Below, piece by piece: positions 1-64,000 of a stretch of DNA of 64,000 nucleotides. The stretch is from a virus. How positions within the stretch are numbered: position 1 is the first letter of the stretch; each line of letters starts with the position of its first letter. Under the pieces are notes generated by a model. It was given only the letters and a program-made list of their open reading frames with translations. It searched no databases and had not been told where the DNA came from. Made by a program: the position numbers and the translations under genes. The DNA lies in the IMG/VR virus record IMGVR_UViG_3300045988_173726, positions 160,001-224,000 of that record. One strand, given 5' to 3'.

Positions 1-2
1 AT

Positions 3-485
3 TTCGATGTTTACAAGCCGTTGACATTTGTAGACGGTCGGATATATCGGGAGAGCAAGGATATATTTATCACAGCGGGAAAGAATGACGCTATGGTAGT
101 TACAGAGCCAGTGTCGTTTATCCTAAGCGACATGCTACGGAGTCGTAATTTCGATGTAGTTATCGTTTACGACCGTTTACGGCAGAAAGAGGACTTGATA
201 ACTGGCATACAGGTCTTTAAGTATTATGTGGTTTCCAGTAGCAACGACTATAAGGGCTTAAAGGCAACGATACCAGACGCTCCAGACGAGTATATTATCG
301 GTCATCCGTATATTTCCGACAGGATTATCGGGTTAGGCGACATAGAGCGTAGGCTAATCAGCCAAGGAAAGGCGGCGGTCATGAGTAACTACTGCCGTTT
401 AACAAATGCCTGCGGGGATAAGGGAATTATTTTCAACGAGATATTAGACAGAATCAATGTAAACTTCATGAAACAGCGGGGTTAA
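3..485 (+). CDS. hypothetical protein, 5-prime end outside the window
   Basis: The frame is open from base 3 to TAA at 483-485. The track start at 21 is only an internal TTG. No motif recognised. Confidence 0.5.
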   Translation, partial: FDVYKPLTFVDGRIYRESKDIFITAGKNDAMVVTEPVSFILSDMLRSRNFDVVIVYDRLRQKEDLITGIQVFKYYVVSSSNDYKGLKATIPDAPDEYIIGHPYISDRIIGLGDIERRLISQGKAAVMSNYCRLTNACGDKGIIFNEILDRINVNFMKQRG

Positions 486-544
486 GGAGTTTACAGCAAG
501 TAAGACAAGGGATAGCGAGGATAAGGGATAGCGAGGTGGCGTAA

Positions 545-2695
545 ATGCTATTTGGGAAGAAGAAGCCGCGTAAGGGCTTAGAGAGTGGCGTAGATAAGAA
601 AGTAGCGGCTACGCCGCCCGCAAAGGTAGCGAGCAAGAAGAGTTTATCTGGGGCAAAGAAGAGCCGTAAGGGAACGAAGCTCGACATGTACGATATGATA
701 ATCGCGAATTTGTATTCGGGAAATTCAATCGTAGAGCCAGATACGGACTTAGATAAGACGCATATAGACATAGGGTTTAGTAATATTACTTCGGAGAAGT
801 ATATTATAAAGTATTTCATGATAAACTCACTTCCCGACTGGTTATCGCCGAATGTTCTGGATAAGATACGGATGGCGTGCTTAAAGAAGGGCGTTCGGAT
901 TAACTATTATATCTACGGAGAGCCGCACAAGATAAACTGGGATTCGCCAGAGATGAAGAACAGGATGCGGACATGGCGTAGGTATGCGCAGGAGGGAAAG
1001 GGCGGAGATGTCTTTGACTATCGTAACAGGCGCGATGAGGAGTTAGCCAAGCACAGAATCGTAGAATCGACCTCATACTTAAATGTTTCGGAGTTGGATA
1101 ACAAGCGAGAGCTACTAAAGGTAAGTTTAATGGTCGAGGTAGCGGGTCTTAGGGACGATGAGTCTATAGCAAACATGGGGGACTCGGTGCGGTTGTTAAA
1201 AGATATGTGCGCTCGGAACGAGATAGGAATTTTAGAGATTCGAGTAAACATGATAGACTGGCTACAGCAGTTAGGTATATTCAGTTTGCAAAGAATAAAA
1301 GAGGTTTATAAGCGCATCACGAAGAAGATATTGACGGACGATATTCTAGCCAACTTTAACAGCTATAAGCAGGGTAGAATCGGAAAGTCTGGTATACCGC
1401 TCGGAATCGACACAAGTTCTATGGCACCTGTCTTAAAGGAGTTCAAGGAGAACTCGTCTGATGCAGAGAATATTTTGATTTGCGGTACAAGTGGTAGCGG
1501 AAAGTCGATGTTTCTAAAAGTGTTGCTGACTTGGATGATGACAAAGTATGTCGTAACGGTTCTGGACTACGAGGGAGACGAGTATAGCAACCTAGAGTCG
1601 TTGGTTTATGCGGGGAATCCGAAGGATGCGATTCAAATTTCGATGGGAAGCGGAAGTACGGCGTATTTCGACCCGATGCAGATAGGCGATTTAACGGGGG
1701 ATGACAGGATAGACAACGACCTAAAGGACGATGCGGTTGAGTATATCATGGCGACATTCCGAACTATCATTGCGGGAACGGACGGAGAGCTAGGTACGCT
1801 AAAGACTTCGATAGTGAGTGAGGCGGTAAAGCGTGTTTATGAGGACGCGGGCGTAACGAACGATAAAGACACTTGGAAGCGGTCAAAGGGACTTCGTATT
1901 TCGATGGTGTATGAAGAGATAAAGGACATGGTTTTGTCGGAGGAATATCGAGATACGAACAGTGATGACGCAAAGCATAACGAGGCGAAGGATATACTGG
2001 AGTCTTGCAGGCAGTATTTTGAAGAGGGCGAGATAAGAGCAGGAACTTTTGCGAATCCGATAGACATAGATAGTCTTAGAAACTGTCGTTTAATCGTATT
2101 TAGCTTTGGACAGAAGGGTGCGGATGCGGAGAAGCAGGATAAGACGCAACTTGCTTTGAAGCAACTTTGCGTAGCGAATATCTCAACACAGATTTCAAAC
2201 TACTGCAAGTATGTTAGGAAGTGCTTTAATGTGAAGGTTTGGGAGGAGTATCAGCGTTGGGGCGAGATAGCGGGAAGTTCTTCTCTAATCGGAAATTGTA
2301 TGACTGGCGGTAGAAAGCGTGGAGAGATAAACTTTATCATCACGAACGACCTAAGTAACATGATAGACGAGAGTAATAAGATAAACGCGAAGTTATTGCA
2401 GAATCTAACAGGGTATATTATCGGTTCTATCAAGTCTAGGAGTGTTAGAGAGAAGTTTTGCGACATGTATAACATTCCAGAGATGAAAGCGCCGCTTGAG
2501 AAGATATATAAAGCCTCGTCAAAGAAGAGGACTAAGGGAGATAACACATACAGTTTATATCGTCACTCATTTTGCGTGATAATGGATAGCGGAGAGAAGG
2601 CGATAGTAAAGGCGATGTTGCCAGATGAGCTGTTAAACAGTAAGTTATTTAGGACAGGCGTAGATATAGAGGGAAATACAGGGTTTAAGCGATAA
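545..2695 (+). CDS. FtsK-HerA superfamily ATPase, VirB4/TraC/DUF87-like
   Basis: 716 aa. Walker A is ICGTSGSGKSMF. Later come VKVWEEYQRW (Walker B-like) and GGRKRGEINFIITNDLS, the pattern of VirB4/HerA-type ATPases. The N-terminus is lysine-rich. SD GAGGTGG lies before ATG 545. Confidence 0.6.
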   Translation: MLFGKKKPRKGLESGVDKKVAATPPAKVASKKSLSGAKKSRKGTKLDMYDMIIANLYSGNSIVEPDTDLDKTHIDIGFSNITSEKYIIKYFMINSLPDWLSPNVLDKIRMACLKKGVRINYYIYGEPHKINWDSPEMKNRMRTWRRYAQEGKGGDVFDYRNRRDEELAKHRIVESTSYLNVSELDNKRELLKVSLMVEVAGLRDDESIANMGDSVRLLKDMCARNEIGILEIRVNMIDWLQQLGIFSLQRIKEVYKRITKKILTDDILANFNSYKQGRIGKSGIPLGIDTSSMAPVLKEFKENSSDAENILICGTSGSGKSMFLKVLLTWMMTKYVVTVLDYEGDEYSNLESLVYAGNPKDAIQISMGSGSTAYFDPMQIGDLTGDDRIDNDLKDDAVEYIMATFRTIIAGTDGELGTLKTSIVSEAVKRVYEDAGVTNDKDTWKRSKGLRISMVYEEIKDMVLSEEYRDTNSDDAKHNEAKDILESCRQYFEEGEIRAGTFANPIDIDSLRNCRLIVFSFGQKGADAEKQDKTQLALKQLCVANISTQISNYCKYVRKCFNVKVWEEYQRWGEIAGSSSLIGNCMTGGRKRGEINFIITNDLSNMIDESNKINAKLLQNLTGYIIGSIKSRSVREKFCDMYNIPEMKAPLEKIYKASSKKRTKGDNTYSLYRHSFCVIMDSGEKAIVKAMLPDELLNSKLFRTGVDIEGNTGFKR

Positions 2696-2707
2696 GAGGA
2701 GGGTAGT

Positions 2708-2851
2708 ATGTATATACTGTTGTATTTGATAGCGTTGCCCGTCATTTACATAGCGACCTTCCGAAACGATTTTGATAAAGAGGTCATGAGTCGGGCATAT
2801 CCGTTTATTTTTCTTTGTAGCGTGATAATGCTCGTGATGTTGTTTGTGTAA
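2708..2851 (+). CDS. small hydrophobic protein (47 aa, two predicted TM helices), not in the ORF track
   Basis: ATG 2708 is preceded by the strong SD AGGAGGG. Translation is MYILLYLIALPVIYIATFRNDFDKEVMSRAYPFIFLCSVIMLVMLFV, with stop TAA at 2849-2851. It fills the gap between the two ATPase genes. Confidence 0.5.
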   Translation: MYILLYLIALPVIYIATFRNDFDKEVMSRAYPFIFLCSVIMLVMLFV

Positions 2852-2865
2852 GGGGGTGAGGGAGC

Positions 2866-5139
2866 TTGGGAGCGGAGCAGGACATATTAGAGGCTAGGAA
2901 TCAAGGCGGTATGGCAGACGGGTTTTCGGATAGCGAGAGTTTAGATGATTTGTTCGGAGATTTCGGTGATTTAGGGGGAGATAGCGGAAACGGGTCGGGA
3001 GACGGGAACAGTAGCTTTGGGCTTGACGATTTAACGGGGCTTGATAGCTCTGGCGGTATTTTTACAGACCCAAACGGAAACGCAGGAAACGCGGGAGTCC
3101 CGCAGTATGGCGGGTTTAATAACGGACAGCCAGCGGGGAAAGTCGAGGGGGACAGGTTCGATAAAGTCTTAGACGCAACGATGGACGGTGCGGTAGGGAC
3201 TTTTGAGGTCATAAAGGTTTTGGTCGGAAGTATCGGGAGCAGGAATGCAGACGATATAGGGAGTTACAGCCTAAATCTCTTAAAGACGGGCGGGGTGTTT
3301 ATCGTATTTTCGCTGGTTGCTACGATAGGCGGCGTAGTAAGCGGGTTAGGGCTTCTAAGATTTATGGGTATGCCGTTTAAGATGCTAACGAGCGGGATAT
3401 TGCTAACAGGGACTTCGTTTCTCGGGTTAAGCGGAGCGGCGATAAAGCTAATGGGCGGTAAGGACTTGCCGACATTTGAAGAGGATGCCGCGAATCTGCC
3501 AGATATAGACAGTAATGTAGGGGAAGCAAGTAGCGCGGGAAGTGCCGAGGAAGAGGCAGATGAGTTGTTTGGCGGTCTTGACTTTGGGGATGACGATGAG
3601 GAAGAGGACTCGGACAGCGAGTTTAGCTTCAGGGACGACAGAGAGGATACGGTAGCAAGCGCTCATGCGGAGTCCGAGGGCAGTTTATTTGACAGGCTCA
3701 TGCGTAGTGGGGACAGTAAAGAGAGTGCAGGGAGCTTAGAGAGTGTACCAGAGAATGTGCCGATGATAACTCGGGAGTTCCTAGTAAAGACATTCAAGCC
3801 GTTCTTTAAGCCGAATAATCCAGATTTTACGAAGGTAAGGACATACGGTTCGGACGATGCAAAGTTTCGGGAAGCGGAGACAGCTATCGTATCGGCGTAT
3901 GCGTCAGCGGCGGGCAGGGACATAGCAGAGATAGCGAGCAGTGTTTATCTAGGGTCTTTTGAGGAGACTTTGTATTGCTACAAGTTTTCGGTAAAGCGCG
4001 TTCCGAAGGTTAGGGTGACAGAGAGTTCGTTGTCGGACGAGATACGGGCATATTTTGTAAATTTTGATACAGCAGAGAAGCGAGACATAGCAGAGATAAC
4101 GACTTCGGTAACGAAGAACGCGGATATGTATGACATAACGGTATCTAGGTCAGCAAAGGCGGGGGTTGTAACGCTTGGAGACTGTTTAGAGGAGAGCGAC
4201 ATCTATAACTACTTCGTAGACGAGGGGCATAAGTTGCCTATCATTTCGGGTATAGACGAGTATGGAGTGCCTGTAAAGTCGGATGGCAAGATTTACGAGT
4301 CGTTTCTGATAGCTGGTAAGCCGCGTTCTGGTAAGTCGTGGACGGTAAACAGCTTAGTTATGCAGTTGCAAGTCTTTAATTTGCCAGAGGATGTGCAGTT
4401 TTTGTATATCGACCCGAAGGACTCATATCTTTTCAAGTGTTTATCGTATATGCCGCATTGTTGTGGGTTGCATAATCACAAGAGAGCGATGGAGATATTG
4501 GATGACATAGTAAACAAGGAGTCTCCGAGGCGTGCGAGGATATTGCAGGACAATCAGTGTGACACGATATGGGATTTGAGGGCAAAGGGAATCAAGATAC
4601 CGATTCTTTATATCGTGATAGACGAGTTTATGACAGTGGTAGACTACTATTCCGACAGGATTGGCGAGTTTAACGGCTTGGTTAAGCAGATATTAACACG
4701 GCTTCCGTCTCAAGGTATTCGTTTAATCTTCGTGCCGCATAGAGCGCAGGGCGTGGTAGATAAAACGATACGGTCAAATTTAAGCTATGTCGCGGCGGTA
4801 AAGGCAGACGATGAGGTAGTAAAAGAGACGCTTGACATCAAGAAGTGGAGTAGGAGGCTTGTGTCGGCGGGTGATACAGCGTTAAAGTTGTCGGATAAGA
4901 CTTTGTATGTGAAAGGCATTGCGATAGCTACGGATGACAACGAGAATACGAAGCTAATCAAGGAGATAAGCAAAGCGTTTTACAAGATGCGGGTAGAAGT
5001 TCCCGATATGTCAACAATAGGAATCGGGTATAACAGAGACGAGGGCGACATACAGGAGGCTTTGCGGGTAGATAGCGGAACTTCGACCTCGGTGCAGTAC
5101 GATGTGAACAGGGTATTGCAGGATTTAAGCCACTTATGA
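2866..5139 (+). CDS. membrane-anchored FtsK/SpoIIIE-family DNA-translocase-like ATPase
   Basis: 757 aa. The N-terminus is G/D/N-rich low complexity. Hydrophobic helices include GGVFIVFSLVATIGGVVSGLGLL and LTSGILLTGTSFLGLSGAAIKL, followed by an acidic linker. The C-terminal motor has Walker A IAGKPRSGKSW and Walker B ILYIVIDEF. Start TTG 2866 is uncertain (ATG 2911 is the alternative). Confidence 0.7.
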   Translation: MGAEQDILEARNQGGMADGFSDSESLDDLFGDFGDLGGDSGNGSGDGNSSFGLDDLTGLDSSGGIFTDPNGNAGNAGVPQYGGFNNGQPAGKVEGDRFDKVLDATMDGAVGTFEVIKVLVGSIGSRNADDIGSYSLNLLKTGGVFIVFSLVATIGGVVSGLGLLRFMGMPFKMLTSGILLTGTSFLGLSGAAIKLMGGKDLPTFEEDAANLPDIDSNVGEASSAGSAEEEADELFGGLDFGDDDEEEDSDSEFSFRDDREDTVASAHAESEGSLFDRLMRSGDSKESAGSLESVPENVPMITREFLVKTFKPFFKPNNPDFTKVRTYGSDDAKFREAETAIVSAYASAAGRDIAEIASSVYLGSFEETLYCYKFSVKRVPKVRVTESSLSDEIRAYFVNFDTAEKRDIAEITTSVTKNADMYDITVSRSAKAGVVTLGDCLEESDIYNYFVDEGHKLPIISGIDEYGVPVKSDGKIYESFLIAGKPRSGKSWTVNSLVMQLQVFNLPEDVQFLYIDPKDSYLFKCLSYMPHCCGLHNHKRAMEILDDIVNKESPRRARILQDNQCDTIWDLRAKGIKIPILYIVIDEFMTVVDYYSDRIGEFNGLVKQILTRLPSQGIRLIFVPHRAQGVVDKTIRSNLSYVAAVKADDEVVKETLDIKKWSRRLVSAGDTALKLSDKTLYVKGIAIATDDNENTKLIKEISKAFYKMRVEVPDMSTIGIGYNRDEGDIQEALRVDSGTSTSVQYDVNRVLQDLSHL

Positions 5140-5161
5140 GAAAAGTAGAGAGGGTATAGAA

Positions 5162-6424
5162 ATGATGAGAAGAGATGATGAGATTAGAATTGGCGGTCGG
5201 TTAAGCAGATTTGGGCATGGAAGCCGAGAGGATAGGCGTTTATCGTTGCGGGAGCGGGAATCGTTGCGGCGAAAGGCGCGGGAAGCGGAGTACGAGGACG
5301 AAGAAGAAGAGGAAGAGGATGAAGAAGAGGACGAAGATTATGACGGGGATGAAGATGAAGAAGATGACGATGAGGACGAAGATTATGACGGGGACGATGA
5401 CGAGGAGGATGAGGATGAAGATGAATTAGACGAGGAGGATGAGGACGATGATGAAGATGACGAGGATTATGACGGGGACGATGATGAGGACGAAGATGAA
5501 GATGATGACGAGGAAGATGGGGACGAGGATTCATACGAACCCTCGCCCGCACCGAGTAAACCAGTAAGCAGTTCTGACGATAGAGATGCGTTTATTGCCG
5601 CGTATTTAGCGGAGAAAGAGCGTGAGCTTGCCTTAGAGCGTGAAGCGACAGAGAGAGCCGAGAAAGAGGAGCGAGAGAGGCAGGAGAGGGAAGAGAGAGC
5701 GCGGAGAGAAGAACAGGCAAGGGTACAAGCCGAGGAAGAAGAGCAAGCTAGGCGAGCAGAGAAAGCGGAGATAGCGAGGCGGGCTAGAGAAGCCGAGGAC
5801 AGGGCTAGTCGAGCGGAAGATAGGCTAGGACGCACGAGAGCGCCGTTTAACGGCACGGAAGGCTATCGAGGCATAGAGGATAGCCTAGATAGGGTAAGCC
5901 CTGTTTCTGGGCGTTCTGGTGGCTCACAGAGGGAAAGTTATACGGAAAGAGAGCCTGTCCTTTCAGAGTCCGATAGAGCGCTACGGGAGAGGGAGCTTGC
6001 CCTAAAGGAGCGAGAGATAGCGTTAAAGGAGCGGGAACTGGCTCTAAGGGAGAGAGAGCAACAGCTAAAGTCTACAGGGGGTCATAGTGGTAAAAGTAAC
6101 AGCGTAGCCCCTGCAAGCTATACGACACGGGTTATAAACGGTAAAACGGTCAAGGTAAAAGATACCAGTAAAAAGGTTTCAAAACCTATCGAAGAACCCG
6201 TTGCCTTATCACAGGATAATCGTTCTAAGCGATACGAAGGTCTTTCAGACGAAAGCCTTATGAAAGAGGTGACTGCGTTTATGCTCCGATACGGTGTTAA
6301 GAAGCACGGGATTCCTTACGAGTTAATGGCGGAGGAGTTTGGGGCTGGGCTAATTGCGAAGCTCATCATACGGGGTCATTTAGTTAGGCTTGGCGATTCT
6401 ACGCTAACTTGTGGAAATAACTGA
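5162..6424 (+). CDS. hyper-acidic D/E-repeat protein with an E/R/A-rich coiled-coil segment
   Basis: 420 aa. Residues about 45-125 are almost only D/E, with a recurring DYDGD unit. Next come ERxxRE-type and RELALKERE repeats, then a globular C-terminal roughly 70 aa. SD GAGAGGG lies before the ATG. Confidence 0.6.
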   Translation: MMRRDDEIRIGGRLSRFGHGSREDRRLSLRERESLRRKAREAEYEDEEEEEEDEEEDEDYDGDEDEEDDDEDEDYDGDDDEEDEDEDELDEEDEDDDEDDEDYDGDDDEDEDEDDDEEDGDEDSYEPSPAPSKPVSSSDDRDAFIAAYLAEKERELALEREATERAEKEERERQEREERARREEQARVQAEEEEQARRAEKAEIARRAREAEDRASRAEDRLGRTRAPFNGTEGYRGIEDSLDRVSPVSGRSGGSQRESYTEREPVLSESDRALRERELALKEREIALKERELALREREQQLKSTGGHSGKSNSVAPASYTTRVINGKTVKVKDTSKKVSKPIEEPVALSQDNRSKRYEGLSDESLMKEVTAFMLRYGVKKHGIPYELMAEEFGAGLIAKLIIRGHLVRLGDSTLTCGNN

Positions 6425-6440
6425 AAAGAGAGGGAAAGTA

Positions 6441-8831
6441 ATGCAGAAGCGTAAGTACAGGAGACTGGCTGGCGTGCTTGGTGTTGGTTTATCAGTGACA
6501 TTCGTGTTTACGGGTTGTGGTAAAAAGTATGACTACTCAAAGATTCCGTATGCGAAGATGCTGACAAGGCAGGAAGTGATAGATGACTATGCAAAGTCTT
6601 TAAGCTATAAGTCAATCGCGGAGAAGGGTGTTAGTAAGACAAAAATCCAGTGGAATGAAGTCCCGTCCAGTATTACGGAGAAGCTGTGGACAAAGACACA
6701 GCAGATTATCGAGACAAATCAGTTAAATGCGGGCTATGAGGACGATATGTCCGTTGCTGTGCATGACTATGTGAAGTTACTGCTGGATGATTTGGTTTTA
6801 ACGAAGCCAGACGGCGGTAATTACACTTATACAGAGGCAGAGAATAACGGCTACTACTTTGTAACGGTTAATTTCGGCACGAAGTTAAACGGGCAGGGTA
6901 CTTTCAAGGACGCGGCGAATTATCTCGGTATAGACGGGTTTATCATTTCGGATGCAAACGGAAATCCTGTGCTAAATAAGGAGTTTGTGGACGGCGCTTA
7001 TGGTATGTCGAAGGTAAACGCGGCTAGAAGCGCGGCGAGATTAACACCGTATACGATATTTGCGGATGCGAACTTAACATACGCGCCGCAGACGCAGACG
7101 GTAGTAGCGCAGGATACGCCTACAACGGATGCAGAGGGTAATGCAATAGTCAGTACGGATATAGGCGGCGGTAGCGAGGCGACAACGGGTAGTACAGAGG
7201 GTGAGAGCGCGGCAACGGATAATAGCGGTAACGGCGTAGGTTTATCGGACGATAGCTCGGATGATAACTCGGGTTACAGCTATAGCGGTGGCACAGAGAC
7301 AGCGGGCTATAATAATCTGTTTGCAAATACGATAAGACAGGTCGAGTATGACAATAAGTATATCAATAGCGTGATAGGCTCTTCGACTACAGGAATACCT
7401 GTCGTCCCGCCAGTCGGAATGGTTTATAACCCTGTGGAGACGAACGGGGAGCTTTCTGGGTACGGAATCTTTAACGAGGGAAGTTACGGTTTAAGGGATT
7501 TCGGGTATGCGAGAGAGGCTTACGACACGGGGAAGATTAGTTTAACTTTCGTGTTTAAGCAGAATGCAGACGATAGAGACAAGTTTGACTACAAGTATTG
7601 CTATATTAACAACTACGAAACGAACATCGAAATGAAGGATAGCGGAGTTACGCTGTCGGATGATATTAACACGCAGTTAGACCAGACGATAGAGCGCATA
7701 GATAGAGCGTTTTGTAATGAGGATATAGCAGGCTTAATGAATAAGTCAAACATTGAGCCGTCAGACCTCGGTATCCGTTTAGCGGAGCTTAGGACTTCGA
7801 GCAATATTTTGACTTTTTCAACGCATAGGGTAAAGACGCTAGCGCGTAAGGGAAAGCAGTATTTGGTAGAGCTTGAGCGGACGACAGAGGAGAGCGCGAA
7901 GGGCTTTGGAAATACGGCGAAGTATAAGGACAAGTATTACGCGGTGATACGGCAGAACGGAACGGATTTCGTGTTAAACGACATCGTGTGGGTAAGTAGA
8001 GAGCTACTAAGAATCCCAGAGCCAGAGGCAGATGACGCAATCACGAGGCGTTTAACTTCTCTAAACCTTGCGGGAGCGGTAGACGAGAGCGTAAAGCCAG
8101 CAATCAATCAGCTTCTAAACAGAGTTTATAACGCGACAAACAATGTCGGCTACTACACGCAGTACGATAAGAACGGAAATGTCGTGGTAGACAACGGAAT
8201 CCCGATGTATGGCTTAGACGACCAGTTTGACAGCAACAAGGAGCTGTTAAAGTCGGCTAGGAAAGAGTATTTAGAGTCGCAGATAGTGAATCGTGCGCAG
8301 TCGCATATGAATTCTTCGGAGTGCGTGCTAAAGGGCAAGGTAGTGAGCTGGATAGACGGTTACAGCGACCAAGTTGAGCTTACGACCGAGGAGTTTTACG
8401 ACTTTAGCAAGATTAAGAAGGGTATATATGTAAAGAACTACTATCTTGTGAGCCATTACGGTAATCGGTGGGTGATTGACGATATTGTTCCTATCGAGGA
8501 GAAAGAGGTAGAGAGCAACGAGTACGAGGAGAAGGTAAGTCTTTTCAGTAATGTAGATAACAAGGTCGAGATAATTGCTACGGATAAAGCGGTAGAAGAG
8601 GATAATAGCAGTAAGAGCGAGTCTGCTACCGAGAAATCAGATAAGAAGCGTGGCAAAGACGCGACCGAGGCAGAGAGTAAGAAGGCTACGACCGAGGGAA
8701 AGAGTAGAGTCGAGACTTCGGTAACGGGAGCGGATAGCGAGACGAGTGAGGGCTTAAAGCGGGATGCCAGAGAAGTAACGACTGTGGAGAGCAGTTTATC
8801 TGGAAGCGAAGCGGAGAGTGAGACAAACTAA
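6441..8831 (+). CDS. large secreted lipoprotein
   Basis: Start moved to ATG 6441 (SD GAGAGGGAAAG). The signal peptide MQKRKYRRLAGVLGVGLSVTFVFTGC carries a lipobox cysteine. The C-terminus is S/T/E-rich. Confidence 0.7.
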   Translation: MQKRKYRRLAGVLGVGLSVTFVFTGCGKKYDYSKIPYAKMLTRQEVIDDYAKSLSYKSIAEKGVSKTKIQWNEVPSSITEKLWTKTQQIIETNQLNAGYEDDMSVAVHDYVKLLLDDLVLTKPDGGNYTYTEAENNGYYFVTVNFGTKLNGQGTFKDAANYLGIDGFIISDANGNPVLNKEFVDGAYGMSKVNAARSAARLTPYTIFADANLTYAPQTQTVVAQDTPTTDAEGNAIVSTDIGGGSEATTGSTEGESAATDNSGNGVGLSDDSSDDNSGYSYSGGTETAGYNNLFANTIRQVEYDNKYINSVIGSSTTGIPVVPPVGMVYNPVETNGELSGYGIFNEGSYGLRDFGYAREAYDTGKISLTFVFKQNADDRDKFDYKYCYINNYETNIEMKDSGVTLSDDINTQLDQTIERIDRAFCNEDIAGLMNKSNIEPSDLGIRLAELRTSSNILTFSTHRVKTLARKGKQYLVELERTTEESAKGFGNTAKYKDKYYAVIRQNGTDFVLNDIVWVSRELLRIPEPEADDAITRRLTSLNLAGAVDESVKPAINQLLNRVYNATNNVGYYTQYDKNGNVVVDNGIPMYGLDDQFDSNKELLKSARKEYLESQIVNRAQSHMNSSECVLKGKVVSWIDGYSDQVELTTEEFYDFSKIKKGIYVKNYYLVSHYGNRWVIDDIVPIEEKEVESNEYEEKVSLFSNVDNKVEIIATDKAVEEDNSSKSESATEKSDKKRGKDATEAESKKATTEGKSRVETSVTGADSETSEGLKRDAREVTTVESSLSGSEAESETN

Positions 8832-8843
8832 GTAAATGCGCGG

Positions 8844-8892
8844 TACAAGTTGCAATCTTAGCAGTAAAAAGATTGCAACTTGTATTTATTTA
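8844..8892 (+). terminator. rho-independent terminator
   Basis: Perfect 16 bp stem tacaagttgcaatctt / aagattgcaacttgta with a 9 nt loop, followed by TTTATTT. Confidence 0.8.
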
Positions 8893-8901
8893 CGGTATAA
8901 T
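8873..8901 (+). promoter_or_regulatory. sigma-A type promoter
   Basis: TTGCAA (8873-8878), a 17 nt spacer, then TATAAT (8896-8901). It overlaps the 3-prime arm of the terminator and lies upstream of the SNF2 gene. Confidence 0.5.
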
Positions 8902-8948
8902 ATAGCTTAAATGGGGCTTGTAGGATTAGCTATGGGAGGTGTAAAGCG

Positions 8949-10592
8949 ATGTCAGTCAGAAGTCCGATAATACGAGACGGAATGTATCGCGGGACGATAA
9001 CGGACGCGCACGCCTCGGGTATCTTAAGGGTTCGGGAGAGTAAAGAGATAGCGGGGATGAAGCATATGGTGTTTGATTTCCCGTTAGAGCTTGTGGAGCG
9101 TTCGATACGGGAAGAGAAGAGCATACGGAAGATAGTGCGGGAAGAGGGAATCGACTATCGGCAGTATTTAGGAACATTGAGGTCGTATCAGACGGTAGGC
9201 GCGGCGTTTATGTATATGTCGCCTCGGAGTATGATAGCGGACGGCGTAGGTCTTGGAAAGACGATAGAGATAGCGGCGGTGCTAAACTACTTGCGTGGGA
9301 AAGGGCAGATGAGGCGGTTTTTAATGGCGGTCGAGAACTCTGCAATAAGTCAGACGCAGTATGAATTAACGCGGTTTACGGGTATGCGGATAGTGGCGCT
9401 GTCTGGCGAGTCCAAGCATATGCAGAAAGAGATAGACACGATAGACTGGAACGATGTGCAGGGGATAATCATAAAGCACAGTTCGTTGAAGTCAGATAGT
9501 TTGTATCGGTGGCTTGCGAAGTATGCAAAAGACGATATGACGAATGGAATGTATGATGTGTTTATTTTGGACGAGAGTTCTGTGATAAAGAACGATAAGA
9601 CAAAGACATATCAGTACACGAAGAACCTGTGCGCGTATGCGGACAGGGTGCATTTTATGAACGCTACGGCGTTTGACAAGAATATCATGGATATTTACTA
9701 TCAGATAGACATGATGGACGAGAACTTACTGCCGAAGCGGTGGAGGATAGAGCAGGATTTCTGTAATCACAGTTCAAAGCTTTATTGGTCTAAGGGAATT
9801 AGAGATGACGGAAAGTGGGGCGGGATTCAAAAAACTGCGCGGAGTATAAGTTCATATAAGAATCAAGATGCTTTTAGGCGGCTACTGCAACTTGTGTATT
9901 TCGGGCGGTGCAAGAAAGATGTAGGGTTAGACAGACCGAATATCTATAAGGTTTACGAGGTAGAGCCTACAGCGGCGCAGTTAAACGCGATAAAGGCGGG
10001 GTATCGGTATAACGAGGTTTTGAATAGTCCTTCTTGTATCGAGGAGCTTAAGATAAAAGAGAGTGCAAGCACGGTACCAAAGATAGCGCGAGTATGTAGT
10101 TTATTAGAGAACGACTTTGCAGACAGCAGTGTTATGATTTATTGCTTTCACATTGCGGCGCAGAAAGCCTTAAAGAAAGAGTTAGACGCTCGGGGCAGGA
10201 GATGTGTAATCCTAAACGGAGAGGATAGCAGTAAGGATAAGGATGCGAAGCGGGCAAAGATTATAAGCGACTTTAATAGCGGGGTTTATGACACAATAAT
10301 CACGAATATTAAGAAGTCACTAAATTTGCATGGCGGGGATGTCTGTATTTTCTACAGTATGAGTACAACAGTCTCGTCTATGGAGCAAATACGGGGCAGG
10401 ATAGACAGAAATGTAGACGACAGGGTTAAGACTTTTATCTTGCTTTTGTATGTGGGTACGGATGAGTACAGGTTTTTCACGGATACGGTAAAGAATCGAG
10501 CGAAGTCAGCGAGAGAGCTTACGGTAGACGCAGAGACAGCGATAGATTATTTCATTGAGTCAATGAAGGGAGACAGAAATGAAGCGGAGTAG
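8949..10592 (+). CDS. SNF2/Rad54-family helicase
   Basis: Motif I ADGVGLGKT, motif II VFILDESSVIKN, motif VI-like QIRGRIDR. SD GGGAGG lies upstream. Confidence 0.8.
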   Translation: MSVRSPIIRDGMYRGTITDAHASGILRVRESKEIAGMKHMVFDFPLELVERSIREEKSIRKIVREEGIDYRQYLGTLRSYQTVGAAFMYMSPRSMIADGVGLGKTIEIAAVLNYLRGKGQMRRFLMAVENSAISQTQYELTRFTGMRIVALSGESKHMQKEIDTIDWNDVQGIIIKHSSLKSDSLYRWLAKYAKDDMTNGMYDVFILDESSVIKNDKTKTYQYTKNLCAYADRVHFMNATAFDKNIMDIYYQIDMMDENLLPKRWRIEQDFCNHSSKLYWSKGIRDDGKWGGIQKTARSISSYKNQDAFRRLLQLVYFGRCKKDVGLDRPNIYKVYEVEPTAAQLNAIKAGYRYNEVLNSPSCIEELKIKESASTVPKIARVCSLLENDFADSSVMIYCFHIAAQKALKKELDARGRRCVILNGEDSSKDKDAKRAKIISDFNSGVYDTIITNIKKSLNLHGGDVCIFYSMSTTVSSMEQIRGRIDRNVDDRVKTFILLLYVGTDEYRFFTDTVKNRAKSARELTVDAETAIDYFIESMKGDRNEAE

Positions 10593-11613
10593 GGTAGTAG
10601 TGCTTTTAGCGGCAGTGGTTGCGGGAGTTTCGTTAGCGGCTTGTGGCGGTAAGAAAGACAAGAAAGACTATCGACAGCTATATATGGAGAATGAGAGCAA
10701 GCTAACGGACGCAGACAGCACGATAAAGGGTCTAAGGCTTGCATTAGCGTCATTTGATAAGAAGTATGCGGACGATGCCGAGGTTTCGCAGTATTCGATA
10801 CTTGACACAGGGGCGAAGGTCTTTAACTCGTTTAACGGTAAGATATATCTGGACAGTGATGTAAAGTTTGATAGCACGGATAAGCTGTCTAACACATCTA
10901 CGGTGCAGTTATCCCCGAATATGTCTCTTGCGCCTACGGATAACTGGTCTTTGAACACGACAACCGCATATACGGAGCTGTATAACAGCAACGGAATCTA
11001 CGGAAATATCGAGATGTACAAGGTCTACAACACGATAGACAGTTCGTTTATCAGTGAACAGCTCATAACGCCGTTCTTAAAGGCGAACAATCTGGATAGT
11101 TTGCAGGAGAGGACGCTGTTTGCGGGGAATGTGAATGTAGGTGCAGAGGTAAGGAGTAAGTTACAGGTAAAGAGTACGGTAGACGCAGACGAAGAGAAGA
11201 AGGTAAAGAAGAAAGCGGTTTTATCGAGTGAGGAGCTTGAGTCCGAGCAGGCAGAAGCGGATAAGGCAGTGCAGGAGAGCGAAGCGGCGCGTATGTCGGA
11301 GTATCAGTCAACGCTAGAGAGCGGAAAGACAGAGACAAACGAGAGTGGTGAGACTATTGAGGCTACATTGCCCGAGACGAGCGCGGCGGCAGAGGATGTC
11401 GGAAACGAAGAGGTAACGGTGCTTTTGCCAAAGAGTAAGGACGAGACAGACGATTATATCTTTAGAGTCGGCGTTATGATGTACAACGGGCAGGCTATGG
11501 TTTATAAGTTTGCATATAAGGACGATGACAAGGCTTCTGCGAACGGAGAAATCCTAGATAGCCTAATCAATTCGGTTAAATGCGGGGAAGATATGGTTAG
11601 GTTCGGTCAGTAA
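10579..11613 (+). CDS. lipoprotein
   Basis: Signal peptide MKRSRVVVLLAAVVAGVSLAAC with lipobox LAAC. Overlaps the SNF2 stop by 14 nt. Confidence 0.7.
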   Translation: MKRSRVVVLLAAVVAGVSLAACGGKKDKKDYRQLYMENESKLTDADSTIKGLRLALASFDKKYADDAEVSQYSILDTGAKVFNSFNGKIYLDSDVKFDSTDKLSNTSTVQLSPNMSLAPTDNWSLNTTTAYTELYNSNGIYGNIEMYKVYNTIDSSFISEQLITPFLKANNLDSLQERTLFAGNVNVGAEVRSKLQVKSTVDADEEKKVKKKAVLSSEELESEQAEADKAVQESEAARMSEYQSTLESGKTETNESGETIEATLPETSAAAEDVGNEEVTVLLPKSKDETDDYIFRVGVMMYNGQAMVYKFAYKDDDKASANGEILDSLINSVKCGEDMVRFGQ

Positions 11614-11634
11614 GGCATAGAGGTTACAGGTTTT

Positions 11635-11666
11635 ACGGGATATACTTTCTGTATATCCCGTTTTTA
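11635..11666 (+). terminator. rho-independent terminator
   Basis: 11 bp stem acgggatatac / gtatatcccgt with loop tttct, then TTTTT. Confidence 0.8.
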
Positions 11667-11748
11667 GTTTAAGTTATAGAATACCTATAATTAAACCTAG
11701 TCATGTTTCTGCGCTTAGCTTAAGGGAAAAGGAGGTAAGGAAGCGCTA

Positions 11749-13866
11749 ATGGAAAAGCGGTTTTTAGCGGTAGCCGTTTGTCGAGGCGAGGACGGTAAAT
11801 ATCTAGGCTTACGAGTCGTAGACACGAAAGACAGAGTAGCACGGGCAGTAGATGCGAATATCCAGAGTATTCTAACGGTCTTAAAGGGCGGGGATGCTTT
11901 TTATAATTTAAGGCTTGGGGAGGACGGTAAGGTAAAGGTGACGGGGATGAATCCCGCGCGTATGCCAGTTATCGACTTAACGAAGAAGCCGACCGAAGAG
12001 GGGTATTGTAGTGATAAACAGGCGAAGATAGTGTTTGAGGATACGGGTCAGTATAACTTCGTCTGCTATGAGTGGTCGGGTAAGCGAGTCGTGCTTACGG
12101 GTTCTACTCTTGAGGAATATAGGGCGCATCTGGTAAACGATAAGGTTTATGTGACGGCTACGCCGTCCAACGCGCCAAAGGTGGCAGTAAGCCTTAAAGG
12201 TAACGGCGATAAGGTACAGGCGAAGTCCTCACATAGAACGTCAGAGGAGAGAGATAAGTTAATCGAGGAGGCAGAGAAACTTCGGAAAGCGGAGAAAGAG
12301 AAGCGCGGTGAAGATGAATCTGGGAGTCTCGGTGTTTTCCGTGTAATAGACAGCCCGAATACGATACGGAGCGGGGGCGATTTTCGGACAACCGACAATC
12401 TTTACACTTCGCAGATAATCGGTGTAGACGGCGATATGACGCTCGCGCAAAAGTATAAGACAGTTTACGATGACGGGAGTGAGGTAACGGTAGACTTAAA
12501 GTTTATGAAGGTCGCGAACGTGATTAGCGAGTATTGCGGATATTACGGCTCACTGTATCGAGCGATTGAGCATAAGTTTACCGATAAAGACGAGATAGTT
12601 CCGACTGCGGGAGCGTGTCCAGAGTATATTATTTTCAATGTAAAGTATTGTAACAGCCTTACTACGCCAGAGTTAGTGTTTATCCTGCTACATGAGTTAT
12701 CTCATATCGCTCTACAGCACGCTCTGCGTGGTAGAGGAAAGAATCACGATGTTTTTAACATTGCGGCAGACCTGATTATCAATAAGCAGATTTGCGAAGA
12801 GTATAAGGTTTCGCCTACAGGTGGCGTTTCAAAGCTAAGTGGGGAAGGTCAATCAGAAGATAAGTGCGGAATCGCGTTCCCAGACGGCGGTTTGTATAGC
12901 GCGGCGGTAGACTTAACGAAAGACACAGCAGAAAGTATCTATGAAGAGCTTATAAAGACCGCAAAGAAGAGGAAAAATAATAGCCTAGACGGAGATAACA
13001 TGCACAGGGGTACTTCCAAGGGCGACCAGAATAGTGGCGGCGGTGGAAGCTCTGATGGAAATACAAGCGGTAGTGGTGGAGACGGAGAGGGTGAAATCAC
13101 CGAGGTAGACTTTAGAGGGCAGAAGATAAGTTTACCTGCGTCTTTGCGAGATATTGCGGAGTCAGCGCGAGATGCGTCACTGGATAATTCGAGCCTAAAG
13201 GATAAACTAGACGAAGTAGCGCGGCGTGCTATGGTGCATTATAAGCAGTTTGGGCAGGGGCATAGCAACTTAGCGAGGGATATAGAGAAGGTGCTTGCAC
13301 CGCGCATACACTGGAAGAAGTATTTGCAGAAATACCTAATCGAAGCGTCACAGACTTTCGACACTTTTTCGTCTCCAGAGCGAAGATACTTAAGTAGAGG
13401 AATGACATTGCCTGGACCTCGGCATACAGACCCAGATACCATCAAAGGCTTAAAGGTTTGTATAGACACTTCTGGAAGTATAAGCAAAGAGGATTTAGGT
13501 ATCGCGCTCGGACAGGTAGCACAGCTTCTAAAGAAGTATAAAGCGGACGCAGAGGTAGTTTATTGGGACACCGAGGTAGCGGCTACGGGAAAGTTTTCGG
13601 ATATAGCGAGCCTTTATAAGCACGAAGCGAAAGGCGGGGGTGGAACGGATGTAAACTGTATCTTTGAGTATTTCAACTCTAAGGAGTGCAAAGATAAGCC
13701 GAAGTTAATCCTAATCTTCACGGATGGCTATTTCGGGAAGGTAGACATGCATCTGGTGAATCGACTGCACTGCAAGAAGAACATCATTTGGGTAATAAAT
13801 GACGATAACCTAGTAGATTTCAAGAGGCACATTGATTTCGGCAAGGTTGCCGTTTATAAGAACTGA
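11749..13866 (+). CDS. VWA-domain protein with a putative metallopeptidase domain (DUF2201-like) and an N-terminal paralog module
   Basis: HExxH in LLHELSHIALQH, followed by FNIAADLIINK. A G/S-rich linker follows. The MIDAS-like motif VCIDTSGSIS sits in the C-terminal VWA-like region. SD AAGGAGG. Confidence 0.7.
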   Translation: MEKRFLAVAVCRGEDGKYLGLRVVDTKDRVARAVDANIQSILTVLKGGDAFYNLRLGEDGKVKVTGMNPARMPVIDLTKKPTEEGYCSDKQAKIVFEDTGQYNFVCYEWSGKRVVLTGSTLEEYRAHLVNDKVYVTATPSNAPKVAVSLKGNGDKVQAKSSHRTSEERDKLIEEAEKLRKAEKEKRGEDESGSLGVFRVIDSPNTIRSGGDFRTTDNLYTSQIIGVDGDMTLAQKYKTVYDDGSEVTVDLKFMKVANVISEYCGYYGSLYRAIEHKFTDKDEIVPTAGACPEYIIFNVKYCNSLTTPELVFILLHELSHIALQHALRGRGKNHDVFNIAADLIINKQICEEYKVSPTGGVSKLSGEGQSEDKCGIAFPDGGLYSAAVDLTKDTAESIYEELIKTAKKRKNNSLDGDNMHRGTSKGDQNSGGGGSSDGNTSGSGGDGEGEITEVDFRGQKISLPASLRDIAESARDASLDNSSLKDKLDEVARRAMVHYKQFGQGHSNLARDIEKVLAPRIHWKKYLQKYLIEASQTFDTFSSPERRYLSRGMTLPGPRHTDPDTIKGLKVCIDTSGSISKEDLGIALGQVAQLLKKYKADAEVVYWDTEVAATGKFSDIASLYKHEAKGGGGTDVNCIFEYFNSKECKDKPKLILIFTDGYFGKVDMHLVNRLHCKKNIIWVINDDNLVDFKRHIDFGKVAVYKN

Positions 13867-13883
13867 TTAAGAGGAGAGAAGCT

Positions 13884-15128
13884 ATGGCAAATTATAATAT
13901 GATAACTGTGAAGTTAAGACAGTTTAGGGAGATGGTGCGTAAACAGCTTGAGGCGAAGTTGTATACGCCTATACTTGCACTCGGAAAGCCGGGAGTAGGT
14001 AAGACGGAAACGCTGTCAGCGCTTGCAAAGGAGCTTGGAATCGGGTATTGCGAGTTCCGAGTAGCGAGTATGACACTGGTGGATGTGCTGGGTATTCCGC
14101 ATGAGATTGAGCAGGAGAAGGGCGGGATGGTAACGCTGTGGTCGCCAAACGGCTTATTGCCGAATGAGGAGAGAGACGGAGAGGTAGGTATACTGGCGCT
14201 AGACGAGATAACAGCGGCGAAGCCAGAGATGAGAACTACGCTCTTACAGTTGCTTGACTCTAGGCGACAGGTCGCGTCCTACAAGTTTCCAGAGCATTGG
14301 GTTTGCATTGCTATCGGTAACGATGACGAGTCGGGCGCGGATTATCAAGGTATCGAGTCCCCGTTTATCGGACGATGCGGCTTAAAGATGCTTCTTGACC
14401 CAGACTTTGATGACTGGAAGCCTTGGGCGTTACAGCACGATATAAACACGACCATTCTTGCGTTTATCGAGAGTGATAAGAGTAAGTTAAACACCTTTGA
14501 CCCGAGTGCGGATGTCGAGGTTTATGCGTCACAGCGAGATTGGGCTAACTTTAGCAAGTTTCTAAATCACTTAGAGTCTTGTAACGGTGGCGCACCGCTT
14601 GACGAAATGACGGTATCGCTGTTTGCGAAGGCTTCTGTGGGAGAGAAAGTTGGACCAGAATTCGCAATGTATTATAGATATAATACGCAGATAGTATCTG
14701 CGGAGGCTCTGTTAAACGGAACGGCAGAGGTAAACTTTGCAGGGCTGGATAACGCAAAGTTTTATCTATTACAGAAGCATGTCAATCAGATTATCATAGA
14801 CGACTTAAAGGGAACTTACGATGCAAACCTTTCTTACAGGTTTGACGAGAAGATAAAGATTAGTGACGATGTTAAGCGTCATCTAACGAATCTGATTAAG
14901 TTTATCGTTGAGTTACCTTCTTCCGAGTGGCGAGCAGTTACGATAACAGACTTAACACATACTGTTTCTGCGTCTATCGGAATATTCTACGATGTAGATA
15001 CTAACCAGACAGGTGTGTTTAATGACAGGACATTGAGGGATAAGTTTAAGAAGGCGTTTGACGATATTGCGCTCTATATGAGTCAGCAAGAGGACGCGCT
15101 TACGCTTGCAAAGAGCCAGAAGAAGTGA
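13884..15128 (+). CDS. MoxR-class AAA+ ATPase
   Basis: Walker A LGKPGVGKTE and Walker B GILALDEIT. Sits immediately downstream of the VWA protein, the usual MoxR-VWA pairing. Confidence 0.7.
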   Translation: MANYNMITVKLRQFREMVRKQLEAKLYTPILALGKPGVGKTETLSALAKELGIGYCEFRVASMTLVDVLGIPHEIEQEKGGMVTLWSPNGLLPNEERDGEVGILALDEITAAKPEMRTTLLQLLDSRRQVASYKFPEHWVCIAIGNDDESGADYQGIESPFIGRCGLKMLLDPDFDDWKPWALQHDINTTILAFIESDKSKLNTFDPSADVEVYASQRDWANFSKFLNHLESCNGGAPLDEMTVSLFAKASVGEKVGPEFAMYYRYNTQIVSAEALLNGTAEVNFAGLDNAKFYLLQKHVNQIIIDDLKGTYDANLSYRFDEKIKISDDVKRHLTNLIKFIVELPSSEWRAVTITDLTHTVSASIGIFYDVDTNQTGVFNDRTLRDKFKKAFDDIALYMSQQEDALTLAKSQKK

Positions 15129-15141
15129 GGAGGGGGAAAAC

Positions 15142-16248
15142 ATGGATGCAGTATTCATTGTAATCAATAAGCGAGACACCGAGCAGGGTGCGGTTTATGC
15201 GTTTGCGGCGCTTGCGAATGACGGGGTAGGATGTGACTATAAGCCTTTGTGGAAGGGTGAATGCCAAGAGAGTGATTTAACGCCGCTTGTAAAGTATGCG
15301 CGTAGCATCGGAAGCACGCATCAAGTGAAGTTTCTGAACTTCAAGTTAAAGGACAAGAAGGTTTTGCCAGTCGGATATAGCTTTGAGGTGTTTAAGAGGG
15401 AGAAAGCGAAGCCGAATGTTTTGCTTAACGAGGTTAGGTCAGAGGAGACAGGGGCGTTACTAGGATATACGATATATGTAACGGATTCGGGTAAGGTAGC
15501 AAATGTATCCTTGGTTAAGCTTATGCCTGCTGTTAAGAAGTATCAAGAGAGCGGCTTAAAGTTAACCCATAACGCAATGTATATCGGCGCTACAAAGGAC
15601 AAGAAAGAGTATCTAAAGCAGTTTATCGAGGGAAGTATTCCGAGTAGGTCTGTAAAGACAGGGCAGAATACGAAGGTAGACGCAGAGAAAGCGGAGATGT
15701 CTAAGGAGAAGATAGACAGTAACGCTAAGAAAGAGAGCGCGGCGAGTAAGTTTACGGCAGAGCAGATGGCGGTATTACGGAAGGCGCATAACGAGGGTGT
15801 AAACTATAAGAAGTTTGCGAAGCCAGAGCTGTCGCCCGAGCAGATGGAGATGCTTTACGAGATAGAGAAGCTTGGAAGGCTTGACAGCAGATATTTAGCA
15901 TTCCCTCGGTATAGTAGAGAGGTGCTTGAGTTTTACTATTCAGAGCTTAAATTAAAGGACGATTTAAGTTGCTTTGTAGAGACAAGAAACGGTAAGCGAG
16001 TGATGGCGAGCGAGTATAACATCGCGCAGATGTATCAGATTCGTCTCGGAAGCCTTATGGGAATCGACTATCACAGGTATATGAATCCGAAGCTTAGTGT
16101 TAGAGAGATGTCGAACATAAGAGAGGCATTGGAGTCAAACCTTTGGGTCGGCGCGAGTGAGTTTATTTCTGGAAGTGAGCAGTCGGGTGTTCTGATAAAG
16201 ACGCTTAATTTCGGGAAGAAGCATAAGAAGCGCGGGGGAAAAGAGTAA
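15142..16248 (+). CDS. hypothetical protein (paralog module plus repeated xxQM helical repeats)
   Basis: Start moved to ATG 15142 (SD GAGGAGGGGG). Carries the module LLGYTIYVTDSGKVANVSLVKL and the repeats FTAEQMAVL / LSPEQMEML / YNIAQMYQI / LSVREMSNI. Confidence 0.6.
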   Translation: MDAVFIVINKRDTEQGAVYAFAALANDGVGCDYKPLWKGECQESDLTPLVKYARSIGSTHQVKFLNFKLKDKKVLPVGYSFEVFKREKAKPNVLLNEVRSEETGALLGYTIYVTDSGKVANVSLVKLMPAVKKYQESGLKLTHNAMYIGATKDKKEYLKQFIEGSIPSRSVKTGQNTKVDAEKAEMSKEKIDSNAKKESAASKFTAEQMAVLRKAHNEGVNYKKFAKPELSPEQMEMLYEIEKLGRLDSRYLAFPRYSREVLEFYYSELKLKDDLSCFVETRNGKRVMASEYNIAQMYQIRLGSLMGIDYHRYMNPKLSVREMSNIREALESNLWVGASEFISGSEQSGVLIKTLNFGKKHKKRGGKE

Positions 16249-16271
16249 GGTTTTATGAGGGGGCGTTATGA

Positions 16272-16298
16272 GGGGCGGTTAAACCGCCCCTTTGATTT
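16272..16298 (+). terminator. rho-independent terminator
   Basis: Stem GGGGCGG / CCGCCCC with loop ttaaa, then TTTGATTT. Confidence 0.75.
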
Positions 16299-16319
16299 AG
16301 GGGATTTTGGGAGGAGAGT

Positions 16320-16946
16320 ATGCGTTATATATTTTTAATCACGGGTATACGGACGGCAGGGGTAGATACGGTTTATAGGCTTGCGATAGTGCGCAAATCT
16401 AGTGTTGTAGACGACTTAAAGTACGAAATCATGTCACACAGCAAGACCTTGCGAGCAACCAATGGGATTTTAATGGGTGAAAGTTATAACATGCTAAGTA
16501 ATATGCTCGCGTCTATCGTAAAAGCAAAGGAGTCGTTCACTTTTGCAAATTTCGAGTTAGACGAAAAAACGCGGACGATAGTGCCTTATGGTAACGGGTT
16601 TGCGAGTGGCGGGGTATTGGTAGCCTTGGATGACTTGCGGGTAACAGAGCAGGGGGCTAAGGTAGGTTATACAGTGTATAACCTAGAGAGCGGGACGATA
16701 GAGTTTATACGGGTAGCAGATTTGCTTTCTGTGGCGATAGCGTATGACGCTAGGGGGCTATGTCTCGTGCAGAATTTACGGTTTCATAAGTCAAAAGAGG
16801 GCGAGATAAAGAAGTTAGCATGCTTTTGGCACAGTAGGGAGCATTACGGGGTAGCGGTTATACCGAAGAAGGCGCATGGGGTGCTTGGTTTTGAGCGAAG
16901 CTCCCGTATGATAACAGAGGGACTAATGCGTAGGTTAGAGATGTAA
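16320..16946 (+). CDS. hypothetical protein, paralog-module family
   Basis: 208 aa. Module KVGYTVYNLESGTIEFIRVADL. SD GGGAGGAG. Confidence 0.6.
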   Translation: MRYIFLITGIRTAGVDTVYRLAIVRKSSVVDDLKYEIMSHSKTLRATNGILMGESYNMLSNMLASIVKAKESFTFANFELDEKTRTIVPYGNGFASGGVLVALDDLRVTEQGAKVGYTVYNLESGTIEFIRVADLLSVAIAYDARGLCLVQNLRFHKSKEGEIKKLACFWHSREHYGVAVIPKKAHGVLGFERSSRMITEGLMRRLEM

Positions 16947-16961
16947 ACGGAGGAGTTTATT

Positions 16962-17714
16962 ATGAGACAGGCAGAGTTCGTGATGACAGGGCTTAAGGCG
17001 CTTGATAGAGAGTCTTACTACTCGGCGAAGGTAGGGGTATTTGAGCATGAGGCAGGGGAGATAGAGAGGAAGCTCATACGGGAGTTTGAGACTCGGATAG
17101 CTTCTAGCGATAATAGAGAGTATTTTGAGATAAAGGATGAGAATGGGGTTTATCGCCTCGCGTCAGCGACAGAGGAGTTTAAGCGGACGCATGAAGTAGT
17201 GTGGGTAAACTTTAGCGATAGCTATTTGCCACATGAGGGGAAAGCGCCTTACGGGGTGGGTAACGGGATATACTGTAATGTAAGGGATTTTGTGGCATTA
17301 AGCCGCCTCGGGGCGTATATCGTGTTAATGGGTAAAATCGAGTCATCGGACGGGTATCTGCTTGGATATACAGCGCTCTCTACGGTAACGGGAAAAGTTT
17401 TTAATCTGCCGTGTGTAGGCGTTTATCCGATAAAGGACATTACGAATAGGTATCGTCACTGGGAGTTTTGTAGTAACGGAAGATACATAGACGGAGAAAT
17501 CCCATATTTAGAGTCTAGCGTAGAGTATACGATAGGTGGTATGGGGATAGGGATAGAGAGCAAGGCGTTTTACTATTTAGACACGGTTAAGCTCACAGAG
17601 AAGCCAGTATATAGCGAGATGTTTTCAGAGTTTACGGGGGAGATAGAGGCTATCTTAGAGGGGCTTCCAGAGACAGACTATAAACGCGGGGCAGAGCTTA
17701 AGGTAGAGAGGTAA
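16962..17714 (+). CDS. hypothetical protein, paralog-module family
   Basis: 250 aa. Module LLGYTALSTVTGKVFNLPCVGV. SD GGAGGAG. Confidence 0.6.
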   Translation: MRQAEFVMTGLKALDRESYYSAKVGVFEHEAGEIERKLIREFETRIASSDNREYFEIKDENGVYRLASATEEFKRTHEVVWVNFSDSYLPHEGKAPYGVGNGIYCNVRDFVALSRLGAYIVLMGKIESSDGYLLGYTALSTVTGKVFNLPCVGVYPIKDITNRYRHWEFCSNGRYIDGEIPYLESSVEYTIGGMGIGIESKAFYYLDTVKLTEKPVYSEMFSEFTGEIEAILEGLPETDYKRGAELKVER

Positions 17715-17722
17715 GGGGTAGG

Positions 17723-18331
17723 ATGCGAGCTTCTTCGGAGGAATTACGACTAATTATTACAAACTGCAAGGGAGAATCTTCGAGAAAGCAATTCACAGTA
17801 AAGGTCTTTACGGGGAGTCCTTTTAAGGGCGGGTATAAGTTAGCGGATGAGTTTACAGGCGGCGGTAGTTATCTTAGGTGGCGGATAGAGAGGTTGCGGG
17901 CTACGGGGATAGTCGTTTGTGTAAACTTTAGGCTTCGGGAGCGGTATCGAGAGGTAGAGGTTAAGCCTGTCGGGAGAGAGTTTACGGAGGCGGCGGGTGT
18001 CGCAGTAAATCTAATCTTGTCCTTAACAGGGAGTAGTAGAGACTGGGCAGGGGTAGCGCTTTATCTTCGAGAGACGGGGAAAATCGTTTATGTGCGGCGA
18101 AGCGAGGCACAGGAGACAGAGAGAGCTTATCGGGATTCTGGGAGAGTATTCGCCCAAAACCTCTGTTTGCGGAAGAAGTGTGATGGCACGGAGACGCTCT
18201 GTCGGGTGCAAGGCGCATCTCGGCGGGTTCAACTCTTAAAGCCTGCAAAGGATTTCGAGCTAGATAAAATTTGGAATGCAAGCAGTAAAGACTTTACAAA
18301 CTTTTTGAAATGTGATAAAAGAGAAGGGTAA
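17723..18331 (+). CDS. hypothetical protein, paralog-module family (divergent)
   Basis: 202 aa. Module WAGVALYLRETGKIVYVRRSEA. Confidence 0.55.
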   Translation: MRASSEELRLIITNCKGESSRKQFTVKVFTGSPFKGGYKLADEFTGGGSYLRWRIERLRATGIVVCVNFRLRERYREVEVKPVGREFTEAAGVAVNLILSLTGSSRDWAGVALYLRETGKIVYVRRSEAQETERAYRDSGRVFAQNLCLRKKCDGTETLCRVQGASRRVQLLKPAKDFELDKIWNASSKDFTNFLKCDKREG

Positions 18332-18346
18332 CCCCTTCTTTTTTAT
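18322..18346 (+). terminator. rho-independent terminator overlapping the stop codon
   Basis: Stem AGAAGGG / CCCTTCT with loop taac, then TTTTTT. Confidence 0.75.
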
Positions 18347-18406
18347 TTAGAATCGCATGAGGAGTTGGAAAGAATTGCGGGGGTTAGTGGCATGGAGGTC
18401 TGGAAA

Positions 18407-20122
18407 ATGGTTGTTCTTTGTCGTATCGGAGCTAGTAGTCTAAATGTAGTGCTTAATGATGGGGAGATAGAGTTTATTCCCGAAGAGGAGTTAGGCGAGT
18501 CGGTAGCTAACGCGGGTTTGCCTACTGCCGAGGGGGATAAGAGAGTTGTATTTGAGGTAGACGGTAAGTTTTATATTGTAGCAGTAAGGGGTTTTGAGGC
18601 TCGTGTGTACCTGTCTGACGCTCGGTATATTAACAACTCTCGGGTAAAGGAAGTATATGTTTATGATGGAGCTAATTTTAACCGAACAGAGCGCGAGGAA
18701 GTAGAGTCTCCGTTTCGATATAAGTTTAAGCCGCTTGAGATTAAGACAAGCGACTATAGAGACGGGGAAATCGTTTATAAGGTCGGGGTATACAAGATAG
18801 CGGTCGAGAGTGAAGAGGTTAAGGAGACAGGTAGTAAAGTAAGCCTGTTTGATGACGAAACGGAAGATAGAAGCGAAGCGATAGTAGATATTCCGAGAAA
18901 GTATAGCGAGTATAAGAGCGACTGCAAGCTGTGTCACGGGACAGGGAAGGCAATAAACAAGTTAGGATATGTAGTAGAGTGTAGCTGTGGTAGAGCGCTC
19001 TTTGAGGAGCGGGAGCGACTTAGGGAGCTTGCGGAGAGGAAGCCCGTATTCAGCGTTCCGAAGTCGGTAAGTGAGATAGCGGTGTTAAAGGGTCTTGTGC
19101 CGAGCGAGCATGAGAACATTGTGTACGATTCGGAGTATGTTTATCGCCGTATCACTGGGTCTATCGGAGGGGATAGAGTAGTAGGGTTTGAAAACTACGA
19201 TAAAGCGGTGTGTTCGATAATCAATGCTTGCAGGACAGGGACAAAGGTGCGGCACAGTTACTTACTGGCGGCAGACACGGGGTTTGGGAAAAAGAGTTTC
19301 GTGTATACTTGCCTAAAGTATCTTTTGGGTAGGGATGTGAGAGTTCCTAAGTATCTGTCGCTGTCAGAGATAGGCTTTCTTTCAGAGAAGCGAGTGAAGC
19401 AAGCAAAGGCGTTAAATGTGCCGACCTACTATTTTCGGTATAACGAGAGTGACAAGTTTAGGTTTATCTGGGCAGAGGTCAGTAAGAAAGCGGAGAGGCG
19501 GCTTTTAGAGATATTAGCGGAGCGTTCTGCTGGGGTCGGAATCAGTTTATCGGAGAAGGAGTTCAGTGACTTAAAGCACGAGGTCGATTATGCGGTGCTG
19601 GAAGAGGTGACAGGGTTATATAATGAGGCGATAAAGGGGTATGACAGGAACGACACCGAGGGGATAGCGGCGAAGGTAAACGAGGTATTAGCGAAGCAGT
19701 TAGATACTTACGAGGACATCTTGAATGCGCCGATATTGTTTACATATTTTGCAGAGTATACGAACATTCAGTACGAGGTAGAGGTCTTGCATACGCTATT
19801 AACGGTCAGAGGAAACAAGTGTTTGCCGACTATCGTGCTAATGGAGGACAGTGTGCGAAAGTTCGGCAATATAGTCGGCTACAGTAACGGAGCAGAGGGA
19901 GACATAGAGGTAGATGCGATTAGAGCCTTGTCAGACCACTGGGGAAGTATGCTAAGTGAGAACAGCACTTTCTTTATGGAGAACTTGAATGCGAAGAAGG
20001 TAGCGGAAGATATGGCTGGAGAATCGAATTATAAGCGGATGATATATGTAAACTGCTACAAGACTAGGGATTACTTAAAGGCGCTAGTCGGAAGTCGAAA
20101 GAAGCGAGGTGGAAAGGCGTGA
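18407..20122 (+). CDS. zinc-knuckle plus P-loop NTPase-like protein
   Basis: Zinc knuckle CKLCHGTGKAINKLGYVVECSCG and P-loop-like LAADTGFGKKSF. Start set at ATG 18407 (SD GGAGGT 7 nt upstream). TTG 18365 and ATG 18392 are alternatives. Confidence 0.5.
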   Translation: MVVLCRIGASSLNVVLNDGEIEFIPEEELGESVANAGLPTAEGDKRVVFEVDGKFYIVAVRGFEARVYLSDARYINNSRVKEVYVYDGANFNRTEREEVESPFRYKFKPLEIKTSDYRDGEIVYKVGVYKIAVESEEVKETGSKVSLFDDETEDRSEAIVDIPRKYSEYKSDCKLCHGTGKAINKLGYVVECSCGRALFEERERLRELAERKPVFSVPKSVSEIAVLKGLVPSEHENIVYDSEYVYRRITGSIGGDRVVGFENYDKAVCSIINACRTGTKVRHSYLLAADTGFGKKSFVYTCLKYLLGRDVRVPKYLSLSEIGFLSEKRVKQAKALNVPTYYFRYNESDKFRFIWAEVSKKAERRLLEILAERSAGVGISLSEKEFSDLKHEVDYAVLEEVTGLYNEAIKGYDRNDTEGIAAKVNEVLAKQLDTYEDILNAPILFTYFAEYTNIQYEVEVLHTLLTVRGNKCLPTIVLMEDSVRKFGNIVGYSNGAEGDIEVDAIRALSDHWGSMLSENSTFFMENLNAKKVAEDMAGESNYKRMIYVNCYKTRDYLKALVGSRKKRGGKA

Positions 20123-20540
20123 AGCGGCTATGGTAATTTATCAGTAGCATAGCGGTAGAGAGCAATTAACACAAGTACACGCCTAAAAACAAAGGTCATA
20201 ATAGTCAGCTAGACCTACAAAGAAATTTGTCGTACACAAGGGCTTTTATAAACTGTAATTAAATAAAATTTTCAAGCCTAGTCGTATCCGAGGCAGGATT
20301 CAATTTTATAAACTTCTCAAAGCAAGCGAAATACCGATACTGAATTTCGGGGTGAACCCGTAGGTAAAATCGACATACCAGACACCGAATTTTAGCCTCT
20401 TAAAAAGAGGGGGTTTCGGAGAAGGTCTTTTCGGGGGCGGGGCGTTTAAGGGCGGCGAGCGGATAGCACGAGTTGCCCATTACACTAGTACACGCTAGGC
20501 AGTCGGTTTGGGAAATTTAGGAGAGAGGAGAGGGAGGAAA

Positions 20541-22130
20541 GTGGCAATTAGTAATCCAAGTTTGAAAGCGTTACTGCAACAGCTCTGGAAAACGCCGTCC
20601 GAGCGTTTAGGGCTACTGCGTCAGACAGAGCCGTATAAGATTTGCTATATCGGTTCAGACTGTAGCAGTGCGAGAGAGTATAACGATGTTTTAGCGACTT
20701 TTAAGGAGAAGGCAGGAGAGGATAGCCGTCATACGCTGTTGTTTGATAACGAGATTCCGTTTAATGTGGATTTAGACTTTATCGGGACGGTAAAGCAGGG
20801 TTTGGCTACGGTAGATTTAACTGCAATTAAGGACAGCGATGTGGTAATGTTTGCGGATGCGAGCTATAATCACAGGTTTGTCCAGAAGTTGCAGGGGGTA
20901 GTCAATAAGATTCTGTCGAACGAGACATTTCCGAACGAGTCTGTCAAAGCAAACTTCATAACGAGGCTTCTCTTAGAGGTTTATACGCTTGTCGTGCCGC
21001 TTGAGAGAGTAGACGAGTATAGCACGCCGAATAAGTGTATCTATTACGGAAGTATAGAGAGGTATGCGGTATATTTCCTAATGCTACTGGCGGGTATGGG
21101 GTTTGACATCGTGTATATCAACCCGTTTGAGAAGCCAGATTGCTTAGATTTGCTGGGTGCAGAGCTCTCGGTAAGGAATACGCGGTATCAGATAGGTTCG
21201 CTTTCCGATAGGGCTTCAAAGGGACAGGCGATTCATCAGATAGACTCCGTGACGCTCGGATTTAGGCAGGAAGTAGAGAAAACAGTCTTTACGGATTCGG
21301 GTTTATTTAGACAGTGGCAGTTTAAGCATGGCGGGACGACAGAGAGTATGTTTCTGAACGCTACGGTCGAGGATTTAGAGAATAACTGGGACGCAGAGGC
21401 TAGAGTTCGGCAGGGTTTTGGGGTAGTCGGGAAGAAAGTAAAGATACCTACACTTTTCTACGAGGTAGACGGAGTTCACAGCGATGATAACGACTACTGC
21501 GCATTTGTCGGGAAGTTTGTCGGCGGGAAAGACACGCTTTTAATTTATGGTAAGCCCGAGGAGCTTCTGGATATAACGATTTCAGAGGATGATGTTCTAA
21601 AGATTTCGTTTTGCCAGAAGGGAGACGGAAGTTTTGACAGAGATATGCTAAAGGCGTTGCCGTTTTATCGGTATGCGCCGTATAACGATGACACAGAGGA
21701 CTTTATCTTAGACAAGATAAACGAGACGCTTTCAGATAGCACTCTGTTTTCGCGTCCCATTGTAGATAAGCGGGATAAAGTCGAGTTTGTTGCGATGTGC
21801 TTGCAGTTAAACAAGAAGTTAATGTATATGATAGACACATTTGACTTTCCTTTTGGGATTCCGAAGGTAGTTGCGTTTCTTGATAACGAGAGTTCGCTTA
21901 GTCAGCAGACTCCGTATATCTTAGGTTTTTTGCACAAGATAGGCTTTGACATACTTGTGTTAGCCCCTGCGGGGCTTTCAAATCTTTCGACATATGTGGA
22001 TAGGGGGCGATATAACTGTGTGAGATTAGCGGAGATGAAGTATGATGTGACCTTTGATAAGGTTTCCAGTCCAGAGGGCAGGAAGAAGTCGGCAAAGAAA
22101 GGTGTGCTTGCAAGTTTATTTAGTATTTAA
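20541..22130 (+). CDS. YceG-like Ter-operon protein (assigned by size and synteny only)
   Basis: About 529 aa from GTG 20541 (SD GGGAGG). Sits directly upstream of TelA and three TerD genes, as the roughly 537 aa YceG does in the Bacillus subtilis yceCDEFGH operon. I recognised no sequence motif. Confidence 0.4.
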   Translation: MAISNPSLKALLQQLWKTPSERLGLLRQTEPYKICYIGSDCSSAREYNDVLATFKEKAGEDSRHTLLFDNEIPFNVDLDFIGTVKQGLATVDLTAIKDSDVVMFADASYNHRFVQKLQGVVNKILSNETFPNESVKANFITRLLLEVYTLVVPLERVDEYSTPNKCIYYGSIERYAVYFLMLLAGMGFDIVYINPFEKPDCLDLLGAELSVRNTRYQIGSLSDRASKGQAIHQIDSVTLGFRQEVEKTVFTDSGLFRQWQFKHGGTTESMFLNATVEDLENNWDAEARVRQGFGVVGKKVKIPTLFYEVDGVHSDDNDYCAFVGKFVGGKDTLLIYGKPEELLDITISEDDVLKISFCQKGDGSFDRDMLKALPFYRYAPYNDDTEDFILDKINETLSDSTLFSRPIVDKRDKVEFVAMCLQLNKKLMYMIDTFDFPFGIPKVVAFLDNESSLSQQTPYILGFLHKIGFDILVLAPAGLSNLSTYVDRGRYNCVRLAEMKYDVTFDKVSSPEGRKKSAKKGVLASLFSI

Positions 22131-22150
22131 CGCGAGAGAAGGAGAAGAGT

Positions 22151-23311
22151 ATGCAGTATAACGAGTTAGTTCCCGTAGAGCTTACGAAGCAGGAAGTTGC
22201 AGAGAGCAAGGAGATGTTGGATGCTCCCGAGGCGTATAAGGAGAAGTTAAAGGCTCTGCCCGAGGTGCAGAACTTAACGAATGAGATTAAGATTGATTTT
22301 AACAATGCGAACGGCACAGGAATGTCGATTCTCCAGTTCGGAAAGAAGCCCGCAGAGGAAATCGAGAAGATGTCTAACGAGATTCTTAACTATGTGAAGG
22401 TACCGACCGACACAGAGGCGGCTGAAATGATGAAGCAGCTTGCAAGGGTTATGAATCGGTTTGACATTAAGGAAATCGAGAAGATTAACGATATTCCTAA
22501 GAAAGAGAGCTTCTTTGACAAGATTCGGAAGCGCATGATGGAGAATCTTGATGCAGTAATCCAGAAGTATGACAATATGGGGAAAGAGGTAGACCGTATC
22601 GGTCAGTTGCTTCGAGGCTTTGAACAGCAGACGATTGATAGTAATGTGACGCTCACGAAGATGTGGAAAGCGAATCAGAACTATTTTTGCGAGCTTGAGA
22701 AGTATGTAGTAGCTTGCGACTTGGCAGTAGACGAGCTTACGCTTTATCGTTCTCGGGTGGAGGCAGATAACGAAACGCTGTCTCCCGATATGAAGAGTAT
22801 CCGTTTAGGTCAAATTGACATGGCTGTAAACGAGATTAAGAAGCGCCAGTACGACTTATTGCAAGCGGAGATGGTGGCAAGAATGACCGTGCCGATGCTC
22901 CAGAATATGCAAGTTACGAACATGAATCTGGTGCGAGAGATTAACGCGGCGTTTGTAGTGGGTCTGCCGATTTTCAAGCAGAATTTGGCGCAGGCTATTT
23001 TGCTTAAGAGACAGGCGATTGTAGCGAACTCGGTCGGGCAGTTTAGGGAAGCGCTTAACACACAGCTTGAGCAGAACGCGAATTACAGCGCAAAGACTGG
23101 AGCAGAGGTAGCAATGCGTTCTATGGACGGATTGTTTGACATGGATACGCTTAGACGGGTTTATCAGACGGTCAAAGAGGGAACTGCGAATGTGCAGAGA
23201 GCGATGGAGACGCAGATGTTGTCGAATGCGGAGAATGCAAAAGAGATTGAGCGCATGAAGCTTGAGACGAGGCAGGGTTCGTTGTCTGTGACAAAGCAAT
23301 ATGGCAAGTAA
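22151..23311 (+). CDS. telA: TelA/KlaA-family toxic anion resistance protein
   Basis: 386 aa, all-helical. The architecture resembles TelA/YceH, and it sits next to the TerD genes. Confidence 0.7.
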   Translation: MQYNELVPVELTKQEVAESKEMLDAPEAYKEKLKALPEVQNLTNEIKIDFNNANGTGMSILQFGKKPAEEIEKMSNEILNYVKVPTDTEAAEMMKQLARVMNRFDIKEIEKINDIPKKESFFDKIRKRMMENLDAVIQKYDNMGKEVDRIGQLLRGFEQQTIDSNVTLTKMWKANQNYFCELEKYVVACDLAVDELTLYRSRVEADNETLSPDMKSIRLGQIDMAVNEIKKRQYDLLQAEMVARMTVPMLQNMQVTNMNLVREINAAFVVGLPIFKQNLAQAILLKRQAIVANSVGQFREALNTQLEQNANYSAKTGAEVAMRSMDGLFDMDTLRRVYQTVKEGTANVQRAMETQMLSNAENAKEIERMKLETRQGSLSVTKQYGK

Positions 23312-23396
23312 AGCAGTAACGGAGAATACCTGTTATAAATCTTATGTACACACAGAGTATGGCTAATAAATTTATTTAAGGAGGAGTAGGGCTGTT

Positions 23397-24104
23397 ATGT
23401 TAGATTTCACGCAATATGACAAGAAGTCGCTTTCAAAGGTCGGAAATGTAGACTCAAGTTCGGTTCTGGTGCTTGAGAAGGATAGCATCTTGCGTCTTGA
23501 AAAGGACGCGCCGAGCTTACGGCACTGCACGGTTGGTTTAAGCTGGGATGCGGCGCAGGATGGCGCGGCTTCGGTAGATTTGGATTTGTCGGCGCTTTAT
23601 ATCGTCCCGAACGAGCGAATCACGAAGGCGAATGTGAACGAGCGTTTCTGTTATTACGGCAATCCGAATAACAGTGGTGACGGGAACTCGGTAAAAGGCA
23701 TTCTGCCGACAAAGTGCTATATGATACCTGGAACTTGGTCGGCGGGAGATGACAGATTTGGTAAGATTTCGGTCGGTAAGAACGATAACGAGGAAGTATA
23801 CACAAATCTTGACGAAGTTCCTGCAAATGTAGCGGGAATCTTGTATGTCGTAAGCGTCTTTAATCAGTACGAGGATAATCGTCCGAAGCAGACTTTCGGA
23901 GCGGCTAGAAACGCATATGTGCGTTTAATCGACCGCGACACGAACAAAGAGATTGCGAGATACAGTTTAACGGGTGATTACTCGACAGATACGGTGGTTG
24001 AGTTCTGCACGCTTGAGCGAGATGGTAACGGCTGGGTGTTCCATGCGCTTGGAAACGGTTCTATGGGTACGCTTATTGACATTGTGACAAAGTACGGAGC
24101 ATAA
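23397..24104 (+). CDS. terD: TerD-family stress protein
   Basis: TerD hallmarks GLSWDA, DLDLSA and NAYVRLIDRDTNKEIARYSL, plus the ending GWVFHALG. Confidence 0.85.
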   Translation: MLDFTQYDKKSLSKVGNVDSSSVLVLEKDSILRLEKDAPSLRHCTVGLSWDAAQDGAASVDLDLSALYIVPNERITKANVNERFCYYGNPNNSGDGNSVKGILPTKCYMIPGTWSAGDDRFGKISVGKNDNEEVYTNLDEVPANVAGILYVVSVFNQYEDNRPKQTFGAARNAYVRLIDRDTNKEIARYSLTGDYSTDTVVEFCTLERDGNGWVFHALGNGSMGTLIDIVTKYGA

Positions 24105-24119
24105 GGGAGGATACGAGAT

Positions 24120-24824
24120 ATGTCGATTTTTGGTAAACTTTTCGGTAACGGGGAAGAGGAAGAGAAGAAGAGCGAGACGGCTCGTTCTGCGGGCTTTAGT
24201 GAAGCGGCAAGGGACAAGATTAAGGGCGTAGCGAAGCGAGAGGTTTTATTAAACCTTGAGAAGCCGTCTGTGATTAGCCTAGAGAAAGGTGACATTTTGA
24301 ATCTTTCAAAGGCGAATGTGCCGCTTAGTAAGATTCACGCGGCGGCAGGCTGGGATGCGGCAAAAGCGGGTCATATTGACTTAGACCTCTGCGCACACTT
24401 GTTTGCGGGTGATAAGCTTGTCGATACGGTTTATTTTGGGAATAAGCACAGTAAGCGGGACGGTATCTGGCTCGACCACGATAATCTGACGGGTGATGGA
24501 GACGGCGATGACGAGAACATCTATGTAAATCTTCACGGGCTTAGGGATGACGTGGATAGAATTTACTTGTCCGTTGTATCGTTTACGCATAACACATTTA
24601 ACGATGTGAAAAACGCATATGTTCGCTTGATTGACGAGAGCGGAAGAGAAAGAGAGCTTGCACGCTATGATATTTCAGCGGACGGAGGTAAGAATGACTC
24701 CGTGACAGCGGGTGCGTTTATCCGAGAGGGTAACGAGTGGAAGTTCCTTGCGATTGGGGAGTATAGCTATAACAACCAGAAGATTCGGGTTCTCGGAGAT
24801 AAGTTAGCCGAGGCGCTTAAGTAA
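24120..24824 (+). CDS. terD: TerD-family stress protein
   Basis: Hallmarks AAGWDA, DLDLCA, GDGDGDDE and NAYVRLIDESGRELARYDI, plus EWKFLAIG. Confidence 0.85.
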   Translation: MSIFGKLFGNGEEEEKKSETARSAGFSEAARDKIKGVAKREVLLNLEKPSVISLEKGDILNLSKANVPLSKIHAAAGWDAAKAGHIDLDLCAHLFAGDKLVDTVYFGNKHSKRDGIWLDHDNLTGDGDGDDENIYVNLHGLRDDVDRIYLSVVSFTHNTFNDVKNAYVRLIDESGRERELARYDISADGGKNDSVTAGAFIREGNEWKFLAIGEYSYNNQKIRVLGDKLAEALK

Positions 24825-24839
24825 AGGAGGGCATGAGAG

Positions 24840-25475
24840 ATGGCTATTGATTTTTCGATTTTGGATAAGAACGCACCGAAGCCGAGTGAGGTAACGGGAA
24901 ACGGTGGTAGTTCACCGATTAGCCTTGAGAAGAACAGCATTATCGACTTGAGCAAGGCGGCACCGAGCCTTAAGCGTGTAAAGTTTACAGGCGGTTGGGA
25001 TATTGCGAAGCAGGCAGGCGAGCAGTTTGACCTTGATATTTCTGTCTTCTGTGTAGACTATAAGGGTAAGGTCGGAGACTTAAGAACCGAGGCGGTCTGG
25101 TATTTGAATCTCGATAAGCGCGGAATCGTTCACAGCGCAGATAACAGAACAGGCGAGGGTGAGGGCGATGACGAGTATGTGAGCATCAACTTAGACGATG
25201 TGTCTCGTGACTATCAGAGGCTTCTGTTTACTGTTTCGATTTACGAGGCAGAGAAGCTTAAGCAGACTTTCGGTCGGGTGAGCAATGCGTTTACGCGCCT
25301 TGTAGATATGGATACAGGTCGTGAGATTGTTCGTTACAACTTAACGGGTGACTATTCCACCGATACTTTCCTGTTTGTCGGTGAGCTTGTGCGGAACGGT
25401 GACAGCTGGGCATTCCATACGATAGGGCAGGGAAGCAACGATAATCTCTTAACCTTCTGGGAGAGATATAAGTAA
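24840..25475 (+). CDS. terD: TerD-family stress protein
   Basis: Hallmarks GGWDIA, DLDISV, GEGEGDDE and NAFTRLVDMDTGREIVRYNL, plus SWAFHTIG. Confidence 0.85.
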   Translation: MAIDFSILDKNAPKPSEVTGNGGSSPISLEKNSIIDLSKAAPSLKRVKFTGGWDIAKQAGEQFDLDISVFCVDYKGKVGDLRTEAVWYLNLDKRGIVHSADNRTGEGEGDDEYVSINLDDVSRDYQRLLFTVSIYEAEKLKQTFGRVSNAFTRLVDMDTGREIVRYNLTGDYSTDTFLFVGELVRNGDSWAFHTIGQGSNDNLLTFWERYK

Positions 25476-25515
25476 GTAGCGGCGAGGTCGCATTAGGCAG
25501 TCACATGTTTAGGTA

Positions 25516-25547
25516 GCGGGGAGGCAGAAAAGTCTCCCCGCATTTAT
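25516..25547 (+). terminator. possible terminator or attenuator
   Basis: 8 bp stem GCGGGGAG / CTCCCCGC. The trailing T-tract is weak (ATTTAT). Confidence 0.45.
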
Positions 25548-25560
25548 CGGGAGGTAAGAT

Positions 25561-28185
25561 TTGAAGTATACGGGATTAAGTAAAGAAGAGGTGCGTAAGT
25601 CTTACGAGGCGCATGGAAATAATGCGCTTTCGTCTAAAAAGACAGAGACTTTTCTTGAGATTTTAGTCGGGGCGTTTGACGACCCTTGGATTAAGGTGTT
25701 GCTTGCGGGTCTTTTGCTAAAGGTCGCGATTAACGTAGCATGTATGGTAAATCCGTCACTCGGGGAAGCGGACTGGATTGAGGTCGTATCGCTTGTTTTA
25801 GCGATTGGTCTTTCTACGGGAGTTGCGGCATTCTCGGAGTGGAAGAACGGGCAAGAGTTTAATGTCTTGCAGGAGCAAGCGTCAAAGATAGTCACGAAGG
25901 TTTATCGTGACGGCAGTTTGCAGGAAATCAGCATAGATGACATTGTTCTTGGAGATATAGTCCAGCTTCGTGCAGGAGACCAGATTCCTGCGGACGGTAT
26001 TATTCTGTCGGGAAGCCTAAAGGTAAATCAAGCGTCTCTAAACGGAGAGTCAGAGGATGCAAAGAAGCTAGAGCTTGGTGAGAATCCGCGTCCTACTGGG
26101 GATGACACTTTTAATCCGTTTATTTTGCTTCGCGGTTCGTATGTAACGGAGGGCGAAGCAGTGATGGAAGTCACGGCGATAGGTGATAAGACAATGCTTG
26201 GTTCTATCAACGTGGCGATACAGGAAGATGCAAAGGAGTCGCCGTCCAAGGAGAAGCTAACGAAGCTTGCGGGTCAGATAGGTGTTATGGGTTCTGCGGG
26301 CGCGATTGGTTATCTTTTAATCAATGTGGTGCTTGTGTCTGGCTTGGTTCGGACGATTCAGAAGCCCGATAACATCATCTTCTTTGCGATTCAGCTTATC
26401 ATGTACGCTGTGACTATCATTATTATGGCGGTACCAGAGGGTCTGCCGATGATGCTTGCGATGGTTGCCAGTATGAACAGCAGACGGCTTCTTTCCGAGA
26501 ATATTCTGGTAAGGAAGCCAGACAGCATTGAGACAGCGGGCTATATTGATATGCTGTTTTCGGATAAGACGGGTACGATTACAGAGGGTGTATTAAAGGT
26601 AGTAGACGTGCTACTGGGAGACGGCTTTGTTTATACGACAGGAGATACAGTTGGTAAGCAGTTTAAGAGTGCACCGGATAGCCTAAAGGCAGAGTTAAAG
26701 GCGGGCATTGGATTAAATAACGACTCTTCGATTTCAAACGGAGTAGCGATTGACTCAAATACGACAGACAGAGCACTCTTAAACTTTCTGTTTAGCTATG
26801 GACTTGTGCCAGATAGCAAGGAGAGCATTGTTTCTAAAGAGGCATTCACTTCTGCTACGAAGTTTGCTTCGGTTACGCTCGACTCGGGAGAGCTTTATAT
26901 AAAGGGTGCGCCAGAGATTATTCTAAAGGGCGTAACGAAGTATATGACCGAGGACGGAGAGGTAGCCGAGTTTACCAGAGAGGTTGAAGAGGGCTTTACG
27001 AGGGCTTCTGTTGAGCAGGCAAATCGTTCGATGCGGTTGTTGGCTGTTGTGAAAGAGGAGCAGGGCGTAAAGACGCTTATCGGAGCTGTCTGTATTCGAG
27101 ATAATGTCCGTAAGGGCATTAAGCAGACGGTCGAGACGTTAAATGGAGCTGGCGTGTCGGTTGTGATGGTGACAGGCGACAGAAAAGAGACAGCGGTAGC
27201 GATTGCGAAAGAGGCGGGAATTTACGCTTCGGAGTCGGATGTCGTGCTTACGCATGATGAGCTTGTCGGATTAACGGATGACGAGGTAAAGGCGGTACTG
27301 CCGAGGCTAAAGGTTGTTTCTAGGGCTTTGCCGATGGATAAGAAGCGCCTTGTGAATCTGGCGCAGGAGATGGGTGCGGTAACGGGCATGACGGGAGACG
27401 GTGTAAACGATGCGCCGTCCTTAAAGACTTCGGATGTCGGTTTTTCGATGGGAGACGGCACACAGGCGGCGCAGGAGAGTTCAGACATTGTGATTCTGAA
27501 TAACTCGCTGACTTCTATCGAGAAGGCAGTGCTTTACGGCAGAACGATGACGGAGAGCGTGAAGAAGTTTATCGTGTTCCAGCTCACGGTAAATGTAACT
27601 ACGATAGCGATGTCGCTGATTGCGCCGCTGATTGGTTACAAAGAGCCGTTCACGATTATCCAGATTTTGTGGATAAACTTAATCATGGACACGCTTGCGG
27701 CGCTTGCGTTTGGTGAAGAGCCGACCCTTGCACGGTATATGAAGAGACAGCCGATAGGACGGAAGGAGCATATCCTAACGAACTACATGAAGTCGGCTAT
27801 CGGGGTGTCGGGTGCGTTTATTGCTATTGTGTCGGCGGGCATTTTAGCGAACCTTGGAAATGTGCAGGGTGTATTTGATTTAAGCGGAAGCGAAGAGGTG
27901 CTGACTTTCATGTTCACATTCTTTATCTACGCGGTAATCTTTAACTCGCTCAATACTCGGAGTCACGGATTTAATGTGCTTGAGCATATCGGGCAGAATA
28001 AGAAGTTTATCTATGTGATGACTTCGATTGCGGTGGTGCAGTCGCTTATTATTGAGTTTGGCGGGCATGTGTTTAGCACAGTACCGCTTGACTTAAAGCA
28101 CTTTGGAATGGCTTTGTTGCTTGCATTCTTGATTATTCCCGTAGATATGGCGAGAAAGCTTCTTGTCGGTTCATACAAGGAGTAA
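25561..28185 (+). CDS. P2-type (Ca2+-transporting-like) P-type ATPase
   Basis: Motifs DKTGTIT, PEGLP, MVTGDRKETA and TGDGVNDAP, with about 10 hydrophobic helices. TTG start with SD GGGAGG. Confidence 0.85.
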   Translation: MKYTGLSKEEVRKSYEAHGNNALSSKKTETFLEILVGAFDDPWIKVLLAGLLLKVAINVACMVNPSLGEADWIEVVSLVLAIGLSTGVAAFSEWKNGQEFNVLQEQASKIVTKVYRDGSLQEISIDDIVLGDIVQLRAGDQIPADGIILSGSLKVNQASLNGESEDAKKLELGENPRPTGDDTFNPFILLRGSYVTEGEAVMEVTAIGDKTMLGSINVAIQEDAKESPSKEKLTKLAGQIGVMGSAGAIGYLLINVVLVSGLVRTIQKPDNIIFFAIQLIMYAVTIIIMAVPEGLPMMLAMVASMNSRRLLSENILVRKPDSIETAGYIDMLFSDKTGTITEGVLKVVDVLLGDGFVYTTGDTVGKQFKSAPDSLKAELKAGIGLNNDSSISNGVAIDSNTTDRALLNFLFSYGLVPDSKESIVSKEAFTSATKFASVTLDSGELYIKGAPEIILKGVTKYMTEDGEVAEFTREVEEGFTRASVEQANRSMRLLAVVKEEQGVKTLIGAVCIRDNVRKGIKQTVETLNGAGVSVVMVTGDRKETAVAIAKEAGIYASESDVVLTHDELVGLTDDEVKAVLPRLKVVSRALPMDKKRLVNLAQEMGAVTGMTGDGVNDAPSLKTSDVGFSMGDGTQAAQESSDIVILNNSLTSIEKAVLYGRTMTESVKKFIVFQLTVNVTTIAMSLIAPLIGYKEPFTIIQILWINLIMDTLAALAFGEEPTLARYMKRQPIGRKEHILTNYMKSAIGVSGAFIAIVSAGILANLGNVQGVFDLSGSEEVLTFMFTFFIYAVIFNSLNTRSHGFNVLEHIGQNKKFIYVMTSIAVVQSLIIEFGGHVFSTVPLDLKHFGMALLLAFLIIPVDMARKLLVGSYKE

Positions 28186-28194
28186 AATTTTTAC

Positions 28195-28226
28195 GGGGCA
28201 GGGGATTTTTTCTCTGCCCTTTTTGT
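28195..28226 (+). terminator. rho-independent terminator
   Basis: Stem GGGCAG / CTGCCC, then TTTTTGTTTT. Confidence 0.7.
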
Positions 28227-28231
28227 TTTCC

Positions 28232-28260
28232 TTGACAGTGAGAAAGTCTAAGTATATAAT
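28232..28260 (+). promoter_or_regulatory. consensus sigma-A promoter
   Basis: TTGACA (28232-28237), exactly 17 nt, then TATAAT (28255-28260). Confidence 0.8.
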
Positions 28261-28302
28261 AACTAGTGACAGTTAGCGTGTCGGTATGTAAGGAGACAGA
28301 GG

Positions 28303-30429
28303 ATGAGAGAGTTAGTTTTGCTTCGCGGGTTGCCTGCGAGCGGGAAGTCAAGCTTTGTAGAAGAGTACGGCTTGGGGGCATATACCTTAAGCCTTGATGA
28401 CTTTCGGATTAAGGTAAACAGTGTAGAGCTTACAAGGGACGGCGGCTATACGATTTCACAGGTGACGAATACGCTGGTTTATAAGCAGTTTATGTCTGTT
28501 TTAGTGGCTCGTATGGGGTTAGGCGAGTTCACGGTGGTAGACGCTTGTCATGTAAACAGGAAGAGCGCAAAACAGGTACTAGAGTTAGCCGAGAAGTATA
28601 ATTATCGTGTTAGCGTGGTAAACTTAAATGTCTCTGTAGAAGAGAGCAAGAGAAGAAACCGGTTTCGAGAAGAGTATAAGCGTGTTCCCGATGCGGTGAT
28701 TGATAGGATGGCAAGTAGGTGGGAAGATGACTTGCTTTTGCCGGAGATTAAGAAAGAGGATTTTGCTGACTTTCTAAGGCTTAGTGTAGACGAGTTAAAG
28801 GGAAGGTATCGGGGCGTAGTCGTAATCGGAGACATTCATAGCAGTGTGTATCCGCTTAGAAAGGTCATTAAGCAGTTCGATGACAGATTTCTCTATGTGT
28901 TTGTCGGAGACTATTTTGACAGAGGAGACTCGCCCGTAGAGACCTTTAAGCTTGTGGAAGAGCTGTCTACGAAAGAGAATATCGTGATGCTCCTTGGAAA
29001 CCATGAGCATCACATGCGGGATTATCTTTTTGGGGAGTTTGACTCGCTTCCGAGACAGGCAAAAGAGACCTATAGAGCGTTTAAGGAAGCAGGGATTTCG
29101 GAGGTTCGGGTTCGAGAGTTTTACGATAGGCTTCGAGATTATTATGCTTTTAAGGTGTTTGGGAAGAGGTATTTTGTGTGCCATGCGGGAGTCCCGTTTA
29201 TCCCCGAGAGAGCTAAGTTTATCAGTACCAGACAGCTTACAGGTGGTTTAGAGGACGGAGCTGGAGAGATTGATACGATTTACACAGCGAACGCGCTTAA
29301 GCGTGGCTTGGTAACGGATGACGGAGAGTATTTAGGATTTATTCAGATTCACGGTCATTTGAATACGCCGTCAACTATCTTTAGCTATAGCCTTGAGGAT
29401 AGTGTAGAGTTTGGTGGAAACTTAAAGTATGCGGTAATCAATCCGAACAGGGTGACGCCGTCTATTTGCAAGGTAAGTAACAAGTTTGCTGGGGTAGGTG
29501 AGAGGGCTACAGGGATTACGGTAGCAGATGCCCGTGTAAACGCACTTTTGCAGAAGGTAGGAATCAGAGTTAAGGATTTAGGCGACTATTACAGCGTAAA
29601 CTTTTCTCCGACAGTGTTTTATAACAGGTATTGGAACGAGTATACGGTAAAGGCACGGGGCTTGTTTATCGAGAAGGGTACGGGAAAGGTCGTTGCGCGG
29701 AGTTACGACAAGTTTTTTAATGTCGGTGAGCTGGATAGCGAAGAAGGGATTGCGGAGAAGCTTAGATTTCCTGTTACCTTTCGGGAGAAGGCAAATGGAT
29801 TTTTAGGGATTGCCGCTATGTATCGTAAGACAGGGGAAGAGAAGCGTGAGTTAAAGCTGTTTTCTAAGTCTATGGACAAGGGACAGTTCGTTTCGATGCT
29901 TCGCGAGGCGTGGGATAGCTTAAAGCCAGAGACACGGTATGTCCTAAAGAGAATTATGGTAGAGCGGCATGTGTCTGCGATTTTTGAGGTAATCCACCCG
30001 AACGACAGGCATATCGTAGATTATAAGGACGCGACTAAGCTGTATCTCTTAAACTTTGTAGAGAACTCATTAAGCACGAAGGTTTACGCGCCAGAGGAGT
30101 TACTGGGAGAGGACGGTTTGTCGGTAATTTTAAGCGACAGCGGAATAAGTCTGCCGAAAGTGCTTGCCATAGCGCATGGTAGGGACGAGTGGCGTAAAGC
30201 GGTAACGGAGCTTTCGCTTAGAAAAGACATTGAGGGTGCGGTATCGGTAGACAAGCGCGGGTTTATGGTGAAAGTAAAGACGAATTGGTATCGCGACCTT
30301 AAGGCTAGCAGAAAGGCGCTTGAGTACGGCAGAGACATAAACGCTTTCACGCATTACGCGATTAAGCACGGTCTTGAGAAAGAGAGCGTGGTTGTGATTA
30401 AGCGGCAGATGGATAAGGAGGGACGGTAA
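28303..30429 (+). CDS. trifunctional RNA repair enzyme: polynucleotide kinase, metallophosphoesterase and RNA ligase (bacterial Pnkp-type order)
   Basis: P-loop LRGLPASGKSSF. Calcineurin-type motifs VVVIGDIHS, GDYFDRGD and LLGNHEH. Ligase motif I EKANGF, motif IV IEGAVS and motif V MVKVKTNWY. Confidence 0.75.
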   Translation: MRELVLLRGLPASGKSSFVEEYGLGAYTLSLDDFRIKVNSVELTRDGGYTISQVTNTLVYKQFMSVLVARMGLGEFTVVDACHVNRKSAKQVLELAEKYNYRVSVVNLNVSVEESKRRNRFREEYKRVPDAVIDRMASRWEDDLLLPEIKKEDFADFLRLSVDELKGRYRGVVVIGDIHSSVYPLRKVIKQFDDRFLYVFVGDYFDRGDSPVETFKLVEELSTKENIVMLLGNHEHHMRDYLFGEFDSLPRQAKETYRAFKEAGISEVRVREFYDRLRDYYAFKVFGKRYFVCHAGVPFIPERAKFISTRQLTGGLEDGAGEIDTIYTANALKRGLVTDDGEYLGFIQIHGHLNTPSTIFSYSLEDSVEFGGNLKYAVINPNRVTPSICKVSNKFAGVGERATGITVADARVNALLQKVGIRVKDLGDYYSVNFSPTVFYNRYWNEYTVKARGLFIEKGTGKVVARSYDKFFNVGELDSEEGIAEKLRFPVTFREKANGFLGIAAMYRKTGEEKRELKLFSKSMDKGQFVSMLREAWDSLKPETRYVLKRIMVERHVSAIFEVIHPNDRHIVDYKDATKLYLLNFVENSLSTKVYAPEELLGEDGLSVILSDSGISLPKVLAIAHGRDEWRKAVTELSLRKDIEGAVSVDKRGFMVKVKTNWYRDLKASRKALEYGRDINAFTHYAIKHGLEKESVVVIKRQMDKEGR

Positions 30430-30430
30430 G

Positions 30431-31270
30431 ATGGTTGTATTCATGTTTGAGCATTCCAGTATGTTTGTCTGGATTTGGATAATGCTCTTGATTGCCTTTG
30501 GAAAGGGCGTGTATCGGTTTGTTAGGGGCAAGGGAGATTTTTCTTCTCGTCTCAAGGCGGTAAAGGAAGAGTATTTTGCAAAGGATTTCGAGGGGCTTTC
30601 GACTTCGGTCATTTTCCTTGGGTTAGCGGTGCTTTTCCTGCTTAGTTATCTTTTGCTTGAGCATGGGGACGTGTCTAAGCGGTATTTGATTCATGTAGCG
30701 GAGAGTGAGGCGATTCAGAGTTCTTCCCTAAGCGTGAAGCCGATTGAGGCAGAGTTTACTGCGCCGCTTGACGCAGTGGTTTATTCAAGAGATGAGCAGA
30801 ACGGCGACAAGGTATCGGAGTTTACGCCGCTTAACGAGAAGAAGTCTATTGCTACGGTTACATTTGGGGACGGCGATGTAGTAAAGGGCAGGGAAACAAG
30901 TTTCATGGTAAATCGTGCGGACAAGTTTAAGGTTCGGACGAATCAGCAGTATAAAATCAATTATTCCGAGGTTTCTAAGGGGAAGTTAAGTATTTATCCA
31001 GACAGTGAGCAGAATCTTAGGAGCGTAAGATACAGAGTTACAGGGTTTAACAAGGGCTACAAGTATTACTTAGACGGAGTGACGCGGATTCCCGATGTAG
31101 AGGTAGAGCGTGGCGATACGATGATTACGTTATTTGCAACCTTTTCGCATAAGGAGAAGGATGATGACGAAGAGGGTAGCCTGCCTCCGTATCGTGTTGT
31201 GAAAGAGCATAGCATTATAGGGTATGACAAGGACTGGAACATTAAGGACTGCTACTTGATTAGGCAGTAA
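30431..31270 (+). CDS. single-pass membrane protein, paralog family A
   Basis: N-terminal TM MFVWIWIMLLIAFG. C-terminal motif VRYRVTGFNKGYKYYLDGVTR. Confidence 0.6.
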   Translation: MVVFMFEHSSMFVWIWIMLLIAFGKGVYRFVRGKGDFSSRLKAVKEEYFAKDFEGLSTSVIFLGLAVLFLLSYLLLEHGDVSKRYLIHVAESEAIQSSSLSVKPIEAEFTAPLDAVVYSRDEQNGDKVSEFTPLNEKKSIATVTFGDGDVVKGRETSFMVNRADKFKVRTNQQYKINYSEVSKGKLSIYPDSEQNLRSVRYRVTGFNKGYKYYLDGVTRIPDVEVERGDTMITLFATFSHKEKDDDEEGSLPPYRVVKEHSIIGYDKDWNIKDCYLIRQ

Positions 31271-31293
31271 GAGGTAGAGGGGGTGGATGGCGT

Positions 31294-31941
31294 TTGTTGT
31301 GTGTGTATATTTACTTGTTTTTTGTAGGTTTATGTGTTTTATGGATGTTTGTGATATTCGAGTGCGAATACGGTACGTTTTTCAGTGGTTTATCTTTATT
31401 TGTCGAACAGGTAAAGGTTAATCGTCTGCTGTCTCGTTCCGGCTATAAGTCTTGCCTAGATGTCGGTTCGGTCGCTGGTGTGCTTGAGTTGCCTTGTGGA
31501 GCTAGCCTTTTTGATGTAGACGGTGCAGAGGTAACAACACAGGGTAATCGCTTAGCGTTTGTGGGTAATCGTTTACAGGGAAAGCGATTAATGTTTGATA
31601 ATCGCTTACAGGTTAAAGACGGCATCAGTGTGGTTCACTATAAGGTTGGATTACCAAACGGTGCATCTGTTCGCAGGACGAAGCGGGGCAGTATCTCTCT
31701 TAAGAGGAGCGGCACAGTTTATACGATAAAGCGTAGTGGTTATAAGTGTGCGCGAATGTTTAGTCTTGTTGTTTACTCGCTAGACAGAAGTTTGCGGTGG
31801 TATCTGGACGGTGCAGAGATTGAGTTTCCGAAAGATGGGAATGTTTCGCTAGTCACTGCACCGGTCGGGCACATGGTTAGGTTGTTTGGTTATGACAGTG
31901 AGAATAGGCTCTGTGACGGGGTTATCATAAGGGTTGTATAA
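31294..31941 (+). CDS. single-pass membrane protein, paralog family A
   Basis: TTG start after SD GAGGGGGTGG. N-terminal TM. C-terminal LRWYLDGAEI ... DGVIIRVV. Confidence 0.55.
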   Translation: MLCVYIYLFFVGLCVLWMFVIFECEYGTFFSGLSLFVEQVKVNRLLSRSGYKSCLDVGSVAGVLELPCGASLFDVDGAEVTTQGNRLAFVGNRLQGKRLMFDNRLQVKDGISVVHYKVGLPNGASVRRTKRGSISLKRSGTVYTIKRSGYKCARMFSLVVYSLDRSLRWYLDGAEIEFPKDGNVSLVTAPVGHMVRLFGYDSENRLCDGVIIRVV

Positions 31942-31952
31942 GTGAGTACGAT

Positions 31953-32555
31953 ATGAAGTATGTTGAGGTTAAGATACCTGCATTTTTATTCTATTTGTTG
32001 TTCACTGCAATTTCATTTGTGGCAGTAATTGCTTGCATAGTTGTAACGTTGGACTGGTATCAGAGTTTTAGCCTATTAAGCAGTGCCGAGAAGTCACTGT
32101 CATCCGTAGCATCCAATATTACAGTACAGCCAGCACAGGTTTCATTGAGTTTAGCGACAGATTCTTTCGTTTATGATGAGCAGGGAGGCTCGGTAGTCGG
32201 GGATTCTTTGATGTCGTTTAATGCAGGGAGTAATGAATTAAATTTTGGTGTGAGTTATCCTATTAATTCGGGGAAGCAGAAGTCTGTCAAGGTTAGTTTA
32301 TCTGGTAAGCGGGATGGTGCTAAGTATCTGTTTACTGTTAAGAAAGCACGCATGATTAAGTCGGTTGAGTTTCAAGTGTCTGGATTAGATAATTCGCTTA
32401 ACTGGTATTTGGACGGCAAGCGTGTAATTCCTTCCGATGACGGAATACTTTCGACATCCTATGAGTTTCGGCAGGGGAAATGGTATATCATTTTGATGGG
32501 ATACAATAGTGTAGATGGCTCGGTGAGTGACGGAGTTATCATAAAGATTGTGTAG
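31953..32555 (+). CDS. single-pass membrane protein, paralog family A
   Basis: N-terminal TM. Motif VEFQVSGLDNSLNWYLDGKRV ... DGVIIKIV. Closely related to the 35808 gene. Confidence 0.65.
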   Translation: MKYVEVKIPAFLFYLLFTAISFVAVIACIVVTLDWYQSFSLLSSAEKSLSSVASNITVQPAQVSLSLATDSFVYDEQGGSVVGDSLMSFNAGSNELNFGVSYPINSGKQKSVKVSLSGKRDGAKYLFTVKKARMIKSVEFQVSGLDNSLNWYLDGKRVIPSDDGILSTSYEFRQGKWYIILMGYNSVDGSVSDGVIIKIV

Positions 32556-32589
32556 GGTGTCAACCAAAAACACACAGAAAGGTCTACAA

Positions 32590-34662
32590 ATGGCAGGCTC
32601 AATCGAAGAACAGGTCGAGGGATATTACAAGAACCTCTTAAAAGGTTTAGGGGTTCGCTATTATGCAAAGACGGAAGAAGTGAATAGCAAAATCACAGAG
32701 GCGTTGAAAAATAGCGTTTCTAAGGGTGGTGGTTCGGGTATGAATTACCCCGACATCAAACTCTTGCTCGAAAATTCCACGCGCCGTGATATTCCCGTCA
32801 TGATTGAAGTAAAGGGAACTTTCGGTAAACTTGAAAAAGTTGACAAAAATGGTGAACTTATCGGAGTAACCCCTTGGGCGAGTGATGGTAAAGCCGGGAA
32901 AGACGGAAAGCCTACGCATTTCAAAGGTGACCCAAACTATAGCGTTGTCAAAAGCTTTGCTGTAAATGGAGCGATGCACTATGGTTCAGCCATTTTAGAC
33001 GGTGGGTATGACGAAGTAATCATCGTTGGTGTCAATGGTTGCGAGTTAAAAGACGGTCAAGTTGTAAACCCGGAATGCAAGGCTTATTACGTTTCCAAGA
33101 AGAACAACTGCATTCCAAAAATTATTTCTGAAATTACAGCCGAGGATTGGAGTTTGTTTGCTCATGTTGATGACTTATTTGAGCGTTTAGACCAGTTGAA
33201 TTTGTCGGAAGCAGAGATTGAAGCTTTGACTAATAAGACCGAGGCGACACTTGAAGAGAAAATCAAACGGATTCACCAAAGTTTATATGACGATGTTCAA
33301 CTAAAGACAGCGCTTACGACAAATGAAAAGCTGTATCTTTTCTGTGGATTGATTATGGCAGGGTTGAAAACCGATGGCGTTCGTACGTTAGAGGTTAGTG
33401 ACTTGCATTCCAATAACAGTGACCATAACAATGACGGAACGGTTATTCTTAGCAACATTGAGAGCTTTTTGTACGCTAAAAACGCAAGTGTTGAGAAGGT
33501 GCAGCTGATTTCCGGCTTGTTGCGGGGTGTATTCACGAAAGCGGTTTTATGGAAACCGAAGAATGGTGAGAGTTTACTCAAAGTTTTGTTCCATCAAGTG
33601 AAAGTAGACATTATTCCACTGCTCGAAAGTAAACTGCATTTGGACTTTACGGGGCGCATTTTGAATTCCCTTAACGATTGGGTGTCGATTGACAATGACG
33701 CGGCAAATGATGTGGTTTTGACCCCTCGCTACGTCACGCAATTTATGGCGAAATGTGCCCGCACGAACAAGGATTCCTTTGTTTGGGATAAAGCGATGGG
33801 GTCGGCTGGCTTCTTGGTTTCGGCTATGGACGTGATGATTAAGGATGCTCGTGAAACGATTGCAAATCCCGAGGAGTTAGCCAAAAAAATCAAACATATC
33901 AAAGAAAACCAACTCTTAGGGATTGAAATATTGGGGAACATCTACATTCTAGCCGTTCTCAACATGATTTTGATGGGTGACGGTTCATCCTCGGTTCTCC
34001 AAGGGGATTCTCATGACTATGTTTTGTCTAAAGATTTTCCGGCAAATGTCTTTTTGCTGAATCCTCCGTATAGCGCTCAAGGGAAGGGTTTCAACTTTGT
34101 GGAAGAAGCCTTTAGCCAGATGACGCATGGTTACGGTGCTATTCTCATTCAAGACAGTGCAGGAAACGGTCAAGGTTTGCCATATACGGAACGCATTTTG
34201 CGGAACAATACGCTAGAAGCATCCATTAAAATGCCCTCGGGTTTATTTGGGAATAAGGCGAGCGTGTCGGTTTGTATCTTCGTCTTTAAGGTTGGTCGTC
34301 CACATGAAGCAGATGACTTAGTGACTTTTATTGATATGAGCGAGGATGGCTATAGCCGTCTCAATCGTAAGAAGTCAACGCAGGACACGAATCTGCGCGA
34401 CACAGATGACGCAACGGGTCGTTATGAAGAGGTCTTAGCTCGTGTGCTGGGTAAAAAACCAAAAACAACTTATTACACAGAGAGTAACGGTAAGGTCATT
34501 CATGACACTATTAGCTTGAATGGTGATGATTGGCTGTTTGTACAACACCAGAGCTTAGACACTGTACCAACAGAAGCCGATTTCAAAGCGGTGGTTGCTG
34601 ACTATTTGAGTTGGAAGGTTGCTTCGTTGATGAGGGGCGGTAATAGGGATGGTGAAGTTTAA
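32590..34662 (+). CDS. N6-adenine DNA methyltransferase with an N-terminal PD-(D/E)xK-like region; candidate Type IIB (BcgI-A-like) restriction-modification subunit
   Basis: Start moved to ATG 32590. Nuclease-like YPD ... IEVKG lies near the N-terminus. Motif I is DKAMGSAGFL and motif IV is LLNPPYS. About 370 aa precede the methyltransferase core. Confidence 0.6.
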   Translation: MAGSIEEQVEGYYKNLLKGLGVRYYAKTEEVNSKITEALKNSVSKGGGSGMNYPDIKLLLENSTRRDIPVMIEVKGTFGKLEKVDKNGELIGVTPWASDGKAGKDGKPTHFKGDPNYSVVKSFAVNGAMHYGSAILDGGYDEVIIVGVNGCELKDGQVVNPECKAYYVSKKNNCIPKIISEITAEDWSLFAHVDDLFERLDQLNLSEAEIEALTNKTEATLEEKIKRIHQSLYDDVQLKTALTTNEKLYLFCGLIMAGLKTDGVRTLEVSDLHSNNSDHNNDGTVILSNIESFLYAKNASVEKVQLISGLLRGVFTKAVLWKPKNGESLLKVLFHQVKVDIIPLLESKLHLDFTGRILNSLNDWVSIDNDAANDVVLTPRYVTQFMAKCARTNKDSFVWDKAMGSAGFLVSAMDVMIKDARETIANPEELAKKIKHIKENQLLGIEILGNIYILAVLNMILMGDGSSSVLQGDSHDYVLSKDFPANVFLLNPPYSAQGKGFNFVEEAFSQMTHGYGAILIQDSAGNGQGLPYTERILRNNTLEASIKMPSGLFGNKASVSVCIFVFKVGRPHEADDLVTFIDMSEDGYSRLNRKKSTQDTNLRDTDDATGRYEEVLARVLGKKPKTTYYTESNGKVIHDTISLNGDDWLFVQHQSLDTVPTEADFKAVVADYLSWKVASLMRGGNRDGEV

Positions 34663-35785
34663 GGAGTTTAAGGTCGGGGAGCTGTTTGAGGTGGTAGGCA
34701 ACAAACAAGTGAAGAGCCAGAAAAATATTGTTGCGCGTGATGATGGAATTCCTTTTGTAGTCCAATCAACTAAAAACAATATGGTAAAGTGCCATGTTGA
34801 CCGTGAAAGATTATTAGCCGGTGGTGAGACAGTTTATGAAGGGAACGCGATTGTGTTAGGCGTTGTATCACCTGTTGCGTCTTACCAAGAGACAGAGTTT
34901 GGGGCTAGTCAATCAATTAGTTTGAGAGCTGATTTTTTGAACCCTACGAGAGGGTTATATCTTGTTACAGTGATTAGAAAAGTGATTGAATCCAAATATT
35001 CGTATACAAATTTACCTGGAATCGAAAAATACAAGCAAGATGTGATTCAGCTCCCAGTCAAGCCCGACACTGATGAATCAGATTACACCGAAGCTGACAT
35101 TGACTGGGACTATATGGAGTCCTACATTCACGAATTAGAGGAGTCCTACATTCACGAATTAGACGTTTATCTCAAAGAGACAGGCTTGGATGACTATAGG
35201 TTGACGGATGCCGAGAGAGATGTTATAGGACGTGCGCCTGTGTTTAGAGAGTTTAAGGTCGGGGAGTTGTTTGATGTAACTCAAGGACGACGGTTAAAAA
35301 AGTCAGATTTCGAGAATGGCAATATACCTTTTGTCATGGCAAGTTCTAAAAACAATGGTGTTGTTGCCTATCTATCCAATCCAGTGAACACTAATACGAA
35401 TTTTATCACGGCTGATATTTTAGGGAACGTCTTTTATCAAGATGGTTTGGTTGGGTTTGGTGATGATAATTGCGGGTTGAAGCTCAAAGACGGTAATGAA
35501 TCGGAATCTGTCTATTTATACTTGGCTTGCGCCATTTCACGGTTTAAGTCGATAGCATCATATGGGAATAAATTACGCGGTAAATGGTATAATGAGCAGT
35601 TTATTCAACTCCCAGTCAAGCCAGACACCGATGAAAACAATTATAGTGACTCCGACATTGATTGGGAGTATATGGAGTCCTACATTCGCGTCATGGAAAA
35701 ACAAGTCATCGCTGACGTTGTTGACTACAAAAATGCGGTCATTGAAAACACAAAGAAAATTGTCTCTGGGGCTGGGTTATCATAG
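34649..35785 (+). CDS. hsdS: restriction-modification specificity (S) subunit with two target-recognition domains
   Basis: Internal duplication: FKEFKVGELFEVV / FREFKVGELFDVT, and IQLPVKPDTDESDYTEADIDWDYMESYI / IQLPVKPDTDENNYSDSDIDWEYMESYI. Overlaps the methyltransferase gene by 14 nt. Confidence 0.8.
   Translation: MVKFKEFKVGELFEVVGNKQVKSQKNIVARDDGIPFVVQSTKNNMVKCHVDRERLLAGGETVYEGNAIVLGVVSPVASYQETEFGASQSISLRADFLNPTRGLYLVTVIRKVIESKYSYTNLPGIEKYKQDVIQLPVKPDTDESDYTEADIDWDYMESYIHELEESYIHELDVYLKETGLDDYRLTDAERDVIGRAPVFREFKVGELFDVTQGRRLKKSDFENGNIPFVMASSKNNGVVAYLSNPVNTNTNFITADILGNVFYQDGLVGFGDDNCGLKLKDGNESESVYLYLACAISRFKSIASYGNKLRGKWYNEQFIQLPVKPDTDENNYSDSDIDWEYMESYIRVMEKQVIADVVDYKNAVIENTKKIVSGAGLS
35117..35164 (+). 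repeat. 24 bp tandem duplication inside hsdS (ESYIHELE ESYIHELD)
   Basis: gagtcctacattcacgaattagag followed by gagtcctacattcacgaattagac, 23/24 identical. Confidence 0.9.
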
Positions 35786-35796
35786 GGGTTGTATAG
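35773..35796 (+). pseudogene. 3-prime-end remnant of a family A paralog (WVIIGVV-stop)
   Basis: tgggttatcataggggttgtatag matches the 3-prime ends of the 31294 gene (ggggttatcataagggttgtataa) and the 31953 gene (ggagttatcataaagattgtgtag). Confidence 0.6.
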
Positions 35797-35807
35797 AGGG
35801 TGTTGTA

Positions 35808-36410
35808 ATGGATTTCGAAGCTAACGCAGGTAAGGATAACGAACAGAGTTCGAGTATTAATAACTTGATATTTTATTCTGGAATAGTTCTTGTAGTAAGT
35901 GCGTTCATATTGCCTGTATTTGTGCATATGATTGCCAGTGACCGAGCTAATAGAATGACTAAATTGGTATCGTCAACGCAGTCTAGCATTGTAATACAGC
36001 CAACAACTGTGTCTCTACGATTACCTAAAGACTCGTTTGTGTACGGAGAGCATGGTGGGTCAGTAATAGGGGATTCTCTAATAGCGTTTAACGATGGGAG
36101 TAACGATTTAAGTTTTCATGTGAGCTACCCGACTTTGGATGTACAAAAGTCGTTTACGGTTCATTTATTTGGCGCGTATGACCATATTACATATAAGCTT
36201 ACAACGGAAATGAACGGTTATGATTATGCTGTTGTTTCAGCTCGGTTTCGAGTTTCTGGCTTAGACACTTCATTGGTCTGGTATGCGGATGGAAAGCGTG
36301 AAGTTAGTAGCGGATTTGCAGAGGCGAGCGACATGGTTTATTTGACTGGATATAGTGGAGTTGATAACTCATTGTGCGGTGGGGCTATAGTAAAATATGC
36401 CTGCAAATGA
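35808..36410 (+). CDS. single-pass membrane protein, paralog family A
   Basis: Start moved to ATG 35808 (SD GAGGG); the track ORF start at 35562 reads through the hsdS 3-prime end. Motif ARFRVSGLDTSLVWYADGKRE. Confidence 0.65.
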   Translation: MDFEANAGKDNEQSSSINNLIFYSGIVLVVSAFILPVFVHMIASDRANRMTKLVSSTQSSIVIQPTTVSLRLPKDSFVYGEHGGSVIGDSLIAFNDGSNDLSFHVSYPTLDVQKSFTVHLFGAYDHITYKLTTEMNGYDYAVVSARFRVSGLDTSLVWYADGKREVSSGFAEASDMVYLTGYSGVDNSLCGGAIVKYACK

Positions 36411-36543
36411 GCGCCGAGAAGCCCCTATACGGGCGTCTAATCTTTAGGCGGTAAAGGTATCAATGGAAGCCCTATCGTGTCTCTACGGGGCGCGTGGTGT
36501 GCGAGAGAGGCAATCTAGGTTTAGTTTATACGGGAGGATAGAG

Positions 36544-38703
36544 ATGGCAGAGGTCAGTCAAAATTTTTACACATCGGATTCGATTAAGTCCTTAAAGGGT
36601 GCAGAGCCGTATCGTTTGCGTCCAGAGACAGTGCTTGGGACGAAGGACGAGAACGGTGTGCTTCATGCGGAGTTTGAGGTATTGTCGAATGCGACCGATG
36701 AGGTGCGAGAGGGTCATTCGGACAAGGTGATTGTTCGGACATTTAAGGACGGAGCGATTGAGATACAGGATTTCGGTCGCGGCGTGCCTATGGGGTGGAA
36801 TGAGGCAGAGGGGAAGTATGCGTATGAGTTAATCTTCTGTACGATGTATGCCTCGGGAAAGTATGACGCTTCAAACTATAGCCGTTCAGCGGGCTTAAAC
36901 GGTATCGGAGACACGGCGGCGCAGTTTACTTCGGAGTATATGGATGTGGAGTCGGTGCGTGACGAGCATAAGAATGTCGTGTTTAACGGTGATGGCAGTG
37001 TGAAGTCGTTTGATACGGTGAGAACGCGCTATACGATGCGCTTTGAGAAGGGTTATCCCGTAGGGGAGTTGCAGATAGAAGAGGGCGTTGAACAGCATAC
37101 AGGGACTAAGATTAAGTTTAAGCCCGATTTAGAAGAGGTTTTTAAGGACGCGCAGACGATTCATTTCGACATAAGCACATATCTTACGAGGCTTCGGCGG
37201 GATTCGATGCTAAGTGGGGCGCTTATGGAGCTTCACTACGAGGATATGAAGCCGATAGAGGTGTATTATCCAGACGGGGTGAAGAGTTGGCTTGACGAGA
37301 CTGTTCCTGTAGAGAGCCGATATACAAAGGATTTGTTATCGTTTAGTGGTTCTGGGACAGGTAAGGATAGCGATACAGCCTCGGCAGAGGAGTATACGGC
37401 GACTTACGATATAAATTTCGGGTTCAAGAAGTACTCTGCAAAGGTAGAAGTGGACGATGAGGGCGAGCAGAGTTCGGTTTACGAGGTTTATCATAACGGC
37501 GGTCTTTTGTCGGAGGGTGGTGCGCCGTCAGAGGGCTTTTATGACGCGGTGATTAATGTTCTAAACGGCTATGCAAGGTCTGTGGGCGTGCTATCCAAAA
37601 AAGATAGATTCAAGCGAGAGGATTTAAGCGGTGTTCTATTCGCGGTAGTGTCAACGGAGTGCCCTGGTTATCTTACGAACTACATGAACCAGACGAAAGT
37701 CGCAATCACGAACAGGTTTATCCGTAAGCTTGTAAGCGAGCAGACGAAGAAGTATTTTGAGAACTGGGTGCTTTCGCATAAGGCAGAGCTAGATGATGTC
37801 GTGCAGGCGGCGATTACAGCGAAGTCCGCGCGTGAGAAAGCGGATGCTGTGCGTCAAGCCGACTTAAAGCAGTTATCAAAGGGAGTAGACAGCTTTAGGA
37901 GTGCACCGGAGAAGCTTACGAGGTGTACTAGCAGGAAAGCAAGTGAGTGCGAGCTGTATATCGTAGAGGGGGATTCGGCAAAAGGACCAATCGTCTTAGC
38001 GCGTGATTCTAAGACGCAAGCGGTTTTGCCTGTGCGTGGAAAGATAATTAACTGCATTACGGCTAGTTTAGCAGAGATATTAAAGTCGGATGTAGTGCTT
38101 GCGCTCGTGCAGAGTATCGGGTGCGGTGTAGAGGCAAAGAGTAAGCTGTTAAAGGATTTGCCACAGTTTGATATTACAAAGCTAAACTACGATAAGATTA
38201 TCATTTGTACGGACGCGGATGATGACGGGTATCATATTCGATGCTTGGTTTTAACGGTGCTGTATAGGCTAATGCCGACACTGATTCGCGAGGGCAAGGT
38301 TTATATCGCGGAAACCCCCTTGTTTCTTATCGACACGCACGGCGGTAAGGGGAAGAAAGCTACGAAGTATGCGTATACGACAGCGGAGAAGGATAAGCTT
38401 GTAACGCGGCTCATTTTAGACGGGATAAAGGAGTCCGACATACTGGTAAAGCGGTTAAAGGGACTTGGCGAGACGAGTGCGGCGGTGATGCACACGACAA
38501 CGATGGATAAGAGGAATCGTCATTTAATACGGGTGACGATGGAGAATTTGCAGGAGTTTGCGTCACTTGCGGAAAGTCTGATGGGGACGGATGTTCCGAG
38601 CCGTAGAAGTTTGGTGGAAGCCTACTACGAGACAGATTTCGAGGAGATAGCATACGACACGGAAGAGGGATTGCCGAAGGTAGTCGATGCCGACCTTTTG
38701 TAA
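36544..38703 (+). CDS. type IIA topoisomerase ATPase/Toprim subunit (GyrB/ParE/gp39-like)
   Basis: Start moved to ATG 36544 (SD GGGAGG). Toprim motifs ELYIVEGDSAKG, PVRGKIIN and IICTDADDDGYHI. The N-terminus is GHKL-like. Confidence 0.8.
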   Translation: MAEVSQNFYTSDSIKSLKGAEPYRLRPETVLGTKDENGVLHAEFEVLSNATDEVREGHSDKVIVRTFKDGAIEIQDFGRGVPMGWNEAEGKYAYELIFCTMYASGKYDASNYSRSAGLNGIGDTAAQFTSEYMDVESVRDEHKNVVFNGDGSVKSFDTVRTRYTMRFEKGYPVGELQIEEGVEQHTGTKIKFKPDLEEVFKDAQTIHFDISTYLTRLRRDSMLSGALMELHYEDMKPIEVYYPDGVKSWLDETVPVESRYTKDLLSFSGSGTGKDSDTASAEEYTATYDINFGFKKYSAKVEVDDEGEQSSVYEVYHNGGLLSEGGAPSEGFYDAVINVLNGYARSVGVLSKKDRFKREDLSGVLFAVVSTECPGYLTNYMNQTKVAITNRFIRKLVSEQTKKYFENWVLSHKAELDDVVQAAITAKSAREKADAVRQADLKQLSKGVDSFRSAPEKLTRCTSRKASECELYIVEGDSAKGPIVLARDSKTQAVLPVRGKIINCITASLAEILKSDVVLALVQSIGCGVEAKSKLLKDLPQFDITKLNYDKIIICTDADDDGYHIRCLVLTVLYRLMPTLIREGKVYIAETPLFLIDTHGGKGKKATKYAYTTAEKDKLVTRLILDGIKESDILVKRLKGLGETSAAVMHTTTMDKRNRHLIRVTMENLQEFASLAESLMGTDVPSRRSLVEAYYETDFEEIAYDTEEGLPKVVDADLL

Positions 38704-38727
38704 GTCCGTTTGATTTGTAATCCTTAG

Positions 38728-38766
38728 ATATACGGTGGTACCATTTGGCGTATCACCGTATATTTT
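38728..38766 (+). terminator. terminator-like hairpin
   Basis: 10 bp stem atatacggtg / caccgtatat with a 16 nt loop, then TTTT. Confidence 0.55.
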
Positions 38767-38782
38767 AAGCGGAGGTATAGGT

Positions 38783-39739
38783 ATGCAAATAGAGTTGCGG
38801 GAAATCCCGAAGCGGATGCTTTACGAGGTCACACGGGTAAGACAGGTAGTTCGGTTTCGGATGCTTACAGATGCGGAGCAGATAGCGTATAAGTGTGATG
38901 TTTATACGGATATAGCGATTTTAGATGTGTCGGGGCGGCGTATTCTAAAGTTTATAAGTCGAAAGGAGCTTGTGCGGGAATATAGGACAGCGCTTGGGAA
39001 GAAGATTAGGCTTATAGGCTTGCACTATCGAAAGACATATTTGGCAGTGCAGGAGGATAATCGGACGCTGTATGCTACAAAGGTAAAGGGGAATCATACG
39101 CTGACGGTACGGGGACGGGCTGTGCCGAGAGATACGCTTATCGTGTTTTCCTTGGTGGGAGACGCGATAGACTATAATAGCCTTGAGTTTTATACGGGTC
39201 GCACGGGAGAGATGCTGTTTAAGAAGCAGTATCATATCGTGGGTCGAGTAAGGGGAGCAGAGGCGATGCGCTCTGTAAAGTCCGTAAAGTCTACGCCGTC
39301 CGTTACGCCTACGGGAGCGCCTGTGATAAGCGTATATACGGGTGAGCGCGGAGAGCTTGATGAGATTCGGGCATTGCAGGAAGAGAGAAGTCGGGTAGAG
39401 AGTACAAAGGTCTGGAGTCCGACTGACAGCAAAGAAGAGGACGAGTTAAAGACAGCGCCGTATGTAGTCGTGTATAAGCTACTTCGGGGTGGTAAGAGTC
39501 TGGTCGGGTTTATTGTGCGTGACACGCGGTTGAATCCAGATGAGAGTAGTCTTACGCTCGGGAAAGGCGATAAGCCTGTTAATCTTAGTATGGCAAAGGA
39601 ACTCTGTATCAGTAAGCAGATACGGAATATGACGATAGGAGTTCGGAAAGAGAACAATAAGGTGTTCTTTAGAGGAGTCGGGATAAGACTTGAAAATGTT
39701 CCGCAGTTTCCAGTCGAGCGGTTAAGCGGAAGGAAGTAA
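38783..39739 (+). CDS. hypothetical protein lying between the topoisomerase subunit genes (C-terminal paralog module)
   Basis: Start moved to ATG 38783 (SD GGAGGT). C-terminal segment LVGFIVRDTRLNPDESSLTLGK ... FFRGVGIRLENVPQFP. Confidence 0.55.
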   Translation: MQIELREIPKRMLYEVTRVRQVVRFRMLTDAEQIAYKCDVYTDIAILDVSGRRILKFISRKELVREYRTALGKKIRLIGLHYRKTYLAVQEDNRTLYATKVKGNHTLTVRGRAVPRDTLIVFSLVGDAIDYNSLEFYTGRTGEMLFKKQYHIVGRVRGAEAMRSVKSVKSTPSVTPTGAPVISVYTGERGELDEIRALQEERSRVESTKVWSPTDSKEEDELKTAPYVVVYKLLRGGKSLVGFIVRDTRLNPDESSLTLGKGDKPVNLSMAKELCISKQIRNMTIGVRKENNKVFFRGVGIRLENVPQFPVERLSGRK

Positions 39740-39865
39740 ATACCAGCCAGTCTCAAATTGGTTTTAGCTTAAATCGTCATACTTTACAAAAAGTAAAACA
39801 GTACACAGGACTTCTTACGATTAGAAATTTTATTTAAGGATTTTCAGAAGGGTGCGTGAAGAGAG

Positions 39866-42070
39866 ATGATTGTCAACAAAGACATCGGGGAGCTGTTTAT
39901 TCGGAATTATGTGCAGTATGCAAAGATGACGATACAGGCGAGAGCGATTCCAGACGCGCGGGATGGCATGAAGCCCGTCCAGCGCCGAATCTTGTATTCG
40001 ATGCATGATAACGGCATGTATGCGTTTGACAAGAACGGGAAGGCGGGGAAGGCGTATAAGTCAACCAGAATCGTGGGTGATGTTATGGGTAAATATCATC
40101 CGCACGGAGATATGTCTATTTACGGGTCGCTTGTAGACTTGACGGACGATAAGGGGGTAACGCTTGCGCCGTATGTGCATGGAGATGGAACTTTCGGTCG
40201 TGTATGGTCGGATAAGATAATCGCGGCGAGTTCGAGATATACGGAGGCTAATCTACTGCCGATTGCGCGGGAGCTGTTTGACGGGTTAAACGAGGATGCC
40301 GTGGATATGTCTCCGAACTTTGATAACAGCGAGGAAGAGCCGACTTTGTTGCCTGTAACTTTCCCGACTATTCTGGTAGGGTCTACGGACGGCATTGCGG
40401 TAGGGTTTAGCTCAAGTGTTCCGAGGTTTAGCCTTAAGAGTGTCTGTAATACGGCGATAGGTATGCTTAATGGAAAGTATAATAAGGCAGAGGACATTTT
40501 AGCTGTACTTGGGCTTCCAGATTTCAGCACAGGCGGGTTTATTCATCGTAATGACGCAGAGCTTCTTAGGTTGTTAAAGACGGGTAGGGGTTCGTTTACG
40601 GTAAGCGGGACGGTAACTGTCCTTCGGGATAAGATTATTGTAACGGAAGTGCCTGTAGGTACGACAGTTGAGAAGATAGACGAGAAGATACGGGAGTTGA
40701 TTGCCGAGGGCAGGGTGTTAAAGGGAGTCCGAGATGTGATTAACTCATCGGGCTTTGACACAGTTAAGAACGAGGCGAAGTTAGGTCTTACGATAGAGTT
40801 AAAGAACGGAGCGGATGCAGATAGGACGCTTGCGGAGCTTTGTCGGTATACGCCTCTTAGAACTCGGGTAAGCTTTACGACACGGGTCTTAATGGGAGAG
40901 GGTTGTAAAGAGGGTCGTCCGACCGAGCTAGGCGTTTATGAGCTACTTTGTAAGTGGCTTGAGTGGCGACAGGGGACGGTAATTCGGCAGTATAGCTATA
41001 AGCTTGAGAAAGAGAAGCGTAACGAGTATCTGCTATCGTCTTGGGAGAAGATAAGCAGTCGTTGCAGTGAGTTTGTGCAGGATGTAGCTACGAATGACGA
41101 GGATAAGCTGTTTACTCTTTGCGAAGAGAAGTATGGACTCACAAAAGAGCAGACAGAGTATCTAATTGAGAAGAAGATACGGAGTATCACGCAGGACAAG
41201 GTAGCGAGTGCTTTAGCCCAGCTTAAGAAGTCCAGAGAGGATATGTCGTATTACGAGCGGGTTGTGACGGATGAGGGAGAGAGAACGAAGTTAATCGTGT
41301 CACAGCTTGAGCGGGTAAGAGACACTTACGGGATTGAGAGAAAGTGCGCGGTAGCGGACGCGGTTGTAGAGTCCGAGATAGACGAGCGTCTAGCAGAGGT
41401 CGTGCAGGACTGTGATGTAAGCGTGGTAGTCACGAGAAGCGGTCTTGCGAAGCGGTTTATGAATCCTTCGGACAGCGAGGGGGCGGATAGCCTGCTTGTA
41501 AGCAAGGATGACGAAGTAAGGTGGAAGATAGACTGCAATAACCGAGATACGCTATTGGTGTTTACGACAACAGGCGTTTGTTACAAAGTAGCCGTGCATG
41601 ATATAGACAATTCAAGTAGGACTAGAATCAAGAACAGCCTTTGGAATATCGCAACAAAGACAGAGGACGGTGGAATCCTGTATGTAACGAATGCAGGAGA
41701 CTATTCTGGTGGCTTTACGGTCATTTACGGTGACGGAAAGGCTATGTATGTACCTCTCTGCACGGTAAACGGAAAGCGCAGTAAGTATATCAATGTGTTT
41801 ATGGATATTACGGCGCATAACGGCGGGATTGTGACAGAGCATGAGAAGTTTTTTGTCACGACAAAGCGGAATTACGCGAAGCTTGTAGACTTAGCAGGTT
41901 TATCCAGTCTTGATAGGCGTTCAAAGTTTAGGGTTGCGAGTTTAACAAAGGGGGATAACATTGTTAAGCTCGTGCCGTCCGATAAGGTAGCGAATTTCGA
42001 TAGTGTGGATTGGAGTCCATATTGCAAGCCTTATGCAGTAAAGATTAAGTCATATCTGCCGATTTTATAA
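39866..42070 (+). CDS. type IIA topoisomerase breakage-reunion subunit (GyrA/ParC-like)
   Basis: RAIPDARDGMKPVQRRILY, and the catalytic-Tyr context AASSRYTEANL. 734 aa. Confidence 0.8.
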   Translation: MIVNKDIGELFIRNYVQYAKMTIQARAIPDARDGMKPVQRRILYSMHDNGMYAFDKNGKAGKAYKSTRIVGDVMGKYHPHGDMSIYGSLVDLTDDKGVTLAPYVHGDGTFGRVWSDKIIAASSRYTEANLLPIARELFDGLNEDAVDMSPNFDNSEEEPTLLPVTFPTILVGSTDGIAVGFSSSVPRFSLKSVCNTAIGMLNGKYNKAEDILAVLGLPDFSTGGFIHRNDAELLRLLKTGRGSFTVSGTVTVLRDKIIVTEVPVGTTVEKIDEKIRELIAEGRVLKGVRDVINSSGFDTVKNEAKLGLTIELKNGADADRTLAELCRYTPLRTRVSFTTRVLMGEGCKEGRPTELGVYELLCKWLEWRQGTVIRQYSYKLEKEKRNEYLLSSWEKISSRCSEFVQDVATNDEDKLFTLCEEKYGLTKEQTEYLIEKKIRSITQDKVASALAQLKKSREDMSYYERVVTDEGERTKLIVSQLERVRDTYGIERKCAVADAVVESEIDERLAEVVQDCDVSVVVTRSGLAKRFMNPSDSEGADSLLVSKDDEVRWKIDCNNRDTLLVFTTTGVCYKVAVHDIDNSSRTRIKNSLWNIATKTEDGGILYVTNAGDYSGGFTVIYGDGKAMYVPLCTVNGKRSKYINVFMDITAHNGGIVTEHEKFFVTTKRNYAKLVDLAGLSSLDRRSKFRVASLTKGDNIVKLVPSDKVANFDSVDWSPYCKPYAVKIKSYLPIL

Positions 42071-42108
42071 TCGGGTAATAAGGGGTAGTTGTCTGTTAAG
42101 GAGAGGCG

Positions 42109-43665
42109 ATGGCGAAGAAGCAAGTAATAGACTTCGATGCTGGTACGCTTGAGTCGCTAGAGATAATCTTTTCAGCGCTCACGGTCGGTAGCAGTCTAGT
42201 GAAGAATCCAGATATGCTTGCGCGGAAACGGGAAACATATCAAGAGGCTATGCGGGAGTTTATAAGCCAGTTTACGGTAAATGTATTCTATAACGAATAT
42301 TATTTCCTATACCAGCTAATCCGCGTAGCGAAGATAACAAATTTCGGAGAGGCACAGATAAGTTCCGAGATAGAGGCAAACAGTGCGGATATTCTGTCAT
42401 CCCCGTTTATTGAGGTCGTTACAGAGTATGTAGCGGGGAACGGAAATGTAATATCGGATGACGAGAAGGTAGAGTATTTTCGAGAGGTAGTGATTGAGCG
42501 GGTTACGAAGCTTGCGAATCGGGAAGTAACGATGAGTGAGTTTTTGTCAGCCTGTGAGCAGTATAAGAGAGCCTATAAGAATCAAGTGATGTTGCAGACT
42601 GCGAATGCGATGTCTATGATAATGCAGAGTACAGGGTATGATGAGCCTCGTAAGCGCGGTGGAGTAAAGCATTTGCAGGGTTATCTTGACGCTTCTGACT
42701 ATTATAGTCGCCAGTCAGCCCGTATACGGGAGTTAGATAACGAGAGTGGGAGTAGGGCTATCGTCATTGATAATGACTGGGTGATGAATGAGAACGAGAG
42801 AGATAAGTCGCCCGAGGATACGATAGTCCTAGACTACGGGATAGAGGAGCTGGATAAAGTTTGCCGAGGGATACGGCGAACGAATATGCTAAACATTATT
42901 GGACCAACGAAGGGTGGTAAGACAACTTTCACTTGTTACATGGTGCATAGAGCCTTGAAGCGTGGCTTAAATGTAGCTATTTGGGCGTTAGAGGGAACAT
43001 ATAGCGAATGGATGGCGCAGTTAATCGCCTTGACAGCATTGGATATGCGAAAAGAGGGCGATGTTTCGGTAATCCAGAAGTCAGATATACTGCATCAGAG
43101 CTACAAGACGGACGAGGTTCGTGTAGCGGTAGGAGCGGCGAGACAGCATTTGGTATCTGGTGCGGGAATGGGGAAGCTTTCGTTTATCGGTGGAGCGGCG
43201 TATATTGAAGATTATATTGATACAATAGATAATCACAGGAGAAACGAGAACAAGTTTGATGTGATAGTCGTAGACTCGCCCGTGCTTGTGGTAAGTAGGA
43301 CAGGTCGAACGAAGGTGGATAGAGCGGGAGAGGCGTTCACTTCGCTAAAGAACTATGTTGCGAATCAAGTGCCAGAGGGTGCGGTAGCGATAGTTACAGC
43401 GCAGTTAAAGCAGGATGTAGTAAACAGCATGAGAGCGAACAAAGACCAGACTTTGGATGTGACGGTAGGTGCAGAGACTTCGGAGACTATCAAAACGCCA
43501 GACGAGGTAATTGGTTTGTTTAGCTCAAAGGAAGAGCGCTTAACGGGAAAGATGAAGATATATAATATAGCGGCGCGGCATCATGAGACATTTAGGGACT
43601 GTTATATCGGGTGTGACATGAGTTGCGGGACATTCTTTAGTCAGCCAGAGTTAAACGAGGGTTAA
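42109..43665 (+). CDS. DnaB/gp4-like replicative helicase (RecA-fold)
   Basis: Walker A IIGPTKGGKTTF, then WALEGTYSEW, Walker B FDVIVVDSP and VTAQLKQD. Confidence 0.6.
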   Translation: MAKKQVIDFDAGTLESLEIIFSALTVGSSLVKNPDMLARKRETYQEAMREFISQFTVNVFYNEYYFLYQLIRVAKITNFGEAQISSEIEANSADILSSPFIEVVTEYVAGNGNVISDDEKVEYFREVVIERVTKLANREVTMSEFLSACEQYKRAYKNQVMLQTANAMSMIMQSTGYDEPRKRGGVKHLQGYLDASDYYSRQSARIRELDNESGSRAIVIDNDWVMNENERDKSPEDTIVLDYGIEELDKVCRGIRRTNMLNIIGPTKGGKTTFTCYMVHRALKRGLNVAIWALEGTYSEWMAQLIALTALDMRKEGDVSVIQKSDILHQSYKTDEVRVAVGAARQHLVSGAGMGKLSFIGGAAYIEDYIDTIDNHRRNENKFDVIVVDSPVLVVSRTGRTKVDRAGEAFTSLKNYVANQVPEGAVAIVTAQLKQDVVNSMRANKDQTLDVTVGAETSETIKTPDEVIGLFSSKEERLTGKMKIYNIAARHHETFRDCYIGCDMSCGTFFSQPELNEG

Positions 43666-43691
43666 GTAAAAGTTTTTTGGAGGGAAGAGGA

Positions 43692-44360
43692 ATGGGACGA
43701 GTAAATTTATCGGATGACGCAGTAGGAAAGCTCGCAGAGGTCATTTGCACGGATATTCACACGAATATCGTAAAGGGCGTGACTTATATTCTGTTAGAGG
43801 AGAAGCCGAATACTAAGGTAAGGCTTGATATGTATATGGGTCTTCGCAGGGAGATAGACAGCGAGGGGTTTAAGCCAGACGAGGTATTTCGGGTTTATAA
43901 GGTATCAAACGGGTATGTGTTTGATATGGAGCAGGAGATAGCGGTTTCGATTACAAAGGCGATAATGCAGAAGTCTGGGTCGCTAGATGATAAGAACATG
44001 CGGGCGGTGCTAAACAGCGTGGTAGAGAGAAGCAAGGTACGGCGAGAGAAAGAGATGAAGCGGCTTGCGGCGCTTTGTTATAAGGCGTATAAGGCAGGAA
44101 AGACATCTCTTGAGGTATTGCTGTTTGGTAAGAACGAGGTCGGGAAAGTTATCATCACGGTAAAGGATGGGAAAGACGACTATGTAATCACATATCCTTC
44201 GTTTATGCTCCGTCCGAGTGATATGCAGAGTGTAAACGAAGAGTATTTGATTAAGAGTGGTATACGGATAAAGAGTATCGAGACAGGTGAGATAGTGGGG
44301 ACGAATCGTGGTCTAAGGGTCGTGGTGAACTTAGGTGCGAATGTAAAGAAGGTGCTGTAA
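43692..44360 (+). CDS. hypothetical protein
   Basis: Start moved to ATG 43692 (SD GGAGGGAAGAGG). No motif recognised. Confidence 0.5.
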   Translation: MGRVNLSDDAVGKLAEVICTDIHTNIVKGVTYILLEEKPNTKVRLDMYMGLRREIDSEGFKPDEVFRVYKVSNGYVFDMEQEIAVSITKAIMQKSGSLDDKNMRAVLNSVVERSKVRREKEMKRLAALCYKAYKAGKTSLEVLLFGKNEVGKVIITVKDGKDDYVITYPSFMLRPSDMQSVNEEYLIKSGIRIKSIETGEIVGTNRGLRVVVNLGANVKKVL

Positions 44361-44362
44361 AT

Positions 44363-45310
44363 TTGAAAGCGAGTATACGGGGGATAACGCTAGGTACGGA
44401 CGGGGCGAGGCAAGCTTATTGTATGCAGGAGATAAGTCTTGAGAGTTTAGCAAAGACTTGTGCGGGGGTTAAGGTCTTACTCGGGATAGACGGGTCGTCT
44501 ACATGTACGGGCGTGTCGGTATTTAACCTAGGGAACGGCGGGCTAATCGGGACGATAGCGTTAAAGCGTAGCAGTAAAGAGGACGCGGTTCACTATAAGG
44601 TGGAGTTAAAGCGGTTTCTGGTAGAGTTACTGGGGGCAGTGGATGCGCGTGAGGCAGTGTATGAAGAGCCGTTCTTCGGGGTAAACGCTTTAACGAATAA
44701 GGTGCTGTTTATGCTCCGCTCGTCTGTCGAAGAGGTCATCGCCGAGAACGAGCCAAGGTTTAATCAGCTTAATTTTCACGAGATAAGTAACGCTAGGTGG
44801 AAGAAGCTGTTTTTAGAGAAAGTCCCGAAGGGCGGGAAAGAAGTGCAGAAGGCGGCGATACGGGAGAAAGTGCTTGCCTTGTACCCGTTCATGTGTGTAT
44901 GCACACAGGATGAGTGTGACGCGACAGGGATAGGGTACGCGGCGTGTAGGGCGGACAGTATAAAGGGGCTTGAGAATCAGCGTAAGCCGCGCCCGTTCCA
45001 GTATTGCATTGAGTTTTTCGGTGGGGACAGTGACGAGGAGTTTGTAGGGTGGTTTGACGGGAACTGGGAGAGGGTTTCAGTTCCCGAGGCGCTGGTTTGC
45101 GGTGGGTATTGGATTGTGCCGATAAAGGGGACAGGGAGCTTTGAGAACTATATCTACCGTGAGATGGGGGACGAGGATAATCTGCTGGTGCTAAGGTTTA
45201 GTAGTCAGCATCATGCGAATGTGGTGATGCAGTATCGGATAGCGGATTTGACGGTACGGAATAAGTTTATTTACGCAGTCGTCTGGAGGAAGCACAGGAA
45301 GAAAGCATAG
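44363..45310 (+). CDS. RuvC-like Holliday junction resolvase domain with a C-terminal extension
   Basis: VLLGIDGSSTCTGVSVF, YEEPFFG and DECDATGIGYAA match the RuvC acidic-residue pattern. Confidence 0.55.
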   Translation: MKASIRGITLGTDGARQAYCMQEISLESLAKTCAGVKVLLGIDGSSTCTGVSVFNLGNGGLIGTIALKRSSKEDAVHYKVELKRFLVELLGAVDAREAVYEEPFFGVNALTNKVLFMLRSSVEEVIAENEPRFNQLNFHEISNARWKKLFLEKVPKGGKEVQKAAIREKVLALYPFMCVCTQDECDATGIGYAACRADSIKGLENQRKPRPFQYCIEFFGGDSDEEFVGWFDGNWERVSVPEALVCGGYWIVPIKGTGSFENYIYREMGDEDNLLVLRFSSQHHANVVMQYRIADLTVRNKFIYAVVWRKHRKKA

Positions 45311-45522
45311 GGGGAGCATGGGGGAGTCTTTTAGTCGAAATGGTTTGACAAAAGACAGATAGGTGCGTTGCGGTAACAGCAGTGCGCGTTATATAAGGGC
45401 TTGGGCGGGTAGTAAAGATTGCCTGTTCAAGTCCTTTTGTAGTAATTAGTCGTACCGCTCCTAGTACTTTAGCAGTTTGGGCTTGCAAATAAAAGAATTT
45501 TGCCGAAAGGAGATTTTGGGTC

Positions 45523-45894
45523 ATGGGAGTTTGTAAGTTGTGCGGAGCGGATACCGAGCTTATTGATGGCAAGTGCTACAGGTGCTTATCGCTGTCTGTG
45601 TATGAGGAAGCAAAGATAGAGCCTGCGAGTGAAGAGGAAGAGGCGAAGTTTGCGGAGTCGTTAAAGGGTATGGCGGCTATGCTAGTCACGAAAACGCCGC
45701 TTGAGCTAATGAAAGAGCAGATAGCGGGTATTACTGACTCGGAGGCAGAGGAGTTTAAGCCAGACTATCAGATTATGTATCACAGGTATCGGGAGGCTAT
45801 CGACAGCGGAGCGTACTGTATGGTTTTGGCGTGGAACAGTGCAGGGAAAGAGGTAGTAGACGCTTCTAGGGCGATAGCTGTTTGTAAGGCGTAA
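45523..45894 (+). CDS. small zinc-ribbon protein
   Basis: CKLCGADTELIDGKCYRC at the N-terminus. SD AAAGGAG. Confidence 0.5.
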   Translation: MGVCKLCGADTELIDGKCYRCLSLSVYEEAKIEPASEEEEAKFAESLKGMAAMLVTKTPLELMKEQIAGITDSEAEEFKPDYQIMYHRYREAIDSGAYCMVLAWNSAGKEVVDASRAIAVCKA

Positions 45895-45905
45895 GGGTAG
45901 CGAGA

Positions 45906-47045
45906 ATGGACGGGAGCGATAGCACGACTAAGTTACTGCTAGGGGCAGGGTTTAACAGCGTTGAGGGTCTTGAGCGGTATATACGGGGCTTACAGGAAGC
46001 CGAGCAGATTGGAGAGCCAGAGGTAAGCGACTCTGTGTATGATAATCTCATTCGGGTCTTACGGACAGTAAAGCCAGAGAGTAAGGTGTTAAATCGGAGT
46101 TTACCAGAGAGATGCTATCGTGGCGCAGGGCTAACAGTTATACGGGATTTATCGGAGTTAAGCTATCTAAGGCGGTTGTTTTTAGAAAAAGGGATAGATA
46201 CAAGTCTCTTATCGAGCGCAAAGATAGTCGGGCATAGCGTAACGATTAGGTATATTGACGGTAGGTATGCGAGTGGGGAATTTCGGTGCGGTATAGACAT
46301 AACCGAGGTTTTGCATAGCATAGTTCCAGCATATCTTCCAGAGCTAGGGTTTTACAGAGTGGTAACAATAGGCGGGGTAGTGACGATAAGCCGAAAGAAC
46401 TTTGATAAGGTCAGTCGGGTTTATAAAACGCCGTTAAGTGCGGTAACTTCGTTTATGCGGGAGACATCGAGCGCGGAAGAGAGAGGGCTACTAAGCCTAG
46501 TGTGTGACTCTATATCGAGTGAGGAAGATGATAGCTTTCGTAGCCTGCTTAATGAGTATCAGACGCTATCTGCTCTCGGGTTTTTGATTCCTACCTTTCG
46601 GGTAACGGATGGAGTGGGGGCGTATAACTTTGACACTCGGGTAGAAGAGATATTAAGCGAGTTTACGGGGCTTACGCTTCCCTTTGACGCAGACGGAGTG
46701 GTGGTAAGAGTAAACGATAACGCTTTGTTTCGAGAGTTAGGAGAAAACGGTAACACTTATCTCGGTGGGTTTATCCTAAAGACAGGGGAACGGTTTGGAG
46801 CGAAGGTCTATAGCGGGTTAATTCACGAGATAGAGTGGGAGTACGGGAGTGATAAGCTAAGTCCTAGGGCGGTAATAAGTCCTGTTACAGTGTATGACGG
46901 TAATACGATAAACACTGTGCCGCTTTATAGCGTGGGGGTTATGCGGGACAACAGCTTTACAGTAGGTTCTAAGATATATTTTTTATACGACAACGAGACA
47001 GGCGCGATGCTTTGTGACGAGGATGGAAAGGTCGTAAGCGCCTAG
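45906..47045 (+). CDS. NAD-dependent DNA ligase-like protein, N-terminal part (Ia, adenylation and OB domains) with divergent catalytic motifs
   Basis: Collinear by eye with LigA. Ia-like EVSDSVYDNLIRVL. Motif I reads AKIVGH instead of KxDG. DADGVVVRVND replaces DGVVIKVN. OB-fold-like EIEWEYGSDKLSPRAVISPV. Confidence 0.55.
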   Translation: MDGSDSTTKLLLGAGFNSVEGLERYIRGLQEAEQIGEPEVSDSVYDNLIRVLRTVKPESKVLNRSLPERCYRGAGLTVIRDLSELSYLRRLFLEKGIDTSLLSSAKIVGHSVTIRYIDGRYASGEFRCGIDITEVLHSIVPAYLPELGFYRVVTIGGVVTISRKNFDKVSRVYKTPLSAVTSFMRETSSAEERGLLSLVCDSISSEEDDSFRSLLNEYQTLSALGFLIPTFRVTDGVGAYNFDTRVEEILSEFTGLTLPFDADGVVVRVNDNALFRELGENGNTYLGGFILKTGERFGAKVYSGLIHEIEWEYGSDKLSPRAVISPVTVYDGNTINTVPLYSVGVMRDNSFTVGSKIYFLYDNETGAMLCDEDGKVVSA

Positions 47046-47062
47046 AGAGGGGGCAAAGAGAG

Positions 47063-48823
47063 ATGGATGGATTTAATAGCTTTGACGATGACGAGATAGA
47101 GCTTCCAGAGGACAAGGGAGAGGTTACAGACCTAGCGGATAACGGAGAGCTTGAAAGTAGCGAGGATACCTTTGATGACGACATAGACGGTCTTTTGGGT
47201 AACTATAACGGGGAAGCGGATGAGACAGAGGACAGTCATGCGGGCGAGGAAGTTCTGTATGACGATAACGGAGAGCCTTATTACGCGAGTGACTTGGTAG
47301 ATGAGGACGAGAGCGAAGAGTCGGGTCACGAGAGTTTATCAGAGGACGTAGAGGGTAGCACAGTAGGTTCGGACGAAGAGGACGGATTAGACACTATCAG
47401 CGAGGAAAGTGTTGATAGCATAGACGAGGAAGCGGATAGCGAAGAAGCCGAGGATGATACGAGTGATAGTACGGGTGAGGTGGCTACGGTTCGGAGTGAT
47501 AGTTTCCTAGACGAGAACGGAAATGTTCGGGTCATGGACACGGAGGCTTCGGGAGAGACTTTCGAGTTAATCAAGATAAAGTACGAGAATCTAGGCTATA
47601 GTAAGAGAATCCGCACGAGTAAGAATGTGGACGACTTGACAAGTAGCATACGGAGTACGGGTTTACTCAATCCTATCGTAGTTGCGCCGTCAGTCACAGA
47701 GGGCGTTTATGCGATAATTGACGGGTATCGAAGGATTCTTGCTTGTTCAAAGGTCGGAATCAAAGAGATTCCTGCAATCGTAAACAGAAAGATAACTACG
47801 AAAGAGATAGCTGTAGTAGAAGCTCTTTATAATCACAAGAAGCCCTACACGATGCAGGAGATAGTAGATTATATCGAGTATCTTGAAAAGGAGAAGGGAA
47901 TCACCGACCCGCCGACAGTTGAGTATTTATTAGACTTAAATAACGGTGACTACAGTAAGCTAAAAGACATTCTGTCGGACAATGACGAAGAGATAGTGAG
48001 TAAGCTCCTTGAGGGTCAGCTTACTATCGGGGAAGCGTTTAAGAGGCTTGAGAAGCGCCGTTCAAAGGAGACCCGTGAAGAGAAAGACATTAAGAAAGCG
48101 GGGAAAGTTTATAACGAGGGGGGCGGCACAGAGGAGAGCGCGTTAAATAACTCTGGCGAGATGGCAGACAGCGGAGAGGAGTCGGAAGAGGACAAGGGGT
48201 CGCGTTTAACAGCCGACCAGATAGCGGCGCTAGCTGTTGACCCGAGTAAGATAGATTCCGAGATAGAGGATAAGTCGCTTGACGAGATGATAGCGGAGAG
48301 CGATAAGACAGAGGGCTTTGAGCCGCATCAGCAGAAGGTAGGGGAGAGGGAGTATTTAGACCCTGCAATCAAGAAAGCGGTTTTAGCGAGAGACAAGTTT
48401 ACTTGCCAGTGCTGTGGAATTGGAAAAGACGATAGCGAGAGTTATGTAAGCGTAATGGACGCGCATCACATTATACCAGTCTTTCTCGGGGGCAAGGACA
48501 CCTCGGAGAGCGGAGTAACGAATATAGATAACATCGTTACGCTCTGCATCATCTGTCATAAAATGGTACATGAGTTTTCTACGGGAGATTTGCACTTGCC
48601 GAGAGAGCGTAAGGCAGACGAAGTAGCAGAGATGAGTGTGGAAGAGCGTGAGCAGTATAAGAAAGAGCAGACGCGCTTCAAGAAAGTCGTTTATTTTGGA
48701 GATTTAATCAGAAAGGCGATGGCACAGCGAGGTATCAATCGCAAGGAGTTTAAGAAACAGCATCCTTCTAACGCAATAGGACGAAGGAAGCCGGGAAAGA
48801 ACACGCCACAGGTCGATATTTAA
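47063..48823 (+). CDS. ParB/Srx-like nuclease domain fused to an HNH endonuclease, with an acidic N-terminus
   Basis: ParB N-domain GLLNPIVVAPSVTEGVYAIIDGYRRILA. HNH CQCCG ... DAHHIIPVFLGG ... NIVTLCIICHKMVHE. The N-terminal 150 aa are D/E/S-rich. Confidence 0.8.
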   Translation: MDGFNSFDDDEIELPEDKGEVTDLADNGELESSEDTFDDDIDGLLGNYNGEADETEDSHAGEEVLYDDNGEPYYASDLVDEDESEESGHESLSEDVEGSTVGSDEEDGLDTISEESVDSIDEEADSEEAEDDTSDSTGEVATVRSDSFLDENGNVRVMDTEASGETFELIKIKYENLGYSKRIRTSKNVDDLTSSIRSTGLLNPIVVAPSVTEGVYAIIDGYRRILACSKVGIKEIPAIVNRKITTKEIAVVEALYNHKKPYTMQEIVDYIEYLEKEKGITDPPTVEYLLDLNNGDYSKLKDILSDNDEEIVSKLLEGQLTIGEAFKRLEKRRSKETREEKDIKKAGKVYNEGGGTEESALNNSGEMADSGEESEEDKGSRLTADQIAALAVDPSKIDSEIEDKSLDEMIAESDKTEGFEPHQQKVGEREYLDPAIKKAVLARDKFTCQCCGIGKDDSESYVSVMDAHHIIPVFLGGKDTSESGVTNIDNIVTLCIICHKMVHEFSTGDLHLPRERKADEVAEMSVEEREQYKKEQTRFKKVVYFGDLIRKAMAQRGINRKEFKKQHPSNAIGRRKPGKNTPQVDI

Positions 48824-48847
48824 GCGTATAAGAGGGGGTAAAGTCCT

Positions 48848-49513
48848 TTGAGGGTAGGAAAGATAAGGTTAAGTCTGCATGGAGTGGCGTTAGCTTGCTA
48901 CTGCGCGGTATTTCTAGCGTTAGCGGTATTATCGGCAATGTTTTACGACATGCAGACCTTGGTTTACGGGTTTCTAGGAATATCAATGCTTGAACTCGGA
49001 TACTTGGTTATTCAGCAGAGCAGAGGAAAGACAGCTACTAAGAGTCCGAGCGTGAGGCTTGGGTTGGTAGCAGTTCTCGGGATTACGGTAGGCAGTCACT
49101 TTATAAGCTATGGTGCAGTGACTGCGGCGGCGGTGATAGCGGTGACAGGGCTTATTGTTATCGTGTTAAGCCTAAAGGAGATAGGTGCAAAAGAGGTTGT
49201 GCTTGCGTTTTGCTTAATGGTCGGTATGTCAGCGCTCACGCTTGTTTATCCGATGGGTTTATCAAGGTTTACGGATGAGCGGGATTTAAGAAGTGTAAGG
49301 GCGGTAGACAAGTATAGCGAGTATCTAGGAAACAGCGAGAAGCTATTAAGGCTTTCGCTAGACTATGATTTCTCGGTCGGGGGTAACGACATAGACGCGG
49401 ATACCCTAACGGTGCTTTCTTCGATTACTGGGAGAGAGGCAACGGTCGAAGCAGTTACGGACAGTGCGCTTGTAGACAGGGCGATAAGTGACTATAAGAA
49501 TAGTCGGGAGTAA
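48848..49513 (+). CDS. multi-pass membrane protein
   Basis: About 5 hydrophobic helices. TTG start after SD GAGGGGG. Confidence 0.55.
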   Translation: MRVGKIRLSLHGVALACYCAVFLALAVLSAMFYDMQTLVYGFLGISMLELGYLVIQQSRGKTATKSPSVRLGLVAVLGITVGSHFISYGAVTAAAVIAVTGLIVIVLSLKEIGAKEVVLAFCLMVGMSALTLVYPMGLSRFTDERDLRSVRAVDKYSEYLGNSEKLLRLSLDYDFSVGGNDIDADTLTVLSSITGREATVEAVTDSALVDRAISDYKNSRE

Positions 49514-49516
49514 ACT

Positions 49517-50104
49517 ATGAAAGGCAAGATAATCACGCGAGAAGAGGTTATGAAGCGGAGTCTTATTTTGCCTGAGGTTTTAGCGAATATACCCGATAGG
49601 TGCGAGTGCGGGGGCGAAGTAGGGTTTAGTAGTGACCTTAGAGAAGTGGTCTGTCTAAATCCGAAGTGCTTTTATAAGACAGCGGAGCGGCTGGGCGACA
49701 TGGCAGAGGCTATGGGGGTAACGGGGTTTGATAAGTGGACTTGTACTCGGATTTGTAAAGAGTTTAAGTTAGAAAGCCCGTTTATGGCGTTTCTGATAGA
49801 GAGTAAAGATAAAGGTCTTAATGAGAAACTTAACGCCTTAAGGGAGAGTCCTAGCCGAGAGTGTAGCCTAGTCGAAATGGCAGAATACAGTGGGATTCCG
49901 TTGATAGCCGATAATGCAGAGACGCTGTTTCGTAAGGTAGGGAGTATCGAGCAGTTTTACGGCAGTATCATCGGGGAGCGAGTACGAGAGTGCTGTAGAG
50001 GCGGAGTTGGACTTTCGGAGTTAAGCGTAGCGCTTCAAGAGAGTAAAGAAGAATTGACGCTTGGCGAGCGGGTGTTTTATATAAGGGGTCGGCATGGCAG
50101 ATAA
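49517..50104 (+). CDS. LigA-like zinc-finger plus helix-hairpin-helix fragment (C-terminal part of the split ligase)
   Basis: Four-Cys module CECGGEVGFSSDLREVVCLNPKCFYK, followed by RLGDMAEAMGVTGFDKW. This matches the LigA Zn-finger/HhH order. No BRCT domain. Confidence 0.55.
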   Translation: MKGKIITREEVMKRSLILPEVLANIPDRCECGGEVGFSSDLREVVCLNPKCFYKTAERLGDMAEAMGVTGFDKWTCTRICKEFKLESPFMAFLIESKDKGLNEKLNALRESPSRECSLVEMAEYSGIPLIADNAETLFRKVGSIEQFYGSIIGERVRECCRGGVGLSELSVALQESKEELTLGERVFYIRGRHGR

Positions 50105-50507
50105 ATACCGAGTAACTGGAAAAGTTTATTCTGGTGTGGAGATAGCAGGGTTTTCAATAGAGGACAGCGCGGGAGCGGTTAAGCATATCTCAAAGAAGAA
50201 GTTAATTGAGATGATAAAGGCAGGGCTTATAGAGAACATGGGTCTTGTTGAGAGGGACGGAGAGACAATAATAACTGGGGCATTTGACAAGATACCTTCG
50301 GTCGCAACGGTCGGGAGGCTCGGATATAAGAGCAGGGTTACGGACGACAGCGGTCATGTTACGGGGTACACGCTCTCTATTGAGGGAAAAGAGGACGAGA
50401 TAGAGGTAAGTATAGACAAGGCGTGGGAGCTGTGCTTTAGTGTCGGGGTAGCCGACATGAAAGCCTATCTTTCGCCAAGCAACGAGAAATATATCATTGT
50501 GAGTTGA
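50094..50507 (+). CDS. hypothetical protein with two copies of the paralog module
   Basis: VEIAGFSIEDSAGAVKHISKKKLIEMIKAGLIENM and VTGYTLSIEGKEDEIEVSIDKAWEL. Confidence 0.55.
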   Translation: MADKYRVTGKVYSGVEIAGFSIEDSAGAVKHISKKKLIEMIKAGLIENMGLVERDGETIITGAFDKIPSVATVGRLGYKSRVTDDSGHVTGYTLSIEGKEDEIEVSIDKAWELCFSVGVADMKAYLSPSNEKYIIVS

Positions 50508-50522
50508 TAGAGAGGTAACAAA

Positions 50523-50867
50523 ATGAGAAGTGCAGTGACAGCGGGTATCTTAATCGCGAATCTCCTGTTTATTTGGTGGTTTCGTAGATATAGCGAGGAC
50601 AGGGGAATGGTAGCCGAGAATCCGTTTAAGTTTATATACACATTTTATTGTGTGACGCTGTTTGGCGGGCTGTATGCGGCAAGGTTAAGCGATGTTTCGA
50701 TAGCTTCTAGGTTTACGAAAGCCTTTATGGAGTTACAGGTAATGCTTTTACTGTATAGTTTAGTAGTTCCGTTTGTAATCGGGGTAAAGAGCCTTGTTAA
50801 TAAGATTGCTACGGTGATTCTGGTATACAGTGCGAGCCTTCTTGTAATAAGGATTCTGGTTAGGTAA
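50523..50867 (+). CDS. small multi-pass membrane protein
   Basis: 114 aa with 3-4 hydrophobic helices. Confidence 0.5.
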   Translation: MRSAVTAGILIANLLFIWWFRRYSEDRGMVAENPFKFIYTFYCVTLFGGLYAARLSDVSIASRFTKAFMELQVMLLLYSLVVPFVIGVKSLVNKIATVILVYSASLLVIRILVR

Positions 50868-50911
50868 AGGCTGTGGATAGGGTGTAAAATAAAGACAACA
50901 GGGGAGTATTC

Positions 50912-52354
50912 ATGCAGAGTAGCGATATAACGAGAAGAAATGCGGCGAAGAGGATATTTGAGTATATAGCGACCGCAGAGAGTCCGAGTGCTAACGACTA
51001 TCTAAGGAGAGTGGTTAAGCAGTTTAAGGACGAGGATATAGACGCAGTAAGCGTGGTGTTTAGCACAGATTGCAAAAACCTTACTACGATTCAGAACTAT
51101 ATCGAGTATGTAGTAGCAGAGAAGCATAAGGCAGAGATTTCAGAGCGTTATTCTTCATATAAGCTAGGTTTATCTACGGCGACTGATTTAAGTGAGCAGT
51201 TAGCGGAGTGGGTAGCTACGCCGTGCTTTGAGTCGGTAGAGATAAACGAGGGTTTGCTAGGTACTAGCATAGAGACGCTTAAGAGCCTAGGCGTTCCCGC
51301 GATATATGTTAGGTATTTAACGAGTTATTACGGAACGACTTACGGAGAGGTCGTAAATACGAACGCTTTTAGGGTATTAGAGCCTAGGTTTCATTTGTCT
51401 AAGATGCTCTCTAAGCCGTTGGCAGAGGTAATAGACGAGATACTAAAGGAAGGCTGTGCTAGGTTTAAGACGAATGTCTACGAGTTTATAGAACTCTACT
51501 TAGACCCGTCAACGCGGATAACTTGTGCAGAGTTTGCGCGTAAGGTCGGCATTACGAAGCAGTTTATAAGTTTTAGTCTCGGCAGGGCGCTCGGAGAGGT
51601 AAGGGATATAGCGAAGGTTTATGCGTTTGGTGCAGATTTTTCAAAGCGTATACGGGTTTTAACAGAGAGTAGATATGATACGCTTATAAGTCTTATATTA
51701 GCACCGAGTCAGAGCCGTTATCCCCGTGTCGTAGGAATAGATGAGGGCGAGGTAGCAGAGCTAATCGGTGCGGTAGAGGAGCTTGGCGTAAGGGTTACTA
51801 AGCTAGGCGAAGCATATAGAGAGTTACACAACGAGTTTAATCTAAATCGTGACGAGTTTAATATGCTAATCGGTATGCTTGATAAGAAGCGGTATACGAT
51901 TACGGAGAGCAGTATAACGAGAAAGAAGCAGGAGATTTTCGACACACTAAACAGCCTTGTATCAGAGCAGTACGGAAGTAGCGGTATAGACATCAACGAC
52001 AACGAAGTGGTAGAAGCCCTAAACACTAAGATTAACGCCTTAAAGGGCTATGATAGAACGGTAGACGGACTAAAGGTAGCGATAAGGCGTGACTTAATGG
52101 ATTTAGGTAACGGCAGATATGCAAGCTTTGACGATGTGGAGTATAAAGCGACGGTAGTTCCGAGGTTAATGACTTATATCGTTTCAAACGGCGGTAAGGT
52201 AAACTACCTTGAGATGTTTGACGACTTAGAGTTTGTGTTAAAGAAGTACGGAATTACGAGTGCGGCGTATCTAAAGACAGTGCTTATAGTGGCGCTTGGG
52301 CATAAGGTTAAGTGCGGTCGGTGGTCTTGTGAAGTAAGGGAGGGAGTAGAGTGA
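50912..52354 (+). CDS. hypothetical protein with a possible helix-turn-helix
   Basis: 480 aa. HTH-like segment ITCAEFARKVGITKQFISFSLGRA. Confidence 0.45.
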   Translation: MQSSDITRRNAAKRIFEYIATAESPSANDYLRRVVKQFKDEDIDAVSVVFSTDCKNLTTIQNYIEYVVAEKHKAEISERYSSYKLGLSTATDLSEQLAEWVATPCFESVEINEGLLGTSIETLKSLGVPAIYVRYLTSYYGTTYGEVVNTNAFRVLEPRFHLSKMLSKPLAEVIDEILKEGCARFKTNVYEFIELYLDPSTRITCAEFARKVGITKQFISFSLGRALGEVRDIAKVYAFGADFSKRIRVLTESRYDTLISLILAPSQSRYPRVVGIDEGEVAELIGAVEELGVRVTKLGEAYRELHNEFNLNRDEFNMLIGMLDKKRYTITESSITRKKQEIFDTLNSLVSEQYGSSGIDINDNEVVEALNTKINALKGYDRTVDGLKVAIRRDLMDLGNGRYASFDDVEYKATVVPRLMTYIVSNGGKVNYLEMFDDLEFVLKKYGITSAAYLKTVLIVALGHKVKCGRWSCEVREGVE

Positions 52355-53565
52355 AGAGGCGTAAGGTAGTTTATGCGGCACTTTTAGCGACAGCGGTGCT
52401 GGGGCTAACGGCTTGTGGAAAGACAGTGGTTTATGACGAGTCGAATCTGCCGACCGAGACGGTAAAGGGAGCAGAGACAGGGGAAGCTGTGACAGAAGCG
52501 GCTAGGTCAGAGAGCGCAGAAAGTACGGATAGTGGGAAGCCCGAGAATGACGGCGCACGGTCAGCGGGGATAGATAAAGTCCATGAGGTTGTAGATAATA
52601 AGGCAACCAATACAAAGATAGAGGACACGGCTAAGCAACAGGAAGTGATAGCGGCGATACGTGGGAAATTAAACGAGGCGCACAGCAGTTTATCCTCGGT
52701 CGGGACGGTAAACTTCGAGATGATACAGCTTGACAAAGCGTCTTATGCGCCGAAGCGGTATATTGCGAACATAAATCGGACGGTTAAAAAGACGGGCAAG
52801 GTGTATTCGGTAGAGTCCTTGTCGGACGAGACATATAAGGGAGTGGAATCGCTTACGAACAGAAAGACTTATCTAATCGACAGCGGGGAGAGGACTTTAA
52901 GCTACTCTAAGAAGTACGATTCAACGCTAGAGGACGGAAGTAAGAAGCCGTGGCTTGCGGTAATCGTAGATAAGGACATAGAGAACGAGCCAATAAACTT
53001 ATCGGAGATAGACAAGGTGATTGACCTAAGTTTATTTGAGGTAGGCGAGGAGACGAATGACAACATCGAGAGTTATACGCTGACTTGCTATATACCAATC
53101 TACAGCGAGCTTGAGTTAATGGGCATCAATCCAGACAGTGTGCTTGTAAGTAAGGATAACTCTGGCGGGTATAAGGGAACGATAAAGATTTACGCAGATA
53201 AGAGCGACTATACGATACATAAAATTGAGTTTTCTGGAAAGAAAGCGATGGATGTGTATTACAATAACACATATACGGCGAGCGGAGAGTCGAGTGAAGA
53301 GGTAAAGATACAGAAGTGCAGGGCATCGTTTAAGCTGGGCGACTATAGCGACCTTAAGATAGACATTCCGAAGGAGATAGAGGAGAAGCTTCCAGAGGAT
53401 GCGAAGGCGGCGGCAGAGTCGTTTGTAACGCCGACCGAGGATAAGGAGTCGATAAGCCTAGACGGAGACTTTAGTTTAGGGCTAGACGCAGAAAAGGCGG
53501 ACGATAGCGGCAAGGCAGAGACGAGCGGCACAGACGCGGCGAGTGAAGATTCCCTTAAAAAGTAA
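52351..53565 (+). CDS. lipoprotein
   Basis: Signal peptide MKRRKVVYAALLATAVLGLTAC with a lipobox. Confidence 0.7.
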   Translation: MKRRKVVYAALLATAVLGLTACGKTVVYDESNLPTETVKGAETGEAVTEAARSESAESTDSGKPENDGARSAGIDKVHEVVDNKATNTKIEDTAKQQEVIAAIRGKLNEAHSSLSSVGTVNFEMIQLDKASYAPKRYIANINRTVKKTGKVYSVESLSDETYKGVESLTNRKTYLIDSGERTLSYSKKYDSTLEDGSKKPWLAVIVDKDIENEPINLSEIDKVIDLSLFEVGEETNDNIESYTLTCYIPIYSELELMGINPDSVLVSKDNSGGYKGTIKIYADKSDYTIHKIEFSGKKAMDVYYNNTYTASGESSEEVKIQKCRASFKLGDYSDLKIDIPKEIEEKLPEDAKAAAESFVTPTEDKESISLDGDFSLGLDAEKADDSGKAETSGTDAASEDSLKK

Positions 53566-53610
53566 GGGGAAATAAGGGAAAGTAGACAAGAGTAAGGGCA
53601 ATAGCTTTCG

Positions 53611-53645
53611 GGCGGGGTTTAGGAGACCCCGCCTTTTTATTTTGG
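53611..53645 (+). terminator. rho-independent terminator
   Basis: Stem GGCGGGG / CCCCGCC, then TTTTTATTTT. Confidence 0.8.
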
Positions 53646-54108
53646 GGAAAAGCGGGCGTGGGGTTTAACAGGTACGGTAGGGGCTGGCAGTCTTAATTTT
53701 GATTTTGAGCTATTTTTGCCCGAGAGTTCTTTAGGGATTTCAGAGGGAAAGGCTTTAGGGGCAGGGGAATAGGGGTAAGAGGGAGAGTGGTCTTAAAAGG
53801 GCTTCTCGTGGGTATAGCGGGGTAACAGATGGGACGGGAGGTGGAGTCGGACATTGAGCGGGTCAGTAGCGGCACAGGGGAGGTGGGGCGAGATAAGGGG
53901 AGGGTCTTTGGGGATGTTCCCGAAACAAATGTCGGGAACATAGGATGGCGAGACAGAAAGCCCCTGTCGCGCACGGGAAGGGGTCAAATCGGGGCTTTAG
54001 TGGTTTCTGGGTAGGAACAAGTAGGATGGGGGCAGATGGCGGTTTATGGGGTTTCTCGTGGGTCTTAGGGGCAAGTGATTATTTTGCTAGGAGTTTATAA
54101 GAAAGTGG
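53646..54108. other. G-rich, C-poor non-coding region with G-quadruplex motifs and short repeats
   Basis: No credible ORF. G4 motif GGGGcaGGGGaataGGGGtaagaGGG at 53758-53783. The 11-mer ttctcgtgggt occurs at 53803 and 54053. Inverted repeat GTTCCCGA/TCGGGAAC at 53916-53939. Confidence 0.6.
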
Positions 54109-54137
54109 TTGCAAGCTAATAACTTTCGTGCTAAAAT
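54109..54137 (+). promoter_or_regulatory. sigma-A type promoter
   Basis: TTGCAA, a 17 nt spacer, then TAAAAT, 40 nt upstream of the methyltransferase start. Confidence 0.6.
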
Positions 54138-54176
54138 AGGCTTAAATAGTATAACTAGTTGGAAACGGAGGGCAAA

Positions 54177-55145
54177 ATGGCAGGGAACAGTAATCTTCAC
54201 AGAGCAAAAGAGGCGAAGAACGATGAGTTCTACACACAGCTTTCGGATGTAGAGAATGAGCTTGTGCATTATCGGGAGCATTTTAGGGGTAAGACAGTGT
54301 TTTGTAACTGTGATGACCCGACATGGAGTGCGTTCTGGAAGTATTTTCATTTGAATTTCGGCTTTCTTGGTCTTACGCGTCTTGTTTCTACGCATTACGA
54401 CAAAGAGCAAAGCACATATATGATGGAGTATCTTGGCGGGGATGATAACGATGTGAGTGTCGGGACGAAAACGCCGCTCAAGGGAAACGGAGATTTTAGA
54501 AACGAAGAGTGTTTGGAATTGCTTCGGCAGAGTGACATCGTGGTGACGAACCCGCCGTTTTCGCTGTTTAGAGAGTTTATCGGGACGCTGATGGAGTATG
54601 AGAAGAAGTTTATTGTGTGGGGAAACAATAACGCTGTAACATATAAGGAATTCTTTCCGTTGATTCGTGAAGATAAGTTATGGCTCGGGTATTTGTCGAA
54701 TAAGACCTGCATATTCGGGGTAGGTGAAGGCTATAGGTACGATGAGAAGATAACGGCACAGATGAATGACGGAATGAAGTACGGGAAAGTTCCTGCAATT
54801 TCGACTTTTACCAACCTCGACATCAAGAAGCGTCACGAAAATCTTATTCTCTATAAGCATTATAGTCCCGAGGGATTTCCGAAGTATGATAACTACGATG
54901 CAATCAACGTAGACAAGGTATCGGATATACCGATGGATTATGACGGAGTAATGGGAGTTCCTATTACATTTCTCGACAAGTATAATCCAGAGCAGTTTGT
55001 GCTTATCGGAACAGATTTTCAAGTAAAAGACGGCGAGTTAGCTGACATCAGAAATAAGAGTTGGGGCGGTAAGTTTGACAGGGGCTATATTAACGGTAAG
55101 CGTCTCTATTCGAGGGTGTTTATTCGTAAAACATTACATAGCTAA
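54177..55145 (+). CDS. orphan N6-adenine DNA methyltransferase (EcoRI-methylase-like family)
   Basis: Start moved to ATG 54177 (SD GGAGGG). Motifs NDEFYTQLSDVENEL, VFCNCDDP and the catalytic DIVVTNPPFSLFREF. No nuclease partner nearby. Confidence 0.7.
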   Translation: MAGNSNLHRAKEAKNDEFYTQLSDVENELVHYREHFRGKTVFCNCDDPTWSAFWKYFHLNFGFLGLTRLVSTHYDKEQSTYMMEYLGGDDNDVSVGTKTPLKGNGDFRNEECLELLRQSDIVVTNPPFSLFREFIGTLMEYEKKFIVWGNNNAVTYKEFFPLIREDKLWLGYLSNKTCIFGVGEGYRYDEKITAQMNDGMKYGKVPAISTFTNLDIKKRHENLILYKHYSPEGFPKYDNYDAINVDKVSDIPMDYDGVMGVPITFLDKYNPEQFVLIGTDFQVKDGELADIRNKSWGGKFDRGYINGKRLYSRVFIRKTLHS

Positions 55146-55409
55146 AGCAAGTAAGCTTGGCGCTAGTTAATGAATGTGTCATTTTATGCGTGCAATAGAT
55201 ATGGGACAGAAATCGAGACGATAGACTTGTTTTATCCAAAGTCTATGGCGATTTGTGGATGTATGAACTCTCCAAAAGACACCTTAGTGAGTGGTGTAAA
55301 GAAGTATGCGAGGCTTCTGATTAGGTTTCGGCAGAAGTAGGCTTAGTGAAAGCAAGAGCGAGAGCTGATTGACTAGCTTATTTGCGAGTTAGCAGAAAGG
55401 GGGGTTTGT

Positions 55410-55724
55410 TTGGGCAACGATAATAAATCTTCGGAGGTAGTAGGGATTATCTCTGTGATAGCTTTTGTAAGCGTGCTTGTTCTGTTGTCATGGTGGATTT
55501 CGTCTACTGCATTGGAGAGGTTTCAAGCGTCAAAGGGTAGTGATTCAGACACTACACGGGTATACGCTGTGTTTAACCGTGCAACTGTAAATTATTGGAC
55601 GAAAGCCCGTTTAGACGCACTGAAAGTAAAGTACGGAACAGAGATAGCAGAGCCTTTGACAGAGGATATGTCAATGGAAAGCGTATGTATTCGCGTATTC
55701 TCATTAGGTATCATAACGATTTAA
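55410..55724 (+). pseudogene. truncated member of membrane-protein paralog family B (N-terminal third only)
   Basis: Has the TM plus TRVYAVFNRATVNYWTKARLDALKVKYGTEIAEP, as in the next two genes, but stops after 104 aa. Confidence 0.5.
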
Positions 55725-55739
55725 GCGAGGGAAACAGTT

Positions 55740-56600
55740 TTGCAGTACAATAGCGACAATGTAATGAGGCGGCTATTACAGCTGTGTGCAACGATTTTTC
55801 TCATGGTGATTACGGTTTCCGTTATCGTGTCGGTAGTTTCTGAACAGAAGGCATTTGAGGAAAACAGTAAAACAGAGGATACTCGGGTAAGCGCTGTTTT
55901 TGAGCGAGCAACAGTTGTATATTGGAGTAAGAGTCGTTTAGACGGGTTGAAGGTAAAGTACGAGGCAGAGATAGCCGAGCCGAGGATAGATTATTGGACT
56001 CGGGAGTATTTGGATACTTCATATGTTAGGTATCAGCAGGGGTTTATAGATATTCCTGCTAGGACAGCTTATTTGCCAAAGTATCGTCCGACAAGAAGGA
56101 ATCGCTTGAAGGTAGAGACTCTAGTAAGGTCTACGAGGTATGTGTATAGCTGGGTAGTTCCGCTTACGCTTTATAGGAACGAAATTAATTCCGAGGTAAA
56201 CCCAGACAGTGAGGCGGTATGTGATATTATTTTCCAGTCCGGAGAAACAGAGGAGTATACCTTCAAGGCAAAGTATTCAGTGAGTGAGAGAGCCTTTCAT
56301 ATAAGTACTTATGTGTCGGATGGGTGGTCTGACAGGCAAGAGGGAATTTTTGATGTTCATTTTAAGTTGAAAAACTTAGTTTCTGGAAGAAAGTATCTTT
56401 TAGGTAGCCAAGAGTTTATTGCAGATGACAGCGGGGAGCGGGATTGCAGTATAGACATACCAAATTACGGTCTGCGTTCATATTTGTTTAATGAAGATTC
56501 TTCTTATCGTGTGCTGTTGCATAGTATGGACGATAGCGGGGTGCTTAAAGAGGAGTTAGCGTTTGATGTGTCGTTAGGAGATATAGACTGGAAGAGATGA
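55740..56600 (+). CDS. single-pass membrane protein, paralog family B
   Basis: TM, then TRVSAVFERATVVYWSKSRLDGLKVKYEAEIAEP. C-terminal FDVHFKLKNLVSGRKYLLGSQEFIADDSGERDCSIDIPNYG. Confidence 0.65.
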   Translation: MQYNSDNVMRRLLQLCATIFLMVITVSVIVSVVSEQKAFEENSKTEDTRVSAVFERATVVYWSKSRLDGLKVKYEAEIAEPRIDYWTREYLDTSYVRYQQGFIDIPARTAYLPKYRPTRRNRLKVETLVRSTRYVYSWVVPLTLYRNEINSEVNPDSEAVCDIIFQSGETEEYTFKAKYSVSERAFHISTYVSDGWSDRQEGIFDVHFKLKNLVSGRKYLLGSQEFIADDSGERDCSIDIPNYGLRSYLFNEDSSYRVLLHSMDDSGVLKEELAFDVSLGDIDWKR

Positions 56601-57523
56601 GCAGAGAACGGACGGATGCAGACGATTTTAGCTTGGCTATGGTTGGTGCTATTGTGGTTGCGGTGGTGCTAATTTTTGTAATAGCTGGGCTTGTGACGCA
56701 TTGGGAGAAGAAAGAGGCTTCTGAAAACTTAAAAGGCGACCCGTCAAGGGTAAACGCAGTGGTGGAGTCCGCACGGGTAACATATTGGTCGAAAGATAGG
56801 CTTGACGGGTTAAAGATACAGTTCGGGGGCGAAGTTTATACGCCAAAGGTTACACCTGTGGCTCGGAATTATAGCGTAGTTCACCGAGGACATGGGAACT
56901 CTGGTGTTGGAGTTTATGAGAAGTCGGATGGGAAGCTTGGGATTGGCTTTGTATCTGGAACAGGTTACGGATGGTATATTGGTTCGGATGGAGAGACGGG
57001 GACAGGCTGGGTTGTGAGTGGTAGTAATACGCCGACAACGCGCGAGAGCGTAACTGCTGTTAGGTATCTGTACAGCTTTAATGTCCCTGTAGGTGTGTAT
57101 GCGAATGACGGTGGCAGTCTTGTAAATCCAGACTGCGGTGCAGAGTGCAGTGTAATTTTGCCTAATGGTGGGATAGAGAGGTTTTTATTTTCTGCGAAGT
57201 ATGACTTAGTGAATCGAGGCTACGACATATTGTCGGTATCAAAGACAGGGCTAGGAAGTGCCTATGACATTGAGTGTGGAGTATATAGGGTAAATCTTCG
57301 ACTTAATAACCTTACGGTCGGAAAGACTTATATTCTTGGCGGGTATCGGTTTACGGCAGACAGTAAGGAGCGTGAGTGTGTGATAGATATTCCGAATTAC
57401 GGAGTTTATTACAGGGAGCTTGGCGACCAAGCTGTGTATCGGGTTGACTTATCGAGTATAGACGAGCAGGGGAATGCGGAGCTTGAGCTACGGTTTAATG
57501 TATATTGCGGTCGGGTAGATTAA
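56597..57523 (+). CDS. single-pass membrane protein, paralog family B
   Basis: TM, then SRVNAVVESARVTYWSKDRLDGLKIQFGGEVYTP. C-terminal YRVNLRLNNLTVGKTYILGGYRFTADSKERECVIDIPNYG. Confidence 0.65.
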   Translation: MSRERTDADDFSLAMVGAIVVAVVLIFVIAGLVTHWEKKEASENLKGDPSRVNAVVESARVTYWSKDRLDGLKIQFGGEVYTPKVTPVARNYSVVHRGHGNSGVGVYEKSDGKLGIGFVSGTGYGWYIGSDGETGTGWVVSGSNTPTTRESVTAVRYLYSFNVPVGVYANDGGSLVNPDCGAECSVILPNGGIERFLFSAKYDLVNRGYDILSVSKTGLGSAYDIECGVYRVNLRLNNLTVGKTYILGGYRFTADSKERECVIDIPNYGVYYRELGDQAVYRVDLSSIDEQGNAELELRFNVYCGRVD

Positions 57524-57551
57524 GCGGCGCAAGCCCTTTGTACAAATCTTA

Positions 57552-57580
57552 TTGACAGGTTTCTATTAGCCTGTTATGAT
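57552..57580 (+). promoter_or_regulatory. sigma-A type promoter
   Basis: TTGACA, a 17 nt spacer, then TATGAT. Confidence 0.65.
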
Positions 57581-57625
57581 TATCTCATAGCAAAGCATTT
57601 AAGGCTTGGGTGGGGGAGATAGAAG

Positions 57626-58375
57626 ATGTATAACAGAGGGCTAATGGACGATATGATTGTTGTGGGGACTGGGGTTTTTCTGGCTCTGCTTTTATGTGGG
57701 GGTTTAATTGTCCATGAGGAGATAAAGGATAGAACAGGGGATGTTAGCCCGATAGAGGTTGAGTTCTTGTCGGTGTCGCCTTGCCTTTACGATAAGACAC
57801 CGATAGGTGGAACACTGCTTTCCGCAAGCGGAGAGAATAGCGGGTTAAAGACGGGTGACCCGATTTCGTATCAGTCGGGGCGTGCAGGGTATGTTTATCA
57901 GCAGAACAGTGGGCTTGGTGTTTATACATATTCCTCAAACGATATGTTGTTTTCGTGCTACGCAGAGGTTGTTCCGACACAGGACGCGAAGGGGAACTGG
58001 AATGCAGGATTTAATTTGTTGTCCCCGAGCGGAGATACAGTAAATGTAGGCTTTAAGGCAAGTTCAAATCGCAGAAAGACAGAATACAGCTTGATTAGCG
58101 GGGGTAACACTTCGCTCGACACAGGTATTTATGGTTTCATGCTAAAGTTTAGTGGTTTAACGGTGGGAGATAGATATGTGTTTGCGGGGCAGGAGTTGCA
58201 TGTTTCCGAGGACGGAAGTGCGATAGCGAGTGTTCTTACGCCTTGCGGGGGAGTCGGGTTTACTCGGGAAGGCACGCTTTCACAGCATGGCTATCATTAT
58301 CTAAATCTGGTTAAGATTTTGGATAGTGGCACGGTAGAGAAAGAGATTGAGTTTAGCATCGAGATGGCACATTAA
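57626..58375 (+). CDS. single-pass membrane protein, paralog family B
   Basis: TM. C-terminal GFMLKFSGLTVGDRYVFAGQELHVSEDGSA. Confidence 0.65.
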   Translation: MYNRGLMDDMIVVGTGVFLALLLCGGLIVHEEIKDRTGDVSPIEVEFLSVSPCLYDKTPIGGTLLSASGENSGLKTGDPISYQSGRAGYVYQQNSGLGVYTYSSNDMLFSCYAEVVPTQDAKGNWNAGFNLLSPSGDTVNVGFKASSNRRKTEYSLISGGNTSLDTGIYGFMLKFSGLTVGDRYVFAGQELHVSEDGSAIASVLTPCGGVGFTREGTLSQHGYHYLNLVKILDSGTVEKEIEFSIEMAH

Positions 58376-58388
58376 GGGGGAGTGGGAG

Positions 58389-58583
58389 ATGGTTTTCTCG
58401 GTAATGCTCTGTATTGCGAGTCTGTGTATGCTCGTTAATACGCTGAAAGAGAAGGAAGTTCCTGCCGAGCGGTTTGTCGGGTTTGGGATTCTGTTTATTT
58501 TGTGGGGTGTTACCGTCTTGTTTCCGAGCTTCGGAGAAGCCCCTGCCGAGCTGGTGAGGTCAATGTTTAATGGTGGAAGTTAG
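58389..58583 (+). CDS. small two-TM membrane protein
   Basis: Start moved to ATG 58389 (SD AAGGGGGAG). 64 aa, hydrophobic. Confidence 0.5.
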   Translation: MVFSVMLCIASLCMLVNTLKEKEVPAERFVGFGILFILWGVTVLFPSFGEAPAELVRSMFNGGS

Positions 58584-58832
58584 ACGGTTTATTCAGCGCA
58601 TCAGAAGCGATATTTGCCGTTACAGGATTCGCCTTTATTTGTATGATACTGCGAAAATTCGCAGTATCATCGTGGTAACTATTTGTGTGGTTATAGCTTG
58701 TCTTTATATATACAGCGTTGGACAGGCGCGTTTAGAAGAAATTCGGTATATAAGGGGACACACTGTAGTTAGGTTTTAAGTATCGTAGCGTTCCGCGATT
58801 ATCCGATAAAGCTAAAGAGGGGGTATATAGGG

Positions 58833-59510
58833 TTGTTTGAGAAATTGTATGGGCGATACAAAAATGTATTTGATGGCATATTAGTAGCCTTTGCGCTAGT
58901 TGTATTTGTTTGCTTTGTCTTATTGTTTTGTGGGTGGGTCAGCCCGTCTTGCAAGCGGCATAGTCCCATCACAAGTTCCGTGAAAGTAAGCTTCGAGTCA
59001 GTAACGCTTTGTTATTATTCATACTCTCCTGTTAGCTGTAGTTGGATGTACGGAGACAATATAGCGAGTCCAGAGCCGACAGTTGGGGCAGTCGGAATAA
59101 TGTCTAAAAGCGAATTGTATTCCTATCCGTCTTTCCCTTTAACTGTAACAGACAGCAATAGCGGTTCTAAGATGGCTGGTTGCGCTCTTCTTGTGAACAA
59201 TAATCCCGCAGATTGCAGTGTTTATCTGGACAGTGACAATACGCTTTCTGCCGAAGCTAAATTCGAGTGTTCGAAGGAACAGCTAGGTATATTGGGCGGT
59301 CGTGTTAGGTTTAGTGGCTTGACTTACGGGAAGAACTATGTGTTTGACGGAAAGAGATTGGATGTGCAAGAGGACGGCACAGCGGTCGGAGAGTTTGTGT
59401 CTATGGACGTTTACGGAGGGGTTTATTATATCCCGCTATTGGAAGTTGATGCAGGAGAGCAGATTAGTCTATTGGAGATAGGAGTCAAGAGACTCGTTCC
59501 TTGGGATTAA
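58833..59510 (+). CDS. single-pass membrane protein, paralog family B
   Basis: TM. C-terminal GGRVRFSGLTYGKNYVFDGKRLDVQEDGTAVGEF. Confidence 0.65.
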   Translation: MFEKLYGRYKNVFDGILVAFALVVFVCFVLLFCGWVSPSCKRHSPITSSVKVSFESVTLCYYSYSPVSCSWMYGDNIASPEPTVGAVGIMSKSELYSYPSFPLTVTDSNSGSKMAGCALLVNNNPADCSVYLDSDNTLSAEAKFECSKEQLGILGGRVRFSGLTYGKNYVFDGKRLDVQEDGTAVGEFVSMDVYGGVYYIPLLEVDAGEQISLLEIGVKRLVPWD

Positions 59511-59566
59511 CGGCGGTATGCGTTAAGCGTGCAGAAGTTAGATAGTGTGAGTTTGGAGGTGTAATT

Positions 59567-59674
59567 GTGAAGTTTAATCGAACGGCAGTCAGTATGGTTG
59601 TAGTTATCTGTATAGGACTTTTAATATTGAGTGTGCTTTCATTTGTTGAGGCAGGGGGTTTAGGTAGAATATGA
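59567..59674 (+). CDS. 35 aa hydrophobic peptide (not in the ORF track)
   Basis: GTG start after the strong SD GGAGGTG. Translation VKFNRTAVSMVVVICIGLLILSVLSFVEAGGLGRI. Its stop overlaps ATG 59671 (ATGA). Confidence 0.4.
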   Translation: MKFNRTAVSMVVVICIGLLILSVLSFVEAGGLGRI

Positions 59675-60516
59675 TTGTAACAGCGGAGACTTTTATTCCT
59701 GCCCTTTTGGGGATTATGCTTGGCTTGATGGTGATATTTATTGCCAGCCTTTGGGTAATCAAGCGTTATGTGTTGTCTGCCTCTCTTGCTATATTAGCCG
59801 CATGTGCGGTATTTACTGTATTTATAGGCTCTATCATATGGTTTTGCAACGATGCTCCAGTAGATAAGCCAGATTTTATACCTAGGGCAAGTAACGAAGT
59901 AATTTCTGGCAGTAACACTAGTATTAACTTCGAATCCTTAACAGTTACAGGCTATTCTGTTGGTTCTCCAGTTCCCTGTAGTTACTCTTCTAACGGGAGT
60001 GTAGGCGGTTCAGCTTCGATTCAGAGTGGTAGTGTTAATGGAGATATGAATACTAGCTTTAATTGGTATGCCTATCCTATGACCGTGCCTGTTGATAGCC
60101 AAAATTCTGGGAGCTTAGTGTCTTTTGGCATTCTGTTTGATAACTTGTCAGCTAATTGCAGTGTAAATCTTTCTTCTCCTGCTACAAACGGAGACAACAA
60201 GTATATTTTGAACGCGAAAGCCGACTTTAATAACGGGGTGTCAGAGTCGTTTGGAATTGCTGGTGGTAAGGTGCGGTTTAGCGGGTTGCAGTACGGAAAG
60301 AGTTATGCTTTTGGTGATAAGAGCCTTACAGTGGCAGAGGATGGAACGGCAGAGGTAGAGTTTACTGTTCCAGACTACGGGTATGTGGACAGTATGTTTC
60401 CAGATTTGTATTCGGTTAGGCTTGTAAAAGCCGAGGGAAATTCCTTGGAGACAGAGTTAATTTTGTATGTGAAGCGTCCAATAAAGAGGGCTGTGGATGT
60501 GCGAGCGGGGAAGTGA
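59671..60516 (+). CDS. membrane protein, paralog family B
   Basis: Two N-terminal hydrophobic helices. C-terminal GGKVRFSGLQYGKSYAFGDKSLTVAEDGTAEVEF. Confidence 0.65.
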   Translation: MIVTAETFIPALLGIMLGLMVIFIASLWVIKRYVLSASLAILAACAVFTVFIGSIIWFCNDAPVDKPDFIPRASNEVISGSNTSINFESLTVTGYSVGSPVPCSYSSNGSVGGSASIQSGSVNGDMNTSFNWYAYPMTVPVDSQNSGSLVSFGILFDNLSANCSVNLSSPATNGDNKYILNAKADFNNGVSESFGIAGGKVRFSGLQYGKSYAFGDKSLTVAEDGTAEVEFTVPDYGYVDSMFPDLYSVRLVKAEGNSLETELILYVKRPIKRAVDVRAGK

Positions 60517-60546
60517 ATTTGGCTAAAAATTTTCCTGTAAAAACAG

Positions 60547-60575
60547 TTGACAGCTTAGAGGCAATCTGCTAGACT
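60547..60575 (+). promoter_or_regulatory. sigma-A type promoter for the tRNA array
   Basis: TTGACA (60547-60552), a 17 nt spacer, then TAGACT (60570-60575). Confidence 0.6.
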
Positions 60576-60738
60576 ATGGTTGTGGTTAAGAGAGAGGCGG
60601 GAGCGGCTGAATCGTCATGGGACTTTTACAGGTTCTGCGCATCTCAAGACCACTTAAGAGAGGGGATAGCGTTATCTCCTAGCGCAGAGGGTACTGCGGG
60701 ATGCGCGGCGTTTAACAGAGTTTAAGCGCCGTAAGGAA

Positions 60739-60811
60739 CGGGATGTGGCTCAAGTGGTAGAGCGCTTGCTTTGGGAGCAAGACGTTGCAGGTTCAAGTCC
60801 TGTCATTCCGA
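60739..60811 (+). tRNA. tRNA-Pro (anticodon TGG)
   Basis: Hand-folded 73 nt cloverleaf. Acceptor CGGGATG/CATTCCG, D GCTC/GAGC, anticodon arm CTTGC-TTTGGGA-GCAAG, T GCAGG-TTCAAGT-CCTGT. Confidence 0.85.
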
Positions 60812-60884
60812 TTTACCGTATGGGGATGTACGGTAAGCCACTTTGCCTCCTTACAATGTGGGATTTTCCAGACGGATAGACGGT

Positions 60885-60950
60885 GTGGCGGTAGTGTAGA
60901 GGGAGCATGACGCTAAGGCGTAGGAGCGGGTTCGAGCCTCGCCCGTCACA
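60885..60950 (+). ncRNA. tRNA-like element lacking a normal anticodon arm (E2)
   Basis: Acceptor GTGGCGG/CCGTCAC. D-like GTGT-AGAGGGA-GCAT. T arm GCGGG-TTCGAGC-CTCGC. The anticodon-arm position holds only ACGC-TAAG-GCGT. 66 nt total. Confidence 0.5.
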
Positions 60951-61130
60951 TTAGCTGACTTCGGTCAGCGAACATTTTCCTCATCTCCAACAAACAGAGC
61001 GGCGAGTGCGTGAATACCATTCGCCTCGGATACGCGACATATGGTCGCCGCTGGGTGCAAGTCCTAGGTATCCGATTTGCTAGAGCATCCGTGAACAGTG
61101 CTTTAGCGGTTAACCAATCAAATTGTCTTG

Positions 61131-61190
61131 GAAGTCAGTAGTTTAGTGGTAAAACGCTTTGAGACGCGGGTTCGAGTCCCGTCTGACTTC
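61131..61190 (+). ncRNA. tRNA-like element lacking an anticodon arm, with a G(-1):C73-type 8 bp acceptor helix (E4)
   Basis: G + AAGTCAG / CTGACTT + C. D arm GTTT-AGTGGTA-AAAC. T arm GCGGG-TTCGAGT-CCCGT. Only 10 nt (GCTTTGAGAC) lie between the D and T arms. 60 nt total. Confidence 0.55.
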
Positions 61191-61260
61191 TTCCGTCCCT
61201 CGGAATTTCCCCCGTTGGCTTGAGAAGGCTCACCGACACACAACTCCGAGGAGACGGTTT

Positions 61261-61306
61261 ACGGGCGCGGTAAGGCGCAGTGGGGGTTCAACTTCCCCCG
61301 CCCGTT
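61261..61306 (+). ncRNA. minimal acceptor plus T-arm element (E5)
   Basis: Acceptor ACGGGCG/CGCCCGT. T arm GGGGG-TTCAACT-TCCCC with a G:T at the 53-61 position. 14 nt linker. 46 nt total. Confidence 0.35.
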
Positions 61307-61368
61307 CTGTGCGGTCGTTGTCTTGCAAAATACCTGCCAAGTGAGACAGCGCTCCGCACTCCCCCCAA

Positions 61369-61442
61369 GGAAAGGTGGCTCAATAGGTGAGAGCATTCGG
61401 CTCATAACCGAACGGTTGCGGGTTCGAGTCCCGCCCTTTCCA
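61369..61442 (+). tRNA. tRNA with anticodon CAT (elongator Met or Ile2/lysidine type; not an initiator)
   Basis: 74 nt cloverleaf. Acceptor GGAAAGG/CCTTTCC (1-72 paired, so not fMet). D GCTC/GAGC. Anticodon arm TTCGG-CTCATAA-CCGAA. T GCGGG-TTCGAGT-CCCGC. Confidence 0.85.
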
Positions 61443-61455
61443 CTAGAGTTTTTAG

Positions 61456-61519
61456 ACGACAGTAGTTTACGGGAATGCGCCAAAGGCGCGGAGAGAGGTT
61501 CGATTCCTTTCCTGTCGTA
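61456..61519 (+). ncRNA. tRNA-like element with a triloop hairpin in place of the anticodon arm (E7)
   Basis: Acceptor ACGACAG/CTGTCGT. T arm AGAGG-TTCGATT-CCTTT (plus one extra C). Central hairpin GCGCC-AAA-GGCGC. No clear D stem. 64 nt total. Confidence 0.45.
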
Positions 61520-61587
61520 TAGCCGTAGTTCCGTGATACTCCATATCTGCTACGGTGAATCCTTTCTGGTACCTGCTGGTGCTTGGT

Positions 61588-61652
61588 TGTGCGGTAGCTT
61601 AACGGCTAGAGCTAGGCGTAGTCCGATGCGGGTTCGACTCCCGCCTGCACAA
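61588..61652 (+). ncRNA. tRNA-like element lacking an anticodon arm (E8)
   Basis: Acceptor TGTGCGG/CTGCACA. D arm GCTT-AACGGCTA-GAGC. T arm GCGGG-TTCGACT-CCCGC. Only 15 nt (TAGGCGTAGTCCGAT) sit where about 22-23 nt are expected. 65 nt total. Confidence 0.55.
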
Positions 61653-61826
61653 TTTGTCCGAAGGTCGGGCAAAAATACTATGGTTTCGATTACTCGGTAG
61701 GGCGTTCGTTTAAGCGGAAAGACGGCATATTGCCATGTAGGTTCGACTCCTACGCGCCTACTCGTAACTGTAGAGTTTGGTTGGGCTTTGCAGTTACGGG
61801 ATACAAGCCCAGAGTTTGTATCCTAC

Positions 61827-61900
61827 GCTTTGTTAGTTCAGTTGGGAGAACGCACGGCTGTAAAGCGTGGTCGCCATTGGTTCGAGTCCAATACAGAGCG
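61827..61900 (+). tRNA. atypical class I tRNA with anticodon GTA (Tyr-like)
   Basis: Acceptor GCTTTGT/ACAGAGC. D GTTC-AGTTGGGA-GAAC. Anticodon arm CACGG-CTGTAAA-GCGTG with a G:G at 31-39. 6 nt variable region and no long variable arm. T ATTGG-TTCGAGT-CCAAT. Confidence 0.6.
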
Positions 61901-61929
61901 TTAGACCATATGGTCTAAAGAGTTTATCT

Positions 61930-62008
61930 GCTGTCGTGGTGGAATAGGTATACACGGCGGACTTAAAATCCGCTGGCTTCGAGCCATGTTCAAATCCGAC
62001 CGTCAGCA
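61930..62008 (+). pseudogene. tRNA-Leu(TAA)-like with an unpaired T stem (probable pseudogene)
   Basis: Good D arm (GTG/CAC), anticodon arm GCGGA-CTTAAAA-TCCGC and variable hairpin GGCT-TCG-AGCC. The T-stem strands CCATG / CCGAC do not pair, and the acceptor has a T:T mismatch. Confidence 0.5.
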
Positions 62009-62170
62009 TTGCTTGTGCCATAGATGCCCTAAGTATTGTTCCTTGGAGCAGGATGCAGGCATCACAAGTAGAACTTCCGTCTAAGCGAGGCGAATGCTCC
62101 AGTCCTTGCGATGACGGGGAGAGCCGAAGTTCAAATCATTAGAGTAGGCATAGTTATAGGCTTTCAGTGT

Positions 62171-62258
62171 GGAGAGGTACTCAAGTGGTTTAAGAGAACG
62201 GTCTTGAAAACCGTGAGGTCGTGAAAACGGCGCGAGGGTTCAAATCCCTCCTTCTCCG
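62171..62258 (+). tRNA. tRNA-Ser (anticodon TGA)
   Basis: 88 nt class II fold. Acceptor GGAGAGG/CTTCTCC. Anticodon arm ACGGT-CTTGAAA-ACCGT. Long variable arm. T GAGGG-TTCAAAT-CCCTC. Confidence 0.85.
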
Positions 62259-62398
62259 TTAGAGGTGTTTTGCTGGTTCACCTCTAAACCTCCTTCTTTT
62301 TGGAAACAGCCGTTCGCTTATTTCGGGCAAGATAAGCGGAAAAGTAAGTACTGTGGCTAAGGACGCAGTGTTTACCAGAGGGATGGCGACCCTCATAT

Positions 62399-62486
62399 GG
62401 AGAGATACTCAAGTTGGTGAAGAGGACAGGTTGCTAACCTGTTAGGTCGCGAAAGTGGCGCAAGGGTTCAAGCCCCTTTCTCTCCG
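62399..62486 (+). tRNA. tRNA-Ser (anticodon GCT)
   Basis: 88 nt class II fold. Acceptor GGAGAGA/TCTCTCC. Anticodon arm ACAGG-TTGCTAA-CCTGT. Long variable arm. T AAGGG-TTCAAGC-CCCTT. Confidence 0.85.
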
Positions 62487-62543
62487 TTCTGCCGTTTATT
62501 TCCCTAAGTGTGTGCTTTGGGAGCGAGCGGCAGTATTAAACAG

Positions 62544-62593
62544 TCCTATATAGATGTATTAAACTCAAGATAGTTTAGCATCTCCCTGTAGGA
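62544..62593 (+). repeat. structured 50 nt repeat, copy 1
   Basis: tcctatatagatg...catctccctgtagga. The outer stem TCCTA/TAGGA and inner stem AGATG/CATCT are conserved in copy 2. Confidence 0.7.
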
Positions 62594-62751
62594 CGTAGAT
62601 TACTTGCCTCGTGTGAGCGTAAAGCGTTCACAGAAAAGTATGGGCGTTGCACACGCGCCTATGCACTGCAGAATGCCGCACTGTAAATGCGGAAGCCGAA
62701 TGGCATAAAGTGTCTGCGGGGACAGTGGCTAGGGCGGGCGCTGTCCGATTT

Positions 62752-62825
62752 GAGGCTGTAGCTTATCTGGATAAAGCGACAGATTCCTAATCTGTAGACG
62801 GTAGGTTCGAGTCCTATCAGCCTCA
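62752..62825 (+). tRNA. tRNA-Arg (anticodon CCT)
   Basis: 74 nt. Acceptor GAGGCTG/CAGCCTC. D GCTT/AAGC. Anticodon arm ACAGA-TTCCTAA-TCTGT. T GTAGG-TTCGAGT-CCTAT. Confidence 0.85.
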
Positions 62826-62832
62826 TTGTTTT

Positions 62833-62904
62833 GCCGTGATAGCACAATGGCAGTGCATTTGATTTGTAATCAAAAGGTTATCGGTTCGAGTCCGATTTGC
62901 GGCT
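62833..62904 (+). tRNA. tRNA-Thr (anticodon TGT)
   Basis: 72 nt. Acceptor GCCGTGA/TTGCGGC (two G:T pairs). D GCAC/GTGC. Anticodon arm TTTGA-TTTGTAA-TCAAA. T ATCGG-TTCGAGT-CCGAT. Confidence 0.8.
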
Positions 62905-62907
62905 TAT

Positions 62908-62987
62908 GCCCGCATGGTGGAATAGGCAGACACGCTGGATTTAGGTTCCAGTGGGAAACCGTGTAGGTTCAAATCCTACTGTGGGCA
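62908..62987 (+). tRNA. tRNA-Leu (anticodon TAG)
   Basis: 80 nt. Acceptor GCCCGCA/TGTGGGC. D GTG/CAC. Anticodon arm CTGGA-TTTAGGT-TCCAG. 11 nt variable arm. T GTAGG-TTCAAAT-CCTAC. Confidence 0.8.
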
Positions 62988-62988
62988 T

Positions 62989-63037
62989 TCCTATACAGAT
63001 GTATCAACACAAGATAGTTGGGCATCTCCCTGTAGGA
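62989..63037 (+). repeat. structured 50 nt repeat, copy 2
   Basis: tcctatacagatg...catctccctgtagga, starting 2 nt after tRNA-Leu(TAG). Confidence 0.7.
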
Positions 63038-63114
63038 TGCGTGGCTATCGTAGTTGTTTACCCCTTATGACTGCGGTAGCCCCTTTGTTTGTATAGGGGA
63101 TAGAGGAGGTAGAG

Positions 63115-63456
63115 ATGAGCGAAAGACAGGGAGATATGAGTTATAAGGGCTTTGTGGGCGAGGTCAAGTATTCGGAAGAGGACGGAAAGTTTATCGGTCG
63201 AGTGCTTGATATTGAGGATGCAGAGCTTGAGTTTGCGGGTAGCTCCGTGAGTGAGTTGCAGGAGGGCTTTCGTGCGGTGGTTGACCGTTATCTGGAGCTT
63301 AAGGGTGACGACCAAGATGTAGAAATCGAGGTTACGCTAAAGAAAAGCCTTTTGCGGGCGGTTGTAGAGTGTGCGGAAGAGCAGGAAGTGACGATTGACG
63401 AGTTTGTGAGCGCGGCGCTGTTTGACTATTGCAGTGCGAATTACGGGGAAGAGTAA
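63115..63456 (+). CDS. hicB: HicB-family antitoxin (HicB-like N-domain plus ribbon-helix-helix), with no adjacent HicA
   Basis: YKGFVGEVKYSEEDGKFIGRVLDIEDAELEFAGSSVSELQEGFRAVVDRYLE matches the HicB-like antitoxin pattern. C-terminal RHH-like VTLKKSLLRAVVECAEEQEVTIDEFVSAAL. SD GGAGG. Confidence 0.7.
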   Translation: MSERQGDMSYKGFVGEVKYSEEDGKFIGRVLDIEDAELEFAGSSVSELQEGFRAVVDRYLELKGDDQDVEIEVTLKKSLLRAVVECAEEQEVTIDEFVSAALFDYCSANYGEE

Positions 63457-63462
63457 CGCGCG

Positions 63463-64000
63463 GTGATTACGAATAGAGTATTTTCGGCAGTAAAACAGAG
63501 CCTTGACAAAGCGACCAGTGCAGAGGATGTACTGGTCGTTGCTGTATCTGGGGGCGCGGATAGTATGTGTTTATTAGACACTGTGCGACAGATACGGAGA
63601 CAGGTCGGGAAAGTAGTTGTGTGTCACTTGCATCATGGGGTAAGGACGGACGGTAGTGCAGAGCGGGATATGCTCTTGGTAAAGGGGTATTGTGACGGAT
63701 GCGGGATACCCTTCTTTTATCGGCGGGTAGATGTGCCGAGTATTGTAGAGGAAACGGGGAAGTCGGCAGAGCTTGTCGGGAGAGAGCTTCGGTATCGGTT
63801 TTTTAACGAGGTAGGGTCGTGTTACGGTTCGTATAAGATTCTGACTGGGGCAAATGCGAATGATTCTGTAGAGACAGTGCTTATGCACTTAATTCGTGGG
63901 GCTTCGGTAGATGGTTTATGCGGGATACGGGAAGTAAACGGTAGGGTAGTTCGTCCTTTGGTCGGGGTAAGTCGGAGAGAGATAGAGGCTTATGTTAAGG
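63463..64000 (+). CDS. tilS: tRNA(Ile)-lysidine synthase, 3-prime end outside the window (absent from the ORF track because it has no stop)
   Basis: GTG 63463. Translation VITNRVFSAVKQSLDKATSAEDVLVVAVSGGADSMCLL..., with the PP-loop SGGxDS, then LTGANANDSVETVLMHLIRG. The frame is open to base 64000. Confidence 0.8.
   Translation, partial: MITNRVFSAVKQSLDKATSAEDVLVVAVSGGADSMCLLDTVRQIRRQVGKVVVCHLHHGVRTDGSAERDMLLVKGYCDGCGIPFFYRRVDVPSIVEETGKSAELVGRELRYRFFNEVGSCYGSYKILTGANANDSVETVLMHLIRGASVDGLCGIREVNGRVVRPLVGVSRREIEAYVK

Follow-up and report, generated by a model that had tools for sequence, protein, structure and literature searches.

In the 64,000-nucleotide stretch of DNA that was analysed (the window), positions 20541-28185 hold six genes on one strand, which encode a YceG_bac-family protein, TelA, three TerD proteins and a PMCA-type P-type ATPase. 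We consider it rather likely that this locus is a host-derived, trimmed Ter operon of the Streptococcus/Clostridium type, carried as an accessory stress module on a giant plasmid-like element whose genes are co-oriented. The host origin is argued for by the closest homologues in cellular genomes, which were streptococcal for each of the six proteins.

The first gene (20541..22130, + strand) encodes a 529-aa protein that matched Pfam PF14266 (YceG_bac, E 7e-47). Its start was placed at the GTG at 20541, which is preceded by a GGAGAGGGAGG ribosome-binding site and agrees better with the 529-aa gene calls of relatives than the TTG at 20508 that begins the mechanical ORF. The AF2 model of the protein (pLDDT 78) gave no meaningful fold match in the PDB, and the protein shares 95-97% identity with IMG/VR relatives, 53% with the second element group and 37-40% with the chromosomal Streptococcus proteins. 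The next gene (22151..23311, +) encodes the toxic anion resistance protein TelA of 386 aa, which matched PF05816 over its full length (E 3.5e-56; model positions 9-328 of 332) and is 98-99% identical among close relatives. Three TerD paralogues follow, all on the + strand and all matching PF02342: TerD1 at 23397..24104 (E 4.7e-36), TerD2 at 24120..24824 (E 7.4e-36), the most divergent of the genes among close relatives (80-84% aa), and TerD3 at 24840..25475 (E 2.8e-52). TerD is a documented Ca2+ binder (2KXT), and TerD3 matched this solved K. pneumoniae structure at E 7.7e-43. Canonical Ca2+-binding loops are present in TerD2 (DHDNLTGDGDGDDE) and TerD3 (ADNRTGEGEGDDE), whereas the loop of TerD1 is derived (GDDRFGKISVGKNDNEE) and, aligned to K. 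pneumoniae TerD, has a 3-aa insertion and has lost acidic residues. The acidic form GDNRTGxGxGDDE is kept in the chromosomal TerD1 of S. sanguinis and S. salivarius and in that of C. perfringens and of the 80% element group, and one locus (L014) has a variant acidic loop. The profile searches bear out what the sequence-only reading had proposed, a gene content like that of Bacillus yceCDEFGH without TerC, including the YceG similarity of the protein at 20541.

In the 45 scanned proteins from among the window ORFs of at least 100 aa no Pfam match to the TerC models PF03741 or PF04332 was found, and tblastn with Bacillus TerC and Lactococcus DUF475 gave no match in the window. The sole other polytopic membrane ORF (48848-49513) was considered as a TerC candidate and rejected as not TerC-like. 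Homologues of TerC or DUF475 were likewise missing from loci L001-L065, among which are all the ATPase-type loci apart from two gut contigs (L067 and L068). The position directly after the three TerD genes is taken by TerC in Bacillus (order TerDx3-TerC-YceG-TelA in B. thuringiensis pLUSID2; 3 terD-terC-module-yceG-yceH in B. altitudinis, PMC11994780), by a TerC-like DUF475 protein in Lactococcus (order YceG-TelA-TerDx3-DUF475 in pFI430; match to the TerC model at E 7e-15) and by the ATPase here. To judge from this shared slot, the ATPase is a non-orthologous replacement of TerC, which hints that Ter systems operate via divalent-cation export.

The set of three TerD proteins, YceG and TelA (YceH) is shared with Bacillus yceCDEFGH and the 'cluster 2' ter loci of B. 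subtilis, B. anthracis (YceGH), B. altitudinis and pLUSID2, of which plasmid-borne copies also exist, and in Bacillus it has been tied to envelope, oxidative and tellurite stress (PMC11994780). However, the Bacillus loci have TerC (YceF/MeeF) where the window has a P2B ATPase, their order is circularly permuted, and YceG identity is 24%. The mobilisable Lactococcus cremoris plasmid pFI430 resembles the window in having YceG, TelA and TerDx3 followed by one membrane protein, but that protein is DUF475 and not an ATPase, and a biosynthetic module is present there; its upstream genes encode an aldolase, a PRTase, StiP and a 273-aa hypothetical protein with weak similarity (29%) to S. sanguinis HAD. 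Enterobacterial terZABCDEF (IncHI2 plasmids, E. coli O157 islands) and jumbo-phage Ter loci also place TerD-family paralogues on mobile elements. These systems lack YceG and a P-type ATPase, whereas the window lacks TerB, TerC, TerA/Z/E/F and TerY/vWA.

The ATPase (25561..28185, +; 874 aa) has the Pfam domains Cation_ATPase_N, E1-E2_ATPase, Hydrolase and Cation_ATPase_C, and a TTG start that is kept in relatives. The motifs reported earlier were all found, PEGLP at aa 292-296, DKTGTIT at aa 335-341 and TGDGVNDAP at aa 611-619. The protein scored 543 bits against the PMCA-type equivalog model TIGR01517 and passed its cut-off of 507, and the best PDB matches were ACA8, PMCA1/2, SPCA1 and LMCA1. 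In M6, N706 and D710 align with hPMCA1 positions 891 and 895, and the Glu of the M4 PEGLP motif is aa 293. The earlier assignment to the Ca2+-type P2 pumps is upheld by the equivalog score and these PMCA-like ligand residues, and the predicted specificity is for Ca2+, possibly Mn2+. The full P-type architecture is common to bacterial P2 Ca2+ pumps (S. pneumoniae MgtA/CaxP, Listeria LMCA1) and eukaryotic PMCA/ACA, and as in these the single-site Ca2+ ligands (M4 Glu, M6 Asn and Asp) are kept and the SERCA site-I acids are absent. Unlike those pumps, the window ATPase is embedded in a Ter operon and has no Mn riboswitch leader; it is also too short to hold long regulatory tails like those found in eukaryotic PMCA.

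A pump for Mn2+, or for Mn2+ and Ca2+, would make the module chiefly one of manganese homeostasis or exoenzyme metalation, as for TerC, and we regard this as quite unlikely. It would fit with the role of MeeF and MeeY, which are TerC proteins, in the metalation of Mn-requiring exported and membrane enzymes (PMC10550928, PMC12096827). The streptococcal PII ATPase MgtA/CaxP mediates Ca2+ efflux and protection against Mn2+ (PMC6649816); the pneumococcal MgtA handles both ions, and loss of mgtA by mutation makes S. sanguinis sensitive to Mn. A score was also obtained for the window ATPase with the PMR1-type (Ca2+/Mn2+) model, but at 366 bits it stays below the cut-off of 798, and the PMCA-type model alone is passed. 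Furthermore, NLIMD in M6 is a PMCA-like sequence, none of the Ter-linked pumps examined has a yybP-ykoY Mn riboswitch ahead of it, and the ion that TerD is documented to bind is Ca2+.

In 38/40 assessable genome loci, all with the order YceG-TelA-TerDx3-ATPase, the ATPase gene comes directly after the last TerD gene and shares its strand; the median gap is 100 nt. These chromosomal loci come from Streptococcus sanguinis, cristatus and salivarius, Clostridium sensu stricto, Sarcina and Paraclostridium, and represent the YceG branch reachable with the search patterns used, with few independent lineages. Because the collinear order recurs so widely, it lies far beyond chance. The linkage was also found in a second group of contigs (290-310 kb), in a TraG/DnaG-bearing element and in two contigs from the human gut, where the genes have diverged further or stand in another order. 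The suggested recurrence of TerD-TelA-P-type ATPase linkage in other genomes was therefore observed in chromosomes and in several mobile contexts; the coupling is how chromosomal loci of these Firmicutes are normally built and not a novelty of a mobile or phage-like element. No description of this operon type was found in the open literature.

That the ATPase is a mere neighbour, a housekeeping Ca2+ pump beside the Ter genes without functional coupling, seems most improbable. In one S. salivarius-group genome an orthologous pump (97% aa) remains alone with all Ter genes absent, indicating that it has a Ter-independent housekeeping role and that the coupling need not be physical. The pump is also far more conserved between element groups than the Ter proteins (80% versus 38-54%), with identities of 61-62% to Streptococcus and 41-42% to Clostridium. 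Yet the collinear linkage spans two orders at pump identities of 41-62%, and persists rearranged in loci L068 and L059; pump and Ter genes have moved together into no fewer than three mobile contexts. The ATPase of S. sanguinis and S. salivarius sits between TerDx3 and the HAD/C-C lyase genes, and the Streptococcus pump has Ter genes on both sides, and pump and TerC/DUF475 are mutually exclusive in one slot. Speaking against the favoured reading of a coupled module, YceG-TelA-TerDx3 stands in loci of Peptostreptococcaceae and Romboutsia without a pump or a TerC in the vicinity.

The hairpin noticed earlier ahead of the ATPase is real and consists of GCGGGGAGGC-N6-GTCTCCCCGC at 25516..25541 (+), with a 10-bp stem and no U-run, in the TerD3-ATPase spacer of about 85-88 nt, which folds at -33.5 kcal/mol (z = -5.3). 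It is conserved in the 97% group and missing from the 80% group, was not called as a + strand terminator and matched no Rfam family; it is possibly an attenuator or RNA-stability element. This very stable hairpin parts the pump from TerD3, and as such counts against co-transcription and for a pump that is only a neighbour. On the other hand, a strong intrinsic terminator (28195..28220, +; 11-bp stem with 6 GC pairs, then TTTTTGTTTTC) begins 10 nt past the ATPase stop codon. It is followed by a consensus sigma-70 promoter (28232..28260, +; TTGACA-17-TATAAT, 12/12) that serves the next unit, a Pnkp-like gene, and marks the 3' boundary. A long spacer bounds the six-gene run upstream of YceG, where no sigma-70-like promoter was found. 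Since it is only downstream of the ATPase that the terminator and the next promoter occur, and since Streptococcus, Clostridium and several mobile contexts all keep the linkage, the ATPase belongs within the Ter unit rather than in a separate one. Judged from these signals only, it is probably co-transcribed with the TerD genes.

Compared with the chromosomal operon of Streptococcus sanguinis, cristatus and salivarius and Clostridium sensu stricto (e.g. C. perfringens), which reads [C-C lyase, PRTase_2/TRSP, StiP/PELOTA, HAD], YceG, TelA, TerDx3, PMCA-type ATPase, the window copy has an identical core order and strand, short gaps and six homologous proteins (YceG 31-40% identity). It differs in its remodelled TerD1 metal loop, its mobile carrier of ~260 kb, the Pnkp-like gene downstream and the absence of the four-gene "biosynthetic module" (C-C lyase, PRTase, StiP, HAD), which flanks the chromosomal copies and the copy on the other group of large contigs. 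Purifying selection acts on each of the six genes, with dN/dS 0.01-0.17 at dS 0.2-0.9 (YceG 0.04-0.08, TelA 0.01-0.03, TerD1 0.04-0.07, TerD2 0.10-0.17, ATPase 0.04-0.06). Despite this selection the module is accessory, because natural deletion variants of the element lack the six genes.

The carrier, of about 260 kb with co-oriented genes, a GC skew of 0.30 and 46% GC, is probably a giant plasmid-like element of mouth streptococci, its oral source being presumed from HMP samples. Its earlier description as phage-like is uncertain: IMG/VR files its close relatives as viral contigs, but a PHROGs scan of 20 window proteins gave no capsid, portal or tail family match, and homologues of the pXO16 conjugation region are present. 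Two weak terminase-family matches in PHROGs were rejected, as they fall in the P-loop of FtsK/VirB4-like ATPases. Like B. thuringiensis pXO16 (350 kb), the carrier spans hundreds of kb with a common CDS orientation, and the window holds three syntenic homologues of the pXO16 conjugation region (a VirB4/HerA-like ATPase, an FtsK-like ATPase and a helicase; 25-31% identity). With the oral Streptococcus 'Inocle' elements it shares gyrase genes, tRNAs and streptococcal cellular homologues, whereas GC is 24-32% in the published Inocle taxa and 34.5% in the pXO16 region examined. Near the module lie a type I R-M methylase with specificity subunits, an EcoRI-type methylase, a Pnkp-like RNA repair enzyme and a tRNA array.

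These adjoining conflict-type genes, and the accessory status shown by the deletion variants, would suit a module that serves the conflicts of the element through phage inhibition, colicin resistance or fertility inhibition, leading to superinfection exclusion of phages or rival plasmids. Enterobacterial and jumbo-phage Ter loci have a historic link to phage inhibition and colicin resistance, and such a role was proposed for plasmid and phage-borne copies (PMC7824862). TerD would then sense Ca2+ that comes in via an injection pore, and resetting the signal would fall to the pump. We hold this reading, including its sensing step, to be unlikely, and superinfection exclusion or manipulation of host Ca2+ by the module is speculation. 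None of the six proteins matched a PADLOC defence model, the window copy lacks the signal-producing biosynthetic module, this Firmicute YceG/TelA/TerD set is not known from experiment to be tied to phage resistance, and the chromosomal operon sits amid housekeeping genes such as pabB and dltD.

Most likely, as far as sequence can indicate, the locus is a host-derived module for envelope and divalent-cation (Ca2+, possibly Mn2+) stress. In this stress module the three cytoplasmic TerD proteins would bind Ca2+, two through a canonical acidic loop and one through a remodelled loop, and TelA and YceG would work at the membrane, on the model of the Bacillus YceGH response to envelope and oxidative stress. 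The P2B pump would supply the divalent-cation export for which TerC-family exporters serve in canonical Ter systems; the metalation role of MeeF and MeeY and the Ca2+ efflux by MgtA/CaxP offer a functional analogy for this. Together they may limit the harm that follows from cation influx and envelope injury brought on by Ca2+-rich saliva or plaque, peroxide, membrane-active agents and pore formers. Because the biosynthetic module for a nucleoside-like metabolite is absent, the window copy would function without that signal or rely on a host copy. The spacer stem-loop may reduce the level of the pump relative to TerD in this lineage.

Based on Pfam searches we found that the genes at 20541-25475, which a sequence-only reading had described as YceG, TelA and three TerD genes, do belong to these families. 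The first one encodes a YceG_bac protein (PF14266, 20508/20541-22130, + strand, E 7e-47), for which the GTG at 20541 is the likelier start, being preceded by a strong Shine-Dalgarno sequence. It adjoins a gene for TelA/YceH (PF05816, 22151-23311, E 3.5e-56), and the genes for TerD1 (23397-24104), TerD2 (24120-24824) and TerD3 (24840-25475) follow, all three with PF02342 matches at E 5e-36 to 3e-52; TerD3 also matches the solved TerD structure 2KXT (E 7.7e-43). The sixth gene (25561-28185) has the Cation_ATPase_N, E1-E2, HAD and Cation_ATPase_C domains of a P-type ATPase, and the motifs PEGLP, DKTGTIT and TGDGVNDAP that had been quoted for it are all present in the translated gene. The six genes are collinear on the + strand, with intergenic gaps of 20, 85, 15, 15 and 85 nt. 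The absence of TerC, also part of the sequence-only reading, held up when 45 ORFs of the window were scanned against Pfam, which gave no match to TerC (PF03741) or DUF475, in a transmembrane scan, which found just one other polytopic ORF in the window and this one not TerC-like, and in a negative tblastn search of the window with TerC and DUF475 seeds. An attempt to approach the function of YceG through its structure was discarded, as the AF2 model (pLDDT 78, pTM 0.50) gave spurious P-loop/UvrD alignments with TM-scores of 0.1-0.19 in Foldseek searches against the PDB.

The HAD, C-C lyase (PF15617), PRTase (PRTase_2/TRSP) and StiP (StiP/PELOTA_1) genes make up the 'biosynthetic module' of Ter systems. 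Using the module proteins of L008 (a contig of a second element group, the 80% group, whose pump is 80% identical) and of locus L012, tblastn detected no match to this module, either within the 64 kb of the window or in the flanks (±10 kb) of its close relatives, and in a StiP-alignment scan of IMG/VR the window-type contigs were not among the matches. The metal loop of TerD1 is remodelled in the window copy (GDDRFGKISVGKNDNEE). TerD1 keeps the pattern GDN(R/L)TGxGxGDDE on the S. sanguinis and S. salivarius chromosomes, in C. perfringens and in the 80% element group, and the TerD1 of locus L014 has a variant acidic loop.

The assignment of the ATPase as a Ca2+-type P2 pump was strengthened by model searches and by analysis of the substrate site in M4 and M6. 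With 543.4 bits the protein passed the cut-off (507.05) of TIGR01517, the NCBIfam equivalog model for PMCA-type Ca2+ ATPases, and it was below cut-off in each of the PMR1-, SERCA-, Mg- and heavy-metal-type models. The closest solved structures are plant ACA8 and human PMCA1/2, followed by SPCA1, Listeria LMCA1 and SERCA. The M6 segment WINLIMD aligns residue for residue with hPMCA1, which sets N706 and D710 of the pump opposite positions 891 and 895, and the Glu of PEGLP in M4 is present, as are the catalytic motifs DKTGT and TGDGVNDAP. We take N706, D710 and the M4 Glu to be the site-II Ca2+ ligands; the SERCA site-I acids E771 and E908 presumably correspond to Thr and Val in the pump. With the M6 and M4 residues kept and the site-I acids presumably replaced, the pump is predicted to be a single-site Ca2+ exporter.

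The only strong + strand terminator lies at 28195-28220, 10 nt past the stop codon of the ATPase, and consists of an 11-bp stem and a T-run; the next gene is preceded by a perfect promoter (TTGACA-17-TATAAT) at 28232-28260. The hairpin noted earlier between TerD3 and the ATPase was found at 25516-25541, inside the 85-nt spacer, which has a very stable fold (-33.5 kcal/mol, z -5.3). This stem-loop has no U-run, and no promoter was called within the spacer. Since the terminator and the next promoter come only after the ATPase, the best reading is that the genes from YceG to the ATPase are co-transcribed, perhaps with attenuation, and the ATPase is thus predicted to share a transcription unit with the Ter genes, as first proposed. 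The stem-loop is kept in the 97% group of relatives and missing from the 80% group, and the TTG start of the ATPase is kept in both. Riboswitch control was considered and dropped, as neither yybP-ykoY nor any other Rfam family was detected in 20000-28400, including the spacer, or near the pump in six related loci. Upstream of YceG is a non-coding stretch of 385-418 nt (20123-20540) with a G-rich tract and a short hairpin at 20394-20413 (AGCCTCTT-AAAA-AGAGGGGG); no Rfam family was detected in this stretch, and no sigma-70-like + strand site of at least 9/12 was found in 19900-20540.

We surveyed the recurrence of the TerD-TelA-ATPase linkage with a YceG-alignment scan of one genome per species, which returned 47 loci from S. 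sanguinis, S. cristatus, S. salivarius, many Clostridium sensu stricto (including C. perfringens), Sarcina, Paraclostridium, Romboutsia and Peptostreptococcaceae. In 40 loci the DNA extended far enough downstream to judge, and in 38 of these the ATPase directly follows the last TerD on the same strand, a count that covers only a handful of independent lineages and scan patterns drawn from this YceG branch. The gap between the two genes is 14-224 nt (median 100 nt), and the remaining two loci have YceG, TelA and three TerD genes with no transporter nearby. The four module genes sit upstream in the Clostridium loci, and the order on the S. sanguinis chromosome is PRTase, StiP, YceG, TelA, three TerD, ATPase, HAD and C-C lyase. 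Close relatives of the window with 95-98% identity (IMG/VR and ENA contigs of 115-268 kb) have the same layout. The contigs of the second group (29-310 kb, local GC 35.5%) carry YceG, TelA, an insert, three TerD and the ATPase, and then HAD, C-C_Bond_Lyase, PRTase_2/TRSP and StiP/PELOTA_1. The Ter-ATPase core is also present in a streptococcal element with TraG/DnaG, and the TerD-ATPase link is kept in two contigs from the human gut whose genes are more divergent or differently ordered, one of these contigs reading ATPase-TerDx3. The linkage is conserved and mostly chromosomal, and we regard an adjacency of pump and Ter genes by mere chance as very improbable.

Two of the compared loci have further neighbours. 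In L057 (Sarcina ventriculi) a gene for a PnuC-type nicotinamide mononucleotide/nucleoside transporter (7387-8181) is located 1.8 kb upstream of YceG, where related Clostridium loci carry biosynthetic-module genes; this fits a module that would make or handle a nucleoside-like compound. In L008 the Ter block is followed by genes for a GmrSD_N protein and an IS605 OrfB/TnpB (18427-19723), and a RAGATH-18 RNA (74 bits) just downstream of the TnpB gene fits a TnpB guide RNA.

The pump occupies the position that TerC has in other Ter loci. The B. thuringiensis plasmid pLUSID2 has the order TerDx3-TerC-YceG-TelA, with TerC where the window has the pump, and B. altitudinis has 3 terD-terC-[aldolase, PRTase, StiP, HAD]-yceG-yceH (PMC11994780). 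Lactococcus pFI430 encodes aldolase, PRTase, StiP, a 273-aa protein (annotated as hypothetical, with weak HAD similarity), YceG, TelA and three TerD, and then a DUF475 protein instead of the ATPase of the window; this DUF475 protein also matches the TerC model (E 7e-15). The Bacillus and Lactococcus orders are circular permutations of the Clostridium and Streptococcus order in which the gene after the three TerD genes is swapped. No TerC or DUF475 homologue was found in the window or in L001-L065, a set that includes all the ATPase-type loci except L067 and L068, the two gut contigs. The YceG-TelA gaps of Clostridium contain hydrophobic ORFs on the antisense strand, which match no Pfam family and were set aside as probable artefacts. 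Judged from these gene orders, the pump in place of TerC appears to be a textbook case of non-orthologous displacement. The pLUSID2 locus (L070) also has a cation-translocating P-type ATPase (11483-14149), convergent to yceG-telA and 28% identical to the window pump.

The swap makes functional sense, because MeeF and MeeY, both TerC proteins, reportedly have a role in the metalation of exported and membrane enzymes that need Mn (PMC10550928, PMC12096827), and the pneumococcal PII ATPase MgtA/CaxP exports Ca2+ and protects against Mn2+ (PMC6649816). The same TerC and MgtA biology makes a Mn2+-centred role of the module plausible, and we hold such a role to be rather unlikely. The reading best supported, and in our opinion a fairly probable one, is that the Ter-ATPase unit is a host-derived module for envelope and divalent-cation stress. 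In this module the TerD proteins would bind Ca2+, TelA and YceG would work at the membrane, and the P2B pump would supply the cation export given elsewhere by TerC.

The Ter system, Ca2+ binding by TerD and the presence of Ter loci on plasmids and phages are already known. Ter/TelA loci have been linked for decades to tellurite, phage and colicin resistance, and we know of no accepted mechanism; the tie of TerC to Mn2+ export and metalation is only recent. In the searchable full-text literature, which does not cover the 2012 comparative Ter paper, no description of a pump-for-TerC architecture was found. In chromosomes from two Firmicute orders, and likewise on several mobile elements, TerC is cleanly and repeatedly replaced by a PMCA-type Ca2+ pump directly after three genes for Ca2+-binding TerD proteins; this argues for divalent-cation export as the membrane function of the Ter core. 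A specialist may not be surprised, yet the long-standing question of the role of the Ter core thereby becomes a concrete cation-export hypothesis, for which S. sanguinis, S. salivarius and C. perfringens are tractable test beds.

The pump is much better conserved than its Ter partners. Between the two element groups the pump is 80% identical, YceG 53%, TelA 54% and the TerD proteins 38-49%. In the S. salivarius group an orthologous pump (92% identity in nucleotides, 97% in amino acids) is located between pabB and dltD with or without the Ter cluster, and we therefore no longer regard the Ter-linked pump as a specialised paralogue. S. salivarius KSS6 (L027) has a 7.3-kb Ter block upstream of the pump (7497-14784) and a 2-kb HAD/C-C lyase block downstream of it (17449-19508). 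In L007 both blocks are precisely missing (9778-9971 and 12636-12989), and the pump and its pabB and dltD flanks remain. The persistence of the pump in the absence of the Ter genes points to a housekeeping role that survives their loss.

The element itself can also lose the block. Two independent in-frame deletion variants were found (L063 6001-7107, L064 6001-7551, L065 2683-4233). In one of them, seen in three contigs, a YceG remnant continues into the last, C-terminal quarter of the ATPase, and TelA, the three TerD genes and most of the pump are lost; in the other, seen in four contigs, the YceG remnant is joined at an 'EKR' microhomology to the ligase part, at the C-terminus, of the downstream Pnkp-like gene. 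Intact copies show dN/dS of 0.01-0.17 at dS of 0.2-0.9 in all six genes. The module thus appears to be functional, accessory and dispensable to the element, and documents functional accessory cargo on almost uncharacterised elements of ~250-300 kb in human-associated metagenomes. The lack of metabolite-synthesis genes here and the deletion of the whole block in some variants help to delimit the smallest set that works. The Ter-ATPase block is all that the window group (GC 46%) has in common with the 35.5%-GC group; since their flanks differ while their pumps are each other's closest relatives, the block may have moved between, or been retained by, different giant elements. Two IMG/VR contigs of 244 kb (L074 and L075, local GC 26.7%) show the reverse of the trimmed set of the window: they carry C-C lyase, PRTase and StiP/PELOTA genes, and no YceG, TelA, TerD or pump was found within ±10 kb of these. 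Their size and GC are near those of the published Inocle-delta.

A role of the module in conflict, as phage or plasmid exclusion, is an idea already published for Ter on jumbo phages. However, at E <= 1e-3 neither the six proteins nor four neighbouring ones matched a defence-system model of PADLOC-DB v2, the chromosomal contexts of the operon are housekeeping ones, and the signal module is absent from the window copy; we consider this role unlikely. In a more far-reaching proposal, which we put forward as a speculative one with a small chance of being right, the three Ca2+-binding TerD proteins and their dedicated Ca2+ pump would be a bacterial Ca2+-signalling module, used here in a stripped-down, metabolite-independent form for competitor exclusion. 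Ca2+ would enter wherever the membrane is breached, be it by phage injection, by pore formers or by a conjugation partner that comes in, TerD and TelA would respond, and the pump would reset the signal; by extension, TerC would provide TerD-coupled divalent-cation export in all Ter systems. The envelope and divalent-cation stress module remains our preferred reading.

The relatives of the window are filed as viral in IMG/VR. Nevertheless, in the window, about a quarter of the ~260 kb element, the 20 proteins scanned gave no PHROGs match to capsid, portal or tail families, and two weak terminase-family matches fall in the P-loop of FtsK/VirB4-like ATPases. The nucleotide sequence of 20000-29000 had no match among GenBank phages, and the protein matches of this region there were mostly to bacterial contigs filed as phage. 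A VirB4/HerA-like ATPase (545-2695), an FtsK/SpoIIIE-like ATPase (2866-5139) and a SNF2/DEAD helicase (8949-10592), all on the + strand, share 31%, 25% and 31% amino acid identity with syntenic genes of pBTHD789-1 (NC_018516.1), that is pXO16, a 350-kb conjugative B. thuringiensis plasmid with co-oriented CDS and a described 'phage-like nature' (PMC6199540). This suggests a common, poorly known transfer or replication backbone. All gene-like ORFs of at least 100 aa are on the + strand of the window, and its composition (G 30.1%, C 16.3%, GC 46.4%) gives a skew of about 0.30 in every 2-kb window; co-oriented genes are found also in pXO16 and the Inocles, whereas the skew is 0.17 in the pXO16 region examined. 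We interpret the carrier as a giant, pXO16-like and plasmid-like element that is putatively conjugative. Its host is probably streptococcal, because for each of the six Ter proteins the closest homologue from a cellular organism comes from streptococci.

The Inocles of oral Streptococcus resemble the carrier in size and cargo, and an Inocle identity was weighed for size and the streptococcal affinity of the proteins. It was not adopted, as the four published taxa have a GC of 24-32% (Kiguchi 2025) and the window 46%. What defines the family is its marker InoC, of about 454 aa with a PF13814 replication-relaxation domain; PF13814 had no match among the scanned ORFs of the window, about a quarter of the element. 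The main text of the Inocle paper makes no mention of Ter or Ca pumps.

The window further encodes gyrase-like subunits, a DnaB-like helicase, a NAD-dependent ligase and methyltransferases. The gene after the ATPase (28303-30429), with its own perfect sigma-70 promoter, encodes a 708-aa fusion of polynucleotide kinase (AAA_33), calcineurin-like phosphatase and T4 Rnl1-type RNA ligase. Its domain order is Pnkp-like, but its score is far below that of the bacterial Pnkp model (72 against 750 bits), and a Hen1 partner was not seen. The protein resembles RNA-repair devices that are used against anticodon nucleases. Three consecutive small proteins with hydrophobic N-termini follow (30431-31270, 31294-31941 and 31953-32555). 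The second and third of them are paralogous (31% identity, E 1e-12) and have a common C-terminal '...WYLDG...DGVII(K/R)(I/V)V'. The first has a similar '...YYLDG...' motif, recognised by eye only, matches no Pfam or PHROG family and is unusually divergent (71-92%) among otherwise close relatives. The methylase and the specificity subunit of a type I R-M system are encoded at 32548-35785, with no restriction subunit seen nearby, and an EcoRI-family adenine methyltransferase (E 2e-121) at 54159-55145 without an obvious endonuclease. A ParB_N-HNH fusion protein is encoded at 47063-48823. At 11749-15128 lie the genes for a DUF2201 metallopeptidase plus VWA-like protein of 705 aa and, after it, an AAA_5/MoxR-like ATPase of 414 aa; both have matches to PHROG families that occur in phages (E 2e-66 and 1e-49). 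A tRNA array at 60739-62988 (+) contains 9 (ARAGORN) to 11 (Rfam) genes, for Pro, Met, Tyr, Leu (two), Ser (two), Arg and Thr, with two weaker Rfam matches at 60885-60950 and 61132-61190.

Follow-up and report, generated by a model that had tools for sequence, protein, structure and literature searches.

Among curated RNA families, SpF41_sRNA (Rfam RF02435, Streptococcus) is the nearest to the truncated tRNA-like elements that we describe here from the tRNA operon of a jumbo phage. SpF41_sRNA has been reported from regions that are specific to a strain or acquired horizontally (PMC6064168, PMC9569102). Its layout comprises a long acceptor helix, a D-like region (GUAGU.UA.AGGGA), a short stem with a 4-nt loop in the position of the anticodon arm, a T arm and a 3' hairpin, an architecture that is shared with element E2 and the hairpin 3' to it (alignment spanning model positions 1-105); however, SpF41 is a solitary gene with a terminator, whilst E2 is one module of an operon. 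Membership of the family, which has a gathering score of 52 bits, was rejected: E2 plus hairpin reached 34.1 bits (E = 0.0013 for a search of 554 nt) and E4 16.1 bits, and no match to SpF41_sRNA was obtained among the other truncated elements.

Eukaryotic systems offer two further comparisons. mascRNA is released from its longer precursor through cleavage by RNase P and RNase Z and receives a CCA tail. Like the phage elements, mascRNA/menRNA (RF01684) is a tRNA-like RNA of ~60 nt with a reduced anticodon arm, but it is a eukaryotic nuclear lncRNA product, and membership was again rejected, the gathering score being 42.5 bits and E4 and E8 reaching 19.3 and 16.6 bits, respectively. The vtRNAs of MHV68 retain a cloverleaf with an anticodon arm. 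In the TMERs of this virus, a tRNase Z cut at the tRNA-like element liberates hairpins (PMC4838037). Both the TMERs and the phage array are viral repeated units in which a non-decoding tRNA-like element lies beside hairpins; the TMERs differ in belonging to a eukaryotic herpesvirus, in being separate Pol III units whose hairpins proceed to Dicer, and in having no sequence kinship with the phage elements.

The tRNA-like domains of tmRNA and YrlA lack an anticodon and consist of an acceptor stem, a T arm and a D-like loop; in contrast to these domains, the phage elements hold both acceptor strands within one short unit, which also led us to reject a split or permuted tRNA. ARAGORN found neither a tmRNA nor a tag reading frame, and the tmRNA_permuted matches scored 21.2 and 11.6 bits against 47. 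A match to YrlA (RF02553) scored 16.9 bits against a gathering score of 69 and overlaps tRNA-Pro. Jumbo phages can encode Ro/TROVE together with a tRNA-like partner RNA (PMC7824862); no TROVE protein was present among the proteins scanned in the window, that is, the whole 64-kb stretch of DNA analysed.

Other structured RNAs are known from phage tRNA operons: T4-type tRNA regions include the species I/II RNA genes (PMC2330249), ROOL lies within an Enterococcus phage tRNA array and GOLLD in the array of L090. Unlike the phage elements, these long RNAs, of over 100 to about 600 nt, do not have the form of minimal units shaped like a tRNA. Irregular tRNAs have also been reported to occur in polycistrons (Mukai et al. 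2017), and some of them bear G-1, are charged by HisRS and are unused in translation, with a regulatory role being suggested (PMC5389517); these differ in that their anticodon arms are kept, in their origin from acidobacterial metatranscriptomes and in their linkage to toxin-antitoxin loci. A literature search, in which subscription journals were mostly uncovered and older T4/T5 work may have been missed, returned no description of tRNA-like elements lacking the anticodon arm in phages. To this extent the view of the preliminary description, that no such phage system is known, holds, although it has to be qualified by the SpF41_sRNA architecture, the MHV68 arrays of tRNA-like elements and hairpins, and the similar elements that we found in unrelated viral contigs.

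Organisation of the tRNA operon

On the + strand between tRNA-Pro and tRNA-Tyr lie seven truncated tRNA-like elements of 45-66 nt, interleaved with conserved hairpin RNAs and all located 3' of the single sigma-70-like promoter of the array. At least four such elements had been named previously; to these E3, E5 and E9 are now added. The features are as follows:

60547..60575, + strand: sigma-70-like promoter, TTGACA-17-TAGACT with extended -10 TG, the sole promoter-like site in 60300-63300
60577..60738, + strand: structured leader with several hairpins (MFE -59 kcal/mol, z = -3.0)
60739..60811, + strand: canonical tRNA-Pro(UGG) (ARAGORN; RF00005 64.6 bits)
60812..60884, + strand: spacer 1, two hairpins (fold), the loop of the second containing GCCUCCUUA
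60885..60950, + strand: E2, with 7-bp acceptor stem, D arm, T arm and discriminator A (RF00005 39.6 bits)
60951..61026, + strand: spacer 2, GCUGAC-UUCG-GUCAGC hairpin, C/U-rich single strand and covarying hairpin
61027..61075, + strand: E3, minihelix type, 48 nt (strict scanner and MFE fold; recovered independently by RNAalifold)
61076..61130, + strand: spacer 3, hairpin followed by a variable single-stranded tail (fold, RNAalifold)
61131..61190, + strand: E4, including G-1 (RF00005 48.4 bits over 61132-61190)
61191..61260, + strand: spacer 4, long bipartite hairpin (z = -4.05)
61261..61306, + strand: E5, with 6-7 bp acceptor stem, short GG-containing hairpin and T arm (fold and relatives)
61307..61368, + strand: spacer 5, hairpin and C-rich 3' tail (z = -4.6)
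61369..61443, + strand: canonical tRNA with anticodon CAU (Met, or Ile2 if lysidine-modified), no variable columns (ARAGORN and RF00005)
61456..61519, + strand: E7, with invariant 7-bp acceptor stem, weak D-like region, central hairpin and T arm
61520..61587, + strand: spacer 7, hairpins whose stems are kept in relatives while loops and sequence vary
61588..61652, + strand: E8, with 7-bp acceptor stem, D arm, 15-nt linker and T arm (RF00005 40.5 bits)
61653..61696, + strand: spacer 8, one hairpin (RNAalifold, fold)
61697..61762, + strand: E9, the weakest element, with bulged acceptor stem, GGCA-UAU-UGCC hairpin and T arm (tRNA-Sec model 20.4 bits)
61763..61825, + strand: spacer 9, two strong hairpins (z = -6.7)
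61826..62988, + strand: second half of the operon, canonical tRNAs Tyr, Leu, Ser, Ser, Arg, Thr and Leu (ARAGORN, RF00005)

Both promoter hexamers and their spacing are kept in relatives, and no terminator was found inside the array. Hairpins occupy most spacers nearly end to end, and in the second half of the operon most gaps between tRNAs are likewise hairpin-rich spacers, with Arg-Thr and Thr-Leu nearly abutting. All truncated elements are oriented like the tRNAs of the array. As had been anticipated, ARAGORN missed them: only the nine canonical tRNAs were called and none of the seven truncated elements, and because tRNA finders skip these genes, phage tRNA islands appear emptier than they are. 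Remnants of omega-RNA (IS605-orfB-I) are also present inside the operon, with full copies in relatives. An enrichment of the motif CCUCCUU in the array was not counted as evidence, being confounded by strand composition.

Structure of the truncated elements

All seven elements retain an acceptor stem and a T arm, the T arm consisting of a 5-bp stem and a 7-nt TTCRA-type loop in each case, and the acceptor stem is paired at 7/7 positions in E2, E3, E4, E5, E7 and E8. A D arm with GG together with U8/A14 is present in E2, E4 and E8 and is weak or missing in E3, E5, E7 and E9. When aligned to the Rfam tRNA model RF00005 (gathering score 29 bits), E2, E4 and E8 align across model positions 1-71, with a deletion in place of the anticodon arm, and all exceed the gathering score, whilst E3, E5, E7 and E9 remain below it. 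A strict scanner, which demanded complete pairing of the acceptor stem (7/7) and T stem (5/5) together with the T-loop motif, gave matches in the 64-kb window that were confined to the array and none on either strand of 1.23 Mb of reversed control sequence. Together, the RF00005 matches and the empty control bear out the earlier proposal that these tRNA-like elements are real.

No element has a canonical anticodon arm, meaning a 5-bp stem and a 7-nt loop with an anticodon: the covariance-model alignments delete 15-18 model positions here. The earlier statement that the arm is absent is exact in that no element has an anticodon, but too strong for E2, in which a 4-5 bp stem with a tetraloop occupies the place of the anticodon arm and only the anticodon loop is missing. 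Since there is no anticodon throughout, the elements cannot decode, in agreement with what had been proposed. The reduction is graded: from E2/E8 through E4 to E3/E5, the elements near a minihelix of acceptor stem and T arm. E3 combines a 7-bp acceptor stem with a 5-bp hairpin and a T arm whose loop reads UGCAAGU, and in a comparison with tRNAs from which the anticodon arm had been removed, tRNA-Pro accounted for 10 of its 15 top matches. E4 comprises G-1, a 7-bp acceptor stem, D arm, 10-nt linker, T arm and C73; its best match in the same comparison was tRNA-His, and in its sequence E4 looks like tRNA-His. E7 has the 7-bp acceptor stem, T arm and GCGCC-AAA-GGCGC hairpin that had been assigned to it.

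As in the neighbouring true tRNAs, an encoded CCA is absent in all elements. N73 is followed by UU in E2, E3, E4 and E8, invariantly in 22 genomes and likewise in seven of the nine canonical tRNAs, and an invariant U is found at position -1 of E2, E3, E5 and E8.

Conservation and covariation in relatives

Conservation was analysed in 22 related uncultured jumbo-phage genomes, with cultured phages showing protein identities of at most 35% and no close cultured relative. In a BLAST search of the array against GenBank phages the canonical tRNAs alone were matched, with no match for E2 and E4 plus their flanks, and the exact E4 pattern returned no match in IMG/VR because the relatives differ at a few bases. 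A full-length tRNA at the slots of the elements, named beforehand as an outcome that would speak against them, occurs in none of the 22 genomes; in contigs spanning the slots, E2 to E8 are all present at the same length, with E9 being a partial exception. RNAalifold on 910 columns recovered E3, E4, E7 and the spacer hairpins and assigned spurious long-range pairs to E2, E5 and E8, and therefore pair counting on the stated structure was used instead. Over 88 pairs and 1832 stem cells, 99.9% are paired (2 unpaired cells over 21 distinct sequences), while slid controls reach 39-47%. Pairs changed on both sides number six in the elements against 0.4 +/- 0.6 in shuffles, with none of 500 shuffles attaining six; all six come from one divergent genome, L137.

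Compensatory changes are seen in E2 at acceptor pair 6 (GC to AU) and T-stem pair 3 (GC to UA) and in E5 at acceptor pair 6 (CG to UA). In E4, G-1 and C73 are unchanged across the 22 genomes including L137, in which three acceptor pairs of this element are altered on both sides. Acceptor pairs 5 and 6 of E8 change via G-U with pairing kept. The central hairpin of E7 ranges in relatives from 5 bp with a 3-nt loop up to 15 bp with a 7-nt loop, the T-arm register of E5 differs between the window and relatives, and the acceptor stem of E9 carries an A-C mismatch in approximately half of the genomes.

The hairpins of the spacers covary as well: in spacer 2 one pair (columns 125/145) alternates between UA (14 sequences) and CG (6 sequences), and in L137 three pairs of spacer 4 are altered on both sides. 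The single-stranded C/U-rich stretch of spacer 2 (60968-60994) is invariant. In case of spacer 1, 0/73 columns vary among eight independently found genomes; its conservation within the 15 metagenome relatives that were retrieved via an exact anchor in this spacer was selected for by the anchor search itself. Column variation is 3-18% in the truncated elements (41% in E7, inflated by the indel in its central hairpin), compared to 0-1.4% in canonical tRNA-Pro and tRNA(CAU) and 0-6.5% in spacers 1, 5 and 7. The conservation of the truncated elements is best read as one in which shape outweighs sequence.

The stem covariation that had been suggested as a check is thus present, and stem pairing, double changes and the lack of full-length tRNAs in the slots together identify selected RNA structures, not decaying pseudogenes: the truncated elements are conserved, strand-specific RNA structures under purifying selection, and approximately 1.2 kb of seemingly empty array spacer is a chain of selected RNA modules.

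Occurrence in other viruses

Using the strict scanner, we found at least 25 clean examples of such elements in unrelated viral contigs; the element class is widespread. Artefacts nested in real tRNAs made up 12 of the 37 short matches and were removed via ARAGORN overlap and canonical-length alternatives. A Pfam scan of the 97 ORFs within 1.5 kb of truncated elements at unrelated loci revealed no recurrent partner gene, the matches being limited to scattered TnpB and homing endonucleases and a single Rnl1. A candidate element of 53 nt is present immediately upstream of ROOL in culturable Enterococcus phages of the genus Kochikohdavirus (phiEF17H, EF1TV; L151, 1139-1191), which makes experiments feasible.

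Possible roles of the truncated elements

The elements probably serve either as cutting signals or as mimics of tRNAs. Amongst the roles that have been proposed, punctuation of the transcript appears to fit the anatomy of the array best. We give slightly less than an even chance to the reading that the elements are putative non-decoding processing modules for RNase P and RNase Z, whose cuts would release hairpin RNAs and yield CCA-tailed mini-tRNAs. One long transcript from the promoter at 60547 would carry all seven modules and would be cut at each of them by host enzymes that recognise the shape of the module as they do for the adjacent true tRNAs, with RNase P acting on the 5' end, RNase Z directly past the discriminator and the CCA-adding enzyme thereafter. 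The conserved hairpin RNAs between modules, at least some of which would be the likely cargo, would be freed, and stable CCA-ended mini-tRNAs of 45-66 nt would also be left; the anticodon arm may have been lost as dispensable for processing, along with most of the D arm in E3 and E5. This is consistent with a single transcription unit that has one promoter-like site and no internal terminator, with the alternation of tRNAs or tRNA-like elements and hairpin spacers, which the canonical tRNAs of the second half also flank, with selection on structure in the elements and covariation in the spacer hairpins, with the graded reduction toward a minihelix and with the flank signature common to the elements and the true tRNAs of the operon. 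A precedent is given by the MHV68 TMERs, where hairpins are freed by a tRNase Z cut after the tRNA-like element (PMC4838037). However, the full D arm with GG, U8 and A14 in E2, E4 and E8 exceeds a minimal substrate of RNase P/Z, the invariant His-type G-1:C73 of E4 points to recognition beyond shape, and in other phages truncated tRNA-like elements stand alone (one of them, in L024, with its own terminator), where the tRNA-like RNA looks like the product. Moreover, a complementarity search of the 64-kb window for targets of the invariant single-stranded spacer motifs returned only the motifs themselves. If the elements are processing modules, phages would exploit the tRNA maturation machinery to produce sets of small hairpin RNAs, a principle of release by tRNA processing for which a herpesvirus and engineered tRNA-guide arrays provide examples and of which we found no phage description.

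The mini-tRNAs might instead act in trans, mimicking the top half of a tRNA (acceptor stem, CCA end and elbow) and thereby sequestering or misleading host factors such as immune effectors that cleave or alter the CCA end, a possibility that we regard as unlikely on balance. Such mimics would leave decoding undisturbed, as they have no anticodon. The phage carries genes of tRNA warfare, namely a Pnkp-like kinase/phosphatase/Rnl1 ligase fusion, a TilS-like gene and nine tRNAs, the D/T elbow nucleotides are retained in E2, E4 and E8, and many unrelated viral contigs contain solitary truncated tRNA-like elements, in one case with a terminator behind the element. CapRel/toxSAS and MenT target the acceptor end. 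Recognition by Cas12a3 involves the acceptor stem, the T arm and the CCA tail, and truncated tRNAs are still cut by this effector (PMC12851939). Arguing against trans action are the heterogeneous architecture, with E3 and E5 lacking a proper D arm, element sequences that change faster than those of real tRNAs and the lack of a recurrent neighbour among the 97 ORFs. The mimics would also be unusable against anticodon nucleases: because the anticodon loop recognised by those enzymes is absent, a role as decoys for them, as had been suggested, is unlikely. If trans-acting, the elements would add a novel type of RNA counter-measure or cofactor to the conflict over tRNAs. It is improbable, in our estimation, that some elements are instead charged by anticodon-independent synthetases and carry amino acids for non-decoding use, with E4 as a histidine acceptor. 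G-1:C73 is the main identity element of HisRS, and microhelices bearing it are charged. In E4, G-1 opposite C73 is invariant even in L137, the top match of this element amongst arm-less tRNAs is a tRNA-His, and irregular tRNAs with G-1 that are charged yet unused in translation have been reported (PMC5389517). Nevertheless, the His-like features of E4 could be ancestral leftovers, and the other elements have no known anticodon-independent identity sets: G3:U70 occurs in none (E2 has G4-U69), as is the case for a long variable arm. Furthermore, no aminoacyl-tRNA-dependent transferase was found among the window proteins scanned. The more general proposition, that phages widely encode a class of anticodon-less mini-tRNAs, matured in the manner of tRNAs, CCA-tailed and acting in trans, either as decoys or sponges for host factors and immune effectors reading the acceptor end or elbow or as charged carriers (histidine in case of E4), we consider doubtful; if true, the phage-host conflict over tRNAs would gain a layer based on RNA.

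Two further explanations would deny the elements a function as RNA, and both appear very improbable. That they are functionless tRNA pseudogenes, decaying after deletions such as those that follow homing-endonuclease or recombination events in the tRNA cluster, would be in keeping with variation above that of canonical tRNAs, the unequal extent of truncation, the mismatch in E9 and the large indels in E7, and the T-arm motif of tRNA genes is a target of SegB-type endonucleases (PMC2330249). This explanation is strongly disfavoured by the almost complete stem pairing with six pairs altered on both sides, the constant length of E2 to E8 in every genome spanning the slots, the invariant flanking UU and -1 U and the recurrence of the same kind of element in unrelated phages. 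A role at the level of DNA, as hairpins related to recombination or transposons (such as remnants of, or targets for, IS200/IS605-type elements or homing endonucleases), would draw on the omega-RNA remnants in the operon and their full copies in relatives, on a HEARO RNA near the truncated elements of L064 and on the two TnpB genes among the 97 neighbouring ORFs; the probability that we attach to it is nonetheless very small. The consensus of T-loop, D-loop, U8 and A14 is that of tRNA, the orientation of the elements is always that of the tRNAs, and many of the conserved pairs are G-U, which on the opposite strand would become A-C mismatches, and therefore selection is strand-specific and acts on the RNA.

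Structure and conservation of the truncated elements

The tRNA operon extends on the + strand from 60547 to ~63110, and its 3-kb region exhibits one sigma-70-like promoter (TTGACA-17-TAGACT), with no terminator found inside the array. The preliminary description had expected ARAGORN to miss or flag the truncated elements, and the program indeed reported only nine canonical tRNAs (Pro, CAU, Tyr, Leu, Ser, Ser, Arg, Thr and Leu), with encoded CCA in 0/9. Where at least four truncated elements had been proposed, seven can now be listed, with E3, E5 and E9 as additions:

Truncated tRNA-like elements between tRNA-Pro and tRNA-Tyr
60885-60950, + strand: E2, 39.6 bits with the Rfam tRNA model
61027-61075, + strand: E3, 48 nt, acceptor stem, 5-bp hairpin and T arm
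61132-61190, + strand: E4, 48.4 bits with the Rfam tRNA model
61261-61306, + strand: E5, truncated tRNA-like element
61456-61519, + strand: E7, invariant 7-bp acceptor stem, T arm and, as originally described, a GCGCC-AAA-GGCGC hairpin
61588-61652, + strand: E8, 40.5 bits with the Rfam tRNA model
61697-61762, + strand: E9, weaker than the other elements

In the covariance-model check that had been suggested, E2, E4 and E8 exceeded the gathering score of the Rfam tRNA model (29 bits), with end-to-end alignments containing acceptor, D and T arms. The proposed absence of the anticodon arm holds in these alignments, where it is deleted, although E2 retains a stem at the anticodon-stem position: the 4 bp stem and tetraloop first described were recovered as a 4–5 bp stem and tetraloop. 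A strict scanner (7/7 acceptor stem, 5/5 T stem, T-loop motif) gave matches in the window exclusively inside the operon and zero matches on both strands of 1.23 Mb of reversed control sequence. Thus, the Rfam matches, the added elements and the scanner controls together confirm the original observation and extend it to seven elements.

We compared 22 arrays from the phage family of the window, sharing 90–95% identity with it over the array. Eight of these genomes, comprising the window plus seven from IMG/VR, were recovered independently of the array spacers, six via a neighbouring protein and two via an E4-type pattern; a metagenome scan anchored on an exact 23-nt stretch of spacer 1 (60812..60884, between tRNA-Pro and E2) provided 15 contigs, 14 of them distinct. 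The truncated length of E2, E3, E4, E5 and E8 is constant in all genomes whose contigs span them, and full-length tRNAs, which would have spoken for recent deletions, occupy none of the spanned slots in the 22 arrays. The central hairpin of E7 varies in size, the shortest form having 5 bp and a 3-nt loop and the longest 15 bp and a 7-nt loop, but is never an anticodon arm. Using the stated structure (88 pairs in E2, E3, E4, E5, E7 and E8), standard pairs were present in 99.9% of 1832 stem cells (two unpaired), compared with 39–47% when the 3' partner was slid. Compensatory changes had been proposed as a check: six pairs are altered on both sides, against 0.4 ± 0.6 in shuffles (0/500 reach six) and 0–2 when slid, whilst 18 pairs vary on a single side only, through G-U. 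The six double changes (E2 acceptor pair 6 and T-stem pair 3; E4 acceptor pairs 2, 4 and 6; E5 acceptor pair 6) all stem from L137, the most divergent genome in a set of small overall divergence. Since many conserved G-U pairs are mismatches on the opposite strand, selection acts on the + strand RNA. For E2 to E8, the pairing, the double changes and the constant truncated lengths therefore strongly disfavour decaying pseudogenes, with the truncated elements representing a real, conserved feature; E9 is the exception, showing an A-C mismatch in the acceptor stem of about half the genomes.

The elements were also compared with 561 phage tRNAs from which the anticodon arm had been removed: E3 lies nearest to tRNA-Pro (10 of the 15 top matches), and the best match of E4 is a tRNA-His. 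E4 exhibits G-1 opposite C73, invariant in 22/22 genomes.

Relation to known RNAs

The elements belong to the tRNA-like non-coding RNAs, a known kind, as a new variant that is strongly supported in structure and putative in function. Scores ruled out mascRNA, YrlA and tmRNA. The nearest curated family is SpF41_sRNA, located in accessory genome regions (PMC6064168, PMC9569102), which has the same layout as E2 together with its hairpin; E2 reaches 34.1 bits, below the gathering score of 52. The earlier description was aware of no described phage system of this kind; phage tRNA-likes without an anticodon arm were likewise not found in the literature covered, from which most subscription journals were absent, but the layout itself has this counterpart. 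Other RNAs whose function is unknown also occur in phage tRNA clusters, namely T4 species I and II (PMC2330249), ROOL and GOLLD, and bacteria are reported to have polycistrons of irregular tRNAs (PMC5389517).

Spacers and flanks

The array spacers are filled with hairpins, and these covary too: one pair of the 61001-61026 hairpin occurs as U-A (14 genomes) or as C-G (6 genomes), and the long hairpin 61193-61257 displays three double changes. Across the eight genomes recovered independently, tRNA-Pro and tRNA(CAU) vary at 0–1.4% of columns, the truncated elements at 3–18% (E7 reaches 41%, a value inflated by the indel in its central hairpin), spacer 1 at 0% and spacers 5 and 7 at ~6%. Given these rates, the truncated elements seem constrained more in shape than in sequence; certain spacers look constrained in sequence, and a C/U-rich single-stranded stretch (60968-60994) is invariant in 22/22 genomes. 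E2, E3, E4 and E8 are flanked like true tRNAs, with UU after the discriminator in all 22 genomes, as in 7/9 canonical tRNAs, and U at -1 is found in E2, E3, E5 and E8. Both features correspond to enzyme preferences, UU to that of RNase Z for precursors lacking CCA and U at -1 to that of bacterial RNase P.

The spacer 1 loop (60839-60861) carries GCCUCCUUA, resembling the 16S rRNA 3' end. All three + strand occurrences of CCUCCUU in the 64-kb window fall in the operon (regions 60839-60861, 60968-60994 and 62289-62295), an apparent enrichment confounded by strand composition. Targets complementary to the single-stranded spacer motifs were not found within the window.

Truncated elements in other viruses

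The feature is apparently widespread. IMG/VR was scanned with a degenerate pattern (D arm, up to 24 nt, T arm): among the matches listed, an acceptor stem with at least 6/7 pairs was present in 45 of 123, and at least 25 clean elements of up to 66 nt remained in unrelated viral loci once artefacts nested in real tRNAs had been removed. Ten of the latter do not fit the search pattern and were found beside 601 ordinary tRNAs; several exceed the Rfam tRNA threshold at 55–62 nt. Of the 49 short elements present ahead of the artefact filter (68 nt at most), 6 encode CCA, versus 185/402 of normal length from the same loci, again among the matches listed. Some truncated elements are solitary, one being followed by a terminator.

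Loci in other viral contigs
L064, 351-410; 2053-2113; 3557-3610: three paralogous truncated tRNA-likes (54–61 nt), each directly 5' of an ORF; these ORFs are paralogous too and their 5' ends are conserved
L064, 7959-8172: HEARO RNA
L151 (phiEF17H), 1405-1981: ROOL RNA (265 bits) within the tRNA array of cultured Enterococcus Kochikohdavirus phages
L151, 1139-1191: unannotated 53-nt candidate truncated tRNA-like just 5' of ROOL (acceptor stem 7/7, T stem 4/5), at least 98.6% conserved across 36 records
L090, 11675-12097: GOLLD RNA (187 bits) within a tRNA array also holding three clean 66-nt truncated elements; a fourth match (61 nt) is an artefact nested in a tRNA-Gln
L011, 14024-14077; L087; L130, 4454-4501; L133, 354-400: RNA shared by four unrelated contigs, GACAGGATGA-AGTAGTTTAA-GGTAAAAC...GGGTTCGATTCCC, with D/T arm motifs but no acceptor helix to match

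Putative function

The anatomy of the truncated elements best fits putative non-decoding processing modules: as substrates of RNase P and RNase Z they would split a single long transcript into parts, release the hairpin RNAs and themselves finish as CCA-tailed mini-tRNAs. We favour this reading because modules and hairpins alternate strictly in one transcription unit, the elements are under shape-only constraint and show a graded reduction towards an acceptor and T minihelix, and flank signatures are common to elements and true tRNAs; the MHV68 TMERs (PMC4838037) offer a precedent by analogy. However, the full D arms of E2, E4 and E8, the invariant His signature of E4 and the stand-alone elements of other phages count against processing modules and keep alive a putative trans-acting role, as acceptor-end decoy or charged carrier. 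A decoy would be in keeping with Cas12a3, which binds the CCA tail along with the acceptor stem and T arm, and which still cleaves truncated tRNAs (PMC12851939), although the genes beside such elements include no recurrent partner. Decoys for anticodon nucleases, as previously suggested, are unlikely since the anticodon loop is missing.

Phage and operon setting

The window is a portion of an uncultured jumbo phage, with IMG/VR relatives of 115–268 kb. It codes for FtsK/HerA-type ATPases, gyrase and DNA methylases, and its proteins share just 29–35% identity with the nearest cultured phage proteins. One 708-aa chain (28303-30429) combines P-loop polynucleotide kinase, metallophosphatase and Rnl1-type RNA ligase and is thus a tRNA-repair kit in a single chain, with its nearest cultured homologues in Fusobacterium and Staphylococcus phages (32–35% identity). 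Because a TilS-like PP-loop protein (63466-64000) begins ~2 kb 3' of the tRNA with anticodon CAU (61369-61443), the latter may be a lysidine-modified tRNA-Ile2 rather than tRNA-Met. Directly 5' of the operon, 55410-60516 encodes tandem paralogous small proteins, each with an N-terminal membrane anchor and a common C-terminal motif (e.g. GLTVGKxY...EDG).

Two shortened IS605-orfB-I (TnpB omega) RNA copies lie in the operon (62543-62662, 62988-63102; 47–48 bits, gathering score 94); full copies (183–191 bits) are found in relatives (L002 446-659, L003/L004 ~10630-10846), one directly 3' of tRNA-Leu(UAG). In another relative (L006), a 1.5-kb insertion (4368-5845) separates tRNA-Thr and tRNA-Leu. 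In three relatives, the tRNA-Tyr slot (window 61826-61901) holds a different tRNA (L003 4730-4801; L004 4732-4805; L005 4735-4808) to which ARAGORN assigns no isotype: with an anticodon loop of 6 or 8 nt, this is a further non-canonical tRNA of the operon.
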